From: an uncultured Ruminococcus sp.
GTDB lineage: Bacteria > Bacillota > Clostridia > Oscillospirales > CAG-272
Reading direction: 5' to 3'
Assembly: GCA_902761695.1 (NCBI GenBank)
Contig: CACWLT010000002.1
Coordinates: forward strand, 13,210-61,834
Length of the DNA: 48,625 nt
In this document: positions 1 through 48,625 of the stretch, in pieces
How the letters are laid out: the number at the start of each line of letters is the position of its first letter
Position numbering within the stretch: the stretch's first letter is position 1
Notes under the pieces: generated by a model
The model's database searches: none
Told to the model about the DNA's origin: nothing
Seen by the model: only the letters and a program-made list of their open reading frames with translations
Translations under genes and position numbers: made by a program

Positions 1-580
1 TGAGGACGATGGCATAGAAGGTGCAGTCCTCCCCCTCCACCGCCACCATGCCGTGGGGCGTGCCGCTGTCGTAGTAAATGCTGTCGCCTTCCCGGAGGAT
101 CTCCTTGTGGCTGCCCACCTGGACCTTCAGGGCGCCCTTGATGACGATGTCGATCTCCTGGCCCTCGTGGGTGGTCAGCTCGATATCGCGACGCTCCGCA
201 CCGGGGGTGTATTCCGCCACCACGTACAGGGGCTCGGAGATCCTGTTCCGGAAGGATCCGGCCAGGGAGTGGTAGGTCATGCCGTGGGCCTTTTCGATGA
301 TCTGCCCCTGTCCCTTGCGGGTGACGGTGTGGCCGACCAGGGTGGGGGACGTGCCTTCGATGATGTCGGTCACGTCCACGCCCAGAGCCAGGGCGCAGCG
401 GTAAATGAAGGCGAAGGTCAGGTTCCGCTCGCCCCGTTCGCAGCTCCGGTATTCCTCCACGGAAACGTCGGTTTTCTGCGCCATTTCCTCCTCGGTGTAG
501 CCTTCGATGGCGCGCAGCTCGGCAATCCGGGCCGCCATGCCGCGGATCTGGTATTCCAGTCCGGTGAGATTGGTCTGCAT
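1..580 (-). CDS. XRE-family HTH + cupin domain protein, runs off the window edge (3' partial)
   Basis: Not in the ORF track. My translation from ATG 580 (AAGGAGG upstream) is MQTNLTGLEYQIRGMAARIAELRAIEGYTEEEMAQKTDVSVEEYRSCERGERNLTF... (HTH), then cupin motifs TTHEGQEIDIV and EGDSIYYDSGTPHGM. No stop before base 1. Confidence 0.88.
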   Translation of the reverse strand, partial: MQTNLTGLEYQIRGMAARIAELRAIEGYTEEEMAQKTDVSVEEYRSCERGERNLTFAFIYRCALALGVDVTDIIEGTSPTLVGHTVTRKGQGQIIEKAHGMTYHSLAGSFRNRISEPLYVVAEYTPGAERRDIELTTHEGQEIDIVIKGALKVQVGSHKEILREGDSIYYDSGTPHGMVAVEGEDCTFYAIVL

Positions 581-623
581 GGTGCTCTTCCTCCTTGTGG
601 ACAATCAGGGGCAGTGGGGGGAT

Positions 624-937
624 AAAAAAACCGCCCCAAAGACCAAAATGATGCTTTGAGACGGACAAAATGCGCTGTTGTCCGCGGTACCACTCAAATT
701 GCGCCGAACCCTCCCCGGGTGAGACGCCCCTCAGGCTCCTTCAAGCCTTAGACCTTTACGCAGCCGTCACGGGAGGATTCTACTGACGGGATCCGTTTCC
801 GGTCCGCTTTCTTTCCTCCGGCTTGGGAGCTACAGCGCGCTGTTCTTCGTCAACGGCTTCCACCGCGGCGTCTTTTCATTACGCCGGCCGTTTTCTCTGG
901 GACAAAGGCTCCAGCCGCCCTCTCCGTCATTGCCATT
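624..937 (-). promoter_or_regulatory. T-box riboswitch leader with intrinsic terminator
   Basis: Minus strand shows the T-box AATTTGAGTGGTACCGCG (700-683), stem I AGAGA and GGTG motifs, and terminator CCGTCTCAAAG..CTTTGGGGCGG-T7 (664-624). Confidence 0.88.
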
Positions 938-2476
938 ACGGATATTATAACGCGCCCGCGCCGATTTGTCAAGAGGGATGAGGGGATTTTTTTTTTTTTT
1001 TAGCTTCCGGCGCTCCTCGGCCTCCGCCTGCATCTCCTCCACGGTCTTTTCGTGGATCTTTGCCGCGCCGGCGTCGTTCCGGTGCTTCGTGATGAACGTG
1101 CCGTCCGCCTTGCGCTGTTCCATGCGGGCCTTCGCCTTTTCGATCTCCTCCGCGTACTGGGGCAGCCACTCGGCCTCCTCGATGAGGTATTCGTCCACCA
1201 TCTGGTCGATTTCCGGGGTGGTCAGCAGCGCGCCGGTCAGGGGATCCATCATCATGGCCTGAACCAGCAGCTTCCGGTCGCCCGCCACCGCCGCCTCCAC
1301 CGACAGCCGCTGAACCCAGGAGGACTGGGAGCATACCGCCGCGCAGCCGAGAGGCAGGTCCCCCACCTTCGGGATGCTGATGCCGTTTCTGTCCACGTAG
1401 CCGGGAACCTCCACCACGCATTCATAGGGCAGGTTGGTGATGGTGCCCTGGTTCATGACGTTGAAGTGGCCCCGGTAGGTCCGGCCCGTCTCCAGCGCTT
1501 CTATAATGTAGGATCCGTGCTCCTGGGACCGCTGCTCGGGGACGAATTTGTTTGCCGGAGCCGCCAGCCAGTTGGGAAAGTCCGTCTCGAACCAGTTCCG
1601 TCCCTCCCGGCAGACCCGGAGGTAGCCGCCGGTTTCGCCGTTGGACCAGCCGCCCGCGTGATCCAGCCACTTGTTGATCTCCTCGGGGTTCTTCCGGTAC
1701 CAGGCCACGTACTCGGAGAGATGGCCGTTGGACTCGGTGGAGTAATAGCCGAAGCGCTTCAGCATGTCGATGCGGACCTTTTCGGTCTTAGACAGCCATT
1801 CGTTTTTCTCGTAGGCCGGAAGGATCTTGTCCGTCAGGTCCTCGCCCTCGTGGGAGACTTTGATGTACCAGGTCTGGTGGTTCAGCCCGGCAGCGGTGAT
1901 GTCCACCTCGCTCTGCCTGTACCCCAGAGCGCCGGCGATCTGCGCGTGCCCGCCCTGGACGCCGTGGCAGAGACCGACCGTCTGTACATGGCCGTACTTG
2001 TTGGCCGCCCAGGTCATCATGGCGCAGGGATTGGAATAGGAAAGAAGAATGCACCCGGGCGCGGCCACCTCGCGGATGTCCTTACAGAAGTCCAGGATCT
2101 GGGGGATCCCGCGCTGGCCGTACATGATGCCGCCGGCCGCCAGGGTGTCGCCCACGCACTGGTCCACGCCGTAGCGCAGCGCCACCTCGATGTCCTTTTC
2201 GAAGGCTTCCAGCATGCCGACGCGGACGGCGTTGATGACGTACTTCGCGCCGCGGAAGGCTTCGCTGCGGTCCAGGGTGGGGTGGAGTTTGATGTTCAGG
2301 CCGTTTTCGTCGATGTCCCGCTGGCAGAGCCGATAGACCATGTCCAGATTCTGCGGGTTGATGTCCATGAAGGACACCTCGATGTCGTGAAATTCCGGGA
2401 CGGTGAGCAGGTCGGAGAGCAGACGGCGGGTGAAGCCCACGCTGCCCGCGCCGATGAAGGCTATCTTGAAGCTCAT
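830..2476 (-). CDS. melA: GH4 NAD+/Mn2+-dependent alpha-galactosidase/glucosidase; true 3' end probably near 970-1000
   Basis: KIAFIGAGSVGF Rossmann start, QCVGDT, YSNP, GLCHG, AGLNHQ, STESNGHLSEY motifs. The tail after a 15-nt homopolymer overlaps the next promoter and the T-box. Confidence 0.88.
   Translation of the reverse strand: MSFKIAFIGAGSVGFTRRLLSDLLTVPEFHDIEVSFMDINPQNLDMVYRLCQRDIDENGLNIKLHPTLDRSEAFRGAKYVINAVRVGMLEAFEKDIEVALRYGVDQCVGDTLAAGGIMYGQRGIPQILDFCKDIREVAAPGCILLSYSNPCAMMTWAANKYGHVQTVGLCHGVQGGHAQIAGALGYRQSEVDITAAGLNHQTWYIKVSHEGEDLTDKILPAYEKNEWLSKTEKVRIDMLKRFGYYSTESNGHLSEYVAWYRKNPEEINKWLDHAGGWSNGETGGYLRVCREGRNWFETDFPNWLAAPANKFVPEQRSQEHGSYIIEALETGRTYRGHFNVMNQGTITNLPYECVVEVPGYVDRNGISIPKVGDLPLGCAAVCSQSSWVQRLSVEAAVAGDRKLLVQAMMMDPLTGALLTTPEIDQMVDEYLIEEAEWLPQYAEEIEKAKARMEQRKADGTFITKHRNDAGAAKIHEKTVEEMQAEAEERRKLKKKKNPLIPLDKSARARYNIRNGNDGEGGWSLCPRENGRRNEKTPRWKPLTKNSAL
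944..972 (-). promoter_or_regulatory. sigmaA promoter of the T-box leader
   Basis: TTGACA-17 nt-TATAAT, perfect consensus. Confidence 0.85.
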
Positions 2477-2741
2477 GGGAAGTCTCCTTTTCTGTGTTGA
2501 CTCAGGGAGCCATTGTCACCATTATATCACATCCGGTTCGGAGAAGGAAGTCTTCCGGCGGCTTTTTTCACATTTCCCCCGGATTCTGACGGGAAAACGC
2601 CAGCCCGATTTCCGGGAACCGTCACAAAGCCGCCCTTTGGCCGTCAGAATGGCCCGGTATAATAACAGCCATCAACAGAAAACAACCCCGGACCCACAGA
2701 GAGCCGGGATGAGCGGAACACCCGCTGAAAGGATACGGGCC

Positions 2742-4007
2742 ATGAAAAACATCAACAGAAAGATTATCGTCTCCCTGATCGCCGGAGCCATGCTCCTCGC
2801 CTCCGCCACCGCCGTTTCGGCTGCCGCTGTAAACGGGTACGCCGCCCGGTCCTTCTCCGGAATGCAGAACCAGACGCAGACGGGCGGCTTCGCTGGCGGC
2901 ATGACGGCCTACACCGCCAAGACAAACGCGCTCTCCTACTCCGATCTCACCGGCGGCATCGTCACCTCCGACGAGCTCTTCTCCAAGCGGGATCTGAAGC
3001 AGACTGCGGATCTGGAGGAAGCGAAGAGCATTACCGCCGTGAGCGGAAAGACCGTCACCATCACCGAGGAAGGCGTCTACGTCCTCAGCGGCACGGCGGA
3101 AAACTTCACCGTGAAGATCGAGGCCGACAAGGAAGCCAAGATTCAGCTGGTGCTGGACGGCGTCAGCGTCACCAACAGCGATTTTCCTGTAATCTACGTG
3201 GTCTCGGCCGACAAGGTCTTCGTCACCACGACCGCGGGCAGTGAAAACGCCCTGTCCGTCACCGGAACCTTCAAAGCTGACGGCGAAACCAACACCGACG
3301 CCGTGATTTACTCGAAGGAAGACCTGGTTCTGAACGGCAAGGGCAGCCTCACCGTCACCTCCGCCAAGGGCAACGGCATCACGTCGAAGGACGATCTCAA
3401 GATCACGGGCGGCACGCTGAAGGTTACGGCACAGCTCGACGCGCTGGAGGCCAACGACTCCATCGTGATCTCCGACGGGGACATCACCGTCAATGCAAAG
3501 AAGGACGGCCTCCACGCGGAGAATGACGACGACGACAGCCTGGGCTATATCTGGATCGGCGGCGGGAAGCTGACCGTCACGGCATCCGACGACGCCGTCC
3601 ACGGCACCTCCTTCGTCCAGATCGACGGCGGCGAGATCACCGTCACCGGTTCGGAAGGCATCGAGGGCACCTACGTGCAGATCAACGGCGGCGAGATCAC
3701 GGTCACCGGCACGGACGACGGCCTCAACGGGGCCAACAAGAGCTCCGCTTACGAGACGGCCATTGAGATCGCGGGCGGCACGCTGAATGTGACCGTCGGT
3801 CAGGGCGACACGGACGCCATAGACTCCAACGGCAACCTCTACGTCACGGGCGGCACGGTCAATATCACCGCGCAGATGTCCTCCTTCGACTACGACGGCA
3901 CGGCGACCTGCACCGGCGGCACGATTATCGTCAACGGCCAGACCGTGAACAGCATCACCAGCTCGATGATGGGCGGCGGCATGGGCGGCTTCGGCGGACG
4001 GCGGTGA
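2742..4007 (+). CDS. Secreted Cthe_2159-like (DUF4353) beta-helix carbohydrate-binding-domain protein
   Basis: Signal peptide MKNINRKIIVSLIAGAMLLASA; TITEEGVYVLSG, AVIYSKEDLVLNGKG, repeated I-x-GG-x-I-x-V, DAIDSNG; Met/Gly tail. Confidence 0.8.
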   Translation: MKNINRKIIVSLIAGAMLLASATAVSAAAVNGYAARSFSGMQNQTQTGGFAGGMTAYTAKTNALSYSDLTGGIVTSDELFSKRDLKQTADLEEAKSITAVSGKTVTITEEGVYVLSGTAENFTVKIEADKEAKIQLVLDGVSVTNSDFPVIYVVSADKVFVTTTAGSENALSVTGTFKADGETNTDAVIYSKEDLVLNGKGSLTVTSAKGNGITSKDDLKITGGTLKVTAQLDALEANDSIVISDGDITVNAKKDGLHAENDDDDSLGYIWIGGGKLTVTASDDAVHGTSFVQIDGGEITVTGSEGIEGTYVQINGGEITVTGTDDGLNGANKSSAYETAIEIAGGTLNVTVGQGDTDAIDSNGNLYVTGGTVNITAQMSSFDYDGTATCTGGTIIVNGQTVNSITSSMMGGGMGGFGGRR

Positions 4008-4065
4008 GGAAAAGAACCGTCTGGGAGCCAGCCCTGCGAGGCAGAATGATCGGAACAGCTTATAC

Positions 4066-4122
4066 GGGACCGGCGCGCTTCTCCTGCTTTCGGGGGAGGA
4101 CGCGGCGGTCCTTTTCCGTTTT
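4066..4122 (+). terminator. Probable intrinsic terminator
   Basis: GC-rich imperfect hairpin GGACCG..CGGTCC followed by T runs. Confidence 0.5.
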
Positions 4123-4173
4123 CACCAATGTTTTGCCGGGGATGGGGAGGAATATTTGTTTCAGAAAAATCAA

Positions 4174-4221
4174 AAGGTACCTTGATAAATCGGCGGCAGG
4201 GTGGTATAATCAAGGTACCTT
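4174..4221 (+). promoter_or_regulatory. sigmaA promoter flanked by two AAGGTACCTT palindromes (probable MarR operators)
   Basis: TTGATA(4182)-17 nt-TATAAT(4205); palindromes at 4174-4183 and 4212-4221. Confidence 0.75.
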
Positions 4222-4245
4222 AAGATAATAAGACGGAGGAGTACT

Positions 4246-5136
4246 ATGGAATTCACGGAAAACAAGAAAACCTGTCCCGGATGCGGGAGACACTGCGAAC
4301 TGAGCGAGCCCGGCTGCGAAAGAGGAAGTGTATATGCCGAAACCGGCGCGCTGCCGGAGAGGGAGCACCGGGACCATCCCGAAGACCTTGGCGCGGAGGG
4401 CGGTCCCCGTCACGAATCCCGGCGCGGCTTCCGGGAGCGTCACGGCAATCCCGGGCGCGGCTTCGGACACGGTCCGGAACGTCCGGGCGAAGAGAATCCC
4501 GAAGAGAATCCCGGACGGCATCCCGAATGGGGGAACGCGATGGAGGCCGGAGAGGGGATCGGACGCGGTCCCGGGCGCGATTTCGGTCACGATCCCGAAC
4601 ACGGACGCGGTCCCGGAAGAGGACACGGACGGCGGGCGTTTCCGGGAGACGGCGATCCTGCGGAAGGAGGCGGTCCCCGAGGCCGTCACGGAGGAGAACG
4701 CTTCGAGATTCCGGAGGACGGGGACGGCAGGCTGGCCTTCATGCTCCGTTCCGTCGGCCGCATGATGCGCATGCGGTTTGACGAGCGGGAGGGGCAGCGC
4801 CGGATCCTGGTCATGCTGAACGACGGTCCCCTCACCCAGCGGGATCTGACGGAGCGGCTGGGGATTCAGCCCGGTTCCGCCAGCGAGATCGTCAGCAAGC
4901 TGGAGGGCAGCGGACTTATCACCCGCACCCCCAATCCCCGGGACCGCCGGACCATGGATGTTCAGCTGACGGAGAGCGGCCGGGAGGAAGCGGTCCGGGC
5001 CGAGGCGGAACGGCGCGAACGGCGTGCGGAGCTGTTCTCCTGCCTGAGCGAGGAGGAAAAAACCACGCTGACCGGCCTTCTGGAGAAGCTCCGGGAGTCC
5101 TGGGAAGGAACGGGAAACGGCGGGAATCCGCAATAA
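4246..5136 (+). CDS. MarR-family regulator with N-terminal Cys motif and Gly/Arg/His-rich linker
   Basis: C-terminal wHTH LTQRDLTERLGIQPGSASEIVSKLE...DRRTMDVQLTESG; N-terminal CPGCGRHC-x6-C; GGAGG RBS. Confidence 0.85.
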   Translation: MEFTENKKTCPGCGRHCELSEPGCERGSVYAETGALPEREHRDHPEDLGAEGGPRHESRRGFRERHGNPGRGFGHGPERPGEENPEENPGRHPEWGNAMEAGEGIGRGPGRDFGHDPEHGRGPGRGHGRRAFPGDGDPAEGGGPRGRHGGERFEIPEDGDGRLAFMLRSVGRMMRMRFDEREGQRRILVMLNDGPLTQRDLTERLGIQPGSASEIVSKLEGSGLITRTPNPRDRRTMDVQLTESGREEAVRAEAERRERRAELFSCLSEEEKTTLTGLLEKLRESWEGTGNGGNPQ

Positions 5137-5211
5137 GCACGGATCCCGCGACAAACAAAAGGCTGCCGCGTTTCTCCGGAGACGGAGATGAAGCATCAGT
5201 CCCATACAGCC

Positions 5212-5252
5212 GGAGCGGTCATGCGGTGAAGCATCGCGGGCCGCTCTTTTTT
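5212..5252 (+). terminator. Probable intrinsic terminator after marR
   Basis: GGAGCGGTC..GGCCGCTCT stem followed by a T run. Confidence 0.6.
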
Positions 5253-5360
5253 CCGCGCGGGCGGGCTTTATGTAGATTTGTTCACACGCGGGATGGTATA
5301 ATTGAATAAAGACATTGAAAATAAAAAACGGACAAAACGGTCCGGAAAGAGAGGCAGGCT

Positions 5361-6236
5361 ATGATCAGACGCGCGCTGGGCAGAACCGGATACGACATAT
5401 CCGCAGTGGTTTACGGCGGCATCGTCTCCATGAACGACGGACAGGAGAACTCCGACCGCTATGTGGCGTGGGCCGTGGAGCAGGGGGTGAACTACTTCGA
5501 CGTCGCGCCCTCCTACGGCGACGCGCAGGAAAAGCTGGGGAACTCCCTGATTCCCTGCCGGAAGGATATTTACCTGGCCTGCAAGACCGGGCAGAGGATG
5601 CGGCGGGAGGCGGAGGAGGAGATGAAGCGCTCCCTCACCATGCTTCACACCGACTATTTCGACGTCTATCAGATGCACGGGATCTCCTCCATGGAGGACG
5701 TGGACAGGGCGTTCGGACCCGGGGGCGTCATGGAGCTCATGCGGGAGATGAAGGAAAAGGGGATCGCCCGGAAAATCGGCATCACGGCCCACTCCGAGGA
5801 CGCGGCGCTGAAATGTCTGGAACTCTATGACTTCGACACGGTGCTCTTCCCCTTCAACTGGCACATGTTCATGGCCCACGGCATGGGGAAGCGGCTTCTG
5901 CAGACGGCGAAGGAACGGGGAATCGGCCTGCTCTGCATGAAGTCCATGATCGAGCGGGCCTGGATGGACGAGGCGGAAAAGCAGGCGTCGGGGTATCCGA
6001 AATCCTGGTGCAGGCCCTTTGACACCGGGACGCAGGCGGACCTTCTGACGGCGGCGGTGAAGTTCGCCTATTCTCTCGGAGTGGACGCCGTGGTCCCGCC
6101 CGGAAACTTCGACCACTTCTCCTTCGCGGTGAAGCACTGCGGGGAGATCCTGGCCCATCCCCTGGATGACATGGACCGGGCTCTGCTGGAGGCGCATCTG
6201 GAGAAGGTGAAGGATCACCCGTTCTTCGGGGTGTGA
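5361..6236 (+). CDS. Aldo/keto reductase
   Basis: RRALGRTG, GVNYFDVAPSYG, LACKT, LHTDYFDVYQMH, IGITAH. Confidence 0.9.
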   Translation: MIRRALGRTGYDISAVVYGGIVSMNDGQENSDRYVAWAVEQGVNYFDVAPSYGDAQEKLGNSLIPCRKDIYLACKTGQRMRREAEEEMKRSLTMLHTDYFDVYQMHGISSMEDVDRAFGPGGVMELMREMKEKGIARKIGITAHSEDAALKCLELYDFDTVLFPFNWHMFMAHGMGKRLLQTAKERGIGLLCMKSMIERAWMDEAEKQASGYPKSWCRPFDTGTQADLLTAAVKFAYSLGVDAVVPPGNFDHFSFAVKHCGEILAHPLDDMDRALLEAHLEKVKDHPFFGV

Positions 6237-6342
6237 CCGGGGCTCGCGGGGGGCGCTTTCAGAAAAGAATCACATTTTCGTGACACGGACACCACGAAAA
6301 GCGGCTATAATACTGCCATCCCACGGAAAGGCAGATTCCCCC

Positions 6343-8214
6343 ATGAAAAAGAAAGCTCCCATCAGACAGATCACCGCGCTGCTTCTCGGCACCCTTCTTC
6401 TCTCCTCCTGCGGAAGCGGCGTGACGGAAGAACAGGAACGGCAGATCGTATCCGCAAAAGCCGGCAATTCCGCCTCTTACGCGGTGATTTCCGCTTATCG
6501 CGCGTCCCCGGCGGCACAGGCCCAGGTCACGGACACCTCGGCGGATGCGGACTATTATCCGGCGGTCAGCTATTCGGACTTCGATCTGGACGAATCCGCC
6601 GAGGGCGCGGTGAAGATCGCCCTGAACGGGACCGGCGCGGACTTTGCCTCCGACGCGGTGACCCTCGGGGACGGCGTTCTGACGATCGGGGCGGCGGGGA
6701 GTTATCTTCTCACGGGCGATTTCGCCGGGCAGATCCGGGTGGAGGCGGCGCGGGAGGACAACGTGCACCTGATTTTCGCCGGTCTGACCGTGGAATGCGC
6801 CATGGCCCCCCTCTGCGCGGTGTCCGCGAAAAACGTCTCCGTCACCCTGGCCCCGGGAACGGAGAACACCCTGACGGACGGGGCGGACTACACCTTCGCC
6901 GAGGGGGAGGACGAACCGGACGCGGCGATGTATTCCAAAACCGACCTGACGATCAACGGCTCCGGGGCCCTCACGGTGAACGGGAACTACAAAAACGGCA
7001 TCGTATCGAAGGACGATCTGATCATACTCGGCGGCACCATCACCGTGAACGCTGTCTATAACGGCATCAAGGGCAAGGACAGCCTGACGGTGGGCGGCGG
7101 CATCCTGAACGTGACGGCGGGCAACGACGGGATCAAATCCAGCAACGACGAGGACAGCGGCCGGGGCTGGGTGGTGATCGAGGACGGCGAGATTTCGATC
7201 CGGGCCGGAGACGACGCCGTGCACGCGGAAACCTGGCTCATCATCACCGGCGGCACCGTCCGCGTTGCCGAAAGCTGCGAGGGGCTGGAGGGCAGGCGCG
7301 TCGAGATCTACGGCGGGGATATCGAGGTGGTGTCCTCCGACGACGCCGTCAACGCCGCATTCGGAAGCGCTGCCGGGGATGACTTCGGCAGGGGGGGAGG
7401 AAAACAGGACGGCGGGGATTTCGTCGGAAAGAACGGCGGCTTCGGCGGACGGAGCGGGGAAGACGGCGAAGCGGGCGGTCAGAACGACTGGGCGTCCGGC
7501 GTGAATCCCGGCATGGGCCGCGGCGGAAACCGGGACGGCCGGGGAGACATGACCGGGGGAGCGGACGGGGGAATGCCCGAAGGCTTTGACGGAGAGATGC
7601 CCGAAGGAATGGCGCCTCCGGACGGGTTCGGCGGAGAGATGCCCGGGGATCCCGGCGGGGAAGATACCTTCGCGCGGGAGGACGCCCAGAGCGGCTTCGG
7701 AAGAGGCGGCAAGGGCGGCGGCATGATGGGCGGCATGGGCATGATGAACGAGGAGCCCGAGGAGGGGGTCTACATCCTCATGGCGGGCGGAACGCTCCGG
7801 GCTCAGGGCGGCAACGACATCATCGACTCCAACGGCACCTTTGAGCAGACGGGGGGCGTGATTGTGACGGCGGGACCCTCCATGACGGTGTACGGTGAAC
7901 CGGACGGCGTAATCGACACCAACGGGACTATGGCCCTGACGGGAGGCACCTTCGTCTCCTTCTGCCGGAACGTCGGGAGCGCGCTCACATCCGCCGTTTC
8001 CCTTCCGGGTGTCACAGTCTCCCTGAACGGCGCCGAAACCGTGACGCTGACAGACGGGGCAGGGGAGGTCCTGCTGTCGGCGGCAAACGATACGAAGGCG
8101 TCCTCGGTGCTGCTGATCTCCGACGGGATGACGGCCGGGTTGGAATACGTTCTGGATCTGGACGGCAGCGCGTACCCCTTCACGGCGGAGAACGGCGTTC
8201 AGAGCCTGCGGTAA
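6343..8214 (+). CDS. Cthe_2159-like (DUF4353) lipoprotein with Gly/Met-rich insert
   Basis: Lipobox LSSC; AAMYSKTDLTINGSGAL, GIVSKDDL, IDSNG; long G/M/D/E low-complexity insert. Confidence 0.8.
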   Translation: MKKKAPIRQITALLLGTLLLSSCGSGVTEEQERQIVSAKAGNSASYAVISAYRASPAAQAQVTDTSADADYYPAVSYSDFDLDESAEGAVKIALNGTGADFASDAVTLGDGVLTIGAAGSYLLTGDFAGQIRVEAAREDNVHLIFAGLTVECAMAPLCAVSAKNVSVTLAPGTENTLTDGADYTFAEGEDEPDAAMYSKTDLTINGSGALTVNGNYKNGIVSKDDLIILGGTITVNAVYNGIKGKDSLTVGGGILNVTAGNDGIKSSNDEDSGRGWVVIEDGEISIRAGDDAVHAETWLIITGGTVRVAESCEGLEGRRVEIYGGDIEVVSSDDAVNAAFGSAAGDDFGRGGGKQDGGDFVGKNGGFGGRSGEDGEAGGQNDWASGVNPGMGRGGNRDGRGDMTGGADGGMPEGFDGEMPEGMAPPDGFGGEMPGDPGGEDTFAREDAQSGFGRGGKGGGMMGGMGMMNEEPEEGVYILMAGGTLRAQGGNDIIDSNGTFEQTGGVIVTAGPSMTVYGEPDGVIDTNGTMALTGGTFVSFCRNVGSALTSAVSLPGVTVSLNGAETVTLTDGAGEVLLSAANDTKASSVLLISDGMTAGLEYVLDLDGSAYPFTAENGVQSLR

Positions 8215-8221
8215 ACGAATA

Positions 8222-8281
8222 AAAGCCCCCGCGCATCCGACGGTCGGAGATCCGGAATGCGGCGGGGGCCTGTTGTTTTTT
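8222..8281 (+). terminator. Probable intrinsic terminator
   Basis: GCCCCCCGC..GCGGGGGC stem followed by a T-rich tail. Confidence 0.6.
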
Positions 8282-8341
8282 CAGAGGTACGGAACGGGGC
8301 CTGCGCGGATAACGGAGAAACAAAAACCTGTAAATTCGCTA

Positions 8342-8370
8342 TTGACAAGTCGGCGGTCCTGTGGTATACT
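8342..8370 (+). promoter_or_regulatory. sigmaA promoter
   Basis: TTGACA-17 nt-TATACT with extended TG. Confidence 0.8.
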
Positions 8371-8463
8371 CAACATGTAAACGGATCGATTACAGGAGAG
8401 CGCAATACCCCGCCTCATCCGGAACGGAGCGTCGCACAGGCGGGGAGAAGAAGGAGCAGACAC

Positions 8464-9084
8464 ATGGAAGCCGTGGAATATTTTAGAATTCTGGTGGAGG
8501 AGATCCACACCGCCGTGGTGGCCACCGTGGACGACGAGGGGCTGCCTGTGACCGCCGCCATCGACATGATGGACTTTGACGGGGACGGGGTGTACTTCCT
8601 CACGGCGAAGGGCAAGCGCTTTTACGAGCGGCTGACCGGGCGGGGATATATGGCGCTGACGGCGGTAAAAGGCGCGGACACCATGACGAGCGCGGCCATA
8701 TCGCTGCGGGGGCGGGTGAAGGAGGTCGGGCAGAGCTTTCTCCCCCGGCTGTTCCGGAAGAATCCCTATATGGCGGAAATCTACCCCACGGAGGAATCCC
8801 GGGCCGCGCTGACGGTATTTGCGCTGTACGAGGGGCAGGGGGAGTGGTTCGATCTCTCGAAAAAGCCCATCGAGCGGGCGGCGTTTTCCTTCGGCGGCGA
8901 GGCGGTGCGGGAGGCGGGGTATTTTATAACGGACGCTTGTATCGGCTGCGGGTCCTGCGGCGAGGTCTGCCCCCAGAGCTGCATCGATTTCACCGGAACT
9001 CCGGCCCGGATCGAGGAAGAGCACTGCCTGCGGTGCGGGAACTGCATGTCCGTCTGCCCGGCCGGAGCGGTTGAAAAGCGATAA
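8464..9084 (+). CDS. Pyridoxamine-phosphate-oxidase-like FMN split barrel fused to a 2x[4Fe-4S] ferredoxin
   Basis: VVATVDDEGLP..YFLTAKGKRFY; C-terminal CIGCGSCGEVCP and CLRCGNCMSVCP; AGGAG RBS before ATG 8464. Confidence 0.8.
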   Translation: MEAVEYFRILVEEIHTAVVATVDDEGLPVTAAIDMMDFDGDGVYFLTAKGKRFYERLTGRGYMALTAVKGADTMTSAAISLRGRVKEVGQSFLPRLFRKNPYMAEIYPTEESRAALTVFALYEGQGEWFDLSKKPIERAAFSFGGEAVREAGYFITDACIGCGSCGEVCPQSCIDFTGTPARIEEEHCLRCGNCMSVCPAGAVEKR

Positions 9085-9123
9085 GGGTGGGAAACCCTGT
9101 GCTGTGTAGGAAAGAAGGTACCC

Positions 9124-10152
9124 ATGAAGAAGTTATTCAGCTTTATGGACAACGGTTTTCGGGAAAACGGTTTTCATGAAAACGGCTACACGGAGACCAT
9201 CCGGAAGGGCCTTGACGCCGTGCGGGGATTCCGCAGGGGATTGATCGACGGGTCGGCCTTCAGTCCGGTTGAGAAGGAAGAAGCCGTTGCGCGGCTCTCG
9301 GATGCGCTGGACGGAGCGGATGCCGTGGTGGTTGGAGCGGGGGCGGGGCTCTCCGCGTCGGCGGGCTTCACCTACAGCGGCGAACGCTTCGAGAAGGTTT
9401 TCTTTGATTTCGGGAGGCGGTTCGGCATCCGGGATATGTATTCCGGCGGGTTTTATCCCTTCCCGGACGAGGAGACCCGGTGGGCCTGGTGGGCGCGGCA
9501 CATCTATTTCAACCGGTACGTCGATCCGCCGAAGCCCGTCTATCCGAAGCTGCTGGAGCTTCTGCGGGATAAAGACTATTTCGTTCTCACCACCAACGTG
9601 GACCATCAGTTCCAGCGGGCGGGAATTGACAAAAGCCGCCTGTTTTATACCCAGGGGGACTACGGCCTGTTCCAGAGCGCGTCCCGGAGAAACCGCGCCA
9701 CCTACGACAACGAGGAATGGGTGCGGCGGGCCATGGCGGCGGAGCGGTTCATCCCGGATGAGGACGGCGTTTTCACGGTGCCGAAGGATCGGCTGCTCTC
9801 CATGCGCCTCCCGACGGAGCTGATTCCGAAATGCCCGGACGGGAGCGCGGCCGTGATGAACCTGCGCGCCGACGAAAGCTTTGTGGAGGATGAGGGCTGG
9901 CACAGGGCCTCCGCCGCCTACGCCGCGTTTCTGAAGGCCCACGAGGGGGAGCGGGTCCTCTATCTGGAGCTGGGCGTCGGCGCGAATACCCCCGTCATCA
10001 TCAAGTACCCCTTCTGGGCCATGACGGCGGAGAATCCGAAGGCTGTTTACGCCTGCCTCAACCGCGGGGAAGCCGTCGCGCCTGCGGAGATCGGGAAGCA
10101 GTCCCTGTGCATCGACGGGGATATCGGGGAGATCCTCGCGCGGCTGGGGTGA
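9124..10152 (+). CDS. Sir2-family protein, class M (SirTM-like)
   Basis: GAGAGLSASAG, TTNVDHQF, FYTQGDYG (Gln at the catalytic His position), LELGVGANTP. Confidence 0.85.
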   Translation: MKKLFSFMDNGFRENGFHENGYTETIRKGLDAVRGFRRGLIDGSAFSPVEKEEAVARLSDALDGADAVVVGAGAGLSASAGFTYSGERFEKVFFDFGRRFGIRDMYSGGFYPFPDEETRWAWWARHIYFNRYVDPPKPVYPKLLELLRDKDYFVLTTNVDHQFQRAGIDKSRLFYTQGDYGLFQSASRRNRATYDNEEWVRRAMAAERFIPDEDGVFTVPKDRLLSMRLPTELIPKCPDGSAAVMNLRADESFVEDEGWHRASAAYAAFLKAHEGERVLYLELGVGANTPVIIKYPFWAMTAENPKAVYACLNRGEAVAPAEIGKQSLCIDGDIGEILARLG

Positions 10153-10174
10153 GGGGTAAAAAGGGCCCCTCCTT

Positions 10175-10879
10175 TTAATACCCCAGCTCGTCCAGCCAGG
10201 CGGCGACGTCCTTTCGCACGCTGTCCTGTCTGTTCTGACAGTCGTTCCCGCGGACGGCGAGACCTTTCAGAACCTCCGCGTCCGGGCAGGCTTTGGCGAG
10301 CTTTTTGTCGAATCCGGACAGGCCCGAGCCCTCGTGGGTGGAGAAGGGGACGATCGTCTTTCCGGAGAGGGCGCCGGCGTTGTTCTCAAAGAAGGTGTAC
10401 ATAATCATCGGCCAGTCGCCCCACCACACCGGCGCGCCCATGAAGATCATGTCATATGCGGAGAGGTCGGGCAGATCTCCGGCGTACTCCGGGCGGGCGT
10501 TCTCGTTCTGCTCCCGCTTTGCCACGTCGGTCAGCTCCGCGTAGGTCATGGGATAGTGGTCGTCCGCGGGGAGAAGCTCGAAAAGGTCCGCGCCGAGCTG
10601 TTCCGCGATCATCTCCGCGACGATGGCGGTGTTGCCCTTGTCGATGACGCCGACGGTGTACTGCTCGCCCGTGCGGGAGAAGAAGACCACAAGAGATTTG
10701 CACTCCCCCGCGCTGTGGGCTTCCTGTTCCGCTGTGTGATCGGCGGACGGAGCGGCTTCGTTTGAAACATGTTCTTCTGCGGTCTGCTCCGGTTCGATTC
10801 CCTTCCCGCACGATGCCAGACAGAACAGCAGGCACAGTACCATCGCGAGGCAGACGAGCTTTGTTCCGATTCTTTCCAT
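10175..10879 (-). CDS. Flavodoxin with lipoprotein signal
   Basis: LASC lipobox; VVFFSRTGE, GNT, GAPVWWG, PFSTHEGSG. Confidence 0.85.
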   Translation of the reverse strand: MERIGTKLVCLAMVLCLLFCLASCGKGIEPEQTAEEHVSNEAAPSADHTAEQEAHSAGECKSLVVFFSRTGEQYTVGVIDKGNTAIVAEMIAEQLGADLFELLPADDHYPMTYAELTDVAKREQNENARPEYAGDLPDLSAYDMIFMGAPVWWGDWPMIMYTFFENNAGALSGKTIVPFSTHEGSGLSGFDKKLAKACPDAEVLKGLAVRGNDCQNRQDSVRKDVAAWLDELGY

Positions 10880-10893
10880 ATGGTCCCCCGTCC

Positions 10894-11424
10894 TCAGATC
10901 AGACCGTTCGCCGAGAGCCATTTCTTCACGGCTCCCTCGGAATTCGCCGCCTGACTGCCCGTGATCGAAAGACCCTTTTTCAGTACCGCGCCGGGGGCGT
11001 ATTTTTTGATGTCCCGCTCGCTCGATCCCATGCCGCTGCCCTCGTTGGTGCAGAGGGGGAGGATGGTCTTGCCGGTGAAGTCGAAGGCTTCGAGGAAGGT
11101 CACCACCGCCATGGGCATGGTTCCCCAGTAGTTCGGGTAGGCGAGGATCACGGAGTCATACCCGGCGAGGCTTTCGGGCAGGGAGACCAGCTCGGGACGC
11201 GCGCCGGAGCGGAGATCCTTTTTTGCTTCGTCGATGCAGGTCATATACACCGGGGAATAGGGGGTCTTCATCTCGATCTTGAAGCTGTCCGCCCGGGCGC
11301 TGCCCAGCAGTTTTCCGATGATCCCGCAGACGATCTCGGTGTTCCCGACTTTCACATAGCGCATGGCGCCGCCGAAATAGTTTTCATCCGCTCTCGAGAA
11401 ATAGGCGATCAGGGTCTTGCTCAT
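10894..11424 (-). CDS. Flavodoxin
   Basis: LIAYFSRADENY, VGNT, YPNYWG, PLCTNEGSG. Confidence 0.88.
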   Translation of the reverse strand: MSKTLIAYFSRADENYFGGAMRYVKVGNTEIVCGIIGKLLGSARADSFKIEMKTPYSPVYMTCIDEAKKDLRSGARPELVSLPESLAGYDSVILAYPNYWGTMPMAVVTFLEAFDFTGKTILPLCTNEGSGMGSSERDIKKYAPGAVLKKGLSITGSQAANSEGAVKKWLSANGLI

Positions 11425-11544
11425 GATTGGTGCACTCCTGTTGTGTGATTTGTTTTTCTGACTCCATTATACGCGGGATCTCTTGATTTTTCAATCGGAA
11501 TCCTGTATAATCGATTCAAAAATCAAATCACAGGAGCGGGGAAC

Positions 11545-12432
11545 ATGACCACCAAGCAGATCGATTACTGCATCGAGCTGGCGCGCACGCTCAATTTCAG
11601 CCGGGCGGCGGACAATCTCTACGTCAGCCAGCCGTCCTTTTCCTATCAGATCCGGCTTTTGGAGGAAGAGATCGGTTTCGCCGTATTCGAGCGGAGCGGA
11701 CGGGGCGCGTCTCTCACCCCGGCGGGCGCGCAGTTCGTGTCTTTTCTCACCGGGATGCGGGAGGACCTGAAGCGCGCCATCGAGCAGGGACAGAATTTCA
11801 GCGCGGCCTACCGGGACTCGATCTCCGTCAGCCTGATGGTGCGGCAGGCGGTGTATTTTCTCCCGGAGGCCATGCGGCACTTCTCCCGGAGCTGTCCGGA
11901 GGTGCAGATCACGCCCCTTTTTCAGTACGAGGGCGGGATCGAGGCGTTTCTGAAAAACGAGGTCGATCTGGTGTTCGCCCTGCGGGAGCAGACGAAGCAG
12001 ATCCCCGGGATCACGGTGTACGACCTCTTCGAGAGCCGGGTCTATCTGATCGCCGACCGGAACGATCCCTTAGCGAAGAAGAATCTCATCCGGGAGGAGG
12101 ACTTATACGGCCGGACGCTGATGGTGGGGGGCGGATCCCCGGCGGCGCTGAGGACGGTCCAGCACCGGCTGATCGGGACGGGGAGGATCCGCTATTTCAA
12201 CAGCCCGGATCACGATTCCACCCTTGTGAACGTGGCGGCGGGACGGGGAATCTGCCTCGCGCCCGGATTTCTGAACGACCACAGCGGCCAGTTCGCGTGG
12301 ATCCCCTTCGACTGCGGAGAGACCTTCTCCTGCGTCCTCATCGGCCATCAGGCGGACCGGCGGGAGAGCGTCGCGGCGTTCGTCGGGATTCTGCAGAGGC
12401 TGTACCGGGAGGCCGTGGCGTTTCCGCTGTGA
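11545..12432 (+). CDS. LysR-family regulator, divergent from the flavodoxins
   Basis: LNFSRAADNLYVSQPSFSYQIRLLEEEIG..LTPAG; 295 aa. Confidence 0.92.
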   Translation: MTTKQIDYCIELARTLNFSRAADNLYVSQPSFSYQIRLLEEEIGFAVFERSGRGASLTPAGAQFVSFLTGMREDLKRAIEQGQNFSAAYRDSISVSLMVRQAVYFLPEAMRHFSRSCPEVQITPLFQYEGGIEAFLKNEVDLVFALREQTKQIPGITVYDLFESRVYLIADRNDPLAKKNLIREEDLYGRTLMVGGGSPAALRTVQHRLIGTGRIRYFNSPDHDSTLVNVAAGRGICLAPGFLNDHSGQFAWIPFDCGETFSCVLIGHQADRRESVAAFVGILQRLYREAVAFPL

Positions 12433-12544
12433 GGTATGGCCGCAGCCGTTCCGCACGTTCCGCCAAACGGCCCCGTTGCTGCCGCCGCAGCTGCGGATTT
12501 CGGCGTTCAGACCTCGGAGCCCCGGGGCTTGTCCTTTTTTTGTT

Positions 12545-14269
<1,725 letters not shown>

Positions 14270-14292
14270 TCATTCTGCATTCTGTATTTTTC

Positions 14293-15822
14293 TCACTCCC
14301 ACTCCACCGTCGCCGGGGGCTTGGAGGTAATATCGTACACCACCCGGCTGACGTTTTTGACCTCGTTGGTGATCCGGTTCGACGCTTTCGCGAGGACTTC
14401 GTAGGGCAGCCTCGACCAGTCGGCGGTCATGAAATCGTCGGTGGACACCGCGCGGAGGGCAACGGTGTACCCGTAGGTACGGGCGTCCCCCATCACGCCG
14501 ACGGTGCGGGAATCGGTCAGGACGGCGAAATACTGATTCGTCTCCCGCTCCAGCCCCGCCGCGATGATCTCCTCCCGGAAGATCGCGTCGCAGTCCCTCA
14601 GCGCGGAGAGCTTTTCCTCCGTCACCTCCCCAAGGACGCGGATGGCCAGTCCCGGGCCGGGGAAGGGCTGACGCCATACCAGCTCGCGGGGGATCCCCAG
14701 CTCCAGCCCCGCCGCCCGCACCTCGTCCTTGAAGAGCAGGCGCAGGGGCTCCACGATTTCGTCGAAGTCGATCACCGAGGGCAGCCCGCCCACGTTGTGA
14801 TGGCTCTTGATGGTGGCCGCCTCGCCGACGCCGCTCTCCACCACGTCCGGGTAGATGGTCCCCTGCACCAGCACGTGAACGTGCCCGATTTTCTTCGCCT
14901 CCGCCTCGAAGACCCGGATGAACTCCTCGCCGATGATCTTCCGCTTTTTCTCCGGCTCCGTCACCCCGGCCAGCTTCGAGAGGAACCGCTCCCCGGCGTT
15001 CACCCGGACGATGTTCATGTCGAACCGCTCCCGGAAGGTTTTCCCCACGATGTCCCCCTCGTCCTTCCGGAGCAGGCCGTGGTCCACGAAGACGCAGACA
15101 AGGCTGTCCCCGATGGCCCGATGGAGCAGCACCGCCGCCACGGAGGAATCCACCCCGCCGGAGAGGGCGCAGAGGACCTTTTTCCCGGCGAGCTCTTTTC
15201 GGTATTTCTCCACGGACGAGCGCACGAAGTCCTCCATGGTCCAGTCCCCGGAGCAGCCGCAGACCGTGAAGAGGAAGTTTTTAAGCATCGCCTTCCCGCA
15301 TTCCGTGTGCATCACCTCGGGATGGAACTGCACGCCGTAGAGCCGCCGCTCTTCATCCGCCATGGCCGCCGCCGGACAGTGCTCCGTGGTCCCGATCACG
15401 GAAAAGCCGTCCGGGAGGCGCTTCACGTAGTCCGTATGGCTCATCCAGCAGACACTTTTCTCCGGGATCCCGTCAAACAGAGGGGATTTTTTACAGGTCA
15501 GCTCCACCTTGCCGTATTCCGAGATCGCCCCAGCGGAGCCCACCTCGCCGCCCTCCAGCCAGGCCATGAGCTGACAGCCGTAACAGATGCCGAGGACCGG
15601 GATCCCGAGAGAGAGGATTTCCCTCTCGCAGCGGGGGGACGCGGGATCGTAGACGGAATTGGGCCCGCCCGTGAAGATGATCCCGGCGTATCCGGCTTCC
15701 CGGATTTCGTCGAGCGGGGTTTTGTATGAACGGATTTCGGCATAGACGCGATGCTCCCGCACCCGCCGCGCGATGAGCTGATTGTACTGCCCGCCGAAAT
15801 CGAGCACGAGGATCTTATCCAT
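14293..15822 (-). CDS. guaA: GMP synthase (glutamine-hydrolysing)
   Basis: [44 protein letters not shown]. Confidence 0.97.
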
Positions 15823-15843
15823 ATCGAATGCGCAGTCTCCTTT

Positions 15844-16590
15844 TCAGCGGTTTTCGTCCGCGGCGGCTCCGTCTGCCTCCGTCCGGTCCTCCAGCCTGCC
15901 CATGATCTCCCGGTACGCTTCCTCCACGCCTCCGAGATCCCGGCGGAAACGGTCCTTATCCAGCTTTTTCCCGGTCTCGCTGTCCCACAGTCTGCAGGTA
16001 TCGGGGCTGATTTCGTCCGCGAGGATGATGCTTCCGTCCGGCAGCCTGCCGAATTCCAGCTTGAAATCGACCAGGGTGACGCCCCGGGCGAGCCAGAAGG
16101 CCTTTAAAAGCTCGTTCGTCCGGAACGAGAGCGTCTTGATCTCCTCGATCTCCTCCGGCGCGGCGAGGCCGAGGGCCAGGGCGTGGTACTCGTTGAGGAG
16201 CGGGTCGCCCAGCGCGTCGTTTTTGTACGAGAACTCGATGGTGGGGGAATCGAACGCGGTCCCCTCCTCCACGCCGTAGTTTTTTGCGAAGGATCCGGCA
16301 GCCATGTTGCGGACGATCACCTCCAGCGGAACGATTTTCACCTTTTTCACAAGGGTGTCCCGGTCGTTCAGCTCCTTCACATAGTGCGTCGGGATCCCTT
16401 CCTTCGCCAGATAGCGCATCAGGGCGTTGCTCATCCGGTTGTTGATGACGCCCTTGCCCTCGATAGTCCCGCGCTTCAGGCCGTTGAACGCGGTCGCGTC
16501 GTCCTTGTAGGACACGATCAGAAGCGCCGGATCCTCGGTCGCATAGACTCTTTTTGCCTTTCCCTCGTAGAGCAGAGAACCTTTTTCCAT
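15844..16590 (-). CDS. purC: SAICAR synthetase
   Basis: LYEGKAK, KDDATAFNG, LVDFKLEFG, LADEISPDTCRLWD; GGAGG before ATG 16590. Confidence 0.96.
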   Translation of the reverse strand: MEKGSLLYEGKAKRVYATEDPALLIVSYKDDATAFNGLKRGTIEGKGVINNRMSNALMRYLAKEGIPTHYVKELNDRDTLVKKVKIVPLEVIVRNMAAGSFAKNYGVEEGTAFDSPTIEFSYKNDALGDPLLNEYHALALGLAAPEEIEEIKTLSFRTNELLKAFWLARGVTLVDFKLEFGRLPDGSIILADEISPDTCRLWDSETGKKLDKDRFRRDLGGVEEAYREIMGRLEDRTEADGAAADENR

Positions 16591-16630
16591 GATTTCCTCC
16601 GTTTCGGACAATCTGTATCTTCGATTTTGT

Positions 16631-17215
16631 TTAAGCTTCGCTGTCTCTGATGATCTCCAGGGCGATCTCCCTGCGTGGGAGACAGCGGTCCATCGCCTGT
16701 TTTTCGATATACCGGTGCGCGGCGGCCTCGTCCATCGAGCGCGTCCGGATCAGCGCCCATTTGGCCCGGTTGACGAGGCGGATTTCCTCCATCTTTTCCT
16801 CCAGCGTGAGGGTCTTTCTCTCGGACATCCGCAGCCGTTCCCTGGCGCTCCGCATCCACGAGAGGGCGGTCGAGACGGTGTTTTTCGACACGGGCTTCGG
16901 GAGGACGAACACCCCGCGGCCGCCGAGCCTTTCGTCCGTTTCCGCGTAAAGCTCCGCCCGGACGAGGAAGAGGACGACGCATCCGCCCGACGACGAATCG
17001 ATGGCGAAGCGCGCGCCGCTGTCGTCCGGCAGGGGGGAATTGACGAGGATCAGGTCGAATTCCCGCTCCGCCGCCGCCCGTTTCGCCGCCGAGACGGATG
17101 TGACGCCCTGCACGGGGGAATAGCGTTCCTCCGTCAGCATGGAGCGGAGCGCGTCGTTCATCTGTCCCGGCGCGGACACGAGCAGAACGCCGTACGCGCG
17201 GCCTTCTTCAAGCAT
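16631..17215 (-). CDS. Pseudo-receiver + ANTAR RNA-binding antiterminator (NitR/AmiR-like)
   Basis: C-terminal EIRLVNRAKWALI..MDEAAAHRYIEKQAMDR..REIA. The receiver lacks its acidic pocket (LLVSA) and phospho-Asp (LILVNSPLP). Confidence 0.9.
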   Translation of the reverse strand: MLEEGRAYGVLLVSAPGQMNDALRSMLTEERYSPVQGVTSVSAAKRAAAEREFDLILVNSPLPDDSGARFAIDSSSGGCVVLFLVRAELYAETDERLGGRGVFVLPKPVSKNTVSTALSWMRSARERLRMSERKTLTLEEKMEEIRLVNRAKWALIRTRSMDEAAAHRYIEKQAMDRCLPRREIALEIIRDSEA

Positions 17216-17255
17216 CTCTCACCCCTCCCTTCGCTGTAACTGCGCGGTTCTCATG

Positions 17256-18428
17256 TCACTCCGCGCCGTAGGCCTTCCGCACGGACGGGGGCAGGCAGTC
17301 CCGGACGAAGCCGCTGTTTTTCGCTGAGGCTTTCGCCGCCGAAAGATCCCCGGGCAGCCGCGCTCCGCTTGCCGTGTTCCCCTCTGGCGGCAGAACGGCG
17401 CCTTTATAAAATCCCGCCAGTCCCGCGCGGATCAGCAGCGTCAGGGCGAGGTACGGGTTCGCGCCGGGATCCGGGGAACGCAGCTCGGCCCGGTTCTCCC
17501 CTTCCGGCATCCAGACAAGGCGGGCGCGATCCCTGCCGGACCACGCGATTCCGTTGTCCCGCCCCGCGAGCCGTCTATAGGAACTCTCCGTCGGATTGAG
17601 AAAGAGCGTCATGGCGCCGAGGTGGGAGAGGATTCCGGACGTGACTGCGGCGAGGGCCTGTTCCCCGGGGCACGCATCCTTCGCCGGCCGCACGGAATAG
17701 TTGATGTGGCATCCGTTCCCGGGCTCCCCGTCCAGGGGCTTGGGGGAGAAATCCGCCGCGAGGCCGTTGCGGTGCGCCACGGTGCGGACCACGGTCTGGA
17801 AGGTCATGGCGTTATCCGCGGCGGAGAGGGCATCGGAGAAATGAAAGTCGATTTTGTTCTGGCCCGGTCCCTCCTCATGGCAGGAGCTTTCCGGGCGGAT
17901 CCCCATCTGCTCGAGAGTCAGGCAGACCTCCCGCCGGATGTTCTCCCCCCGGTCCTCGGGCGCGATGTCCATGTAGCCCGCGCGGTCGTAGGGAATCCCC
18001 GTGGTCCTGCCGTCCTCGTCCGTGCGGAAGAGGTAGAAGGTCTGCTGGAGGCCGAAGAGGAAGGACAGTCCCGCCTCCTCCGCGTCCGCCGCCGCTTTTT
18101 TCAGAAGGCTCCGGGTATCGGCGGGATGGGGTGTGCCGTCGGGGAGAGCCGCCGCCGCGTACATTCTCACGACCCTCCCGTGCTCCGGACGCCAGGGCAG
18201 CACCGAAAGCGTCGCGGGGTCGGGGCGGAGCGTCAGGCTCGGCTCCCCCTCAAAACCGCAAACGGCGGAGGGATAAAAGGGTATCCCCCCGTCAAAGGCG
18301 CGCTCCAGCTCACCGGGCATGATGGAGATATTTTTCTGCCGTCCGAAAAGATCGCAGAAGGCCAGGCGGATGAACTTGACGTCCTCTTCACGGACGTATT
18401 CCATGACCTCGTCTTTGGTATAATTCAT
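17256..18428 (-). CDS. glnA: Glutamine synthetase type I homolog with degenerate active site
   Basis: VKFIRLAFCDLFG, LPWRP, HEEGPGQ, PKP..GNGCH, ELRSPD; several metal ligands substituted (see findings). Confidence 0.85.
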   Translation of the reverse strand: MNYTKDEVMEYVREEDVKFIRLAFCDLFGRQKNISIMPGELERAFDGGIPFYPSAVCGFEGEPSLTLRPDPATLSVLPWRPEHGRVVRMYAAAALPDGTPHPADTRSLLKKAAADAEEAGLSFLFGLQQTFYLFRTDEDGRTTGIPYDRAGYMDIAPEDRGENIRREVCLTLEQMGIRPESSCHEEGPGQNKIDFHFSDALSAADNAMTFQTVVRTVAHRNGLAADFSPKPLDGEPGNGCHINYSVRPAKDACPGEQALAAVTSGILSHLGAMTLFLNPTESSYRRLAGRDNGIAWSGRDRARLVWMPEGENRAELRSPDPGANPYLALTLLIRAGLAGFYKGAVLPPEGNTASGARLPGDLSAAKASAKNSGFVRDCLPPSVRKAYGAE

Positions 18429-18469
18429 GACAATACTCCTGAAATGCAGTGTATTCGCACTATGTAAGG

Positions 18470-18850
18470 AAGGAAACCCTGCGGATTTCCAATTAATCGT
18501 ATGTCCCTGCGCGGGACAGGCGGCACGAGGGACACCATCTCATGGCCGACTGAGTTCACGCTGTGAACTCGGGTGCCCACTCGTGCGGGTCCCCCTTGGC
18601 CGGGGAGCATAACTTATCCTCTCATCTCTGTATCTAAACTTGACAGTTCATCCCACGTCCTCGCCTGAAGAATGCTCTGCATTCTTCGGGAGTTGCTCCG
18701 CAACTCCGGCGGACCACGGTGCGTCAGCTGAAACATGCGTGAAATCCCATCGGAGATGGAATTTCACGTGTTTCCCGCGCCGACGCAGTCGCGCAGGAGC
18801 CTCGCAAACAGCGATCGAAACGCGCATGACACGGGGCGCGATGGAGAATA
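18470..18850. other. Densely structured non-coding intergenic element (nested hairpins)
   Basis: At least 7 inverted repeats, e.g. GAGTTCAC-gct-GTGAACTC, GAAGAATGC-tct-GCATTCTTC, GGAGTTGC-tcc-GCAACTCC, TGCGTCAGC..GCCGACGCA. Confidence 0.65.
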
Positions 18851-18946
18851 GGCGGAGAATATAATTCATCCGCGCGAATTGGAGGGTATTCATTCGCTGG
18901 GAGGTGTTATCCTTTTGGTGGTGTTCCTTTTCTGCTCGTCCGCCCG

Positions 18947-19669
18947 TCAGTTTTCCACGTACATTCTGCGGTAGGGGTTGGCGGTGTCGGGGGTTATGAG
19001 GGTGAAGGGGGAAGAGAGGATGCTCTCCGCGTCCTTGGCGAAGAGGGCGGCGTAGGTTTCGATAATCGGGCGGACAGCCGTCATATCCTCCGGGGTCGCC
19101 TCTCTGGCGGTGACCTGGGGAGGGAAGGCGATATCCGTGCAGGAGCCGCGCAGCACCATCTTTCCGCCGTGCATGCCGGTACAGGGGAAGTCCCCCACGA
19201 TCCTGCGGCTGTCCTCGTGCAGGCCCAGCACCACGATGAGGCCGCCGGCCTGGTATTCGCCGAGAAAGCTGCCCGCGCACCCGCCGATGACGAGGACGGG
19301 GATTTTGTCCTTGTATTCCTTCATATGGATCCCGGCCCGGTAACCGGCGCTGTCCCGGACGTAGATTTCCCCGCCGCGCATGGCGTACCCGGCCGCGTCC
19401 CCGATGCTCCCATGGATCACGATCCGGCCGCCGTTCATGGTGTCGCCCACCGCGTCCTGCGCGCTGCCGTCCACCGTGATTTCCGCGCCGTTGAGGTAGG
19501 CGCCCAGGGCGTTGCCGGGGATCCCTCTGATTTCGATGCTGCCCCCGCTCATGCCCGCGCCGATGAACCGCTGGCCGAGGCATCCCGTGACCCGGACGGA
19601 TCCCCCCGCTCCCCGGATCGCCTCGTTCAGCTCCCGGTGGTCCAGCTCCTTTGCGTAAAGCGTCGTCAT
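18947..19669 (-). CDS. Glutamate synthase GXGXG-domain subunit (GltB3-like)
   Basis: GQRFIGAG, GNALGAYLNG, GDTMNGG, GEYQAGG, GMHGG repeats. Confidence 0.9.
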   Translation of the reverse strand: MTTLYAKELDHRELNEAIRGAGGSVRVTGCLGQRFIGAGMSGGSIEIRGIPGNALGAYLNGAEITVDGSAQDAVGDTMNGGRIVIHGSIGDAAGYAMRGGEIYVRDSAGYRAGIHMKEYKDKIPVLVIGGCAGSFLGEYQAGGLIVVLGLHEDSRRIVGDFPCTGMHGGKMVLRGSCTDIAFPPQVTAREATPEDMTAVRPIIETYAALFAKDAESILSSPFTLITPDTANPYRRMYVEN

Positions 19670-20904
19670 ACCGCACCTCCGAATTTTCTCCGCCGTTGTT
19701 CGCGCGAAAAGGCCGCCGTGGTCGCCGCGTGCCGCAGAAGCCCGAAATCGAGCGTATCGAGGGGGATCCTTTCCCGGATGAGGGAGGTATAGATCCCGGC
19801 CCGCTCCTCACAGCCGACGAGGGCAAAGCCGGTGAGGAACCCGTCCTTCGTCCAGAGCTTCTTCATCCACCCCGGTCCGCGCTCTTCAAAGACCGCGCAG
19901 CCCTCGGGAGCCGATCCCGCCGTCAGGCAGTGCAGGCCGAAGAAGCCGATGGCGTTGAGAGGGACGGCGTTGTCAAAGGTCCTGTCCCCGCCCGCCATAT
20001 TGATTCCGGCGCACTCCCCCTGAAGCCTTGCGTTCGGGAGGATGGCGAGCACGCGGTTTGCCCCGAGGGAGGAATCGTACCCTTCGGCGCAGTCCCCGGC
20101 GGCGTAAATATCCGGGACGCTTGTCCGCATGTGTCTGTCAACGATGATCCCGCGATTCACATCGCCGCCGATGTCCTTCACAAGGGCGGTGTTCGCCCGC
20201 ACGCCCACCGCCAGGACGAGGATGTCAAAATCCATCGTCTTTCCGCTTTTCATGACGGCGCGGTTCCCCTCAAACCGATCCGCCGTGTCGCCGGGCAGGA
20301 AGGAGATTCCGTGCTCCTCCAGCCTTGCCCGCATCAGGGCCGCGCCTTCCTCGTCGAGGATGCTGGAGAGGATCCGGGGAGCCAGATCGCAGACCGTGAG
20401 GGAACCCGCGCGTTCCGCCAGTCCCTCCGCGCATTTCAGCCCGATCAGCCCCGCGCCGACGATGAGCACGCGGCTGTTCTCCGTGACCGCGGCGTCCAGG
20501 GCGAGCATGTCGTCCATGGTCATGAAGGAGAACTTTCGCGCCACCGTGTCCAGCCCCGCCATGGGAGGGACGAAGGGGGAGGATCCCGCCGCGACGCAGA
20601 GCTTCGTGTAGGGCAGGCACGCGCCTTCGTTCAGTGTCACGGATTTTTTATCGGGATCGATCCCGACGGCTTTTGTACCGAACAGGACTCTGCATCCGTT
20701 TTTCTCATAGAAATCCGCCGGACGCTGGTTCATGTTCCCGGGATCCGCCTTCCCTTCAAGCGCGCAGGAGATGAGCGGGCGGCAGTAGGCGGGGTATTTT
20801 TCGGCGGAGATCACGGTGACCGGCGATTCCGTGTCAAGGGAGCGGATCCCCTCGATGCAGGAGACCGCCGCCGTCCCGTTGCCGATGATGACGTAGTTTT
20901 CCAT
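19666..20904 (-). CDS. FAD/NAD(P)H pyridine nucleotide-disulfide oxidoreductase, probable electron-input subunit of the split GOGAT
   Basis: IIGNGTAA, YCRP, IVGAGLIG, TSVPDIYAAGDC. Confidence 0.85.
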   Translation of the reverse strand: MENYVIIGNGTAAVSCIEGIRSLDTESPVTVISAEKYPAYCRPLISCALEGKADPGNMNQRPADFYEKNGCRVLFGTKAVGIDPDKKSVTLNEGACLPYTKLCVAAGSSPFVPPMAGLDTVARKFSFMTMDDMLALDAAVTENSRVLIVGAGLIGLKCAEGLAERAGSLTVCDLAPRILSSILDEEGAALMRARLEEHGISFLPGDTADRFEGNRAVMKSGKTMDFDILVLAVGVRANTALVKDIGGDVNRGIIVDRHMRTSVPDIYAAGDCAEGYDSSLGANRVLAILPNARLQGECAGINMAGGDRTFDNAVPLNAIGFFGLHCLTAGSAPEGCAVFEERGPGWMKKLWTKDGFLTGFALVGCEERAGIYTSLIRERIPLDTLDFGLLRHAATTAAFSREQRRRKFGGAV

Positions 20905-20908
20905 GGCC

Positions 20909-21340
20909 TTACCTCTCCTCATAGACGATGGCGCGGTTCGGACAGCCCTTCACGCACGCCGGTTCTCCGGACGCGTTTGAAAGGCACAGCTCGCATTTCT
21001 GCATCACGCCGTCCTCCGCCGGAGCGAGCGCGCCGTAGGGACAGACGAGGACGCAGGTGAAGCAGCCCACGCAGCGGGTTTTTTCGATCCGGATCACCCC
21101 GTCCTCCCCCTGCGAGAGAGCTCCGGCGATGCAGGCCTTCACGCAGAGAGGGTCGTCGCAGTGGCGGCAGGATACGGCGTAGGTCACCCGCTCGTCCCCT
21201 TCGATATGGATGCGCGGGAAGATCGGCTTCCCCCGGAGCGCGGACGCCATGTCGGACCCGCCGGAATTGGCGAAGGCGCAGTTGTATTCGCAGAGATGGC
21301 AGCCGAGGCACCACTCTTCGTTGACGTAAACTCTTTTCAT
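20909..21340 (-). CDS. 4Fe-4S dicluster protein (HydN/CooF-like)
   Basis: CLGCHLCEYNC, CRHCDDPLCVKAC, CVGCFTCVLVCP, KCELC..CVKGCP. Confidence 0.9.
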   Translation of the reverse strand: MKRVYVNEEWCLGCHLCEYNCAFANSGGSDMASALRGKPIFPRIHIEGDERVTYAVSCRHCDDPLCVKACIAGALSQGEDGVIRIEKTRCVGCFTCVLVCPYGALAPAEDGVMQKCELCLSNASGEPACVKGCPNRAIVYEER

Positions 21341-21343
21341 CCT

Positions 21344-22849
21344 TCATTCCCCCGCGTGGGCGATGCCTAAAATCTCCAGCTCCTTCTCCGTCATCCCGAC
21401 GCCGCGGAGCATGAGCCGGTTGCCGCGCAGCGCTTCGATCGAATTGATCCCCATGCCGCCGAGCAGCTCCATGATTTCGTGCCGCCAGGCCGTCATGAGG
21501 TTGACGAGGCGTTCGGAGCCCACGTCCGGGTTGAGCCGCTTCACAAGCTCCGGCCTCTGCGTCGCGATGCCCCAGCTGCACCGCCCGGTCTGGCAGGTGC
21601 GGCAGAGATGACAGCCCAGCGCCAGGAGGGCTGCCGTGGCGATATAGCACGCGTCCGCTCCGAGAGCGACGGCCTTCACCACGTCTGCGGCGGAACGGAT
21701 GCTGCCCCCGACCACCAGGGATACGTCTCCCCGGATCCCCTCGTCCCTGAGACGTCTGTCCACGGATGCCAGGGCAAGCTCGATGGGGATCCCCACGTTG
21801 TCCCGGATCCTTGTGGGAGCCGCGCCCGTGCCGCCCCGGAAGCCGTCGATGGCGATGATGTCCGCGCCGGACCGGGCGATCCCCGAGGCGATGGCGGCGA
21901 TGTTGTGGACGGCGGCGACCTTGACGATCACCGGCTTTTTGTATTCCGTCGCTTCCTTGAGGGAGAGGACGAGCTGGCGGAGATCCTCGATGGAATATAT
22001 ATCGTGATGCGGAGCCGGGGAGATGGCGTCGGAGCCCTCGGGGATCATGCGCGTCCGGCTGACGTCCCCCACGATCTTCGCTCCGGGCAGGTGTCCGCCG
22101 ATCCCCGGCTTCGCGCCCTGGCCCATCTTGATCTCGATGGCCGCGCCCGCCCGCAGGTAGTCCTCGTGGACCCCGAACCGCCCGGACGCCACCTGCACCA
22201 CGGTGTTCGGCCCGTATTTGTAAAAATCCTCGTGAAGCCCGCCCTCGCCGGTGTTGTAGAGAATGCCCAGCTTCTCCGCCGCTCTCGCGAGGGAGGCGTG
22301 GGCGTTGTAGGAGATGGATCCGTAGCTCATGGCGGAGAACATCACGGGCATGGACAGCGCGATCTGCGGCGGGAGGCTTGTGTCAAGGGTTCCGTCCGGT
22401 TTTCTTCTGATTTTGTCCGGCTTCTTTCCGAGGAAGACCCGGGTCTCCATGGGCTCTCTGAGCGGGTCGATGGGGGGATTGGTGACCTGGGAAGCGCCTA
22501 CGAGCATCCTGTCCCAGTACACCGGCAGCGGATTCGGGTTGCCCATGGACGAGAGCAGCACCCCGCCCGAGGACGCCTGCTTGTAGATTTCCCCAATGGC
22601 GGTGCCCTGCCAGTTGGCGTTCTCCCGGAAGGCGTTCGGGTTCTTCACGATCTTCAGCGCCCTTGTGGGACAGAGGGAGACGCACCGCTGGCAGTCCACG
22701 CACCTCGTTTCGTCCGAGAGCATGATCCCGCGCTCCTCATCGAACCGGTGCACCTCGTTGGCGCACTGTCGCTCGCACACACGGCAGGCGATGCAGCGGG
22801 CTTCATTGCGCTGAACCTCAAATTCCGGCTGTACATACGCGATTGCCAT
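21344..22849 (-). CDS. Glutamate synthase FMN-binding subunit with N-terminal ferredoxin (GltB2-like)
   Basis: Start MAIAYVQ (TAATG overlap with the upstream gene); AMSYGS, NTGEGG, QVASGRFG, EIKMGQGAKPGIGGHLPG, CHLCRTC..C. Confidence 0.93.
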   Translation of the reverse strand: MAIAYVQPEFEVQRNEARCIACRVCERQCANEVHRFDEERGIMLSDETRCVDCQRCVSLCPTRALKIVKNPNAFRENANWQGTAIGEIYKQASSGGVLLSSMGNPNPLPVYWDRMLVGASQVTNPPIDPLREPMETRVFLGKKPDKIRRKPDGTLDTSLPPQIALSMPVMFSAMSYGSISYNAHASLARAAEKLGILYNTGEGGLHEDFYKYGPNTVVQVASGRFGVHEDYLRAGAAIEIKMGQGAKPGIGGHLPGAKIVGDVSRTRMIPEGSDAISPAPHHDIYSIEDLRQLVLSLKEATEYKKPVIVKVAAVHNIAAIASGIARSGADIIAIDGFRGGTGAAPTRIRDNVGIPIELALASVDRRLRDEGIRGDVSLVVGGSIRSAADVVKAVALGADACYIATAALLALGCHLCRTCQTGRCSWGIATQRPELVKRLNPDVGSERLVNLMTAWRHEIMELLGGMGINSIEALRGNRLMLRGVGMTEKELEILGIAHAGE

Positions 22850-23949
22850 TACCGATTCCCCCCTTCCGTCCTTGCCGTCACGACGACGGGTTCTCCGCCC
22901 GCCGGATACCGGATGTTCCCGGCCTCGGGATCCATGGCCCGGATGGCGGCCTCTTCGCTGGCGATATACACCCGGGAGCCGTGCTCGCCCACCACCATGG
23001 ACCGCAGCTTCAGCCTGTCGTTCAGCGCCATGAGCCCCCCGTTGAAGCCGAGGATGATGGAGAAAGGCCCGGTGACGAGCAGGGAGGGGAAGAGCGTGCG
23101 GAGACAGGTGAGCTTTTCCCGCTTCTCCGGATCCTCCTCCGCCTCGATGGACGACCAGAACGGAGCCGCGGTCACCGACGCCGCCTCTTCGAGCGTCAGG
23201 CCCTGCCGCCGGAGCAGATAGTCCATGATGTAGGTGATGACCTCGGTGTCGGTCTGGAGAGTGCATTTGTAGCCGAACATCTCGATCCACCGGCGGTTGG
23301 CGTCGTAGGAGGAGATCTCCCCGTTGTGGACCACGGACCAGTCCAGCAGGGTGAAGGGATGCGCGCCGCCCCACCAGCCGGGGGTGTTCGTAGGATACCG
23401 CCCGTGCGCCGTCCACGCGTACCCGGCGTATTCCTCCAGCCGGTAGAACTCCGCCACGTCCTCGGGATAGCCCACGGCCTTGAAAGCGCCCATGTTCTTC
23501 CCCGACGAGAAGACGTACCCGCCCCGCCGCTCCGTATTGATCTTCATCACCGTGCGCACGACGAATTCACGCTCGTCCACCTGCTCCGCCGCGAGCCGTG
23601 ATTTCAGCGGATCGACGAAATACCGCCAGATCACCGGCTCGTCCGTGACGGCGGGGATCTTCCTTGTGGGGACGAGCTCACTCTTTACGATCTCGAACCG
23701 TTCCTTTAAATAGACCTCGCAGTCCTTGCGCGCCGCCCGGTCCTCGAAAAAGAAATGCAGGGCGTAAAAATCACGGTATTCCGGATAGATCCCGTAGCCG
23801 GCGAATCCCCCGCCCAGGCCGTTGGAGCGCTCGTGCATGGGGCGCATGGCCTCGGCCGTGAGGTTCCCGGGGATCATCCCGCCGTCCCGGTCGATCACGG
23901 CGGCGATGGCGCAGCCCGATGGGATCCTGACCTCTCCTTCCATTTTCAT
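22849..23949 (-). CDS. Class II glutamine amidotransferase subunit (GltB1-like)
   Basis: SGCAI, ERSNGLGGG, AHGRYPTNT, AHPF, HNGEI, TDTE, NDRLKLR; GGAGG RBS. Confidence 0.9.
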   Translation of the reverse strand: MKMEGEVRIPSGCAIAAVIDRDGGMIPGNLTAEAMRPMHERSNGLGGGFAGYGIYPEYRDFYALHFFFEDRAARKDCEVYLKERFEIVKSELVPTRKIPAVTDEPVIWRYFVDPLKSRLAAEQVDEREFVVRTVMKINTERRGGYVFSSGKNMGAFKAVGYPEDVAEFYRLEEYAGYAWTAHGRYPTNTPGWWGGAHPFTLLDWSVVHNGEISSYDANRRWIEMFGYKCTLQTDTEVITYIMDYLLRRQGLTLEEAASVTAAPFWSSIEAEEDPEKREKLTCLRTLFPSLLVTGPFSIILGFNGGLMALNDRLKLRSMVVGEHGSRVYIASEEAAIRAMDPEAGNIRYPAGGEPVVVTARTEGGNR

Positions 23950-23961
23950 GGTCTTCCTCCG

Positions 23962-24049
23962 AAAAAGAAAACGCGCCCATCCCGAAAAACCGGAATGAAC
24001 GCCTTTGCTCATTTGTCCGTATTATACGGGATTCCGCCGGAGTTGTCAA
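23962..24049 (-). promoter_or_regulatory. sigmaA promoter + ANTAR-type hairpin overlapping a terminator (leftward operon)
   Basis: TTGACA-17 nt-TATAAT (24049-24021); AATGAGC-AAAGGC-GTTCATT hairpin (24013-23994); terminator GCGTTCATTCCGG..TCGGGATGGGCGC-GTTTTCTTTTT. Confidence 0.82.
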
Positions 24050-24130
24050 GGGGGAGCGCGTAAATTCGAGCGAATAAATATTCAAAGGCATACCGCCCGA
24101 ATTTTGTGCAACTTACCAGTGAGGTTCCCC

Positions 24131-24315
24131 TTGACAGGACGGAAAAAGCGGAGTATAATACCGCCATGGAAGGCAAAGGCGTCTTCGCGGATCGGTTTCG
24201 CGGAGGCGTTTTCCTTTTTTACCATGATACAGTGGATCGGCAAAATCACATATTTATACAATAAAGGCAAAGGCGTCTTTATCCGGGGAATCCGGAGAGG
24301 TGTCTTTGCCTTTCT
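24131..24315 (+). promoter_or_regulatory. sigmaA promoter + two tandem ANTAR-type hairpin/attenuator units (rightward operon)
   Basis: TTGACA(24131)-17 nt-TATAAT(24154); GAAGGC-AAAGGC-GTCTTC (24169-24186) with terminator to 24220; ATAAAGGC-AAAGGC-GTCTTTAT (24261-24282) inside a competing long hairpin to 24315. Confidence 0.82.
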
Positions 24316-24352
24316 CACATTTCAGGGCCTTACGGGGCAGGAGGATTTCACA

Positions 24353-26452
24353 ATGGCGGCAAACGTGCAGGAAACATTCGGCAGCATGGTGTTCGACGAC
24401 AGAGTCATGAAGGCGCATCTCCCGGCAAAGGTCTACGCGTCCCTCAGAAAGACCATCGACGAGGGCGCGGAGCTGGACGTGGCCGTGGCCAACGCGGTGG
24501 CAGACGCCATGAAGGAATGGGCCGTCTCAAAGGGCGCGACCCACTTCACCCACTGGTTCCAGCCGCTCACCGGCATCACGGCGGAAAAGCACGATTCCTT
24601 CATCTCCCCGGCTCCGGACGGCGGCGTCCTCATGGAGTTTTCCGGAAAGGAGCTCATCAAGGGCGAGCCGGACGCCTCCTCCTTCCCCTCGGGCGGACTG
24701 CGGGCCACCTTCGAGGCCAGGGGCTACACCGCGTGGGATCCGACCTCCTACGCCTTCATCAAGGGAAAGACCCTCTGCATCCCCACGGCCTTCTGCTCCT
24801 ACGGCGGGCACGCGCTGGACAAGAAGACGCCCCTGCTCCGCTCCATGGAGGCCATCAACCGGCAGGCGCTGCGCATTCTCCGGCTCTTCGGAAATACGGA
24901 CGTCAAGCGCGTCACTACCTCGGTGGGACCGGAACAGGAGTATTTCCTCATCGACCGGAAGCTCTACGAGAAACGGCCCGATCTGCGCTTCACCGGCCGG
25001 ACCCTCTTCGGCGCGAAGCCTCCCAAGGGCCAGGAGATGGACGACCACTACTTCGGCGTCATCAAGCCCCGCGTCGCCGCCTACATGGAGGAGCTGAACG
25101 AGGAGCTCTGGAAGCTGGGGATCCTCGCCAAGACGGAGCACAACGAGGTGGCCCCTGCCCAGCACGAGCTGGCTCCGATCTATACCACCACCAACGTTGC
25201 CACGGATCACAACCAGCTCACCATGGAGATCATGCAGAAGGTGGCGGCGAAGCACGGGCTGGTCTGCCTGCTCCACGAAAAGCCCTTCGCAGGGGTCAAC
25301 GGCTCCGGCAAGCACAACAACTGGTCCATCGCGACGGACACGGGGGTCAACCTCCTCTCCCCGGGCGAGACGCCCTATGAAAACGCGCAGTTCTTAACCT
25401 TCCTCTGCGCCGTGATCCAGGCCGTGGACGACTACGCCGACCTCCTCAGGATCTCCGTGGCGACCGCCGGCAACGACCACAGACTGGGCGCCAACGAGGC
25501 CCCGCCCGCCGTGGTGTCCATGTTCCTCGGGGACGAGCTGACCGCCATCCTTGACGCCATCGAGGCGGACAGGCCCTACAGCGCGGCGGAGAAGACCGTC
25601 ATGAAGCTGGGCGCGGACGTGCTCCCCCAGTTCCGCCGGGACGCCACGGACCGCAACCGCACCTCCCCCTTCGCCTTCACCGGCAACAAGTTCGAGTTCC
25701 GGATGCTGGGCTCCTCCAACTCCATCGCCTGCGCCAACATCATGCTCAACGCCGCCGTAGCCGAGAGCCTGAGACAGTACGCGGACCGGCTGGAGGCGGC
25801 GGACGATTTCGAGGCGGCCCTGCACGACCTGATCCGGGACGTGGTGGCCGCCCACAAGCGGATCCTCTTCAACGGCAACGGCTACGACGACGCGTGGATC
25901 AAAGAGGCGACGGAGGTCCGCGGCCTGCCCAACTACCGCACCACCCCCGACTGCTTCCCGGAGCTTCTGTCCGAGAAGAACGTCACGATGCTGACCTCCC
26001 ACGGCGTCTTCACCCCGGCGGAGCTGAAATCCCGGTACGAGATTATGCTGGAGAACTACTGCAAGACCGTGCTGATCGAGGCGAACACCATGATCGACAT
26101 GGCGAAGCGGCAGATCCTCCCGGCGGTTGCCTCGTATGCCGCTGCCCTTTCCTCCGACATCGCGGCGAAGCGGTCCGTCTCCGAGCCCCTGTCCTGCCGG
26201 TACGAGGTCCGCACCGCCGCAGCCCTGTCCCGTCTCGCGGATTCCATCGCGGACCGGGTGGACGAGCTGGAGACGGCGGCGGACAAAGCGCGGAAGATCG
26301 GGGAGATCGGTCCCCAGTCCTTCGCCATCCGGGACCACGTTCTCGGCGGCATGACGGCTCTGCGCGGCCTATGTGACGAGGCTGAGACGATCACCGCCGC
26401 GGAATACTGGCCGTTCCCGACCTACGGGGAGCTGCTGTTCGGCGTGAACTGA
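24353..26452 (+). CDS. glnN: Glutamine synthetase type III
   Basis: [83 protein letters not shown]; catalytic motifs intact. Confidence 0.95.
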
Positions 26453-26534
26453 CAAGCGTCTGTTCATGACTGCGGGGCTGTACAAAATCCTGCGCGCTGC
26501 TGTCCCCGCCATTACCCTGAAAGGGAGTACCACC

Positions 26535-28250
26535 ATGACTTACTCATCCGTCAACACCATCTGGGTCCTGCTCGGCGCGGCCCTCGTCTTCTTCATGCAG
26601 GCCGGATTTTCCATGTGCGAGGCCGGCTTCACCCGTGCCAAGAATACCGGAAACATCCTCATGAAGAACCTCATGGATTTCTGCATCGGAACCCCGGCGT
26701 TCTGGCTCGTGGGTTTCGGGATCATGTTCGGCTCGGGCACGGCCCTCTTCGGGCGCATCGATCCCTTCATCCTGGGAGACTACAGCCATATCCTCCCGGC
26801 GGGCGTTCCGCTCTGGGCGTTCGCCATTTTCCAGACCGTCTTCTGCGCCACCTCCGCGACCATCGTGTCCGGGGCCATGGCGGAGCGGACGAAGTTCTCG
26901 GCGTACTGCATCTATTCCCTCTGCATCTCCCTCTTCATCTATCCCGTCTCCGGCCACTGGATCTGGGGCGGCGGCTGGCTCTCCGCGCTGGGGTTCCACG
27001 ATTTCGCGGGCTCGACCTGCGTGCACATGGTGGGCGGGGTCTGCGCGTGCATCGGCGCGGCGATCCTTGGTCCCCGCATCGGCAAGTACGGACGGGACGG
27101 CAAGCCGAAGGCGATCCTCGGCCACAATCTGACGGCGGCGGCGCTGGGGGTGTTCATTCTCTGGTTCTGCTGGTTCGGCTTCAACGGCGCGTCCACCGTG
27201 GGCATGGATTCCGACGAGCTGGTGGTCTCCGCCGGACTGGTCTTCTTCAACACCAACCTCTGCGCGGCCGTCGCCTGCTGCACCACCCTGATCACCACGT
27301 GGATCCGCTACAAAAAGCCCGACGTCTCCATGACCTACAACGCGGCGCTGGCGGGTCTGGTGGGGATCACGGCGGGATGCGACGCGGTCTCTCCGGCAGG
27401 AGCGGCGGTGATGGGCCTCTGTTTCGGCTTTGTCATTGTCTTCTCCGTGGAGTTTTTCGACAAGGTGGCGAAGATCGACGATCCCGTCGGGGCGATCTCC
27501 GTTCACGGGATCTGCGGCGCGCTGGGCACGATCCTCACGGGCTTCTTCGCCACGGGCGTTTCCACCGAGAAGGGCGTCTTCTACGGCGGCGGGTTCCGTT
27601 TCCTCGGCGTGCAGGCCCTCGGCGTCGTGACCGTGGCGGCGTATGTGGCCCTCGTCATTACGATTGTTTTCTTCATCCTCAAAAAGACCGTCGGGCTCCG
27701 GGCCGATCCCGCGGACGAGATACAGGGACTGGACGTCTCGGAGCACGGGCTGCTGACCGCCTACGCCGGATTTGCCATGTCCCCCGACACCGCGAGCATG
27801 GAAAGCGATTCCGCGCCCGTTGTCGTGACCGGAGACGCCCCGCCCGCCGAGGCCGTGACCGTGAAGCGCGTTCCCTCGTTCGAGGAAGGGACGCCGAAGT
27901 TCACCAAGGTCGAAATCATCTGCAAGGAGAGCCGCTTTGAAGCGCTGAAAAACGCCATGACCGACCTCGGCATCACGGGCATGACCGTCTCCCACGTCCT
28001 CGGCTGCGGACAGCAGAAGGGACGGACGGAATACTACCGGGGCATTGCGGTAGAGGCGACGCTTCTGCCGAAGGTGCAGGTGGACATCGTCGTATCGAAG
28101 ATCCCGGTCCGCTCCGTGATCGAGACGGCGAAGAAGGTCCTTTACACCGGCCACATCGGCGACGGCAAGATCTTCGTTTACGACGTGGAGAACATCGTGA
28201 AGGTCCGGACCGGCGAGGAAGGCTACGACGCCCTGCAGGACGTGGAATAA
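26535..28250 (+). CDS. amtB: Ammonium transporter fused to a C-terminal PII domain
   Basis: FFMQAGF, IVSGAMAER, DFAGSTCVH, WFGFNG, DDPVGAISVHG; then PII ITGMTVSHVLGCG..TGHIGDGKIFV..VRTGEEG. Confidence 0.95.
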   Translation: MTYSSVNTIWVLLGAALVFFMQAGFSMCEAGFTRAKNTGNILMKNLMDFCIGTPAFWLVGFGIMFGSGTALFGRIDPFILGDYSHILPAGVPLWAFAIFQTVFCATSATIVSGAMAERTKFSAYCIYSLCISLFIYPVSGHWIWGGGWLSALGFHDFAGSTCVHMVGGVCACIGAAILGPRIGKYGRDGKPKAILGHNLTAAALGVFILWFCWFGFNGASTVGMDSDELVVSAGLVFFNTNLCAAVACCTTLITTWIRYKKPDVSMTYNAALAGLVGITAGCDAVSPAGAAVMGLCFGFVIVFSVEFFDKVAKIDDPVGAISVHGICGALGTILTGFFATGVSTEKGVFYGGGFRFLGVQALGVVTVAAYVALVITIVFFILKKTVGLRADPADEIQGLDVSEHGLLTAYAGFAMSPDTASMESDSAPVVVTGDAPPAEAVTVKRVPSFEEGTPKFTKVEIICKESRFEALKNAMTDLGITGMTVSHVLGCGQQKGRTEYYRGIAVEATLLPKVQVDIVVSKIPVRSVIETAKKVLYTGHIGDGKIFVYDVENIVKVRTGEEGYDALQDVE

Positions 28251-28262
28251 CGGAGGAATGTC

Positions 28263-29846
28263 ATGTGTTCCATCATGACCTGTTACGAAAGCTCTGTCTC
28301 CCCGGAGGCGTTCCGCACGGGGTTTGAGCGCACAAAGTCCCGGGGGCCGGACGACAGCCGAATCGTGGAGCGGGACGGCATACGCATGGCCTTTCACCGC
28401 CTCGCCATCATGGGCCCGACCTCCGAGGGGATGCAGCCCTTCGAGCGGGACGGCTCCCTGGCGGTCTGCAACGGCGAGATCTACGGTTTCGAAAAGCTGA
28501 AGACAGAGCTCACGGCGAAGGGATATTCCTTTGCGAGCGATTCCGACTGCGAGATCCTCCTGCCCCTCTGGTTTGAGTACGGGACGGACATGTTCTCCCT
28601 GCTCGACGCGGAGTTCGCCTGCGTGATCTGGGACGGGCGAAAGAAGGAGTTCGTCGCGGCGCGGGATCCCATCGGCATCCGTCCCCTGTTTTACGGGTAC
28701 GGGGCGGACGGGAGGATCCTGTTCGCGTCCGAGGCGAAGAACCTCGTGGGGCTGACGGAGCGCGTGATCCCTTTCCCGCCGGGATGTTACTGGAAAGACG
28801 GCGCGTTCGTCCGGTACTGCGGCATCGCGAAGCCGGAGAGCATCATCCGGGACGACCTCGACACCGTCTGCCGGAATATCCGGGAAAAGCTCACGGCCGG
28901 GGTGGAAAAGCGCCTCGTCGCGGACGTTGAGGTCGGGTTCCTGCTCTCGGGCGGGCTCGATTCCTCCCTTGTTTGCGCCGTCGCGCAGAGGAAGAGCGCG
29001 GAGCCCATCCGTACCTTCGCCATCGGGATGGAGGGGGACGCCATCGATCTGCGCTACGCAAGGCAGGCGGCGGACTGGATCGGGAGCGAGCACACGGAGG
29101 TCACGATGACCCGGGAGGAGGTTTTATCCTCCCTTGAAACCGTCATCGCCGCCCTCGGGACGTGGGACATTACAACGATCCGCGCCAGCATGGGGATGTA
29201 CCTGGTGTGCAAGGCCATTCACGACACGACGGACATCCGGGTGCTCCTTACCGGGGAGATTTCGGACGAGCTCTTCGGCTACAAGTACACCGATTTCGCC
29301 CCCGATGCCGCGGCGTTTCAGGCGGAGGCGGAGAAGCGGATCCGGGAGCTCTATATGTACGACGTGCTCCGGGCGGACCGCTGCATCTCCGTCCACTCTC
29401 TGGAGGCCCGGGTTCCGTTCGGGGATCTGGATTTCGTGAAGTACGTCATGGCAATCGATCCGGAGATGAAGCTGAACCGGTACGGAAAGGGCAAATACCT
29501 CCTGCGCCGGGCGTTTGCCGAGGGGGACTGGCTGCCCCCGGAGATCCTCTGGCGGGAAAAGGCGGCGTTCTCGGACGCGGTGGGCCATTCGATGGTGGAC
29601 GATCTGAAGGAATACGCCGAGGGACTTTATTCAGACGAAGAATTTGAGAAAAAGCGGAGGGCATATTCCCACTGTCCGCCCTTCACGAAGGAATCCCTGC
29701 TGTACCGGGAGATTTTCGAGAAGCACTACCCAGGCCAGGCGGAGATGATCAAGGACTTCTGGATGCCGAACCGGGCCTGGAAGGGCTGCGATGTGAACGA
29801 TCCGTCCGCCAGGGTCTTGACAAACTACGGAGACAGCGGAAAATGA
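28263..29846 (+). CDS. asnB: Asparagine synthase B (glutamine-hydrolysing)
   Basis: N-terminal Cys, RGPD, HRLAI, CNGEIY, ARDPIGIRPL, LLSGGLDSS, GEISDELFGY. Confidence 0.95.
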   Translation: MCSIMTCYESSVSPEAFRTGFERTKSRGPDDSRIVERDGIRMAFHRLAIMGPTSEGMQPFERDGSLAVCNGEIYGFEKLKTELTAKGYSFASDSDCEILLPLWFEYGTDMFSLLDAEFACVIWDGRKKEFVAARDPIGIRPLFYGYGADGRILFASEAKNLVGLTERVIPFPPGCYWKDGAFVRYCGIAKPESIIRDDLDTVCRNIREKLTAGVEKRLVADVEVGFLLSGGLDSSLVCAVAQRKSAEPIRTFAIGMEGDAIDLRYARQAADWIGSEHTEVTMTREEVLSSLETVIAALGTWDITTIRASMGMYLVCKAIHDTTDIRVLLTGEISDELFGYKYTDFAPDAAAFQAEAEKRIRELYMYDVLRADRCISVHSLEARVPFGDLDFVKYVMAIDPEMKLNRYGKGKYLLRRAFAEGDWLPPEILWREKAAFSDAVGHSMVDDLKEYAEGLYSDEEFEKKRRAYSHCPPFTKESLLYREIFEKHYPGQAEMIKDFWMPNRAWKGCDVNDPSARVLTNYGDSGK

Positions 29847-31270
29847 GTATTCACGAAGAATGCGGCGTGTTCGGGGTGTTTTCCCCGGAGCCGGCCGACG
29901 CGGCGGGGATCGTTTACTGCGGTCTCTTCGCCCTGCAGCACCGGGGACAGGAGTCCTGCGGGATCGTGGCGGCGGACGACGGGGTGTTTTCCTCGCACAA
30001 GGATCTGGGACTGGTCGGGGAGGTCTTCACGCCGGAGACGCTCTCGAAGCTGCCCCGGGGAAATATGGCGGTGGGACACGTCCGGTATGCCACCACGGGT
30101 GGCGGGAACAACCGGGCCAACTGCCAGCCCATCGAGGTCAATCACGTCAAGGGACACATGGCCCTCGCCCACAACGGCAACCTCGCGAACGCGGCGGAGC
30201 TGAGGGGGGAGCTGGAGCTGTCCGGCGCGATCTTCCACACCACCTCGGACACGGAAACCATCGCCTATCTGGTGACGCGGGAGAGGGTGCGGACGTCCTC
30301 CATCGAAGACGCTCTCTCCGCCGCCATGCCCCGCTTTGACGGAGCCTATTCCCTCGTCCTCATGTCCCCCCAGAAGCTGCTCTGCGCCCGGGATCCCTAC
30401 GGTTTCCGGCCCCTCTGTTACGGCAGGCGGGAGGACGGGATCTGGGTCGTGGCCTCGGAGTCCTGCGCGCTGAAGGCGGTGGGAGCGGCGTTCATCCGTG
30501 ACGTGGAGCCGGGGGAGATCCTGGTTTTCACAAGGGACGGCGTCATATCCCGCCGGGAGCACTGCGGAGAAAAGCCGCGGCGCTTCTGCGCGTTTGAGTA
30601 TATCTATTTCGCCCGTCCGGATTCCGTTCTGGACGGGGTGAGCGTGCACCGGGCGCGGCGGGAGGCGGGACGAATCCTGGCAAGGGAGTGTCCTGCGGAG
30701 GCGGAGCTTGTGATCGGCGTGCCGGATTCGGGGATCGACGCGGCGCTGGGATATGCCGAGGTCTCCGGGATCCCATACGGTATTGGGCTCATCCGGAACA
30801 AATACGTGGGCCGGACCTTCATCGCCCCGGAGGAAAGCGGGCGGCATGATCAGGTGAAGATCAAGCTCGCGGCCGTGGAGGAGGCCGTGCGGGGGCGGCG
30901 GATCGTGCTGATCGACGATTCCATAGTCCGGGGAACGACCAGCGGGCGGATCGTGGGACTGCTCAGGGAGGCCGGCGCACGGGAAATCCACATGCGCATC
31001 TCCTCCCCGCCCTTCGTCAGCCCCTGTTACTACGGCACGGACATCGACTCGAAGGAGCATCTCATTGCCGTGAAGCACACCACCGAAGAAATCTCCCACA
31101 TCATCGGCGCGGATTCGCTCGGGTATCTGCCCATCGAGGGGCTCCGGGAAATGACCGGGCGGGACGATCTCTGCACCGCGTGCTTCGACGGGAGCTACCC
31201 CACGGCGATCCCGGCGGACACGAGAAAGGACCGGTTTGAGGCGCGGCTGAACCGGAGGAAAACGATATGA
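29843..31270 (+). CDS. purF: Amidophosphoribosyltransferase
   Basis: EECGVFG, LQHRGQE, GHVRYAT, FEYIYFARPDS, DDSIVRGTT. Confidence 0.96.
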   Translation: MSIHEECGVFGVFSPEPADAAGIVYCGLFALQHRGQESCGIVAADDGVFSSHKDLGLVGEVFTPETLSKLPRGNMAVGHVRYATTGGGNNRANCQPIEVNHVKGHMALAHNGNLANAAELRGELELSGAIFHTTSDTETIAYLVTRERVRTSSIEDALSAAMPRFDGAYSLVLMSPQKLLCARDPYGFRPLCYGRREDGIWVVASESCALKAVGAAFIRDVEPGEILVFTRDGVISRREHCGEKPRRFCAFEYIYFARPDSVLDGVSVHRARREAGRILARECPAEAELVIGVPDSGIDAALGYAEVSGIPYGIGLIRNKYVGRTFIAPEESGRHDQVKIKLAAVEEAVRGRRIVLIDDSIVRGTTSGRIVGLLREAGAREIHMRISSPPFVSPCYYGTDIDSKEHLIAVKHTTEEISHIIGADSLGYLPIEGLREMTGRDDLCTACFDGSYPTAIPADTRKDRFEARLNRRKTI

Positions 31271-32355
31271 CGGAAAAAGGGATGAGAAAACTTGTGACCT
31301 CCGACGGCGCGGTGTATGTCGGAGAAGGCTTCGGCGCGTCCCCGGACCGGGTGTGCGAGCTGGTCTTCAACACCTCCATGGCCGGGTATCAGGAGATTTT
31401 GTCCGATCCCTCCTACACCGATCAGGCGGTGGTGATGACCTATCCGACGATCGGCAATTACGGGCTGAATCCGGACGACTGGGAGACGGACGTCCCCACC
31501 CTCGGCGCGCTCATCGTGCGGGAGGCGTGCGGCACACCGTCGAATTTCCGGTGCGCGGAAACGCTGGAGAATGCCATGAAGCGGTTCGGGATCCCGGGCA
31601 TCTCCGGCATCGACACCCGGAAGCTCACCCGGTCCATCCGGGATCTCGGCAGCCGGAGCGCTCTTATCACGGACGCCGGGACGCCCATGGAGGACTGCAT
31701 GAGGATCCTTCGAGACTACACTCCCCGCCGCGATCAGGTGGCCCGGGTGAGCACGAAGGAAAGCTGCACCGTCTCGCCGGAGCATCCCCGCTTTCATGTG
31801 GCCGCCGTCGACTGCGGAATGAAGAAAAACATCGTCCGTTCCCTCGTGCGGCGCGGATGCCGGGTGACGGTCGTGCCGTGGAATACGGGGGCCGACGCGA
31901 TCCGGGCGCTGCACCCCGACGGCGTCTTTCTCTCAAACGGCCCCGGCGATCCCGAGGACGTGGCGGAGACGATCGGGACGGTGCGGGCCCTGCGCGGGGA
32001 ATTTCCGCTCTTCGGCATCTGCCTCGGCCATCAGATTTTAGCCCTGGCTTATGGCGCGAAGACCTACAAGCTGAAATTCGGCCACCGGGGCGGGAACCAT
32101 CCCGTGAAGGACCTTGTCACCGGGAAAATCGAGATCACCGCCCAGAACCACTCCTACGCCGTGGATGCGGAGAGCCTTGCGGGAACGGGACTGACCGTGA
32201 ACCGGGTGAACCTGCTGGACGGGACGGTGGAGGGGCTTTCGGCTCCGGCTGAGCGGGCGTTTTCCGTCCAGTACCACCCCGAGAGCGTGCCGGGTCCCGA
32301 GGACAGCGGGGAACTGTTCGACGAGTTTATCCGCATGATGCAAATCAAAAAATGA
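31267..32355 (+). CDS. carA: Carbamoyl-phosphate synthase small subunit
   Basis: VFNTSMAGYQE, SNGPGDP, GICLGHQ, QYHPE. Confidence 0.96.
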   Translation: MTEKGMRKLVTSDGAVYVGEGFGASPDRVCELVFNTSMAGYQEILSDPSYTDQAVVMTYPTIGNYGLNPDDWETDVPTLGALIVREACGTPSNFRCAETLENAMKRFGIPGISGIDTRKLTRSIRDLGSRSALITDAGTPMEDCMRILRDYTPRRDQVARVSTKESCTVSPEHPRFHVAAVDCGMKKNIVRSLVRRGCRVTVVPWNTGADAIRALHPDGVFLSNGPGDPEDVAETIGTVRALRGEFPLFGICLGHQILALAYGAKTYKLKFGHRGGNHPVKDLVTGKIEITAQNHSYAVDAESLAGTGLTVNRVNLLDGTVEGLSAPAERAFSVQYHPESVPGPEDSGELFDEFIRMMQIKK

Positions 32356-32367
32356 TGGAGGCGTCCC

Positions 32368-35300
32368 ATGCCGAAGAGAACGGACATACACAAAATCATG
32401 GTGATCGGCTCCGGCCCCATCGTCATCGGACAGGCGGCGGAGTTCGACTACGCGGGGACGCAGGCCTGCCTCGCCCTGAAGGAGGAGGGCTACGAGGTGG
32501 TGCTCTGCAACTCCAATCCCGCCACCATCATGACGGACACCTCCGTCGCCGACCGGGTGTACATGGAGCCCCTGACCCTGGAATTCGCCGCCCGGATCAT
32601 CCGCACGGAACGCCCGGACGCCATCCTCCCCGGCATCGGCGGACAGACGGGGCTGAACCTGGCCATGCAGCTGGAAAAGAAGGGCGTCCTCCGGGAGTGC
32701 CGGGTCGAGCTTTTAGGCACGAGGTGCGCGTCCATCGAGGCGGCGGAGGACCGGGAGAAGTTCAAGGCCCTCTGTGAACGCCTGGGCGAGCCCGTTCTGC
32801 CCTCGGACGTGGCGCACACCGTCGAAGAGGGACGGGCGATCGCGGAGAGGATCGGCTATCCTGTGGTGCTCCGTCCCGCCTTCACCCTGGGCGGCACGGG
32901 AGGGGGATTCGCTGAGGACGAAGGCGAGCTGCTCCCCATGCTTGCGCGCGGCCTCGAGCTGTCGCCGGTCACCGAGGTGCTGGTGGAGAAGAGCGTGAAG
33001 GGGTATAAGGAGATCGAATACGAGGTCATGCGGGACAAAAACGACACGGCGATTACGGTCTGCAACATGGAAAACCTCGATCCCGTCGGCGTGCACACCG
33101 GGGATTCCGTCGTCGTCTGCCCCTCCCAGACCCTGACCAACAAGGAATACCAGATGCTCCGCTCCTCCGCCTTGAAAATCATCCGGGCACTGGAGATCGA
33201 GGGAGGATGCAACGTGCAGTTCGCGCTGGATCCCGGGTCGTTCCGGTATTACCTCATCGAGGTCAATCCCCGGGTGTCCCGGTCGTCCGCACTGGCGTCG
33301 AAGGCGTCCGGGTATCCCATCGCCCGGGTGTCGGCGAAGATCGGCGTCGGGATGACGCTGGACGAGATCCCCCTGGCCAACACCCCGGCCGCCTTTGAGC
33401 CGTCCCTGGATTATGTGGTAACGAAAATGCCGCGCTTCCCCTTCGACAAATTCACGGACGCCGACCCGACCCTCGGCACCCAGATGAAGGCCACCGGCGA
33501 GGTCATGAGCGTGGGCCGGACCCTTGAGGAGAGCCTGCTTAAGGCCGTGCGCTCCCTCGAGACAGGTCACAGCCATCTTTACGACAAAAGGTTTGACGCC
33601 GTTTTGACAGAAGAACTGCTGGATTCTGTCAGAACCCCGACGGATACCCGCCTTTTCGCCGTCGCGGAGCTCTTGCGCCGGGGCGTTTCTTCGGCTATAA
33701 TAGGGGAGAGGACCGGCATCGACCGCTTTTTCCTCGACAAGATCAAAAACATCACGGACACGGAGACCGCTCTGAAGGAGCATCCCGGGGACGCGGCCCT
33801 TCTCCGGTCAGCCAAGCGCATGGGCTTCTGCGACCGGGAAATCGCCCGGCTGTGGAACCGGACGGAGAAAGACGCCGCCGCGTTCCGGAAAGAGCGGGGG
33901 ATCGTCCCGGTCTACAAGATGATCGACACCTGCGCGTCGGAGTTTTCAAGCTACGTTCCCTATTTCTATTCGACGTACGAGGACGAGGACGAATCCGCCG
34001 TGTCGGACAGGCCGAAGGTGGTGGTCCTCGGCTCCGGCCCCATCCGCATCGGGCAGGGCGTGGAGTTCGACTATTCCACCGTCCGGGCGGTGAAGACCAT
34101 CCGGGAAGCGGGATATGAGGCCATTATCATCAACAACAATCCCGAAACCGTTTCCACGGACTACACCTGCTCCGACAAGCTCTATTTCGAGCCCCTCACC
34201 CCGGAGGACGTGATGAACGTGATCGAGCACGAGTGTCCCATGGGCGTCATCGCCACCCTCGGCGGGCAGACGGCCGTCAATCTGGCGGAACCTCTGGCGA
34301 AGCGCGGCGTAAAGCTCATCGGCACGGACTGCGAGGCCATCGCCCGCGCGGAGGACCGGGATCTCTTTGAAAAGCTCCTGCTCTCCCTCGGCATCCCCCA
34401 GCCCGAGGGCCGCGCCGTGACGAGCATCGAGGCGGGGGTGAAGGCGGCGGCGGAGATCGGCTATCCCGTCCTTGTCCGTCCATCCTTCGTGCTGGGAGGG
34501 CGGGCCATGCAGATCGTGGCGAAGGAGGCGGACCTCAGGCACTACCTCAGAACCGCCGTGGAGATCGACGAGGACAGGCCCGTTCTGGTGGACCGCTACA
34601 TCCGGGGCCGGGAGGTGGAGGCGGACGCGGTCTGCGACGGGCGGGAGGTCTTCGTGCCCGGCATCATGGAGCTGGTGGAGCGGACGGGGGTCCATTCCGG
34701 GGACTCCATCTCGGTCTACCCGCCCTTCTCCCTGTCGGAGAGGGTGAAGGAAACCATTCTGGACTACACGAAACGGCTCGGGACCGGCATCGGGATCGTG
34801 GGGCTGTACAACATTCAGTTCATCGTCACCCCGGCAGAGGAGGTCTTCATCATCGAGGTCAATCCCCGCTCCTCCCGCACGGTGCCCTTCCTCTCCAAGG
34901 CCACCGGGTATCCTCTCGCCGACATCGCGGCCCGCGCCATTCTCGGGACGAGCCTCAGAGAGCAGGGGATCGCGCCGGGATATCCGAAGGAAAAAACGCG
35001 GTACTACGTCAAGGTCCCGGCCTTTTCCTTCTCCAAGCTCGGCGGGATGGATGTCTGCCTCTCCCCCGAGATGAAGTCCACCGGGGAGGCCATCGGCTAC
35101 GACAAAAAGCTCCCCCGCGCCATGTACAAGGCCCTGGTGGCGTCCGGACTGAAGCTCCCGAACTACGGCACGGTCGTGGTGACCCTGGCGGATGAGGACA
35201 AGGAGGAGGGCCTGCCCCTGGTGCGCCGGTTCCGGGCCATGGGATTTGCCGTCGAGGCCACCACCGTCACGGCGGAATTCCTCAGAGAGCACGGGATCGA

Positions 35301-35544
35301 GGCCCGGACCCTCCACAAGCTGAGCGAGGGCAGCCATGAGGTCATCGACGCCATCCGGGCCGGCCATGTCAGCTACGTCATCAACACCCGCGCCATCCTC
35401 TCCGGCGTCCACTACGGAGACGGCACCGCCATCCGGCAGGCAGCCATCCAGTCCGGCGTGACCATGTTCACCTCCCTCGACACGGTGAAGGTTCTCCTGG
35501 ACGTGCTGGAGGAAATGACGATCGGAATTTCGAGAATCAGTTAA
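32368..35544 (+). CDS. carB: Carbamoyl-phosphate synthase large subunit
   Basis: [22 protein letters not shown], two ATP-grasp halves, C-terminal MGS-like domain. Confidence 0.97.
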
Positions 35545-35607
35545 GAATTATGAATTAAGAATTGTCCGCGCCGTAATTCTTCATTCTTCATTCTGAATTC
35601 TGAATTT
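35542..35607. repeat. Inverted arrays of AT-rich 7-nt tandem repeats
   Basis: TAAGAAT/TATGAAT/TAAGAAT followed by AATTCT-TCATTCT-TCATTCT-GAATTCT-GAATTT. Confidence 0.75.
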
Positions 35608-35622
35608 ACCCTGGAGGTTATC

Positions 35623-36414
35623 ATGCACTTCACCAAAATGCAGGGGCTCGGCAACGATTACCTCTATTTCTGGGGCGAGCCTGAGGATCCCGCGGCGGTG
35701 TCGAGAAGGCTGTCCGACCGCCATTTCGGCGCGGGCTCGGACGGGATCATCACCATCAGCCCCTCGGACATCGCGGATTTTAAAATGCGCATCTTCAACG
35801 CGGACGGCAGCGAGGCGAAAATGTGCGGCAACGGGATCCGCTGCGTCGGAAAATACGTCTATGACAAGGGCTACACCGACAAGACCCGCCTGCGCGTCGA
35901 AACGCTGTCCGGCATCCGGACGCTGGACCTGCACCTCTGCGGCGGGCGGGTGAAGAGCGTGTCCGTGGACATGGGCCGGGCCGGGGCGGGGGAGGATCTG
36001 ACGCTTGCGGCGGGCGGCGAGGAGATCGTCTGCACCCCCGTGGACGTTGGCAATCCCCATGCGGTGATTTTCACGGATACGCCTCAGGACGCCCGGCTCA
36101 CGACCCTCGGACCGCAGATCGAAAAGCACCCTGTCTTCCCGGACGGGGTGAACGTGGAGTTTGTCGAGGTTCTCGCGAAGGACCGGCTGCGGATGCGGGT
36201 CTGGGAGCGGGGGAGCGGCGTCACCATGGCCTGCGGGACCGGGGCTTGCGCTTCCGTCGCGGCGGCGGTGAAGAAGGGATACTGCCGGACCGAGGAAGAC
36301 ATCGCGGTGGTCCTTGACGGCGGGACGCTGAAAATCAGGATTTCCCCGGACGGCGGCGTCACCATGACCGGCCCGGCGGAATTTGTGTACGAAGGAGAAT
36401 GTGACTTATGCTGA
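35623..36414 (+). CDS. dapF: Diaminopimelate epimerase
   Basis: FTKMQGLGNDY, MCGNGIRC, GNPH, WERGSGVTMACGTG. Confidence 0.96.
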   Translation: MHFTKMQGLGNDYLYFWGEPEDPAAVSRRLSDRHFGAGSDGIITISPSDIADFKMRIFNADGSEAKMCGNGIRCVGKYVYDKGYTDKTRLRVETLSGIRTLDLHLCGGRVKSVSVDMGRAGAGEDLTLAAGGEEIVCTPVDVGNPHAVIFTDTPQDARLTTLGPQIEKHPVFPDGVNVEFVEVLAKDRLRMRVWERGSGVTMACGTGACASVAAAVKKGYCRTEEDIAVVLDGGTLKIRISPDGGVTMTGPAEFVYEGECDLC

Positions 36415-37616
36415 AGCCCAATCCGCATTACGCCGACCTGAAGGATTCCTATCTGTTCTACAACATTGCCCAGAAGACGAAGGCCTACTGCGACGCCCAT
36501 CCCGGAACGCGGCTTCTGCGCCTGGGGATCGGGGACGTGTCCCTGCCCCTCTGCCCGGTTGTGGTGAAGGCCCTGCATGAGGCGGCGGACCATCAGGGGA
36601 AGAAGGAGACCTTTCACGGTTACATGCCGGAGCCCGGAGCGCCCTTTCTCAGAGAGGCTGTCGCTGCGCACTACCGGTCCCGGGGGATCTCCCTCGATAC
36701 GGAGGAGGTCTTCATATCCAGCGGCGCCAGCGACGAACTGGGGGACATCCTCGACCTCTTCGACCGGGACAGCGCGGCCCTGGTGATCGAACCGGCATAT
36801 CCGGCCTACGTGGACGCCAATGTCATGGCGGGGCGGCGGATCGTGCGGCTCAGTTCCTCCGAGGAGGACGGCTTCACCCCCGTGCCCACTGCGGACATTG
36901 ACGCGGACCTCGTCTATATCTGCTCGCCGAACAATCCGACCGGCGCGGTGTTCTCCCGGGAAAAGCTGAAGGTCTGGGTGGACTGGGCCAACGACCGGGG
37001 CGCGGTGATCCTCTTCGACGCGGCCTACGAGGCGTTTGTCACCGATCCCGCCCTCCCGCGCTCGATCTTTGAAATCGAAGGAGCCCGGACCTGCGCCGTT
37101 GAGATCTGCTCCCTCTCCAAGACGGCGGGCTTCACCGGGACGCGCCTCGGATACACCGTGATCCCGAAAGCCCTGGAGCGTGGCGGCATGAATCTGAACG
37201 CCATGTGGGTGCGCAACCGGACCACCAAGACCAACGGTGTCTCCTACGTGATCCAGAGGGCGGGCGCGGCGGTCTTCACCCCGGAGGGACAGGCGCAGAT
37301 CCGGGACAACCTCCGGGTCTATCAGGCCAACGCGAAGATCCTGACGGACACCTTCGACGGCCTCGGGATCCGGTACTTCGGCGGAAAAAACGCCCCCTAT
37401 GTCTGGGTGAAGTGTCCCGGAGACATGGAGAGCTGGGCGTTTTTCGATCTTCTCCTGAACGAGATCCAGGTGGTCGGCACCCCCGGCGCGGGCTTCGGCT
37501 CTTCAGGGGAAGGATACTTCCGCTTCTCGACGTTCGGCTCGCCGGAGGATACAGGGGAAGCGGCGGAGCGGATGTCCCGGCTTATAGCCCGGATTTTAGC
37601 CCGGCCTATGACATAA
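36408..37616 (+). CDS. dapL: LL-diaminopimelate aminotransferase
   Basis: SYLF, LGIGD, CSPNNPTG, DAAYEAF, SLSKTAGFTGTRLG, NAPYVW, TPGAGFG. Confidence 0.93.
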   Translation: MLKPNPHYADLKDSYLFYNIAQKTKAYCDAHPGTRLLRLGIGDVSLPLCPVVVKALHEAADHQGKKETFHGYMPEPGAPFLREAVAAHYRSRGISLDTEEVFISSGASDELGDILDLFDRDSAALVIEPAYPAYVDANVMAGRRIVRLSSSEEDGFTPVPTADIDADLVYICSPNNPTGAVFSREKLKVWVDWANDRGAVILFDAAYEAFVTDPALPRSIFEIEGARTCAVEICSLSKTAGFTGTRLGYTVIPKALERGGMNLNAMWVRNRTTKTNGVSYVIQRAGAAVFTPEGQAQIRDNLRVYQANAKILTDTFDGLGIRYFGGKNAPYVWVKCPGDMESWAFFDLLLNEIQVVGTPGAGFGSSGEGYFRFSTFGSPEDTGEAAERMSRLIARILARPMT

Positions 37617-37781
37617 GGCGCGCTTTATTCATGAGACGGCAGACTGAATGCCGGTTTCAAACGAGCCGCTTTCGGAACCTTTTCTCTGCCCGGCTTTCAG
37701 GCATAATCTGCCTCCATTTCTCATCCGTCCGGATGCTTGTTGCCTCGCGGTTCAGCTTGTCGGTAAACGGTTCCGGTATAG

Positions 37782-37973
37782 TGCAAGGAAAAGCTGGGCG
37801 TCGACGCGCTCGACACGCAGCTTGCGTACAGTATCTGGTTTTACTGTATGGGAGCCGTGGGGATGACGCGGGAATGGGTGCTGAACGACAACATCACCTC
37901 GGCGGAGACGGTGGTGCGCATGATGTTCGCGTCCATGCCGGAGAACATGCGGGCGGCGGTGTTTGGGGAATGA
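37782..37973 (+). pseudogene. C-terminal fragment resembling a TetR-family regulator C-terminal domain
   Basis: After an in-frame TAG: CKEKLGVDALDTQLAYSIWFYCMGAVGMTREWVLNDNITSAETVVRMMFASMPENMRAAVFGE*. No HTH part is present. Confidence 0.6.
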
Positions 37974-38154
37974 AAGGGCGGGCAGCCGGGCGGAAAATCT
38001 GTCTTGATTTTCTTTACCGATACGCAGAGACGCGTTTTTTGTGGTATAATCCGTTCAGGCGTGCGCCGGTTCGGTGCACACAGTACGCTGTCCGACGGGG
38101 AGATCCACGACCGGATCGCGGACAGCCGCGAGCGCGTGAAGGAGGGAAAATAAG

Positions 38155-38763
38155 ATGGGACACTGCGACTGGTCCTTGTCCGACGAACGGAACCGGAAGT
38201 ATCACGACACCGAATGGGGCGTTCCCGTTCACGATGACCGGCAGATGTTTGAGCACCTGACGCTGGAATGCCTCCAGTGCGGTATGTCGTGGGGATTGAT
38301 GATGAAAAAGCGGGACATCTTCCGCCGGTGCTTTGAGAATTTCGACTATGAGAAAATCGCGGCATACGGCGAGGAGGACGTGCGGCGCATCCTCGAAACG
38401 GAGGGGATGCTGAAATCCGAACGGAAGATCCGCGCCGTGATCGGCAACGCCCGCTGTTATCGGAAGATCCGGGAGGAGTTCGGGTCCTTCTGCCGGTATA
38501 TATGGAATTACAGCGGCGGAAAAACGATCCTCTACGAGGGACACGCGGAGGGAAAAATCCCGGTGTCAAACGGCCTGTCCGACCGGATCAGCCGGGATCT
38601 CAAAAAGCGCGGCTTCAAGTTCGTGGGAGCGGTTACGATCTATTCCCACCTGCAGGCCTGCGGACTCATCAACGACCACGCCTCCGACTGCCCCTGCTTT
38701 TCCCGGATCAATGAGAACCATCCCACGGTGAACCTGCCGCCCGACGGGGAGGTCATGGGATAA
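38155..38763 (+). CDS. tag: DNA-3-methyladenine glycosylase I
   Basis: CDW, YHDTEWGVP, FEHLTLE, LKKRGFKFVG, QACGLINDH..C. Confidence 0.94.
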   Translation: MGHCDWSLSDERNRKYHDTEWGVPVHDDRQMFEHLTLECLQCGMSWGLMMKKRDIFRRCFENFDYEKIAAYGEEDVRRILETEGMLKSERKIRAVIGNARCYRKIREEFGSFCRYIWNYSGGKTILYEGHAEGKIPVSNGLSDRISRDLKKRGFKFVGAVTIYSHLQACGLINDHASDCPCFSRINENHPTVNLPPDGEVMG

Positions 38764-38830
38764 ACACGGTTCCGCGCCGCCGGCAGGGGGTCTGAGTGCG
38801 CAAAATGACTGTTTTTTCAAATTCTCCCTC

Positions 38831-38866
38831 AACGCAAACAAAATCTTAACATTTCCGTGCTATACT
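38831..38866 (+). promoter_or_regulatory. Putative OmpR-type direct-repeat site and extended -10
   Basis: AACA at 38837 and 38848 (11-bp period), then TGcTATACT. Confidence 0.5.
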
Positions 38867-38899
38867 GTCCCCATCAAAACAAAAGCGGGGAGAACGATC

Positions 38900-39571
38900 A
38901 TGCTCAAAATTCTCGTGGTGGAGGACGACCGGGCGCTGAACAGGGCGGTGTGCGCGTTTCTCGAAAACAACGGCTTCGGCACAACCGGGTGCTTTACGGC
39001 GGACGAAGCCTATGACGCCATGTACGCGGAGGTGTTCGACTGCATCCTCTCCGACATCATGATGCCCGGCACGGACGGGTTCGAGTTCGCAAAATCCGTG
39101 CGTCAGCTCAACAACGAGATCCCGATCCTCTTCATGACGGCGAAGGACGATATGCTCTCCATGCAGCGGGGCTACCGGATCGGAATCGACGACTACATGA
39201 CCAAGCCCATCAACTTCGACGAGCTGCTGCTCCGGATCGGGGCACTCCTGCGCCGCGCGAAGATCTCCGCGAGCCACCGGCTGGAGGTGGGGCGGTTCGT
39301 TATGGATCTGGACGAGCGGGAGGCGGCCCTCGGCGGCGAAGCGGTATCCCTGACCGTGCGGGAGTTCAATATCCTTTATAAGCTCCTGTCCTATCCGAAA
39401 AAAACCTTCACGCGCCAGCAGCTCATGGACGAGTTCTGGGACGCGGACACCACCTCCGGCACCCGCACCGTGGACGTGTACATGACCAAGCTCCGGCAGA
39501 AGCTGGCGGGATGTGAGGATTTTGAGATCCAGACCGTCCACGGGCTCGGCTACAAGGTGGTGATCAAATGA
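38900..39571 (+). CDS. OmpR-family response regulator
   Basis: ILVVEDD, DIMMPG, MTAK, DDYMTKP; wHTH RTVDVY..TVHGLGY. Confidence 0.93.
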   Translation: MLKILVVEDDRALNRAVCAFLENNGFGTTGCFTADEAYDAMYAEVFDCILSDIMMPGTDGFEFAKSVRQLNNEIPILFMTAKDDMLSMQRGYRIGIDDYMTKPINFDELLLRIGALLRRAKISASHRLEVGRFVMDLDEREAALGGEAVSLTVREFNILYKLLSYPKKTFTRQQLMDEFWDADTTSGTRTVDVYMTKLRQKLAGCEDFEIQTVHGLGYKVVIK

Positions 39572-40584
39572 AGGGAAACCAAAGCCGCTTCCCGCTGTCC
39601 ACCTTCTGGATCGTGCTGGGAATCCTGCTCCTGACAGCGGGGATCCAGATGGGGCTTCTCGTCGGGATGGACCGCGCGGGCTGGACGCCCATCGTCGAAA
39701 CCCATGTGATGCTCTTTTACTGGCTCGGCGCGGCGGCGCTTCTGACGTGGCTGATCCGGCTGCGGATGAAGGCGGCCTACGATAAGCCCGTGCAGGCGAT
39801 TTCCGAGGCGACGAAGCGGGTGGCCCACGGCGATTTCACGGTGCGGATCCCGCCGATCCACGAGGACGGGGGAAAAGAAGACTACCTCGACTTCATGATC
39901 CGGGACCTCAACGCGATGATCGCTGAGCTCTCGAGCATCGAGACGCTGAAAACGCCCCTCGCCGCCATCAACAACTATGCCTCCCTCCTTTCCGCGCCCG
40001 GACTGGACGAGGGGACGCGGCGGGAGTACGCAAGAGCGGTGGCGGACGCCTCCTCCCGGCTGTCGGTGCTCATCACGAACATTCTGCGCCTGAACCGCCT
40101 CGACAATCACAAACTTGCCCCGAAGCGGGAGGAGTTCGACCTCGGCGGACAGCTCACGGAGTGCCTTCTGACCTTCGAGAATGTCTGGTCGGACAAGGGG
40201 ATCGACATCGAGCCGGACATCGCCGACGACGTGAAAGTCACCTCCGATCCGGAGCTCTTGTCCGTTGTTTGGAACAATCTTTTGTCCAATGCCTTCAAGT
40301 TCACGGAGTCCGGCGGGGTCGTGGGGATCACGCTGAAGGAAGAGAACGGCATGGATGGAAGCCGGGCCATCGTCACCGTGTCCGACACGGGATGCGGGAT
40401 GAGCGCGGACACGGCGCGGCACATCTTTGATCGGTTCTATCAGGGTGACACATCCCACGCCACGGAGGGCAACGGCCTCGGCCTTGCTCTGGTAAAGCGG
40501 ATCGCGGACCTTCTCGGCGCGGAGGTCACGGTGGAGAGCGAAGAAGGGCGGGGAACGAAATTCATCGTGCGCCTGGCGAAGTGA
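39568..40584 (+). CDS. HAMP sensor histidine kinase lacking the H-box (probably kinase-dead)
   Basis: 2 TM + HAMP; N, G1, F and G2 boxes intact (NLLSNAFKF, DTGCG, IFDRFY, GNGLGL), but SIETLK|TPLAAI has no SHE. Confidence 0.85.
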   Translation: MKGNQSRFPLSTFWIVLGILLLTAGIQMGLLVGMDRAGWTPIVETHVMLFYWLGAAALLTWLIRLRMKAAYDKPVQAISEATKRVAHGDFTVRIPPIHEDGGKEDYLDFMIRDLNAMIAELSSIETLKTPLAAINNYASLLSAPGLDEGTRREYARAVADASSRLSVLITNILRLNRLDNHKLAPKREEFDLGGQLTECLLTFENVWSDKGIDIEPDIADDVKVTSDPELLSVVWNNLLSNAFKFTESGGVVGITLKEENGMDGSRAIVTVSDTGCGMSADTARHIFDRFYQGDTSHATEGNGLGLALVKRIADLLGAEVTVESEEGRGTKFIVRLAK

Positions 40585-40599
40585 GACCAGCCAAAACAC

Positions 40600-40639
40600 G
40601 AAACCGTTTTTCCTGAAAGGGAAGGACGGTTTTTTCGTT
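40600..40639 (+). terminator. Probable intrinsic terminator
   Basis: AAACCGTTTTTCCT-GAA-AGGGAAGGACGGTTT followed by T's. Confidence 0.65.
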
Positions 40640-40651
40640 CTTCCCACCAAA

Positions 40652-40705
40652 ATAACAAAACCTAAACATTTCCCGAACAAAACGCAAACACCGGGGGAGT
40701 AGAAT
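40652..40705 (+). promoter_or_regulatory. Four phased direct repeats (putative response-regulator site) + -10
   Basis: AACA at 40654, 40665, 40676 and 40687 (exact 11-bp period), then TAGAAT. Confidence 0.6.
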
Positions 40706-40747
40706 ACAGGCACAACAACAAAATCCACCCGAAAAAGGAGATTGAAA

Positions 40748-41068
40748 ATGATGTTCAGCATTCCCGCAGAAGACATGAGAAACGTGAGCCGCGCCGCGTC
40801 GAAGAAGGCGGTCGAAGCATACGAAACGGTGAAGGACGCGGTCGTGTCCGGCTATAAAGCCGTCGAAAACGGCACGGTCAGGGGTTACAAGGCCGTGGAG
40901 AACGCCGCGGTGAAGGGGTATGAGAAGACCGAGGACTTCTTCGTGGACAAGCTCTTCAAAAAGGAGGGCGAGACCGTGGAGGAGGCGAAGGAGCGGCTGA
41001 GACGGAACGCGCCCGGCAGTCAGACCGGAACGGAGGAAAAGAAGGAGGGCAGCGATGAACGCCATTGA
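40748..41068 (+). CDS. Small hypothetical protein with 11-aa repeats
   Basis: AAGGAG RBS; AVEAYETVKDA-VVSGYKAVENG-TVRGYKAVENA-AVKGYEKTEDF. Confidence 0.75.
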   Translation: MMFSIPAEDMRNVSRAASKKAVEAYETVKDAVVSGYKAVENGTVRGYKAVENAAVKGYEKTEDFFVDKLFKKEGETVEEAKERLRRNAPGSQTGTEEKKEGSDERH

Positions 41069-41972
41069 AATTCGCGGGCTGAAAAAGTCCTTCCGGGGGC
41101 TGTACGCAGTGGACGGGCTGAATATGACGGTTCCCGTCGGCGCGATCTACGGCTTCATCGGGGAGAATGGCTCCGGCAAATCCACCACGGAAAAGCTCGT
41201 CTGCGGGCATCTCGTCCCGGACAGCGGCAGGATCCGGCTCTTCGACCGGCCCTACACCGACGCGGGCGTGCGGGTCCGGGTGGGCGCGCTGATCGAGAAC
41301 ACGGGCTGCTTTCCGAATTCCAGCATCTATCAGAATCTCATGATGCAGGCGATCAACCTCAACCTCGCGGACCGGGCGGGGGAGATCGAGCGGGTGCTCC
41401 GAATCGTCCGGATGGAGGACGAGGCGAACCTGAAATTCAAGAAATGCTCCCTCGGCATGAAGCAGCGGATCGGCATCGCCATGGCCCTGCTCGGCGACCC
41501 GGCCCTGCTGATCCTCGACGAGCCGATCAACGGCCTCGACACGGACGGGATGCGGATCATGCGGGAGATCCTCGTGGACATTACAAAGAACTATGGCTGC
41601 ACCGTGCTCATTTCCTCCCACATCCTCGGGGAGCTGGAGAAAATCGCCACCCACTACGGCATCATCCGGCAGGGGAAGATGGTACAGGAGCTGTCCGCGA
41701 AGGAGATGGAGGGCCGGTGCCGCACATTCACCACGGTCAAGGCCCGGAACATGGAGGCCGTATGGAACGAACTGCGCCGGATGTACCCCAATGTACGCAC
41801 GGAAGTGCGGGCGGAGGAAGGCGCGGTCCGGGTGTACGACGTGGACGACACGGAGGGGATCGTGGGGCGGCTGATGCAGAACGGGATCGCCGTCACGGAA
41901 ATCGCAAAGAACCGGATCGGCCTTGAAGAATACTACATCGAGCTGATGAGCGGAAAGGGGGCGACGGCATGA
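41055..41972 (+). CDS. ABC exporter ATP-binding protein (BcrA-like)
   Basis: GENGSGKST, CSLGMKQR, LILDEPINGLD, ISSH. Confidence 0.92.
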   Translation: MNAIEIRGLKKSFRGLYAVDGLNMTVPVGAIYGFIGENGSGKSTTEKLVCGHLVPDSGRIRLFDRPYTDAGVRVRVGALIENTGCFPNSSIYQNLMMQAINLNLADRAGEIERVLRIVRMEDEANLKFKKCSLGMKQRIGIAMALLGDPALLILDEPINGLDTDGMRIMREILVDITKNYGCTVLISSHILGELEKIATHYGIIRQGKMVQELSAKEMEGRCRTFTTVKARNMEAVWNELRRMYPNVRTEVRAEEGAVRVYDVDDTEGIVGRLMQNGIAVTEIAKNRIGLEEYYIELMSGKGATA

Positions 41973-42079
41973 CGATGAACCTGACGCCGACTTTCAAGAA
42001 TCCCACCTTCCGGGAGCGGATCGGCGGGATGCTGGGGGTGGACTTCTACCGCCTGTTCCACACGCCGCTCTTCTATATC
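41969..42079 (+). pseudogene. Truncated ABC permease (N-terminus only)
   Basis: ATGA-coupled to the ATPase; MLGVDFYRLFHTPLFYI is a typical permease start, then an abrupt switch to unrelated sequence. Confidence 0.65.
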
Positions 42080-42225
42080 AATAGTCAAAAAGAAGCATGG
42101 GCTGCGCCTGCCAAAACAACGCGGCCCATTTTATTTCCGATCTCCTCATTCGGTGCTCCTGCCCTGTCCATGGCGAGAAGCTCTTCCGCGAGCCTGCCGG
42201 GAAGGGATCTGCAGCAGGCCGGGAT

Positions 42226-42510
42226 TCATGTTTCATCCCCTGCGGGATTGTTTGCCTGGTAAAAATCTCCCGTTTCAAGCTCAAGCATCCGCCCGCGCTC
42301 GATATACGGCCGGAGCAGAAGCCGAAGCTCTCCTTCCGACAGGTCCAGCGCAAAGCACAATTCGATCCGGGAGATGAGCGGATGCTTTGCGAGAAGGTCG
42401 TCCAGTGCCTGCGCTTTGTCCGCGACCTCCCGCGGCTTGATCTTTCCGCCCGACACGGTCCGGATCGCATCGGCGAGGGCGTCGTAACCGTTCAGGGGAC
42501 TGACCCGCAT
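42226..42510 (-). CDS. Hypothetical protein or fragment
   Basis: 94 aa with protein-like composition (ISRIELCFALDLSEGELRLLLRPYIERG, vaguely HTH-like); no clear RBS. Confidence 0.35.
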   Translation of the reverse strand: MRVSPLNGYDALADAIRTVSGGKIKPREVADKAQALDDLLAKHPLISRIELCFALDLSEGELRLLLRPYIERGRMLELETGDFYQANNPAGDET

Positions 42511-42530
42511 GCCGCGATTCCCGTACTGTA

Positions 42531-42773
42531 TGGTACATCGCGGATGCGGAGAATCAGACCCTGCGGTACCGTCAGCTGGAACGCAAAGTCGTCGGCATCA
42601 CCGCCACCATGCTGACCAAATGCCTGCGCGAGCTGGAGCGGGACGGATTCGTTACCCGCACCCAGTACGCGACCATCCCCCCGACGGTGGAATATTCCCT
42701 CGCCGAGCGCGGCCGGACGCTGATCCCCGCGCTGGAGTCCGTCTACCGCTGGGCGGAGGAGCAGATGAGATAA
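42531..42773 (+). pseudogene. HxlR-family wHTH regulator, 5'-truncated
   Basis: Not in the ORF track: WYIADAENQTLRYRQLERKVVGITATMLTKCLRELERDGFVTRTQYATIPPTVEYSLAERGRTL...*. Confidence 0.8.
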
Positions 42774-42856
42774 GCGAAAATAAAAAAGAGACAGCCCGCT
42801 AAACTGTCTCCCCGTTTTGTTTCCGGAACCGTGATTCTGCATTCGTGCTTCCTGTG

Positions 42857-43186
42857 TCACCTCGCCGCGACGATCGTGAGCAGGACGAGATCCTCCGCTC
42901 CCGTGTTGACGATGCTGTGCTCCGATCCCTTCGGGCAGATGTGCATGACGCCGGGGTGCTGCTCTTCCTCCGCTCCGTCGCAGACGGCTTTGCCTGTGCC
43001 GGACAGGATGCAGTTGAGATCGTCCCCGGAGGTCTGGGCGTGGATGCCGATGGAACCGCCCGGATGGATCACGGTGTGGACGATCCGGTACCGATCGTCG
43101 TTGACCATCCGCACGGTCATATCTCCTGTGCCGCCGTTCATGCCCGGCATGGTAACCGCGGGGATCGCGCCAAAATCGATGCGCAT
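42857..43186 (-). CDS. Cupin domain protein
   Basis: PGGSIGIH, ILSGTG, CPKGSEHSIVNTG; AAGGAG RBS before ATG 43186. Confidence 0.85.
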   Translation of the reverse strand: MRIDFGAIPAVTMPGMNGGTGDMTVRMVNDDRYRIVHTVIHPGGSIGIHAQTSGDDLNCILSGTGKAVCDGAEEEQHPGVMHICPKGSEHSIVNTGAEDLVLLTIVAAR

Positions 43187-43258
43187 ATGCTTCTCCTTTT
43201 TGTTTGGAAAAGGCACCTCCCGCCCAAATGAGCCACGAGATGCCTTTTCCTTTATTTC

Positions 43259-43312
43259 CCGCAGGGTGTGGGATTTGAACCCACGTGACTTGACGTCAAA
43301 CGGTTTTCAAGA
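43259..43312 (-). mobile_element. 3' half of tRNA-Ser(UGA), a displaced att-site duplication
   Basis: Minus strand CTTGAAA-ACCGT-(TGAC GTCAA GTCA variable arm)-CGTGGG TTCAAAT CCCAC-ACCCTGCG. The 5' anticodon-stem strand, D-arm and 5' acceptor strand are absent. Confidence 0.8.
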
Positions 43313-43703
43313 TGACAATACCTATTGGACAATAGCGGATTATAGCGGACGATGCCGGAAGTTCACGGAAGATGGAAGAGGCCGAAAAGTGAATAAATAC
43401 AAGGGCTTCCGCATATTTGTACGAAAACTTTTCGGGAACGGGACAGGCATTGGGCTGGCGGGGTCTTTCTAATATTCAGTGGATTTTGTTAGAAAAAGTG
43501 TTAGAAAGGAAAGGAAGGTTCTGAATGACACCACATGGTTTGGCGCAAGTTAGACGGAGATATTTGTGATTTCTCCGTTCTTCCAACAGTTCCCTTTTGA
43601 AACGGATCGCGGCTGCGGGATGCTTTTCAGCAGAACAGCGCTTGCGGTGCGTCTTCTTTATTGAAGAAACGCCTTTACATGACCCGTCAGGGCGGAAACA
43701 GTA

Positions 43704-43732
43704 TTGACTCTGTTGAGAGTATGTGGTATAAT
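43704..43732 (+). promoter_or_regulatory. sigmaA promoter
   Basis: TTGACT-17 nt-TATAAT with extended TG. Confidence 0.75.
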
Positions 43733-43770
43733 CAAAATGAAAAGATATATCTATCAGGAGAGGATGTGGA

Positions 43771-46332
43771 ATGAAAGGAATGAGATTTGGCAAAAGAGCC
43801 TGGATCATCGCAGTCAACAGTCTGATTATCCTCTCTGTCATCGCCTTTGTCGCTGCCTATGCTGGGAAGTATAACAGGGACTACGTCTCGACGCGGGTCA
43901 GGGCGTTCGAGGACCGCACCTTTGCCGAGGAGCAGATCACGGCGAACTACCTGCGCGGCGAACAGCAGCTCTGTGATTCCTGGGCGGCCTACATCCGGGC
44001 AAACTCGCTGACGATGGAGGAGGCGGTGTCCTTTGTCCGCAGTTCTCTCACCAACAACGGCGTGACGGCGGCCGTCCTCTACGCGGATACCCCGGAGATG
44101 GACGGTCTGTCCGCCTCTCCGAAGAACGGGACGGAGGACGACTATTCCGTATCCTACCGGCAGATCCACCTGTTTCCGGAGGATGGGATCGGCGGTGGGG
44201 AAGGGGATCTCCCAAACGGGCGGATCAACATCACCCGCGCATATACCAACCCGATCAACGGCATCCAGTCCATCGCGTTCTATGACCGTGTGACCGTGAA
44301 CGAAGGCGACGCGGCACGTCAGGCTCTCCTGCTGCGGATTGTTCCTACCACGCTGCTGGAGAAACAGTGGGTTTTCCCGAAGGAGGAATTCCAGAACGCG
44401 GAGGTTTCTCTCATCGACGAAGAGGGGAACTATATCATTCGCAGCAATTCCTTCAAGAACACGAACTTCTATGAATTCTACAAGTCATACAACACAACGG
44501 ATCTGGCCGGGATCGAGGCGCTGAAGGACACGGTGGCCTCCTCGACGGGCTCCCTGGTGATGCGCAACTCCAGAGATCAGGAGTGTCTCGTTGCATATAC
44601 TCCTATGCAGGACTCGGAGGGATGGTCCATTCTCGCGTACCTGCGGATGGAGGACCTGGGAACGGGGAGCGTGGACTGGCTTCTCATCGGTGTGGTCACG
44701 GCGGGACTGCTTCTGCTTCTGCTGGTCGACGCCGCCGTCATGCTGAACTTCAACCGGAGACTGCGCGCGGCGGTGAAGGAGGCGGATGCGGCGAACCGCG
44801 CGAAAACGGACTTCCTTTCCACCATGTCCCACGACATCCGCACTCCGATGAACGCCATTATCGGTCTCACCGCCATCGCCGAGAAGAATCTGGACGACCG
44901 GGACTCCGTAAGCGACTGCCTCCGGAAAATCGGCATGGCGGGCAGCCACCTGCTCACCCTCATCAACGATATTCTGGATATTTCCAAGGTGGAGAGCGGG
45001 CGGCTGACCCTCAACGCAGCGGATTTCTCCATCGTGGATACAGCGGAGAATCTGGTCAACCTCTCCGCGCCTATGGTGAAGGAGAAGAACATCCGCTTCA
45101 ACTTCCGCACATCCGGCATCGAGAAGGAATGGCTCTGTGCCGATCAGCTGCGGCTGAATCAAATCTATATCAACCTGCTCTCCAATGCCGTGAAGTACAC
45201 GGAGCCGGGCGGATCGGTCTCGGTCAGCCTGAAGGAAGAGCCGGCGGAGGAGGAAGGAGACGTCCTTCTCACCTACGTCGTAGCGGACACCGGGATCGGC
45301 ATGACGCCGGAGTTCATGGCGAAGATGTATCAGCCCTTCTCCCGCCAGACGGACAGCCGGGTCAATACCATCCAGGGGACCGGACTCGGTCTGGCCATCA
45401 CGAAGCAGATGGTCGAGCTGATGAACGGGACGATCGACTGCGAAAGCGCGCCTGGGCAGGGGACCACCTTCACGGTGAAGCTGAAGCTCCCCGCAGCAAA
45501 GCGAAAAACGGCCGAGATGTCCCTTCCGGACGCGGACGTTCTGGTAGTGGATGACGACGAAGTCCTGTGCGAAACGGCCGTCGACACGCTGCATTCCCTC
45601 GGCGCGCAGGCGGAATCTGCCGCAGGAGCGGAAGAAGCGCTGGAGAAAATCCTCGGGCGTCACCGCGAGGGACACGACTGGAGCGTCATCATCCTCGACT
45701 GGAAAATGCCCGGCATGAACGGCGCTGAGCTGGCCCGGAGGATCCGGCAGGAAATCGGGGACGGCGTGCCGATCCTGCTCGTCTCCGCCTATGACTGGAC
45801 CGACATCGAGGAGGAGGCAAAGGCGGCGGGAGTGAACGGATTTGTCTCGAAGCCCCTGTTCCGCTCCACGCTCTATCAGAAGCTGAGCGACTTGCTCGGC
45901 CGGGAAGCGTCGGCAAACGAGGCGGAGGACGACAACTCCGATCTCGCCGGTATGAAGATCCTCGTGGCGGAGGACAACGACATCAACTGGGAGATCATCT
46001 CCATGCTGATGCAGATGAACGGTATTGACTGCGACCGCGCGGAAAACGGTCAGATTGCGGTGGACACCGTCCGGGATGCGCCCGCTGACCGCTACGATCT
46101 GATCTTCATGGACATTCAGATGCCCGTCATGAACGGTCTGGACGCGACACGGGCGATCCGCGCGCTCCCGGTTGGACACGCCAAGAGCATTCCAATCATC
46201 GCCATGACGGCAGACGCGTTCTCGGAGAACGTCGCGGAATGCATCGATGCCGGAATGAACGGGCACATCGCAAAGCCAATCGACATCAACATCGTATTGA
46301 AAGAGATCCGAAAGATCAAGGAGAATCAATAA
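43771..46332 (+). CDS. Hybrid sensor histidine kinase with extracellular sensor domain and two receiver domains
   Basis: 2 TM; FLSTMSHDIRTPMN, NLLSNAVKY, DTGIG, GTGLGL; REC1 VVDDD..LDWKMP; REC2 VAEDN..MDIQMP. Confidence 0.93.
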   Translation: MKGMRFGKRAWIIAVNSLIILSVIAFVAAYAGKYNRDYVSTRVRAFEDRTFAEEQITANYLRGEQQLCDSWAAYIRANSLTMEEAVSFVRSSLTNNGVTAAVLYADTPEMDGLSASPKNGTEDDYSVSYRQIHLFPEDGIGGGEGDLPNGRINITRAYTNPINGIQSIAFYDRVTVNEGDAARQALLLRIVPTTLLEKQWVFPKEEFQNAEVSLIDEEGNYIIRSNSFKNTNFYEFYKSYNTTDLAGIEALKDTVASSTGSLVMRNSRDQECLVAYTPMQDSEGWSILAYLRMEDLGTGSVDWLLIGVVTAGLLLLLLVDAAVMLNFNRRLRAAVKEADAANRAKTDFLSTMSHDIRTPMNAIIGLTAIAEKNLDDRDSVSDCLRKIGMAGSHLLTLINDILDISKVESGRLTLNAADFSIVDTAENLVNLSAPMVKEKNIRFNFRTSGIEKEWLCADQLRLNQIYINLLSNAVKYTEPGGSVSVSLKEEPAEEEGDVLLTYVVADTGIGMTPEFMAKMYQPFSRQTDSRVNTIQGTGLGLAITKQMVELMNGTIDCESAPGQGTTFTVKLKLPAAKRKTAEMSLPDADVLVVDDDEVLCETAVDTLHSLGAQAESAAGAEEALEKILGRHREGHDWSVIILDWKMPGMNGAELARRIRQEIGDGVPILLVSAYDWTDIEEEAKAAGVNGFVSKPLFRSTLYQKLSDLLGREASANEAEDDNSDLAGMKILVAEDNDINWEIISMLMQMNGIDCDRAENGQIAVDTVRDAPADRYDLIFMDIQMPVMNGLDATRAIRALPVGHAKSIPIIAMTADAFSENVAECIDAGMNGHIAKPIDINIVLKEIRKIKENQ

Positions 46333-47684
46333 TGAAGCAAAACATCCGGGCAATACTGGCGCTCCTACTCTGCGCCGCTTGCGTCGTCTGCACCGCGGGA
46401 TGCGCGTCGACCGACACCCCTGACGGAGGAAGCGCAGAGCAGCAGACACCTGTCGGCGAGGCTGAGGAAGAGATCCCGGCAGAGGAGCCTTTCGTGCCCT
46501 CCCTTCCCTCCGACACCGCGGCGACGGTGCATGTTGCAGGACACTACAACAATTTCGAAGCGCTGGAGGCAGAGTTTGACCGCTTCAACGAATACTATCC
46601 GGACGTAGAGCTCAGTTACACCTATCTCGACAACTACAATGGCACCATCGAGGTCGTTCTGAGCGGCGCGGAGGCTCCCGACATCTTTTTCTCCTATCCG
46701 TGGATGCTGGAGCGCGAGGATCTGAAATCGGTCATCGAAACGGCGGAGGACCTTTCCGATCCGTCGCTGGGACTGAATCTCTCCTGCATTCAGGAAAAGC
46801 TCCTGTACCGTGACGCGGACGGGAAGATCCCGATCCTCCCTGTGTTCTGTACGACCTATGGGATGCTCGTCAACGAGGCGATCTTTGAGAAGGAAGGCCT
46901 GAATATTCCCCGGACGTACGACGAACTGCTCTCCGTCTGCGGCGCGCTTCAGAAGGCGGGATATTCAAGCCCGATGATGGGCTACAGCCGGGGCAGTTTC
47001 ATGCTTTTCCCGCTGAGCTTCCCTTATTTCTGCGCGGAGATTCAGGGAAACGAGGAAGCGCTGGAAAATCTGAACGCCTTGACGCCCGGAGCCGGGGAGT
47101 ACGCCCGTGACGCGCTCGCGCTGGCCGCCGATTTCCTCGGGCGCGGGTACATCGATATGGACGCCTGCGGCGCGCTGGAGAACGACTATCAGGCCGTAAT
47201 CCTTCGCTTCTTCGAGGGAGATGTTCCCATGATGCTCGCCACGGCCGGAACGGTCTCCGGCACGGAAAAGCGGGAGAGCCTGTCCGACGCATATATCGCG
47301 CACCCCTTCAAGTACAGTTATCATCCCGTCCCCTCCACCGACGCGGGCGGATATTTTCTCAATCAGCTTTCCATGGGATTCTCCGTTAACCGGAACAGCG
47401 AAAACCTCGATATGGCGAACGAATTCATGCGCTTCCTCACCCGGACGGAGGAGCTGAGCAGAATGGCGCAGGTCAAGCGGATGGTGACGCCCTGCCGGGA
47501 TATGTCCTTCGACGGCGTCTATACCTCGTTCGGTGCGCTTTCGGGCGGACACGTGATCTATCTTTCAGACGTAGGGTTGGAGGATGCGCCGGATCAGCAA
47601 ATGCGCCGGGCAGGGACCCGGATCTGCAACGGATCCATGACCGTGGACGAAGCAGTCGCGGCATTTGGAACATTGGAAAATTGA
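46332..47684 (+). CDS. Extracellular solute-binding lipoprotein (sugar-type, family 1-like)
   Basis: TAATG-coupled to the kinase; TAGC lipobox; FNEYYPDVEL, APDIF, GMLVNEAIFEKEGL, PRTYDEL, FFEGDVPM. Confidence 0.8.
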   Translation: MKQNIRAILALLLCAACVVCTAGCASTDTPDGGSAEQQTPVGEAEEEIPAEEPFVPSLPSDTAATVHVAGHYNNFEALEAEFDRFNEYYPDVELSYTYLDNYNGTIEVVLSGAEAPDIFFSYPWMLEREDLKSVIETAEDLSDPSLGLNLSCIQEKLLYRDADGKIPILPVFCTTYGMLVNEAIFEKEGLNIPRTYDELLSVCGALQKAGYSSPMMGYSRGSFMLFPLSFPYFCAEIQGNEEALENLNALTPGAGEYARDALALAADFLGRGYIDMDACGALENDYQAVILRFFEGDVPMMLATAGTVSGTEKRESLSDAYIAHPFKYSYHPVPSTDAGGYFLNQLSMGFSVNRNSENLDMANEFMRFLTRTEELSRMAQVKRMVTPCRDMSFDGVYTSFGALSGGHVIYLSDVGLEDAPDQQMRRAGTRICNGSMTVDEAVAAFGTLEN

Positions 47685-47894
47685 AAATGGCATATCCATT
47701 CCTCGGATTTGATTTTGTAGTTCCCCTTTGGTGAAGGCACCGACTAAGAACAACTGCGGCGGTCGCACTGATCGGGAAGGCATGATAGACAATTCAAAAT
47801 TGCAAAGGATATTCTGCGTTGACCAACCCGGCGCGGCATTGTACAGCGGGAGAAGGCCGCTGCAGCTCAGGCACGCAGAGAAAGGGAGAAAATT

Positions 47895-48625
47895 ATGAGA
47901 AGCAAGCAATTCAGAGCCCTGTCGACAGTCATTCTTGCGGCGTCCCTCCTCCTCTCCTCCTGCCTGAAGATCCAGCGCATCGACCAGGGCGGAGGACCGG
48001 AAACGGATCCCGTCTCCCCGCTCACCTCACCTGAAACGGATGCGCCGGAAACCATGCCCCTCGCGCCCGATCCCGACCCGGCAGAGAACCGGACCGCCAA
48101 TTTTGACCTCGGCCTTCTGACGGAGCAGAATTCTATTTCTTCCCTCCTGAGCCGCCACGACAGCGTGACCGTGCGCCGGGAATACGACGGCGGGAGCGAG
48201 GTCGAATGTCTCTGGATGCGGGACGGCGACCTGGTGTATTTCAGCGACGAAAAGGCGTCCTACGACGGCGAGGAATACGAGGACCTGTACGGGTACTACC
48301 GCGGCTATAATATCTATCCCGACCCGGACGGGGAGACCTCGCTCAGTTACTGGGTTTCGGCCGAAGAAATTCCTTTCGGGAACGAGGCGGACACCCTGAT
48401 CACGAATTTCCTGCCCGCCGAGCTCTCCGGGGAGATGCGCGTGCTGTCCGAGGACGCGGAAACGGTGACGGTCCTTCTGCCGGAGACGCTGGTGTACGAG
48501 GATGGGAGCGAGGTCCCCTGCGAGAACACCGTCACGGTGAACAAGGGAACGCTGGACATTTACGCCTTCAGTTGGGAATATCCGGCGGAGGATGTTGTCC
48601 ACTCCGGATCCTTCACGGTGGAGTA
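47895..48625 (+). CDS. Hypothetical lipoprotein, 3' partial
   Basis: GGGAG RBS; MRSKQFRALSTVILAASLLLSSC lipobox, Pro/Asp/Thr linker, runs to the window edge. Confidence 0.75.
   Translation, partial: MRSKQFRALSTVILAASLLLSSCLKIQRIDQGGGPETDPVSPLTSPETDAPETMPLAPDPDPAENRTANFDLGLLTEQNSISSLLSRHDSVTVRREYDGGSEVECLWMRDGDLVYFSDEKASYDGEEYEDLYGYYRGYNIYPDPDGETSLSYWVSAEEIPFGNEADTLITNFLPAELSGEMRVLSEDAETVTVLLPETLVYEDGSEVPCENTVTVNKGTLDIYAFSWEYPAEDVVHSGSFTVE

Follow-up and report, generated by a model that had tools for sequence, protein, structure and literature searches.

The window analysed here, a stretch of 48,625 nucleotides of DNA from an uncultured Ruminococcus sp. of the rumen, encodes a protein derived from the GSI-alpha glutamine synthetases, termed GlnA* in the following. 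We propose, with a confidence that stands evenly balanced, that GlnA* is a pseudo-enzyme which acts as the signal-sensing partner of a NitR-type ANTAR antiterminator, most likely through 2-oxoglutarate (2-OG). The catalytic centre of GlnA* is lost, the protein is conserved and an ANTAR gene lies adjacent, and it is therefore probably a nitrogen-status sensor and not an enzyme; the contact between the two proteins, 2-OG as the ligand and the direction of control are what we infer from the data below. NitR-type antiterminators have no kinase, acceptor Asp or ligand domain, and the question of how they sense has stood since the clostridial glnA-nitR pair was described. A GlnA that is dead yet conserved, adjacent to an ANTAR gene and in possession of its 2-OG pocket, points to the glutamine synthetase (GS) protein itself as the sensor.

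In the proposed mechanism, GlnA* would have lost catalysis and would have been kept by purifying selection as the signal-sensing partner of the adjacent ANTAR protein, which has a pseudo-receiver that phosphorylation cannot switch. The ANTAR protein would act on hairpins with an AAAGGC hexaloop, which would compete with the intrinsic terminators of the GSIII and the GOGAT-glnA*-ANTAR leaders. 2-OG would be the likeliest signal, held in the inter-subunit pocket that is used by archaeal GSI-alpha; on binding, it would alter the conformation or the oligomer state of GlnA* and in this way the activity of the antiterminator, and glutamine synthesis proper would be done by GSIII. The elements of the window involved are the following.

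16631-17215, minus strand: NitR-type ANTAR antiterminator with a pseudo-receiver (194 aa; Asn59, Ser14-Ala15)
17256-18428, minus strand: GlnA*, 390 aa, GSI-alpha-derived, catalytic centre destroyed, 2-OG-pocket motif intact
18429-18946, no strand: spacer from the GOGAT genes to glnA*, 518 nt, containing one copy of a dispersed, hairpin-rich repeat
18947-19669, minus strand: glutamate synthase GXGXG-domain subunit (domain search)
19666-20922, minus strand: NAD(P)/FAD pyridine-nucleotide-disulphide oxidoreductase subunit of the split GOGAT cluster
20909-21340, minus strand: 4Fe-4S dicluster ferredoxin-like subunit (domain search)
21344-22849, minus strand: glutamate synthase FMN domain with N-terminal 4Fe-4S (Glu_synthase, 453.7 bits)
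22849-23949, minus strand: class-II glutamine amidotransferase subunit of GOGAT (ORF extends to 24012)
23963-24049, minus strand: leader of the GOGAT-glnA*-ANTAR operon (12/12 sigma-70 promoter at 24049-24021)
24131-24222, plus strand: GSIII leader, first element (12/12 sigma-70 promoter at 24131-24159)
24261-24312, plus strand: GSIII leader, second element (hairpin ATAAAGGC[AAAGGC]GTCTTTAT at 24261-24282)
24353-26452, plus strand: GSIII glutamine synthetase, catalytic motifs complete, likely the working GS

Catalytic centre and fold of GlnA*

The initial annotation had described an unbroken GlnA ORF of 390 aa, which was borne out, with altered GSI motifs next to retained GxH, YRR, DR and ELR motifs, each of which was confirmed by residue-level alignment to solved GSI-alpha structures (closest by alignment: 7tdp_A, E 5.8e-78). 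In the Asp50' motif, mmFDGSSi has become ipFYPSAv (Asp to Tyr52), and the Asp50' loop is 2-4 residues shorter than in GSI-alpha. The GPExEF motif has changed from vGPEPEFf to fGLQQTFy, with Gln128 in place of the first Glu and Thr130 in place of the second, the GQxEI motif from GQHEIDF to GQNKIDF (Glu to Lys192), and the IRIP motif from mIRIP to vWMP (Arg344 to Trp306), and the flap PGYEAPcy is cut down to GRDN--g, which deletes the flap Glu. Retained are GNGCH (His241), SYRRL (Arg286), RDR (Arg301), RAELR (Glu315 and Arg317) and HE (Glu185). Roles were assigned to these positions through the numbering of the S. typhimurium enzyme, in which we take the GSI metal ligands to be E129, E131, E212, E220, H269 and E357; by this assignment three of the six are replaced in GlnA* (Q128, T130 and K192), whereas E185, H241 and E315 remain. 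Of the five active-site loops, named here after the available text of PMC11957540, four are shortened or deleted, and the passages available from PMC10799026 describe the Glu flap and the Asp50' loop as catalytic loops of GS. Because GlnA* lacks Asp50', Arg344, the Glu flap and three of the six metal ligands, the alignment indicates that the role of a normal glutamine synthetase is impossible for it.

The Pfam domains Gln-synt_C (203.8 bits) and Gln-synt_N (45.6 bits) were both detected in GlnA*, and the NCBIfam equivalog of type I GS, TIGR00653, gave 230 bits, under its cut-off of 429.15. The AF2 model (pLDDT 91.5, pTM 0.92) matched GSI-alpha structures in Foldseek with TMq values of 0.89-0.93, the best match being 8s59_A, the 2-OG-bound active M. 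mazei GS (TMq 0.93); as modelled, GlnA* folds as a GSI-alpha protomer, with a beta-grasp N domain and a catalytic C domain. It is the last form of a series that runs from canonical GlnA of ~440 aa, through proteins of ~402 aa with Lys for the flap Glu (the Lys-flap family), to the dead form of the window. Together with its nearest relatives it makes up a clade of 16 members from 7 species genomes, which is monophyletic (support 100/100), nested within the Lys-flap family and set on a stem branch of 0.58.

The candidate 2-oxoglutarate pocket and other possible ligands

As given in the available parts of the respective papers, the 2-OG pocket consists of F24, R26, R87, R172, R173 and S189 in M. 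mazei (PMC11957540) and of F18, R20, R88, R174, R175 and S191 in M. thermolithotrophicus (PMC10799026). The pocket is split between subunits, the neighbour's N domain contributing F, R and R and the C domain R, R and S. Alignment through the 8s59 numbering places F19, R21, R80, R165, R166 and S182 of GlnA* at these positions, and S35 and V86 at the two positions that can block the pocket, without a clashing Glu. The pocket residues are kept in 16/16 clade members and in 76-80 of the 80 Lys-flap members, and most of the degenerate representatives at 50% identity read FRRRRS. Canonical GlnA copies have the pocket in 20/20 cases when L/T variants are allowed, and exactly in 17; the pocket is ancestral to clostridial GSI-alpha. 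Since it is ancestral, and since 117 of 142 family-conserved sites (those at least 95% conserved among 80 Lys-flap GlnAs) are retained in GlnA* anyway, retention of the pocket is expected in any model that keeps the fold.

The protein had initially been taken for a sensor of glutamine, glutamate or a nucleotide, and of this reading the loss of the enzyme role and the keeping of the protein stand, whereas nucleotide or glutamate sensing became less likely because the metal/ATP site is precisely the destroyed part of GlnA*. That what is left of the active site senses adenine nucleotides, glutamine or glutamate, instead of 2-OG, is a rather improbable alternative. Arg286, Arg301, Glu315, Arg317, His241 and Glu185 are invariant, and Arg286 corresponds to Arg321, the binder of the glutamate carboxylate; the contacts of GS with TnrA and GlnR provide a precedent (available text of PMC9249791 and PMC4335299). 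On the other hand, the Mg-ATP ligands are now Gln, Thr, Lys and Trp, and the two elements that normally close over glutamine, the Asp50' loop and the Glu flap, have been shortened or deleted. The Arg of glutamine feedback, R62 in B. subtilis GS, where the available sources have the feedback signal pass through it, and R66 in M. mazei, is also absent, the position being Gly in 15/16 clade members and Arg in only 2/80 Lys-flap members.

The adjacent ANTAR protein

The C-terminal domain of the protein encoded next to GlnA* was recognized as ANTAR (PF03861, 54.3 bits; cut-off 27.3), and its N-terminal half scored 23.6 bits against Response_reg, below the cut-off of 30.2. The acceptor position reads LILVNSPLPD, which confirms the Asn noticed earlier at the phospho-Asp (Asn59), and the acidic pair is replaced as well (VSA, Ser14-Ala15). 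Lack of phosphorylation had been put forward as a feature of this locus; the Asn is there, but it is a trait of the family and not peculiar to the window, since the acceptor residue in 80 GlnA-linked ANTAR partners is Asn in 73, Ser in 4, His in 2, Gln in 1 and Asp in none. Among 19 order-level partners, in which the ANTAR columns are invariant, it is Asn in 16, His in 2 and Asp in 1. The absence of a nearby kinase was likewise corroborated, with no HisKA/HATPase_c gene within ~26 kb and the nearest, a hybrid kinase, at 43771-46332, and the domain search found no other sensor domain in the ANTAR protein.

The order GlnA, then directly ANTAR, is near-universal in the sampled Clostridia: it was found in 18/20 order-level loci, in 80/80 GTDB loci, for 39 of the 41 GlnA genes of class-level loci and in 15/20 further loci. 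A Rosetta-stone search detected no GlnA-ANTAR fusion in the six longer ANTAR relatives out of 4345 candidates; one of these carries CTP-synthase domains, as expected if a neighbouring pyrG was called jointly.

Co-folding of GlnA* with the ANTAR protein yielded a score of 0.33 (runs 0.30, 0.43 and 0.33) against 0.00 for the best control, which places the pair in the weak class, where a co-fold without a strong prior is wrong more often than right. The runs had at least 83% of contacts in common and a partner pLDDT of at least 83. In the calibration, 58 of 80 solved complexes passed the mark, as did 2 of 110 mismatched pairs; with a score of 0.60 or less, only 7 of those 80 complexes and both mismatches passed it.

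RNA leaders and operon structure

The start of the GOGAT amidotransferase is probably the Met of MKMEG near 23949, because relatives align from residue 14-21 and the leader terminator occupies 24002-23963. In this leader, the hexaloop hairpin AATGAGC[AAAGGC]GTTCATT (24013-23994) has as its 3' arm the 5' half of the terminator at 24002-23973, followed by a T run to 23963. In the GSIII leader, the hairpin GAAGGC[AAAGGC]GTCTTC (24169-24186) overlaps the terminator at 24176-24212 and its T run, and the hairpin of the second element is predicted to compete with a long hairpin at 24263-24312. As ANTAR targets we considered hexaloop hairpins in which loop positions 1 and 4 are A and G, respectively, and which are mutually exclusive with a terminator. 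Both leaders have one hexaloop hairpin per terminator, with no P1 partner seen; the ANTAR targets of EutV, NasR and AmiR are described as dual hairpins in the available text of PMC3369931.

In other genomes the hexaloop motif was present in 32 of 36 GSIII leaders and 23 of 36 GOGAT leaders, at a density of 2.5 per kb in leaders versus 0.21 per kb over whole loci, and the 3' arm of the hairpin was the 5' half of a stronger downstream stem in 41/49 and 20/27 hairpins. A crude genome-wide scan of G000 for a hexaloop plus T run gave 17 matches, of which the two window leaders alone look real, and in a leader-like context the exact core RGCAAAGGCGY is confined to three window sites. The sole match of an Rfam scan of positions 12000-28000, with E up to 1, was a sub-threshold ASdes; the interval yielded no riboswitch, T-box or curated ANTAR-target family.

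No promoter was identified for glnA*-ANTAR in the window genome, where the pair is set apart from GOGAT by the 518-nt repeat copy, versus a GOGAT-glnA junction of ~15 nt in the closest relative (L013). Two other genomes of the clade, G056 and G058, have glnA*-ANTAR as a separate operon behind a leader of the kind described above.

This arrangement bears on whether GlnA* is instead a non-catalytic subunit or regulator of GOGAT or GSIII, with the ANTAR protein sensing by other means and the gene order reflecting co-expression only, which we judge unlikely. Such a role would suit a protein that is conserved and, in its AF2 model, folded, and whose gene, in most loci, comes sixth in the GOGAT operon, immediately following that of the GXGXG subunit. 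The invariant neighbour, however, is ANTAR and not GOGAT, many GlnA-ANTAR loci have no adjoining GOGAT (L016, L020-L022, L056, L095, L161-L167), the pair in G056 and G058 has its own leader-controlled operon, and the ANTAR protein has neither another sensor domain nor a phospho-acceptor.

Evidence for expression of the window locus is thin and consists of a single 219-nt metatranscriptome contig. In the RNA-labelled runs, with X18 and X19 assigned to RNA by guess only, much of the GOGAT genes and one glnA* bin were uncovered, and, these being contigs, the lack of cover is uninformative.

Conservation of the GlnA* clade

The ORFs of the clade are intact in 7 species genomes and 11 protein clusters (67-100% identity). 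Y52, Q128, T130 and K192 are identical in 16/16 members, and at position 306, 14 of the 16 have W and the remaining two Y. A dN/dS below 1, proposed as a check in the initial annotation, was obtained across all 21 clade pairs (0.13-0.27), and the six of these pairs whose dS is no higher than 0.72 lie at 0.13-0.16. Closely related Lys-flap pairs gave 0.05-0.15; the values of the clade are about twice those of these relatives, and constraint on GlnA* is therefore relaxed. The 25 changed sites among the 142 conserved ones include the catalytic positions and the flap. On these sequence comparisons, GlnA* is under purifying selection and not decaying.

That GlnA* is a relic left after a takeover by GSIII, persisting through slow decay or through polar effects on the downstream ANTAR gene, is quite unlikely in the face of intact ORFs in all these genomes and clusters, dN/dS values far below 1, the 117 conserved sites kept, replacement residues that are themselves invariant and a dedicated, regulated leader before glnA* in two genomes. 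What speaks for a relic is the dN/dS above that of the relatives, the long stem branch, the repeat inserted upstream of glnA* and the locus L054, which resembles real decay of a similar pair: here a further degenerate GlnA stands beside an ANTAR protein that lacks ~18 residues of the ANTAR domain, which shows that GlnA-ANTAR pairs can also decay. In a mirror-tree comparison, the tree of ANTAR partners recovered the same clade (support 0.97) with a stem of 0.16, ~1.5 times the median inner branch, versus a GlnA stem of 0.42, ~6 times the median, so that there is no clear sign of co-acceleration.

Recurrent loss of catalytic residues

The recurrence of ligand loss in ANTAR-adjacent GlnA, which had been put forward earlier as a point to check, was found outside it in 6 of the 80 Lys-flap members and 10 of the 41 class-level GlnAs, which lack a metal ligand or Asp50', as well as in L054. 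The class-level cases follow at least six different patterns and all ten are followed by ANTAR; none of the 20 canonical-length GlnA picks was degenerate. The residue sets of the other degenerate ANTAR-linked lineages read DSSGVS, DENAQH, DEKQEF, QEEEAT and NREEEH. As far as the aligned sequences indicate, catalytic residues have been lost repeatedly, each seen case beside an ANTAR gene.

An enzyme with new chemistry, be it another ATP-grasp-like ligation or a one-metal or no-metal reaction, for which the gamma-glutamyl-amine ligases offer a parallel as GS paralogues, and with which the kept Glu185, His241, Glu315, Arg286, Arg301 and Arg317 and the fixed replacements, if they mean a re-modelled site, would agree, is very unlikely, given that the other ANTAR-linked lineages have lost different residue sets in unrelated ways, which fits loss of function and not one new activity, that four of the five loops at the active site have been cut short or deleted, and that the GS-like ligases known to us keep their metal ligands.

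Comparison with known systems

In the NasS-NasT system the ANTAR protein is sequestered by a ligand-binding partner encoded adjacent to it. The same holds for AmiC-AmiR of P. aeruginosa, in which the receiver-like ANTAR protein is non-phosphorylated (available text of PMC12591593). By analogy GlnA* would be such a partner, but whereas AmiC and NasS have the fold of periplasmic binding proteins, it would be an oligomer of GS fold. Lengsin of the vertebrate lens has the GS fold but no GS activity, and is retained in a non-catalytic role; it is eukaryotic, structural and without a regulatory partner, unlike GlnA*, which is bacterial and encoded beside ANTAR.

B. subtilis GS is a GSI-alpha protein which, according to the available text of PMC9249791, PMC4335299 and PMC6316151, reports nitrogen status to TnrA and GlnR by direct contact. 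It is active and subject to glutamine feedback via Arg62, which is missing in GlnA*, and TnrA and GlnR bind DNA, whereas ANTAR would act on RNA. The 2-OG-activated archaeal GSI-alpha proteins (M. mazei GlnA1 and M. thermolithotrophicus GS) include the closest structure, and the six pocket residues align with those of GlnA*; they are enzymes switched on by 2-OG, whereas in GlnA* the pocket would have no function but signalling. The C-terminal helices that, in the available description, join the two hexamer rings of M. mazei GS are shortened in GlnA* (390 aa versus ~446).

Among clostridia, the glnA-nitR pair of solventogenic species (C. saccharobutylicum NCP262, 'C. acetobutylicum P262') likewise consists of a GSI gene and then a receiver plus ANTAR gene, linked to GOGAT, and the available text of PMC6316151, which cites Stutz et al. 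2007, describes NitR as an antiterminator by which GS/GOGAT genes are induced when nitrogen is limiting. The cluster Clo1313_2030-2036 of C. thermocellum is of the same GSI-ANTAR-GOGAT kind, and its ANTAR gene, Clo1313_2030, is co-expressed with 2031-2036 (available text of PMC4676874). In both cases GlnA has been taken as a working enzyme, which GlnA* of the window, from its active site, cannot be. Among the passages searched, which do not include Stutz et al. 2007, none makes GlnA the sensor of NitR or reports a dead GlnA.

We tentatively extend the proposal to glnA-nitR across Clostridia, which could possibly be a protein-protein switch with the GSI-alpha oligomer, active or dead, as the 2-OG receptor of ANTAR. 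If so, hundreds of ~400-aa Lys-flap proteins annotated as glutamine synthetase, and their relatives with scrambled sites, would be sensors first and enzymes second or never, and the dead copies, that of the window included, would be natural separation-of-function mutants. The family would then be a bacterial case of the passage from an enzyme through a trigger-enzyme stage to a pseudo-enzyme, repeated many times. For experiments on binding, reporters or structure, GlnA* would offer a partner free of confounding enzymatic activity. For annotation, many 'glutamine synthetase' genes of gut and rumen Clostridia should not count as ammonium-assimilating in metabolic models, GSIII being the likely enzyme.

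Probable glutamine synthesis by GSIII

The intact GSIII that had been noticed in the same cluster matches B. fragilis GSIII (3o6x, E 1.7e-193) over its full length and retains the R..E.R motif and the other catalytic motifs. GSIII was found in 12/12 checked genomes with a degenerate GlnA (G000, G004 and ten more), in agreement with the earlier suggestion that catalysis has been taken over by this enzyme. A Lys-flap GlnA as the sole GS of a genome, which would prove its activity, was also looked for; GSIII was present in 5/5 genomes checked, and the comparison is uninformative. A second GSIII gene was seen on contig C231; it has a promoter-like site, and its short leader contains neither the hairpin nor a terminator, and therefore not every GS gene is under control of this kind.

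Genes of the nitrogen island

The window is C2:13210-61834 in an 82.9% complete draft genome of 437 contigs. It carries a minus-strand gene series that begins with the amidotransferase gene of GOGAT, and a divergent gene for a type III glutamine synthetase (GSIII).

Features of the island (window coordinates)
24353-26452, divergent from the amidotransferase gene: GSIII gene
22849-about 23949, minus: class-II amidotransferase gene of GOGAT, first of the series
21344-22849, minus: glutamate-synthase FMN domain with Fe-S head
20909-21340, minus: 4Fe-4S protein
19666-20922, minus: pyridine-nucleotide oxidoreductase
18947-19669, minus: GXGXG subunit
18429-18946: spacer of 518 nt between the GXGXG gene and glnA*
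17256-18428, minus: glnA*, GlnA-like gene, 390 aa
16631-17215, minus: ANTAR gene, 194 aa
after the ANTAR gene, minus-strand series: purC, guaA, pyrG

The initial annotation had described an intact GSIII in this cluster and no kinase nearby. Both statements hold, as the catalytic motifs are present in the GSIII product, which aligns with B. fragilis GSIII from end to end, and the closest histidine kinase gene lies 26 kb from the ANTAR gene. The draft genome contains three GS-like genes, glnA* and two GSIII genes, together with one ANTAR gene above the cut-off. Genes of glutamine-consuming enzymes are found on both sides of the island (12545-16611 and 29843-35544), with pyrG, guaA and purC on one side and GATase_6/7 (purF-like), carA and carB on the other; pyrG, guaA and purC adjoin the GlnA-ANTAR pair in many other genomes too.

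GlnA* has lost its catalytic centre

When GlnA* was aligned to GSI-alpha enzymes of known structure (7tdp_A matching best, E 5.8e-78), every motif change that had been claimed was seen: FDGSS reads FYPSA, GPEPEF reads GLQQTF, GQHEI reads GQNKI, the flap PGYEAP has shrunk to GRDN, and IRIP reads VWMP. In S. typhimurium numbering, these are losses of Asp50', Glu129, Glu131, Glu220, Glu327 and Arg344, with Glu212, His269, Arg321, Arg339, Glu357 and Arg359 retained. The sequence observation is confirmed, far beyond chance. On the equivalog model for type I GS, GlnA* reaches 230 bits (cut-off 429), yet it is predicted as a confident GS protomer fold (pLDDT 91.5), the nearest solved structure being the 2-oxoglutarate (2-OG)-bound active GS of M. 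mazei (8s59_A, TMq 0.93). PMC10799026 describes the Glu flap and the Asp50' loop as the two loops critical for catalysis.

The dead form is a conserved clade

A word-index search yielded 7997 relatives of GlnA*. The dead motifs are common to 11 protein clusters (P0001-P0011, 67-100% identity), and relatives from about 62% identity down are about 402 aa long, with FDASA, GAEQEF, GQNEID and RIP. Among 53 species genomes of the placeholder genus, seven carry the dead form (G000, G004, G057, G056, G058, G048 and G021). The 14 dead-form rows of a 54-row maximum-likelihood tree form one clade (support 100/100), which is nested inside the 402-aa type; its stem is 0.58 changes per site long.

Y52, Q128, T130 and K192 are present in all 16 clade sequences; at position 306, 14 of them have W and two have Y. 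As the initial annotation had anticipated, dN/dS of the dead copies is below 1, at 0.13-0.27 over 21 pairs (pairwise Nei-Gojobori) and 0.13-0.16 in the six whose dS does not exceed 0.72; within the 402-aa type, close pairs gave 0.05-0.15, and the ANTAR partners gave 0.23-0.43. The 402-aa type (80 proteins) has 142 sites with conservation of at least 95%, and at 117 of these the residue is unchanged in the clade. Seven further sites are fixed to a new residue (Q10E, D52Y, F101H, E128Q, E130T, E192K and N300D), and 18 are variable, including R306, H183 and flap positions 288-292. At the sequence level, the clade has retained its scaffold and rebuilt its catalytic centre, and GlnA* belongs to this conserved clade and is not a broken copy. 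Two other readings, a new enzymatic activity and slow decay, each explain less of the pattern than retention as a sensor.

The glnA-ANTAR pair and the pseudo-receiver are family traits

A GlnA gene followed by an ANTAR gene on the same strand was found in 18 of 20 loci of the same order, the remaining two being copies of about 440 aa that keep the metal ligands and the flap Glu (the flap of one, L032, is fully canonical). The same arrangement was present in 80/80 loci of GTDB species genomes, including Allobaculum stercoricanis, Mediterraneibacter agrestimuris and Anaerotignum lactatifermentans; in 39 of the 41 GlnA genes in 40 class-level loci, which were chosen from the upper part of a list of 232 matches and are not a random sample; and in 15 of 20 additional picks made further down the same list. 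One class-level exception is truncated by a contig end and the other opens a GlnA-GlnA-ANTAR tandem (L156, G257:C1) whose two GlnA copies are both canonical at the catalytic residues. Most loci show the island layout of the window, with GSIII divergent from GOGAT-GlnA-ANTAR. C. thermocellum has the same layout, and its cluster Clo1313_2030-2036 is co-expressed, according to PMC4676874.

The receiver match of the window ANTAR protein is sub-threshold, and Asn59 occupies the acceptor position, as the initial annotation had read it. Among 80 ANTAR partners the acceptor is Asn in 73, Ser in 4, His in 2, Gln in 1 and Asp in none, and the first acidic position is Ser in 78. Judging by these alignments, both the gene pair and the pseudo-receiver are traits of the family.

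Catalytic loss is graded and repeated beside ANTAR genes

In a first stage, ANTAR-linked GlnAs of about 430-446 aa have all catalytic residues and the flap Glu. The 402-aa type (n = 80) mostly keeps the metal ligands (E131, H269 and E357 in all 80, E129 in 76, E212 in 79, E220 in 78), with Lys (78) or Arg (2) and never Glu at the flap residue, and Pro at the Asn264 position in 74. In the window's clade, five catalytic residues and the flap are lost. Ligand loss recurs in ANTAR-adjacent GlnAs, as had been proposed: a metal ligand or Asp50' was lost independently in 6/80 of the 402-aa type (L083, L102, L104, L113, L119 and L132), and 10 of 41 class-level GlnAs have lost catalytic residues, with at least six distinct patterns (DSSGVS, QEEEAT, DEKQEF, DENAQH, DEKAQH, NREEEH, DDEEEH..L), with ANTAR as the next gene in all ten. 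No degenerate copy was found among 20 canonical-length picks from lower in the 232-match list. All 12 checked genomes with a degenerate copy have a GSIII-like gene; 11 have no other GSI, and G250 has one.

From an all-against-all HMMER search, the best 123 50%-identity representatives of 340-460 aa (two partial) were aligned. All 11 catalytic positions are canonical in only 14, and several are replaced in most; since 50% clustering over-represents fast-evolving lineages and some representatives are fragments, this set shows the breadth of loss and not its frequency. P0127 and P0149, also representatives from the search, are very large predicted proteins (4424 aa with 11 GS-like stretches, and 2757 aa with 6); every stretch shares about 30% identity with GlnA*. 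L054 (G057:C83), a second GlnA paralogue with a length of 429 aa and of the same type as 50% representative P0171, has E129K, E212K, H269T and Gly in the flap, and the ANTAR gene next to it is without about 18 residues of the ANTAR domain; this pair is probably a decaying duplicate and looks like a case of true decay.

A 2-oxoglutarate pocket is retained

In M. mazei GlnA1, 2-OG sits between two subunits, at F24/R26/R87 of one and R172/R173/S189 of the other, and its binding drives assembly and activation, as reported in PMC11957540. PMC10799026 gives F18, R20, R88, R174, R175 and S191 for M. thermolithotrophicus GS, and describes Bacillus-type GS as devoid of the motif, with Tyr, a clashing Glu and no Arg88. 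Counting along the alignment to 8s59 (numbering offset by one from native), the equivalents in GlnA* are F19, R21, R80, R165, R166 and S182, with Ser35 and Val86 at the blocking positions. The six residues are invariant in 16/16 clade members, and 76-80 of the 80 402-aa-type proteins share them; FRRRRS is likewise present in most scrambled representatives of the 123-protein set and in 9 of the 10 degenerate ANTAR-linked class-level copies (L145 has FKRRRS). Canonical clostridial copies carry the pocket too, which is hence ancestral, and most conserved sites are retained anyway; its retention is therefore consistent with 2-OG sensing and is no proof of it.

A catalytically dead GlnA kept as a sensor for the pseudo-receiver ANTAR protein is the best-supported explanation, to which we give about even chances. 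It agrees with that part of the initial annotation's proposal; as the signal, 2-OG is more likely than the glutamine or nucleotides named there. The glutamine-feedback Arg (R62/R66) is absent from GlnA*. Sensing at the remains of the active site explains less of the pattern.

Leaders of the island carry candidate ANTAR-target hairpins

The 400-nt divergent spacer between GOGAT and GSIII has two perfect (12/12) sigma-70 promoters, and both transcripts open within about 10 nt with a C-G-closed hairpin whose hexaloop is AAAGGC. Loop positions 1 and 4, here A and G, are the ones shown in PMC3369931 and PMC12591593 to matter in ANTAR targets. In both hairpins the 3' arm doubles as the 5' half of an intrinsic terminator, and the GSIII leader has a second hairpin copy 94 nt downstream, in competition with a long hairpin. 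In other genomes, the motif occurs in 32/36 GSIII leaders, 23/36 GOGAT leaders and 11/34 GlnA leaders where GlnA heads the operon, with two recurrent stem flavours (AAAGGC..GTCTTT and ATGAGC..GTTCAT) and a density of 2.5 per kb in leaders versus 0.21 per kb in whole loci. The 3' arm pairs downstream in 41/49 and 20/27 cases (minimum-free-energy fold). Unlike published dual-hairpin ANTAR targets, there is a single hexaloop hairpin per terminator here, and no P1 partner hairpin was found for these leader hairpins.

The dead glnA*-ANTAR pair of G056 and G058 forms an operon of its own with a hexaloop leader in front, which would place the pseudo-enzyme itself under nitrogen-type antitermination control. 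The second GSIII gene of the window's genome (contig C231, L035) has a promoter-like TTGCAA...TATAAT and a short leader, in which neither a hexaloop hairpin nor a terminator was found; ANTAR-type control appears to extend to just one of this genome's two GSIII genes.

Co-folding and expression of the pair

GlnA* (alignment of 26 rows) and the ANTAR protein (19 rows) were co-folded in one job, with a score of 0.33 (runs 0.30, 0.43 and 0.33) versus 0.00 for the best control, at least 83% of contacts common to the runs and a partner pLDDT of at least 83. In calibration, the mark was reached by 58/80 solved complexes and 2/110 mismatches, and scores up to 0.60 comprised only 7 of the 80 solved complexes and both mismatches. 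The score falls in this low range and therefore gives weak support for the interaction foreseen in the initial annotation. No GlnA-ANTAR fusion protein was found. That GlnA* is a regulatory subunit of GOGAT or GSIII explains less than a sensor acting on the ANTAR protein.

One 219-nt contig of a metatranscriptome run matches glnA* (18165-18383) with 2 mismatches, and two runs guessed as RNA have contigs in glnA* (17883-18102) and the ANTAR gene (16823-17038). As DNA is possible in such libraries, these contigs are only a hint of expression.

The glnA-nitR module was already known. New here are a clade of dead GlnA proteins, recurrent losses of catalytic residues next to ANTAR genes, and a link to the 2-OG pocket of archaeal GS; no mention of them was found in the literature open to search.

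Other features of the window

The amidotransferase ORF as listed (22849-24012) starts at 24012 and overlaps the leader hairpin and terminator of the operon (24013-23963). Its relatives align from residue 14-21 onward only; translation probably begins at the MKMEG Met near 23949.

The 518-nt spacer contains a copy of a hairpin-rich dispersed repeat, with 123 HSPs on 76 contigs in BLASTN of the spacer against the draft genome (E up to 1e-10); 53 HSPs on 45 contigs, one being the self match, are at least 200 nt long (median identity 78%). Metagenome contigs end at the edges of the repeat, and in the closest relative (L013) the GXGXG-glnA* junction is only about 15 nt. The repeat looks like a MITE-like or REP-like element inserted within the operon.

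No Pfam match (E up to 1e-5) was obtained for several long ORFs, including 26544-29093, 4210-6218 and 37841-40776 (all minus); one, of 849 aa, lies directly downstream of GSIII on the opposite strand. Some may be spurious antisense frames, as the genome G+C is 62%. Near-identical DNA was found in 20 rows from 14 studies, in runs labelled as bovine, sheep and goat gut metagenomes, one row possibly being the source sample.

Follow-up and report, generated by a model that had tools for sequence, protein, structure and literature searches.

Single AAAGGC-hexaloop hairpins as predicted ANTAR-type antiterminators in front of divergent nitrogen operons of Clostridia

Our comparative analysis makes it fairly probable that three small hairpins with an identical AAAGGC loop, located between two divergent nitrogen-assimilation operons of an uncultured Ruminococcus sp., are antiterminators within transcription attenuators that depend on a protein and work by the mechanism set out below. 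The hairpins lie in a stretch of 48,625 nt (GenBank assembly GCA_902761695.1, contig CACWLT010000002.1, positions 13,210 to 61,834), hereafter the window, to which all coordinates refer. The feature is real and conserved, and its regulatory role is almost certain. What we observed in the genomes are the structures, their conservation and covariation, the loop rule, the position of the promoters and the linkage to genes. Judged from these, the element appears to work like an ANTAR antiterminator and yet has one stem-loop where the current definition of the family asks for two. ANTAR control of Firmicutes nitrogen genes is already known; the new aspect is the architecture of a single, 5′-terminal hairpin.

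Results

Promoters, hairpins and terminators between the divergent operons

The intergenic gap between the minus-strand gene start at 23949 and the glnN start at 24353 comprises 403 nt. An earlier note, made from the letters of the window, had described back-to-back perfect sigmaA promoters in this region, each followed within about 10 nt by a hairpin, as well as a third hairpin copy about 90 nt into the glnN leader and an invariant loop in differing stems, and all of this was borne out with small coordinate corrections. Both promoters agree with TTGACA-17-TATAAT at 12 of 12 positions: the left one (24021..24049, minus strand) precedes the GOGAT / GS-like / nitR operon and the right one (24131..24159, plus strand) the glnN-amtB operon. 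Two promoter-like sites compare with 0.4 expected from shuffles, and the −35 boxes of the divergent promoters are 81 nt apart, with predicted transcription starts at ~24013 (minus) and ~24166 (plus).

The left-operon hairpin AATGAGC[AAAGGC]GTTCATT (24013->23994, loop 24006->24001, minus strand) starts 7 nt past its −10 box, where the transcript is predicted to begin, and is the top covariance-model match of the genome (57.5 bits). On the plus strand, hairpin 1 of the glnN leader, GAAGGC[AAAGGC]GTCTTC (24169-24186, loop 24175-24180, 28.4 bits), starts 9 nt past the −10 box, while hairpin 2, ATAAAGGC[AAAGGC]GTCTTTAT (24261-24282, loop 24269-24274, 25.2 bits, E 0.28), is 92 nt apart from it with a terminator in between. 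A scan of the whole assembly found 19 AAAGGC-hexaloop hairpins with a stem of at least 5 bp on both strands (3.66 Mb, 437 contigs, ~83% complete), three of them within this 290-nt stretch; the immediate flanks of the other 16 show no promoter or terminator context. Since the bare 9-mer GCAAAGGCG occurs 89 times in the assembly, it is the hairpin context which is special and not the word itself.

Each of the small hairpins faces a much longer competing fold. In the left operon, the terminator scan called an intrinsic terminator (23963..24002, minus strand, stem 24002->23973, then GTTTTCTTTT) whose 5′ arm consists of the hairpin loop GGC plus the hairpin 3′ arm, and in the glnN leader it called terminator 1 (24176..24222, plus strand, stem 24176-24212, then CCTTTTTTAC). 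Both of these terminator-like sites overlap the loop and the 3′ arm of their hairpins, and a T tract follows each. A long hairpin competes with hairpin 2 of the glnN leader (24263..24323, plus strand, stem 24263-24313); it was not called by the terminator scan, its tail CTCACATTTC being a poor U tract, and this second glnN-leader attenuator is probably leaky. The claim that the 3′ arm of each hairpin is also the 5′ arm of an intrinsic terminator therefore stands for the first two copies, whereas the third has the competing hairpin but a weak U tract. The small hairpins fold with −5.2 (left), −5.5 and −5.9 kcal/mol (glnN leader) compared to −24.3, −27.1 and −29.1 kcal/mol for the respective competing folds. 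As every terminator fold uses the loop and the 3′ arm of its small hairpin, the two structures are mutually exclusive, which is also a criterion for ANTAR targets, here with a weak U tract at the third copy.

The genes behind the hairpins

The left operon starts with a split (archaeal-type) glutamate synthase encoded by five genes (18947..23949, minus strand; domain profiles GATase_2, FMN/Glu_synthase plus Fer4, Fer4, Pyr_redox_2 and FwdC-like). Further downstream are a GS-I-like protein of 390 aa (17256..18428, minus strand; Pfam Gln-synt_N/C) and, immediately after it, a NitR-like ANTAR protein of 194 aa (16631..17215, minus strand; PF03861, 54.3 bits at a cut-off of 27.3). Domain profiles identify purC, guaA and pyrG (12545..16611, minus strand) as possible further members. 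A 518-nt gap between the glutamate synthase genes and the GS-like gene holds a dispersed repeat of ~400 nt, which interrupts the left operon and for which Rfam holds no family. On the plus strand, the first gene after the tandem attenuators is glnN for a type III glutamine synthetase (24353..26452; GSIII_N, 267 bits), and the second, also assigned by domain profiles, is an ammonium transporter gene (amtB) fused to a P-II domain (26466..28250). Genes for asnB, a class-II amidotransferase, carA, carB, dapF and an aminotransferase (28263..37616, plus strand; domain profiles) may extend this operon. There is no strong minus-strand terminator before ~10712 in the left series and no strong plus-strand terminator before ~37988 in the right one, so that ~25 kb of genes could be under control of the hairpins, a figure which gives no more than the distance over which no strong terminator occurs on the same strand. 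In relatives, the genes downstream of the elements are nitrogen-assimilation or amidotransferase genes. The same element also occurs directly upstream of pyrG and purC in other genomes.

Conservation and covariation of the element

A BLAST search with the intergenic region matched 20 of 200 other family genomes, nearly all at the minus-strand hairpin and its −10 box. In the matched loci, promoter, hairpin and terminator follow each other in the same order upstream of the corresponding GOGAT gene, and glnN is preceded by a copy of the GAAGGC/GTCTT type. A 14-mer scan of all species genomes yielded at least 120 stretches; among the matches listed, most are chance or coding, and the full element was found in Clostridium butyricum, C. 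gasigenes, [Eubacterium] hominis, Lachnospiraceae, Oscillospiraceae, Ruminococcaceae and others.

For a structural alignment we kept 33 of 40 candidates, all with a foldable terminator, leaving out six without promoter or gene context and one duplicate. All 217 cells of antiterminator pairs (100%) are standard pairs, with compensatory changes in five of seven pairs and none of 500 shuffles as good; since rows were picked for a stem of at least 5 bp and a foldable terminator, and many had been retrieved with patterns or BLAST queries that included the core, the complete pairing and the invariance of the core are partly built in and these figures are upper bounds. In the terminator, 89.6% of 462 cells are kept and 71 cells have changed on both sides (0/500 shuffles equal for cells), and 8 of 14 pairs are compensatory, a pair count equalled by 54 of 500 shuffles. 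RNAalifold independently yields the terminator as the consensus of the 33 rows. A G-U pair next to the loop is present in 33/33 rows and was considered as an invariant feature, but model matches also have A-U at this place (GAAC...GUUC), and its invariance is an artefact of how the rows were fetched.

A covariance model was built on the terminator structure and seeded with AAAGGC loops only; its E-values are rough. In the own genome it detected two sites at E <= 1 and no match beyond these in the assembly. Among family genomes it matched 40/151 (33/97 genera, E <= 0.01), in the class 26/151 (E <= 0.01) and in the phylum 1/150 genomes outside the own genome (E <= 0.001), counts that overstate independence as the sampled genomes are related. 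Two same-genus genomes of the family sample gave no match to the model. Diverged copies are missed by the model, as we found them in two of six inspected ANTAR-positive, model-negative genomes. Rfam release 15 gave no match at gathering score in the whole window and only chance-level matches in 23500-24800.

The tandem attenuator which the earlier note had proposed for the glnN leader recurs in relatives: of eight glnN leaders headed by a promoter, six have two hairpins at a distance of 60-98 nt, each with its own terminator-like fold, showing that the tandem gate is conserved.

A loop rule and linkage to an ANTAR gene

The covariance model gave 92 matches on 60 loci, 76 of them non-overlapping, of which 75 have a hexaloop hairpin and the 76th is a wrong-strand duplicate. 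The loops of these 75 elements are AAAGGC (58), AAGGGC (5), AATGGC (4), AACGGC (3), AAAGGT (2), AAAGGA (1), AAAGAT (1) and AAAGAC (1). Positions A1, A2 and G4 are constant in 75/75, where A1 and G4 had been required by the hexaloop finder, which met such a hairpin in 75 of the 76 non-overlapping matches; variation is confined to positions 3, 5 and 6, and the stems covary. All of A1 to A3 pair alike with U's in the terminator, and yet only A1 and A2 are constant. The literature on ANTAR targets names A1 and G4 as the defining residues of the hexaloop (PMC3369936; PMC8164766), and all three window loops are hexanucleotides with A1 and G4.

In the class, an ANTAR gene is present in 23 of the 26 element-bearing genomes, compared to 81/150 overall, and in 20 of the 26 this gene lies 1.7-8.3 kb downstream of the element on the same contig. 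Among the three without an ANTAR gene, two were plain terminators wrongly matched, and in the third the match is located 6.5 kb from the contig end, roughly the usual distance between element and ANTAR gene, which may account for the exception. The window assembly has exactly one ANTAR gene above cut-off, and it is the nearby one (16631-17215). As far as sequence comparison goes, the view of the hairpins as ANTAR-type hexaloop sites is thus supported by the loop rule and by an ANTAR gene within the element-headed operon, and the most likely reader of the hairpins is the product of the ANTAR gene in their vicinity.

Alternatively, the hairpin could be read by a factor other than an ANTAR protein, either a different RNA-binding protein (for example GS-like or P-II) or a small ligand, which we regard as unlikely. 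ANTAR genes are far commoner than the detected element (58/124 class genomes without a model match have them) and the GS gene is linked to the element as tightly as the ANTAR gene, both of which would fit such a reader. Against it stand the invariant loop positions, which include the very residues that define ANTAR hexaloops, the location of the ANTAR gene within the regulated operon in the 20 genomes mentioned above, and the size of the hairpin, whose 20 nt would not accommodate a known riboswitch class and which matches no Rfam family.

One hairpin instead of two

The earlier note had argued that the predicted start sites leave no room for an upstream first hairpin, and this holds for most of the elements. 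A strong promoter, defined by at least 5/6 matches in both boxes and a spacer of 16-18 nt, ends 5-16 nt (mostly 6-8) before the hairpin in 56/75 elements, and the remaining elements are mostly second copies within glnN leaders. Hexaloop hairpins of the A..G.. type in the 60 nt upstream of the element were found in 7/75 cases compared to 4.4 expected from shuffles, five of the seven being the −35 box itself, and a second hexaloop hairpin further down, up to the end of the terminator, in 5/75 compared to 2.4 expected. Two tandem stem-loops with a linker of 2-25 nt, which are part of the ANTAR-target definition, are therefore not what we see; the closeness of the promoters together with the lack of a conserved second hexaloop hairpin in these stretches identifies the elements as single-hairpin sites. 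Most relatives have A/T tracts resembling UP elements upstream of the −35 box, which fits strong constitutive promoters with output set by attenuation.

A loose scan of the own genome for canonical dual-hairpin sites returned 289 hairpin pairs, of which 15 have a T run. One pair that we inspected lies at a gene start on the opposite strand, and the immediate flanks of the others show no promoter or nitrogen-gene context. Contigs from four RNA runs gave no usable start or stop on 23600-24700: they mostly cover the conserved coding part of glnN, and with a likeness of 90-95% come from other organisms.

It is very improbable that these are canonical dual-hairpin ANTAR sites, in which a start further upstream supplies the first hairpin (P1) and the perfect promoters are secondary or unused. 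Such a layout would be in line with the targets of EutV, NasR and AmiR, which all have P1 and P2 (PMC3369936), and with the need of EutV for both hairpins (PMC8934654). It would, however, have to disregard the perfect TTGACA-17-TATAAT promoters and their equivalents 5-16 nt before the hairpin in many genera, often with upstream A/T tracts, the near-background frequency of upstream hexaloops and the distance of merely 81 nt between the −35 boxes in the window.

Equally improbable is that the repeats serve in the DNA as +1 operators of a dimeric repressor, or that the hairpins just stabilise the 5′ end in front of ordinary leaky terminators, both without regulated antitermination: the repeats do overlap the predicted start sites, start sites are frequent places of repressor binding and 5′ hairpins stabilise mRNAs, but the arm sequences change while pairing is kept (ATGAGC/GTTCAT, AAGGC/GTCTT, CAGC/GCTG), the G-U pair, a G-T mismatch in DNA, stands in all 33 alignment rows (its invariance being the fetch artefact noted above), the asymmetric loop is the conserved part, second copies are 60-98 nt away from the promoter, and hairpin and terminator exclude each other by design.

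The NitR-like regulator and its GS-like neighbour

The NitR-like protein was aligned with Rv1626, AmiR and EutV and has Asn59 at the position of the phospho-acceptor Asp of Rv1626. Among 20 orthologs, this position is N in 16, L in two, H in one, G in one and Asp in none, and the Response_reg profile scores 23.6 bits on the NitR-like protein, under its cut-off of 30.2. The protein thus has no phosphorylatable receiver Asp of the EutV / Rv1626 type; with the acceptor Asp absent it is an AmiR-like pseudo-receiver, and phosphorylation cannot be the switch. The position aligned to the EutV Tyr (aromatic/His) is His in 19/20 NitR orthologs.

In all 19 regions fetched from element-bearing genomes, a GS gene is directly upstream of the ANTAR gene, and the window agrees with the glnA-nitR module, an ANTAR gene right after a GS gene together with predicted GS/GOGAT targets. 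The GS-like protein itself scores 230 bits with TIGR00653, where the cut-off for a type I GS is 429. Compared to the solved GS 7tdp and 19 orthologs, its EPE motif is changed to QQT and GQHEID to GQNKID; the altered Glu residues are presumably metal ligands. By its sequence, the protein is probably a shortened, inactive GS paralog. The GS enzyme activity is presumably supplied by glnN, so that the GS-like copy may survive as a sensor. As to its partner, the predicted fold of GS-like protein plus NitR hints at a contact: with own alignments it scored 0.37 and the best of three controls 0.00. Of 80 solved complexes, 58 attained the mark, as did 2 of 110 mismatched pairs; with scores <= 0.60, only 7 of those 80 complexes, and both mismatches, did so. 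Between runs, at least 84% of the contacts are shared, with a partner pLDDT of at least 83. Based on these models, the GS-like protein might, tentatively, be a signal partner of NitR.

Discussion

Our comparison shows a widespread element that shares central traits with known ANTAR targets. Like the sites of EutV (eutP/G/S/A), NasR (nasF) and AmiR (amiE), it has an A1/G4 hexaloop and a 3′ arm overlapping the 5′ arm of a terminator (PMC3369936, PMC3369931), and, like these systems, it has a theme of nitrogen metabolism and a dimeric ANTAR reader, which is predicted here (PMC3369936, PMC3369931). Unlike these sites, it consists of one hairpin without P1 or linker at the 5′ end of the transcript, the nucleotides of its loop make up the base of the terminator stem, A2 is invariant as well and the regulator is a pseudo-receiver protein.

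ANTAR targets are still defined as dual stem-loops with a linker of 2-25 nt (PMC8164766). According to a 2022 report on EutV-RNA structures, the ANTAR dimer engages a single hexaloop at any one time (PMC8934654). In the same report, P1 is cast as a recruitment hairpin which is needed under the time limit of transcription, and in vitro both hairpins and their spacing are required, a linker longer by 20 nt abolishing antitermination (PMC8934654). The EutV authors expect single-hexaloop sites only where the transcribing polymerase sets no time limit (PMC8934654). By analogy, the two-hairpin requirement of EutV and this expectation would count against single-hairpin antitermination in our element. 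The earlier note had spoken of a non-canonical, single-hairpin mode of recognition: the single site and the absence of P1 stand, but since the EutV dimer contacts one hexaloop, recognition itself is probably canonical, and the missing part is probably the upstream recruitment hairpin. In the open-access literature searched, we found no description of a single-hexaloop NitR leader.

A further close relative is the glnA-nitR system. For Clostridium saccharobutylicum and C. acetobutylicum, NitR is described as an ANTAR antiterminator encoded after the GS gene which induces GS/GOGAT on nitrogen limitation (PMC6316151, PMC4676874). As in these species, the ANTAR gene of the window directly follows a GS gene, and the same element precedes Clostridium-type glnA genes, both among the matches listed and at a class-genome locus. 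In contrast to glnA-nitR, the GS adjacent to nitR is shortened and probably inactive here, and the working GS is the type III enzyme behind two gates. Using a two-hairpin model, Ramesh et al. (2012, Table S2) predicted ANTAR sites before glutamine synthetase, glutamate synthase-like, amtB/P-II and ANTAR genes in Desulfotomaculum, Desulfitobacterium and Carboxydothermus. In part 1 of that table, the rows of C. acetobutylicum and C. beijerinckii have no glnA match, which, for this part of the table, fits single-hairpin sites being missed.

The element also resembles the RAT/CAT antiterminators (LicT, SacY, BglG), where one protein-stabilised hairpin overlaps a terminator (PMC3369936). The protein folds, CAT and ANTAR, are unrelated, however, and RAT is read via internal loops of the stem and not via a hexaloop. 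For the sensor, the Bacillus GS-TnrA/GlnR system serves as an analogy only: there, glutamine synthetase is the nitrogen sensor which controls a regulator by contact (PMC6316151). Its targets are DNA-binding factors, whereas the GS-NitR contact considered here is a prediction which the in-silico folds weakly suggest.

In the mechanism that we propose, strong and probably constitutive sigma-A promoters would start the RNA at, or 0-3 nt before, the weak AAAGGC-hexaloop hairpin of 6-8 bp. By default, the downstream strand would displace this hairpin in favour of the far more stable terminator, whose lowest base pairs would use the hairpin loop and 3′ arm (AAAGGCGUUCAU with AUGRRCGCCUUU), and transcription would stop. 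Under nitrogen shortage, the NitR-like ANTAR protein, whose gene lies 7 kb further down the left operon, may bind as a dimer to A1, A2 and G4 of the hexaloop and keep the hairpin closed, so that the base of the terminator could not form and RNA polymerase would read into the GOGAT / GS-like / nitR genes and into glnN-amtB-asnB and the genes beyond. For glnN, two such gates would act in series. In place of P1, two properties might leave the single hairpin exposed for long enough: it would be the first RNA made, and a variable apical helix would have to be transcribed before the 3′ arm of the terminator. As a pseudo-receiver, NitR would probably be switched by a protein partner, for which the adjacent GS or GS-like protein may be the best candidate. 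We infer ANTAR binding, the response to nitrogen, the timing argument and the GS-like partner from the sequences, the models and the known systems.

More tentatively, NitR-type ANTAR proteins may form a distinct subclass which uses a single 5′-terminal hexaloop without a recruitment hairpin and receives its signal by GS contact via the pseudo-receiver and not by phosphorylation, in this organism through a dead sensor GS. In this admittedly speculative extension, the word GC-AANGRN-GU would set the network of GS, GOGAT, ammonium uptake and amidotransferases in Clostridia.

As ANTAR targets have been searched for as two hairpins, published covariance searches cannot see such single sites. A large, conserved single-hairpin class in nature would show that the recruitment hairpin is dispensable for antitermination in vivo and would thereby directly test the model of successive binding which has been put forward for EutV. 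It would also offer a protein-gated switch of 20 nt for synthetic biology. Moreover, it would suggest that the sensor still lacking for ANTAR regulators with a pseudo-receiver is GS or a GS-like protein. Finally, it would give a simple search rule by which nitrogen regulons could be uncovered in many Clostridia of gut and rumen, the element being present in 33 of the 97 genera sampled in the family.

The ammonium transporter and its repeat-bearing counterpart operon

The right operon (plus strand) carries an ammonium transporter that is fused to a P-II domain in a single ORF of 594 aa (window 26466-28250, plus strand). In the left operon, nitR, the NitR-like ANTAR gene, is adjoined upstream by a gene for a GS-like protein (17256-18428, minus strand). 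Acidic residues which are kept in the orthologs of this protein and in solved GS are gone from it (EPE has become QQT and GQHEID has become GQNKID), and its length is 390 aa compared to 401-456 aa in the orthologs. The GS-like protein could possibly be a pseudoenzyme that has been retained as a sensor.

The 518-nt gap between the last glutamate synthase (GOGAT) gene and the GS-like gene contains a dispersed repeat of about 400 nt (18448-18851, minus strand), which is strongly structured (fold of -176.7 kcal/mol, z -6.8). At a BLAST threshold of E <= 1e-20, the window's own assembly, G000, holds 68 pieces of the repeat on 57 contigs, 27 of which are at least 330 nt long; the 5′ module matches 100 places on 69 contigs and the 3′ module 92 places on 60 contigs. 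No Rfam family matched the repeat, it was absent from the 100 other genomes of the family that were searched, and an exact 29-mer of it had no match in any species genome scanned. Among the 15 copies with enough flanking sequence, seven are followed by a same-strand ORF start 19-82 nt past the repeat end. The repeat is possibly a mobile element, either MITE-like or coding for an RNA, and it may split the left operon.

Assembly G000 comprises 3.66 Mb in 437 contigs, compared to 1.9-2.3 Mb for the sampled genomes of the same genus. The predicted antiterminator element was found in none of two such genomes, and the repeat is likewise missing from the same-genus sample. G000 may represent a mixed bin or an expanded lineage. 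Besides the possible source, 14 metagenome runs of ruminant or gut origin, belonging to 10 studies, contain near-identical DNA (0.47-0.76 of sampled words).

Related promoters and reach of the element

Most of the related promoters in other genomes (loci L003-L170) have T-run/A-run tracts (e.g. TTTTTTGAAAAAA) 5-25 nt 5′ of the -35 box, where the A/T fraction is as high as 0.93. These tracts look like UP elements or a common protein site; they are weak at the window's own promoters.

Elsewhere, pyrG, purC, asnA-like genes, genes for asnB-like amidotransferases and also the ANTAR gene are found directly 3′ of the element (loci L042, L170, L149/L155, L174, L002 and L010), and in the window purC-guaA-pyrG come after nitR. 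Because the element directly precedes such genes in other genomes, its predicted regulon extends to nucleotide and asparagine synthesis.
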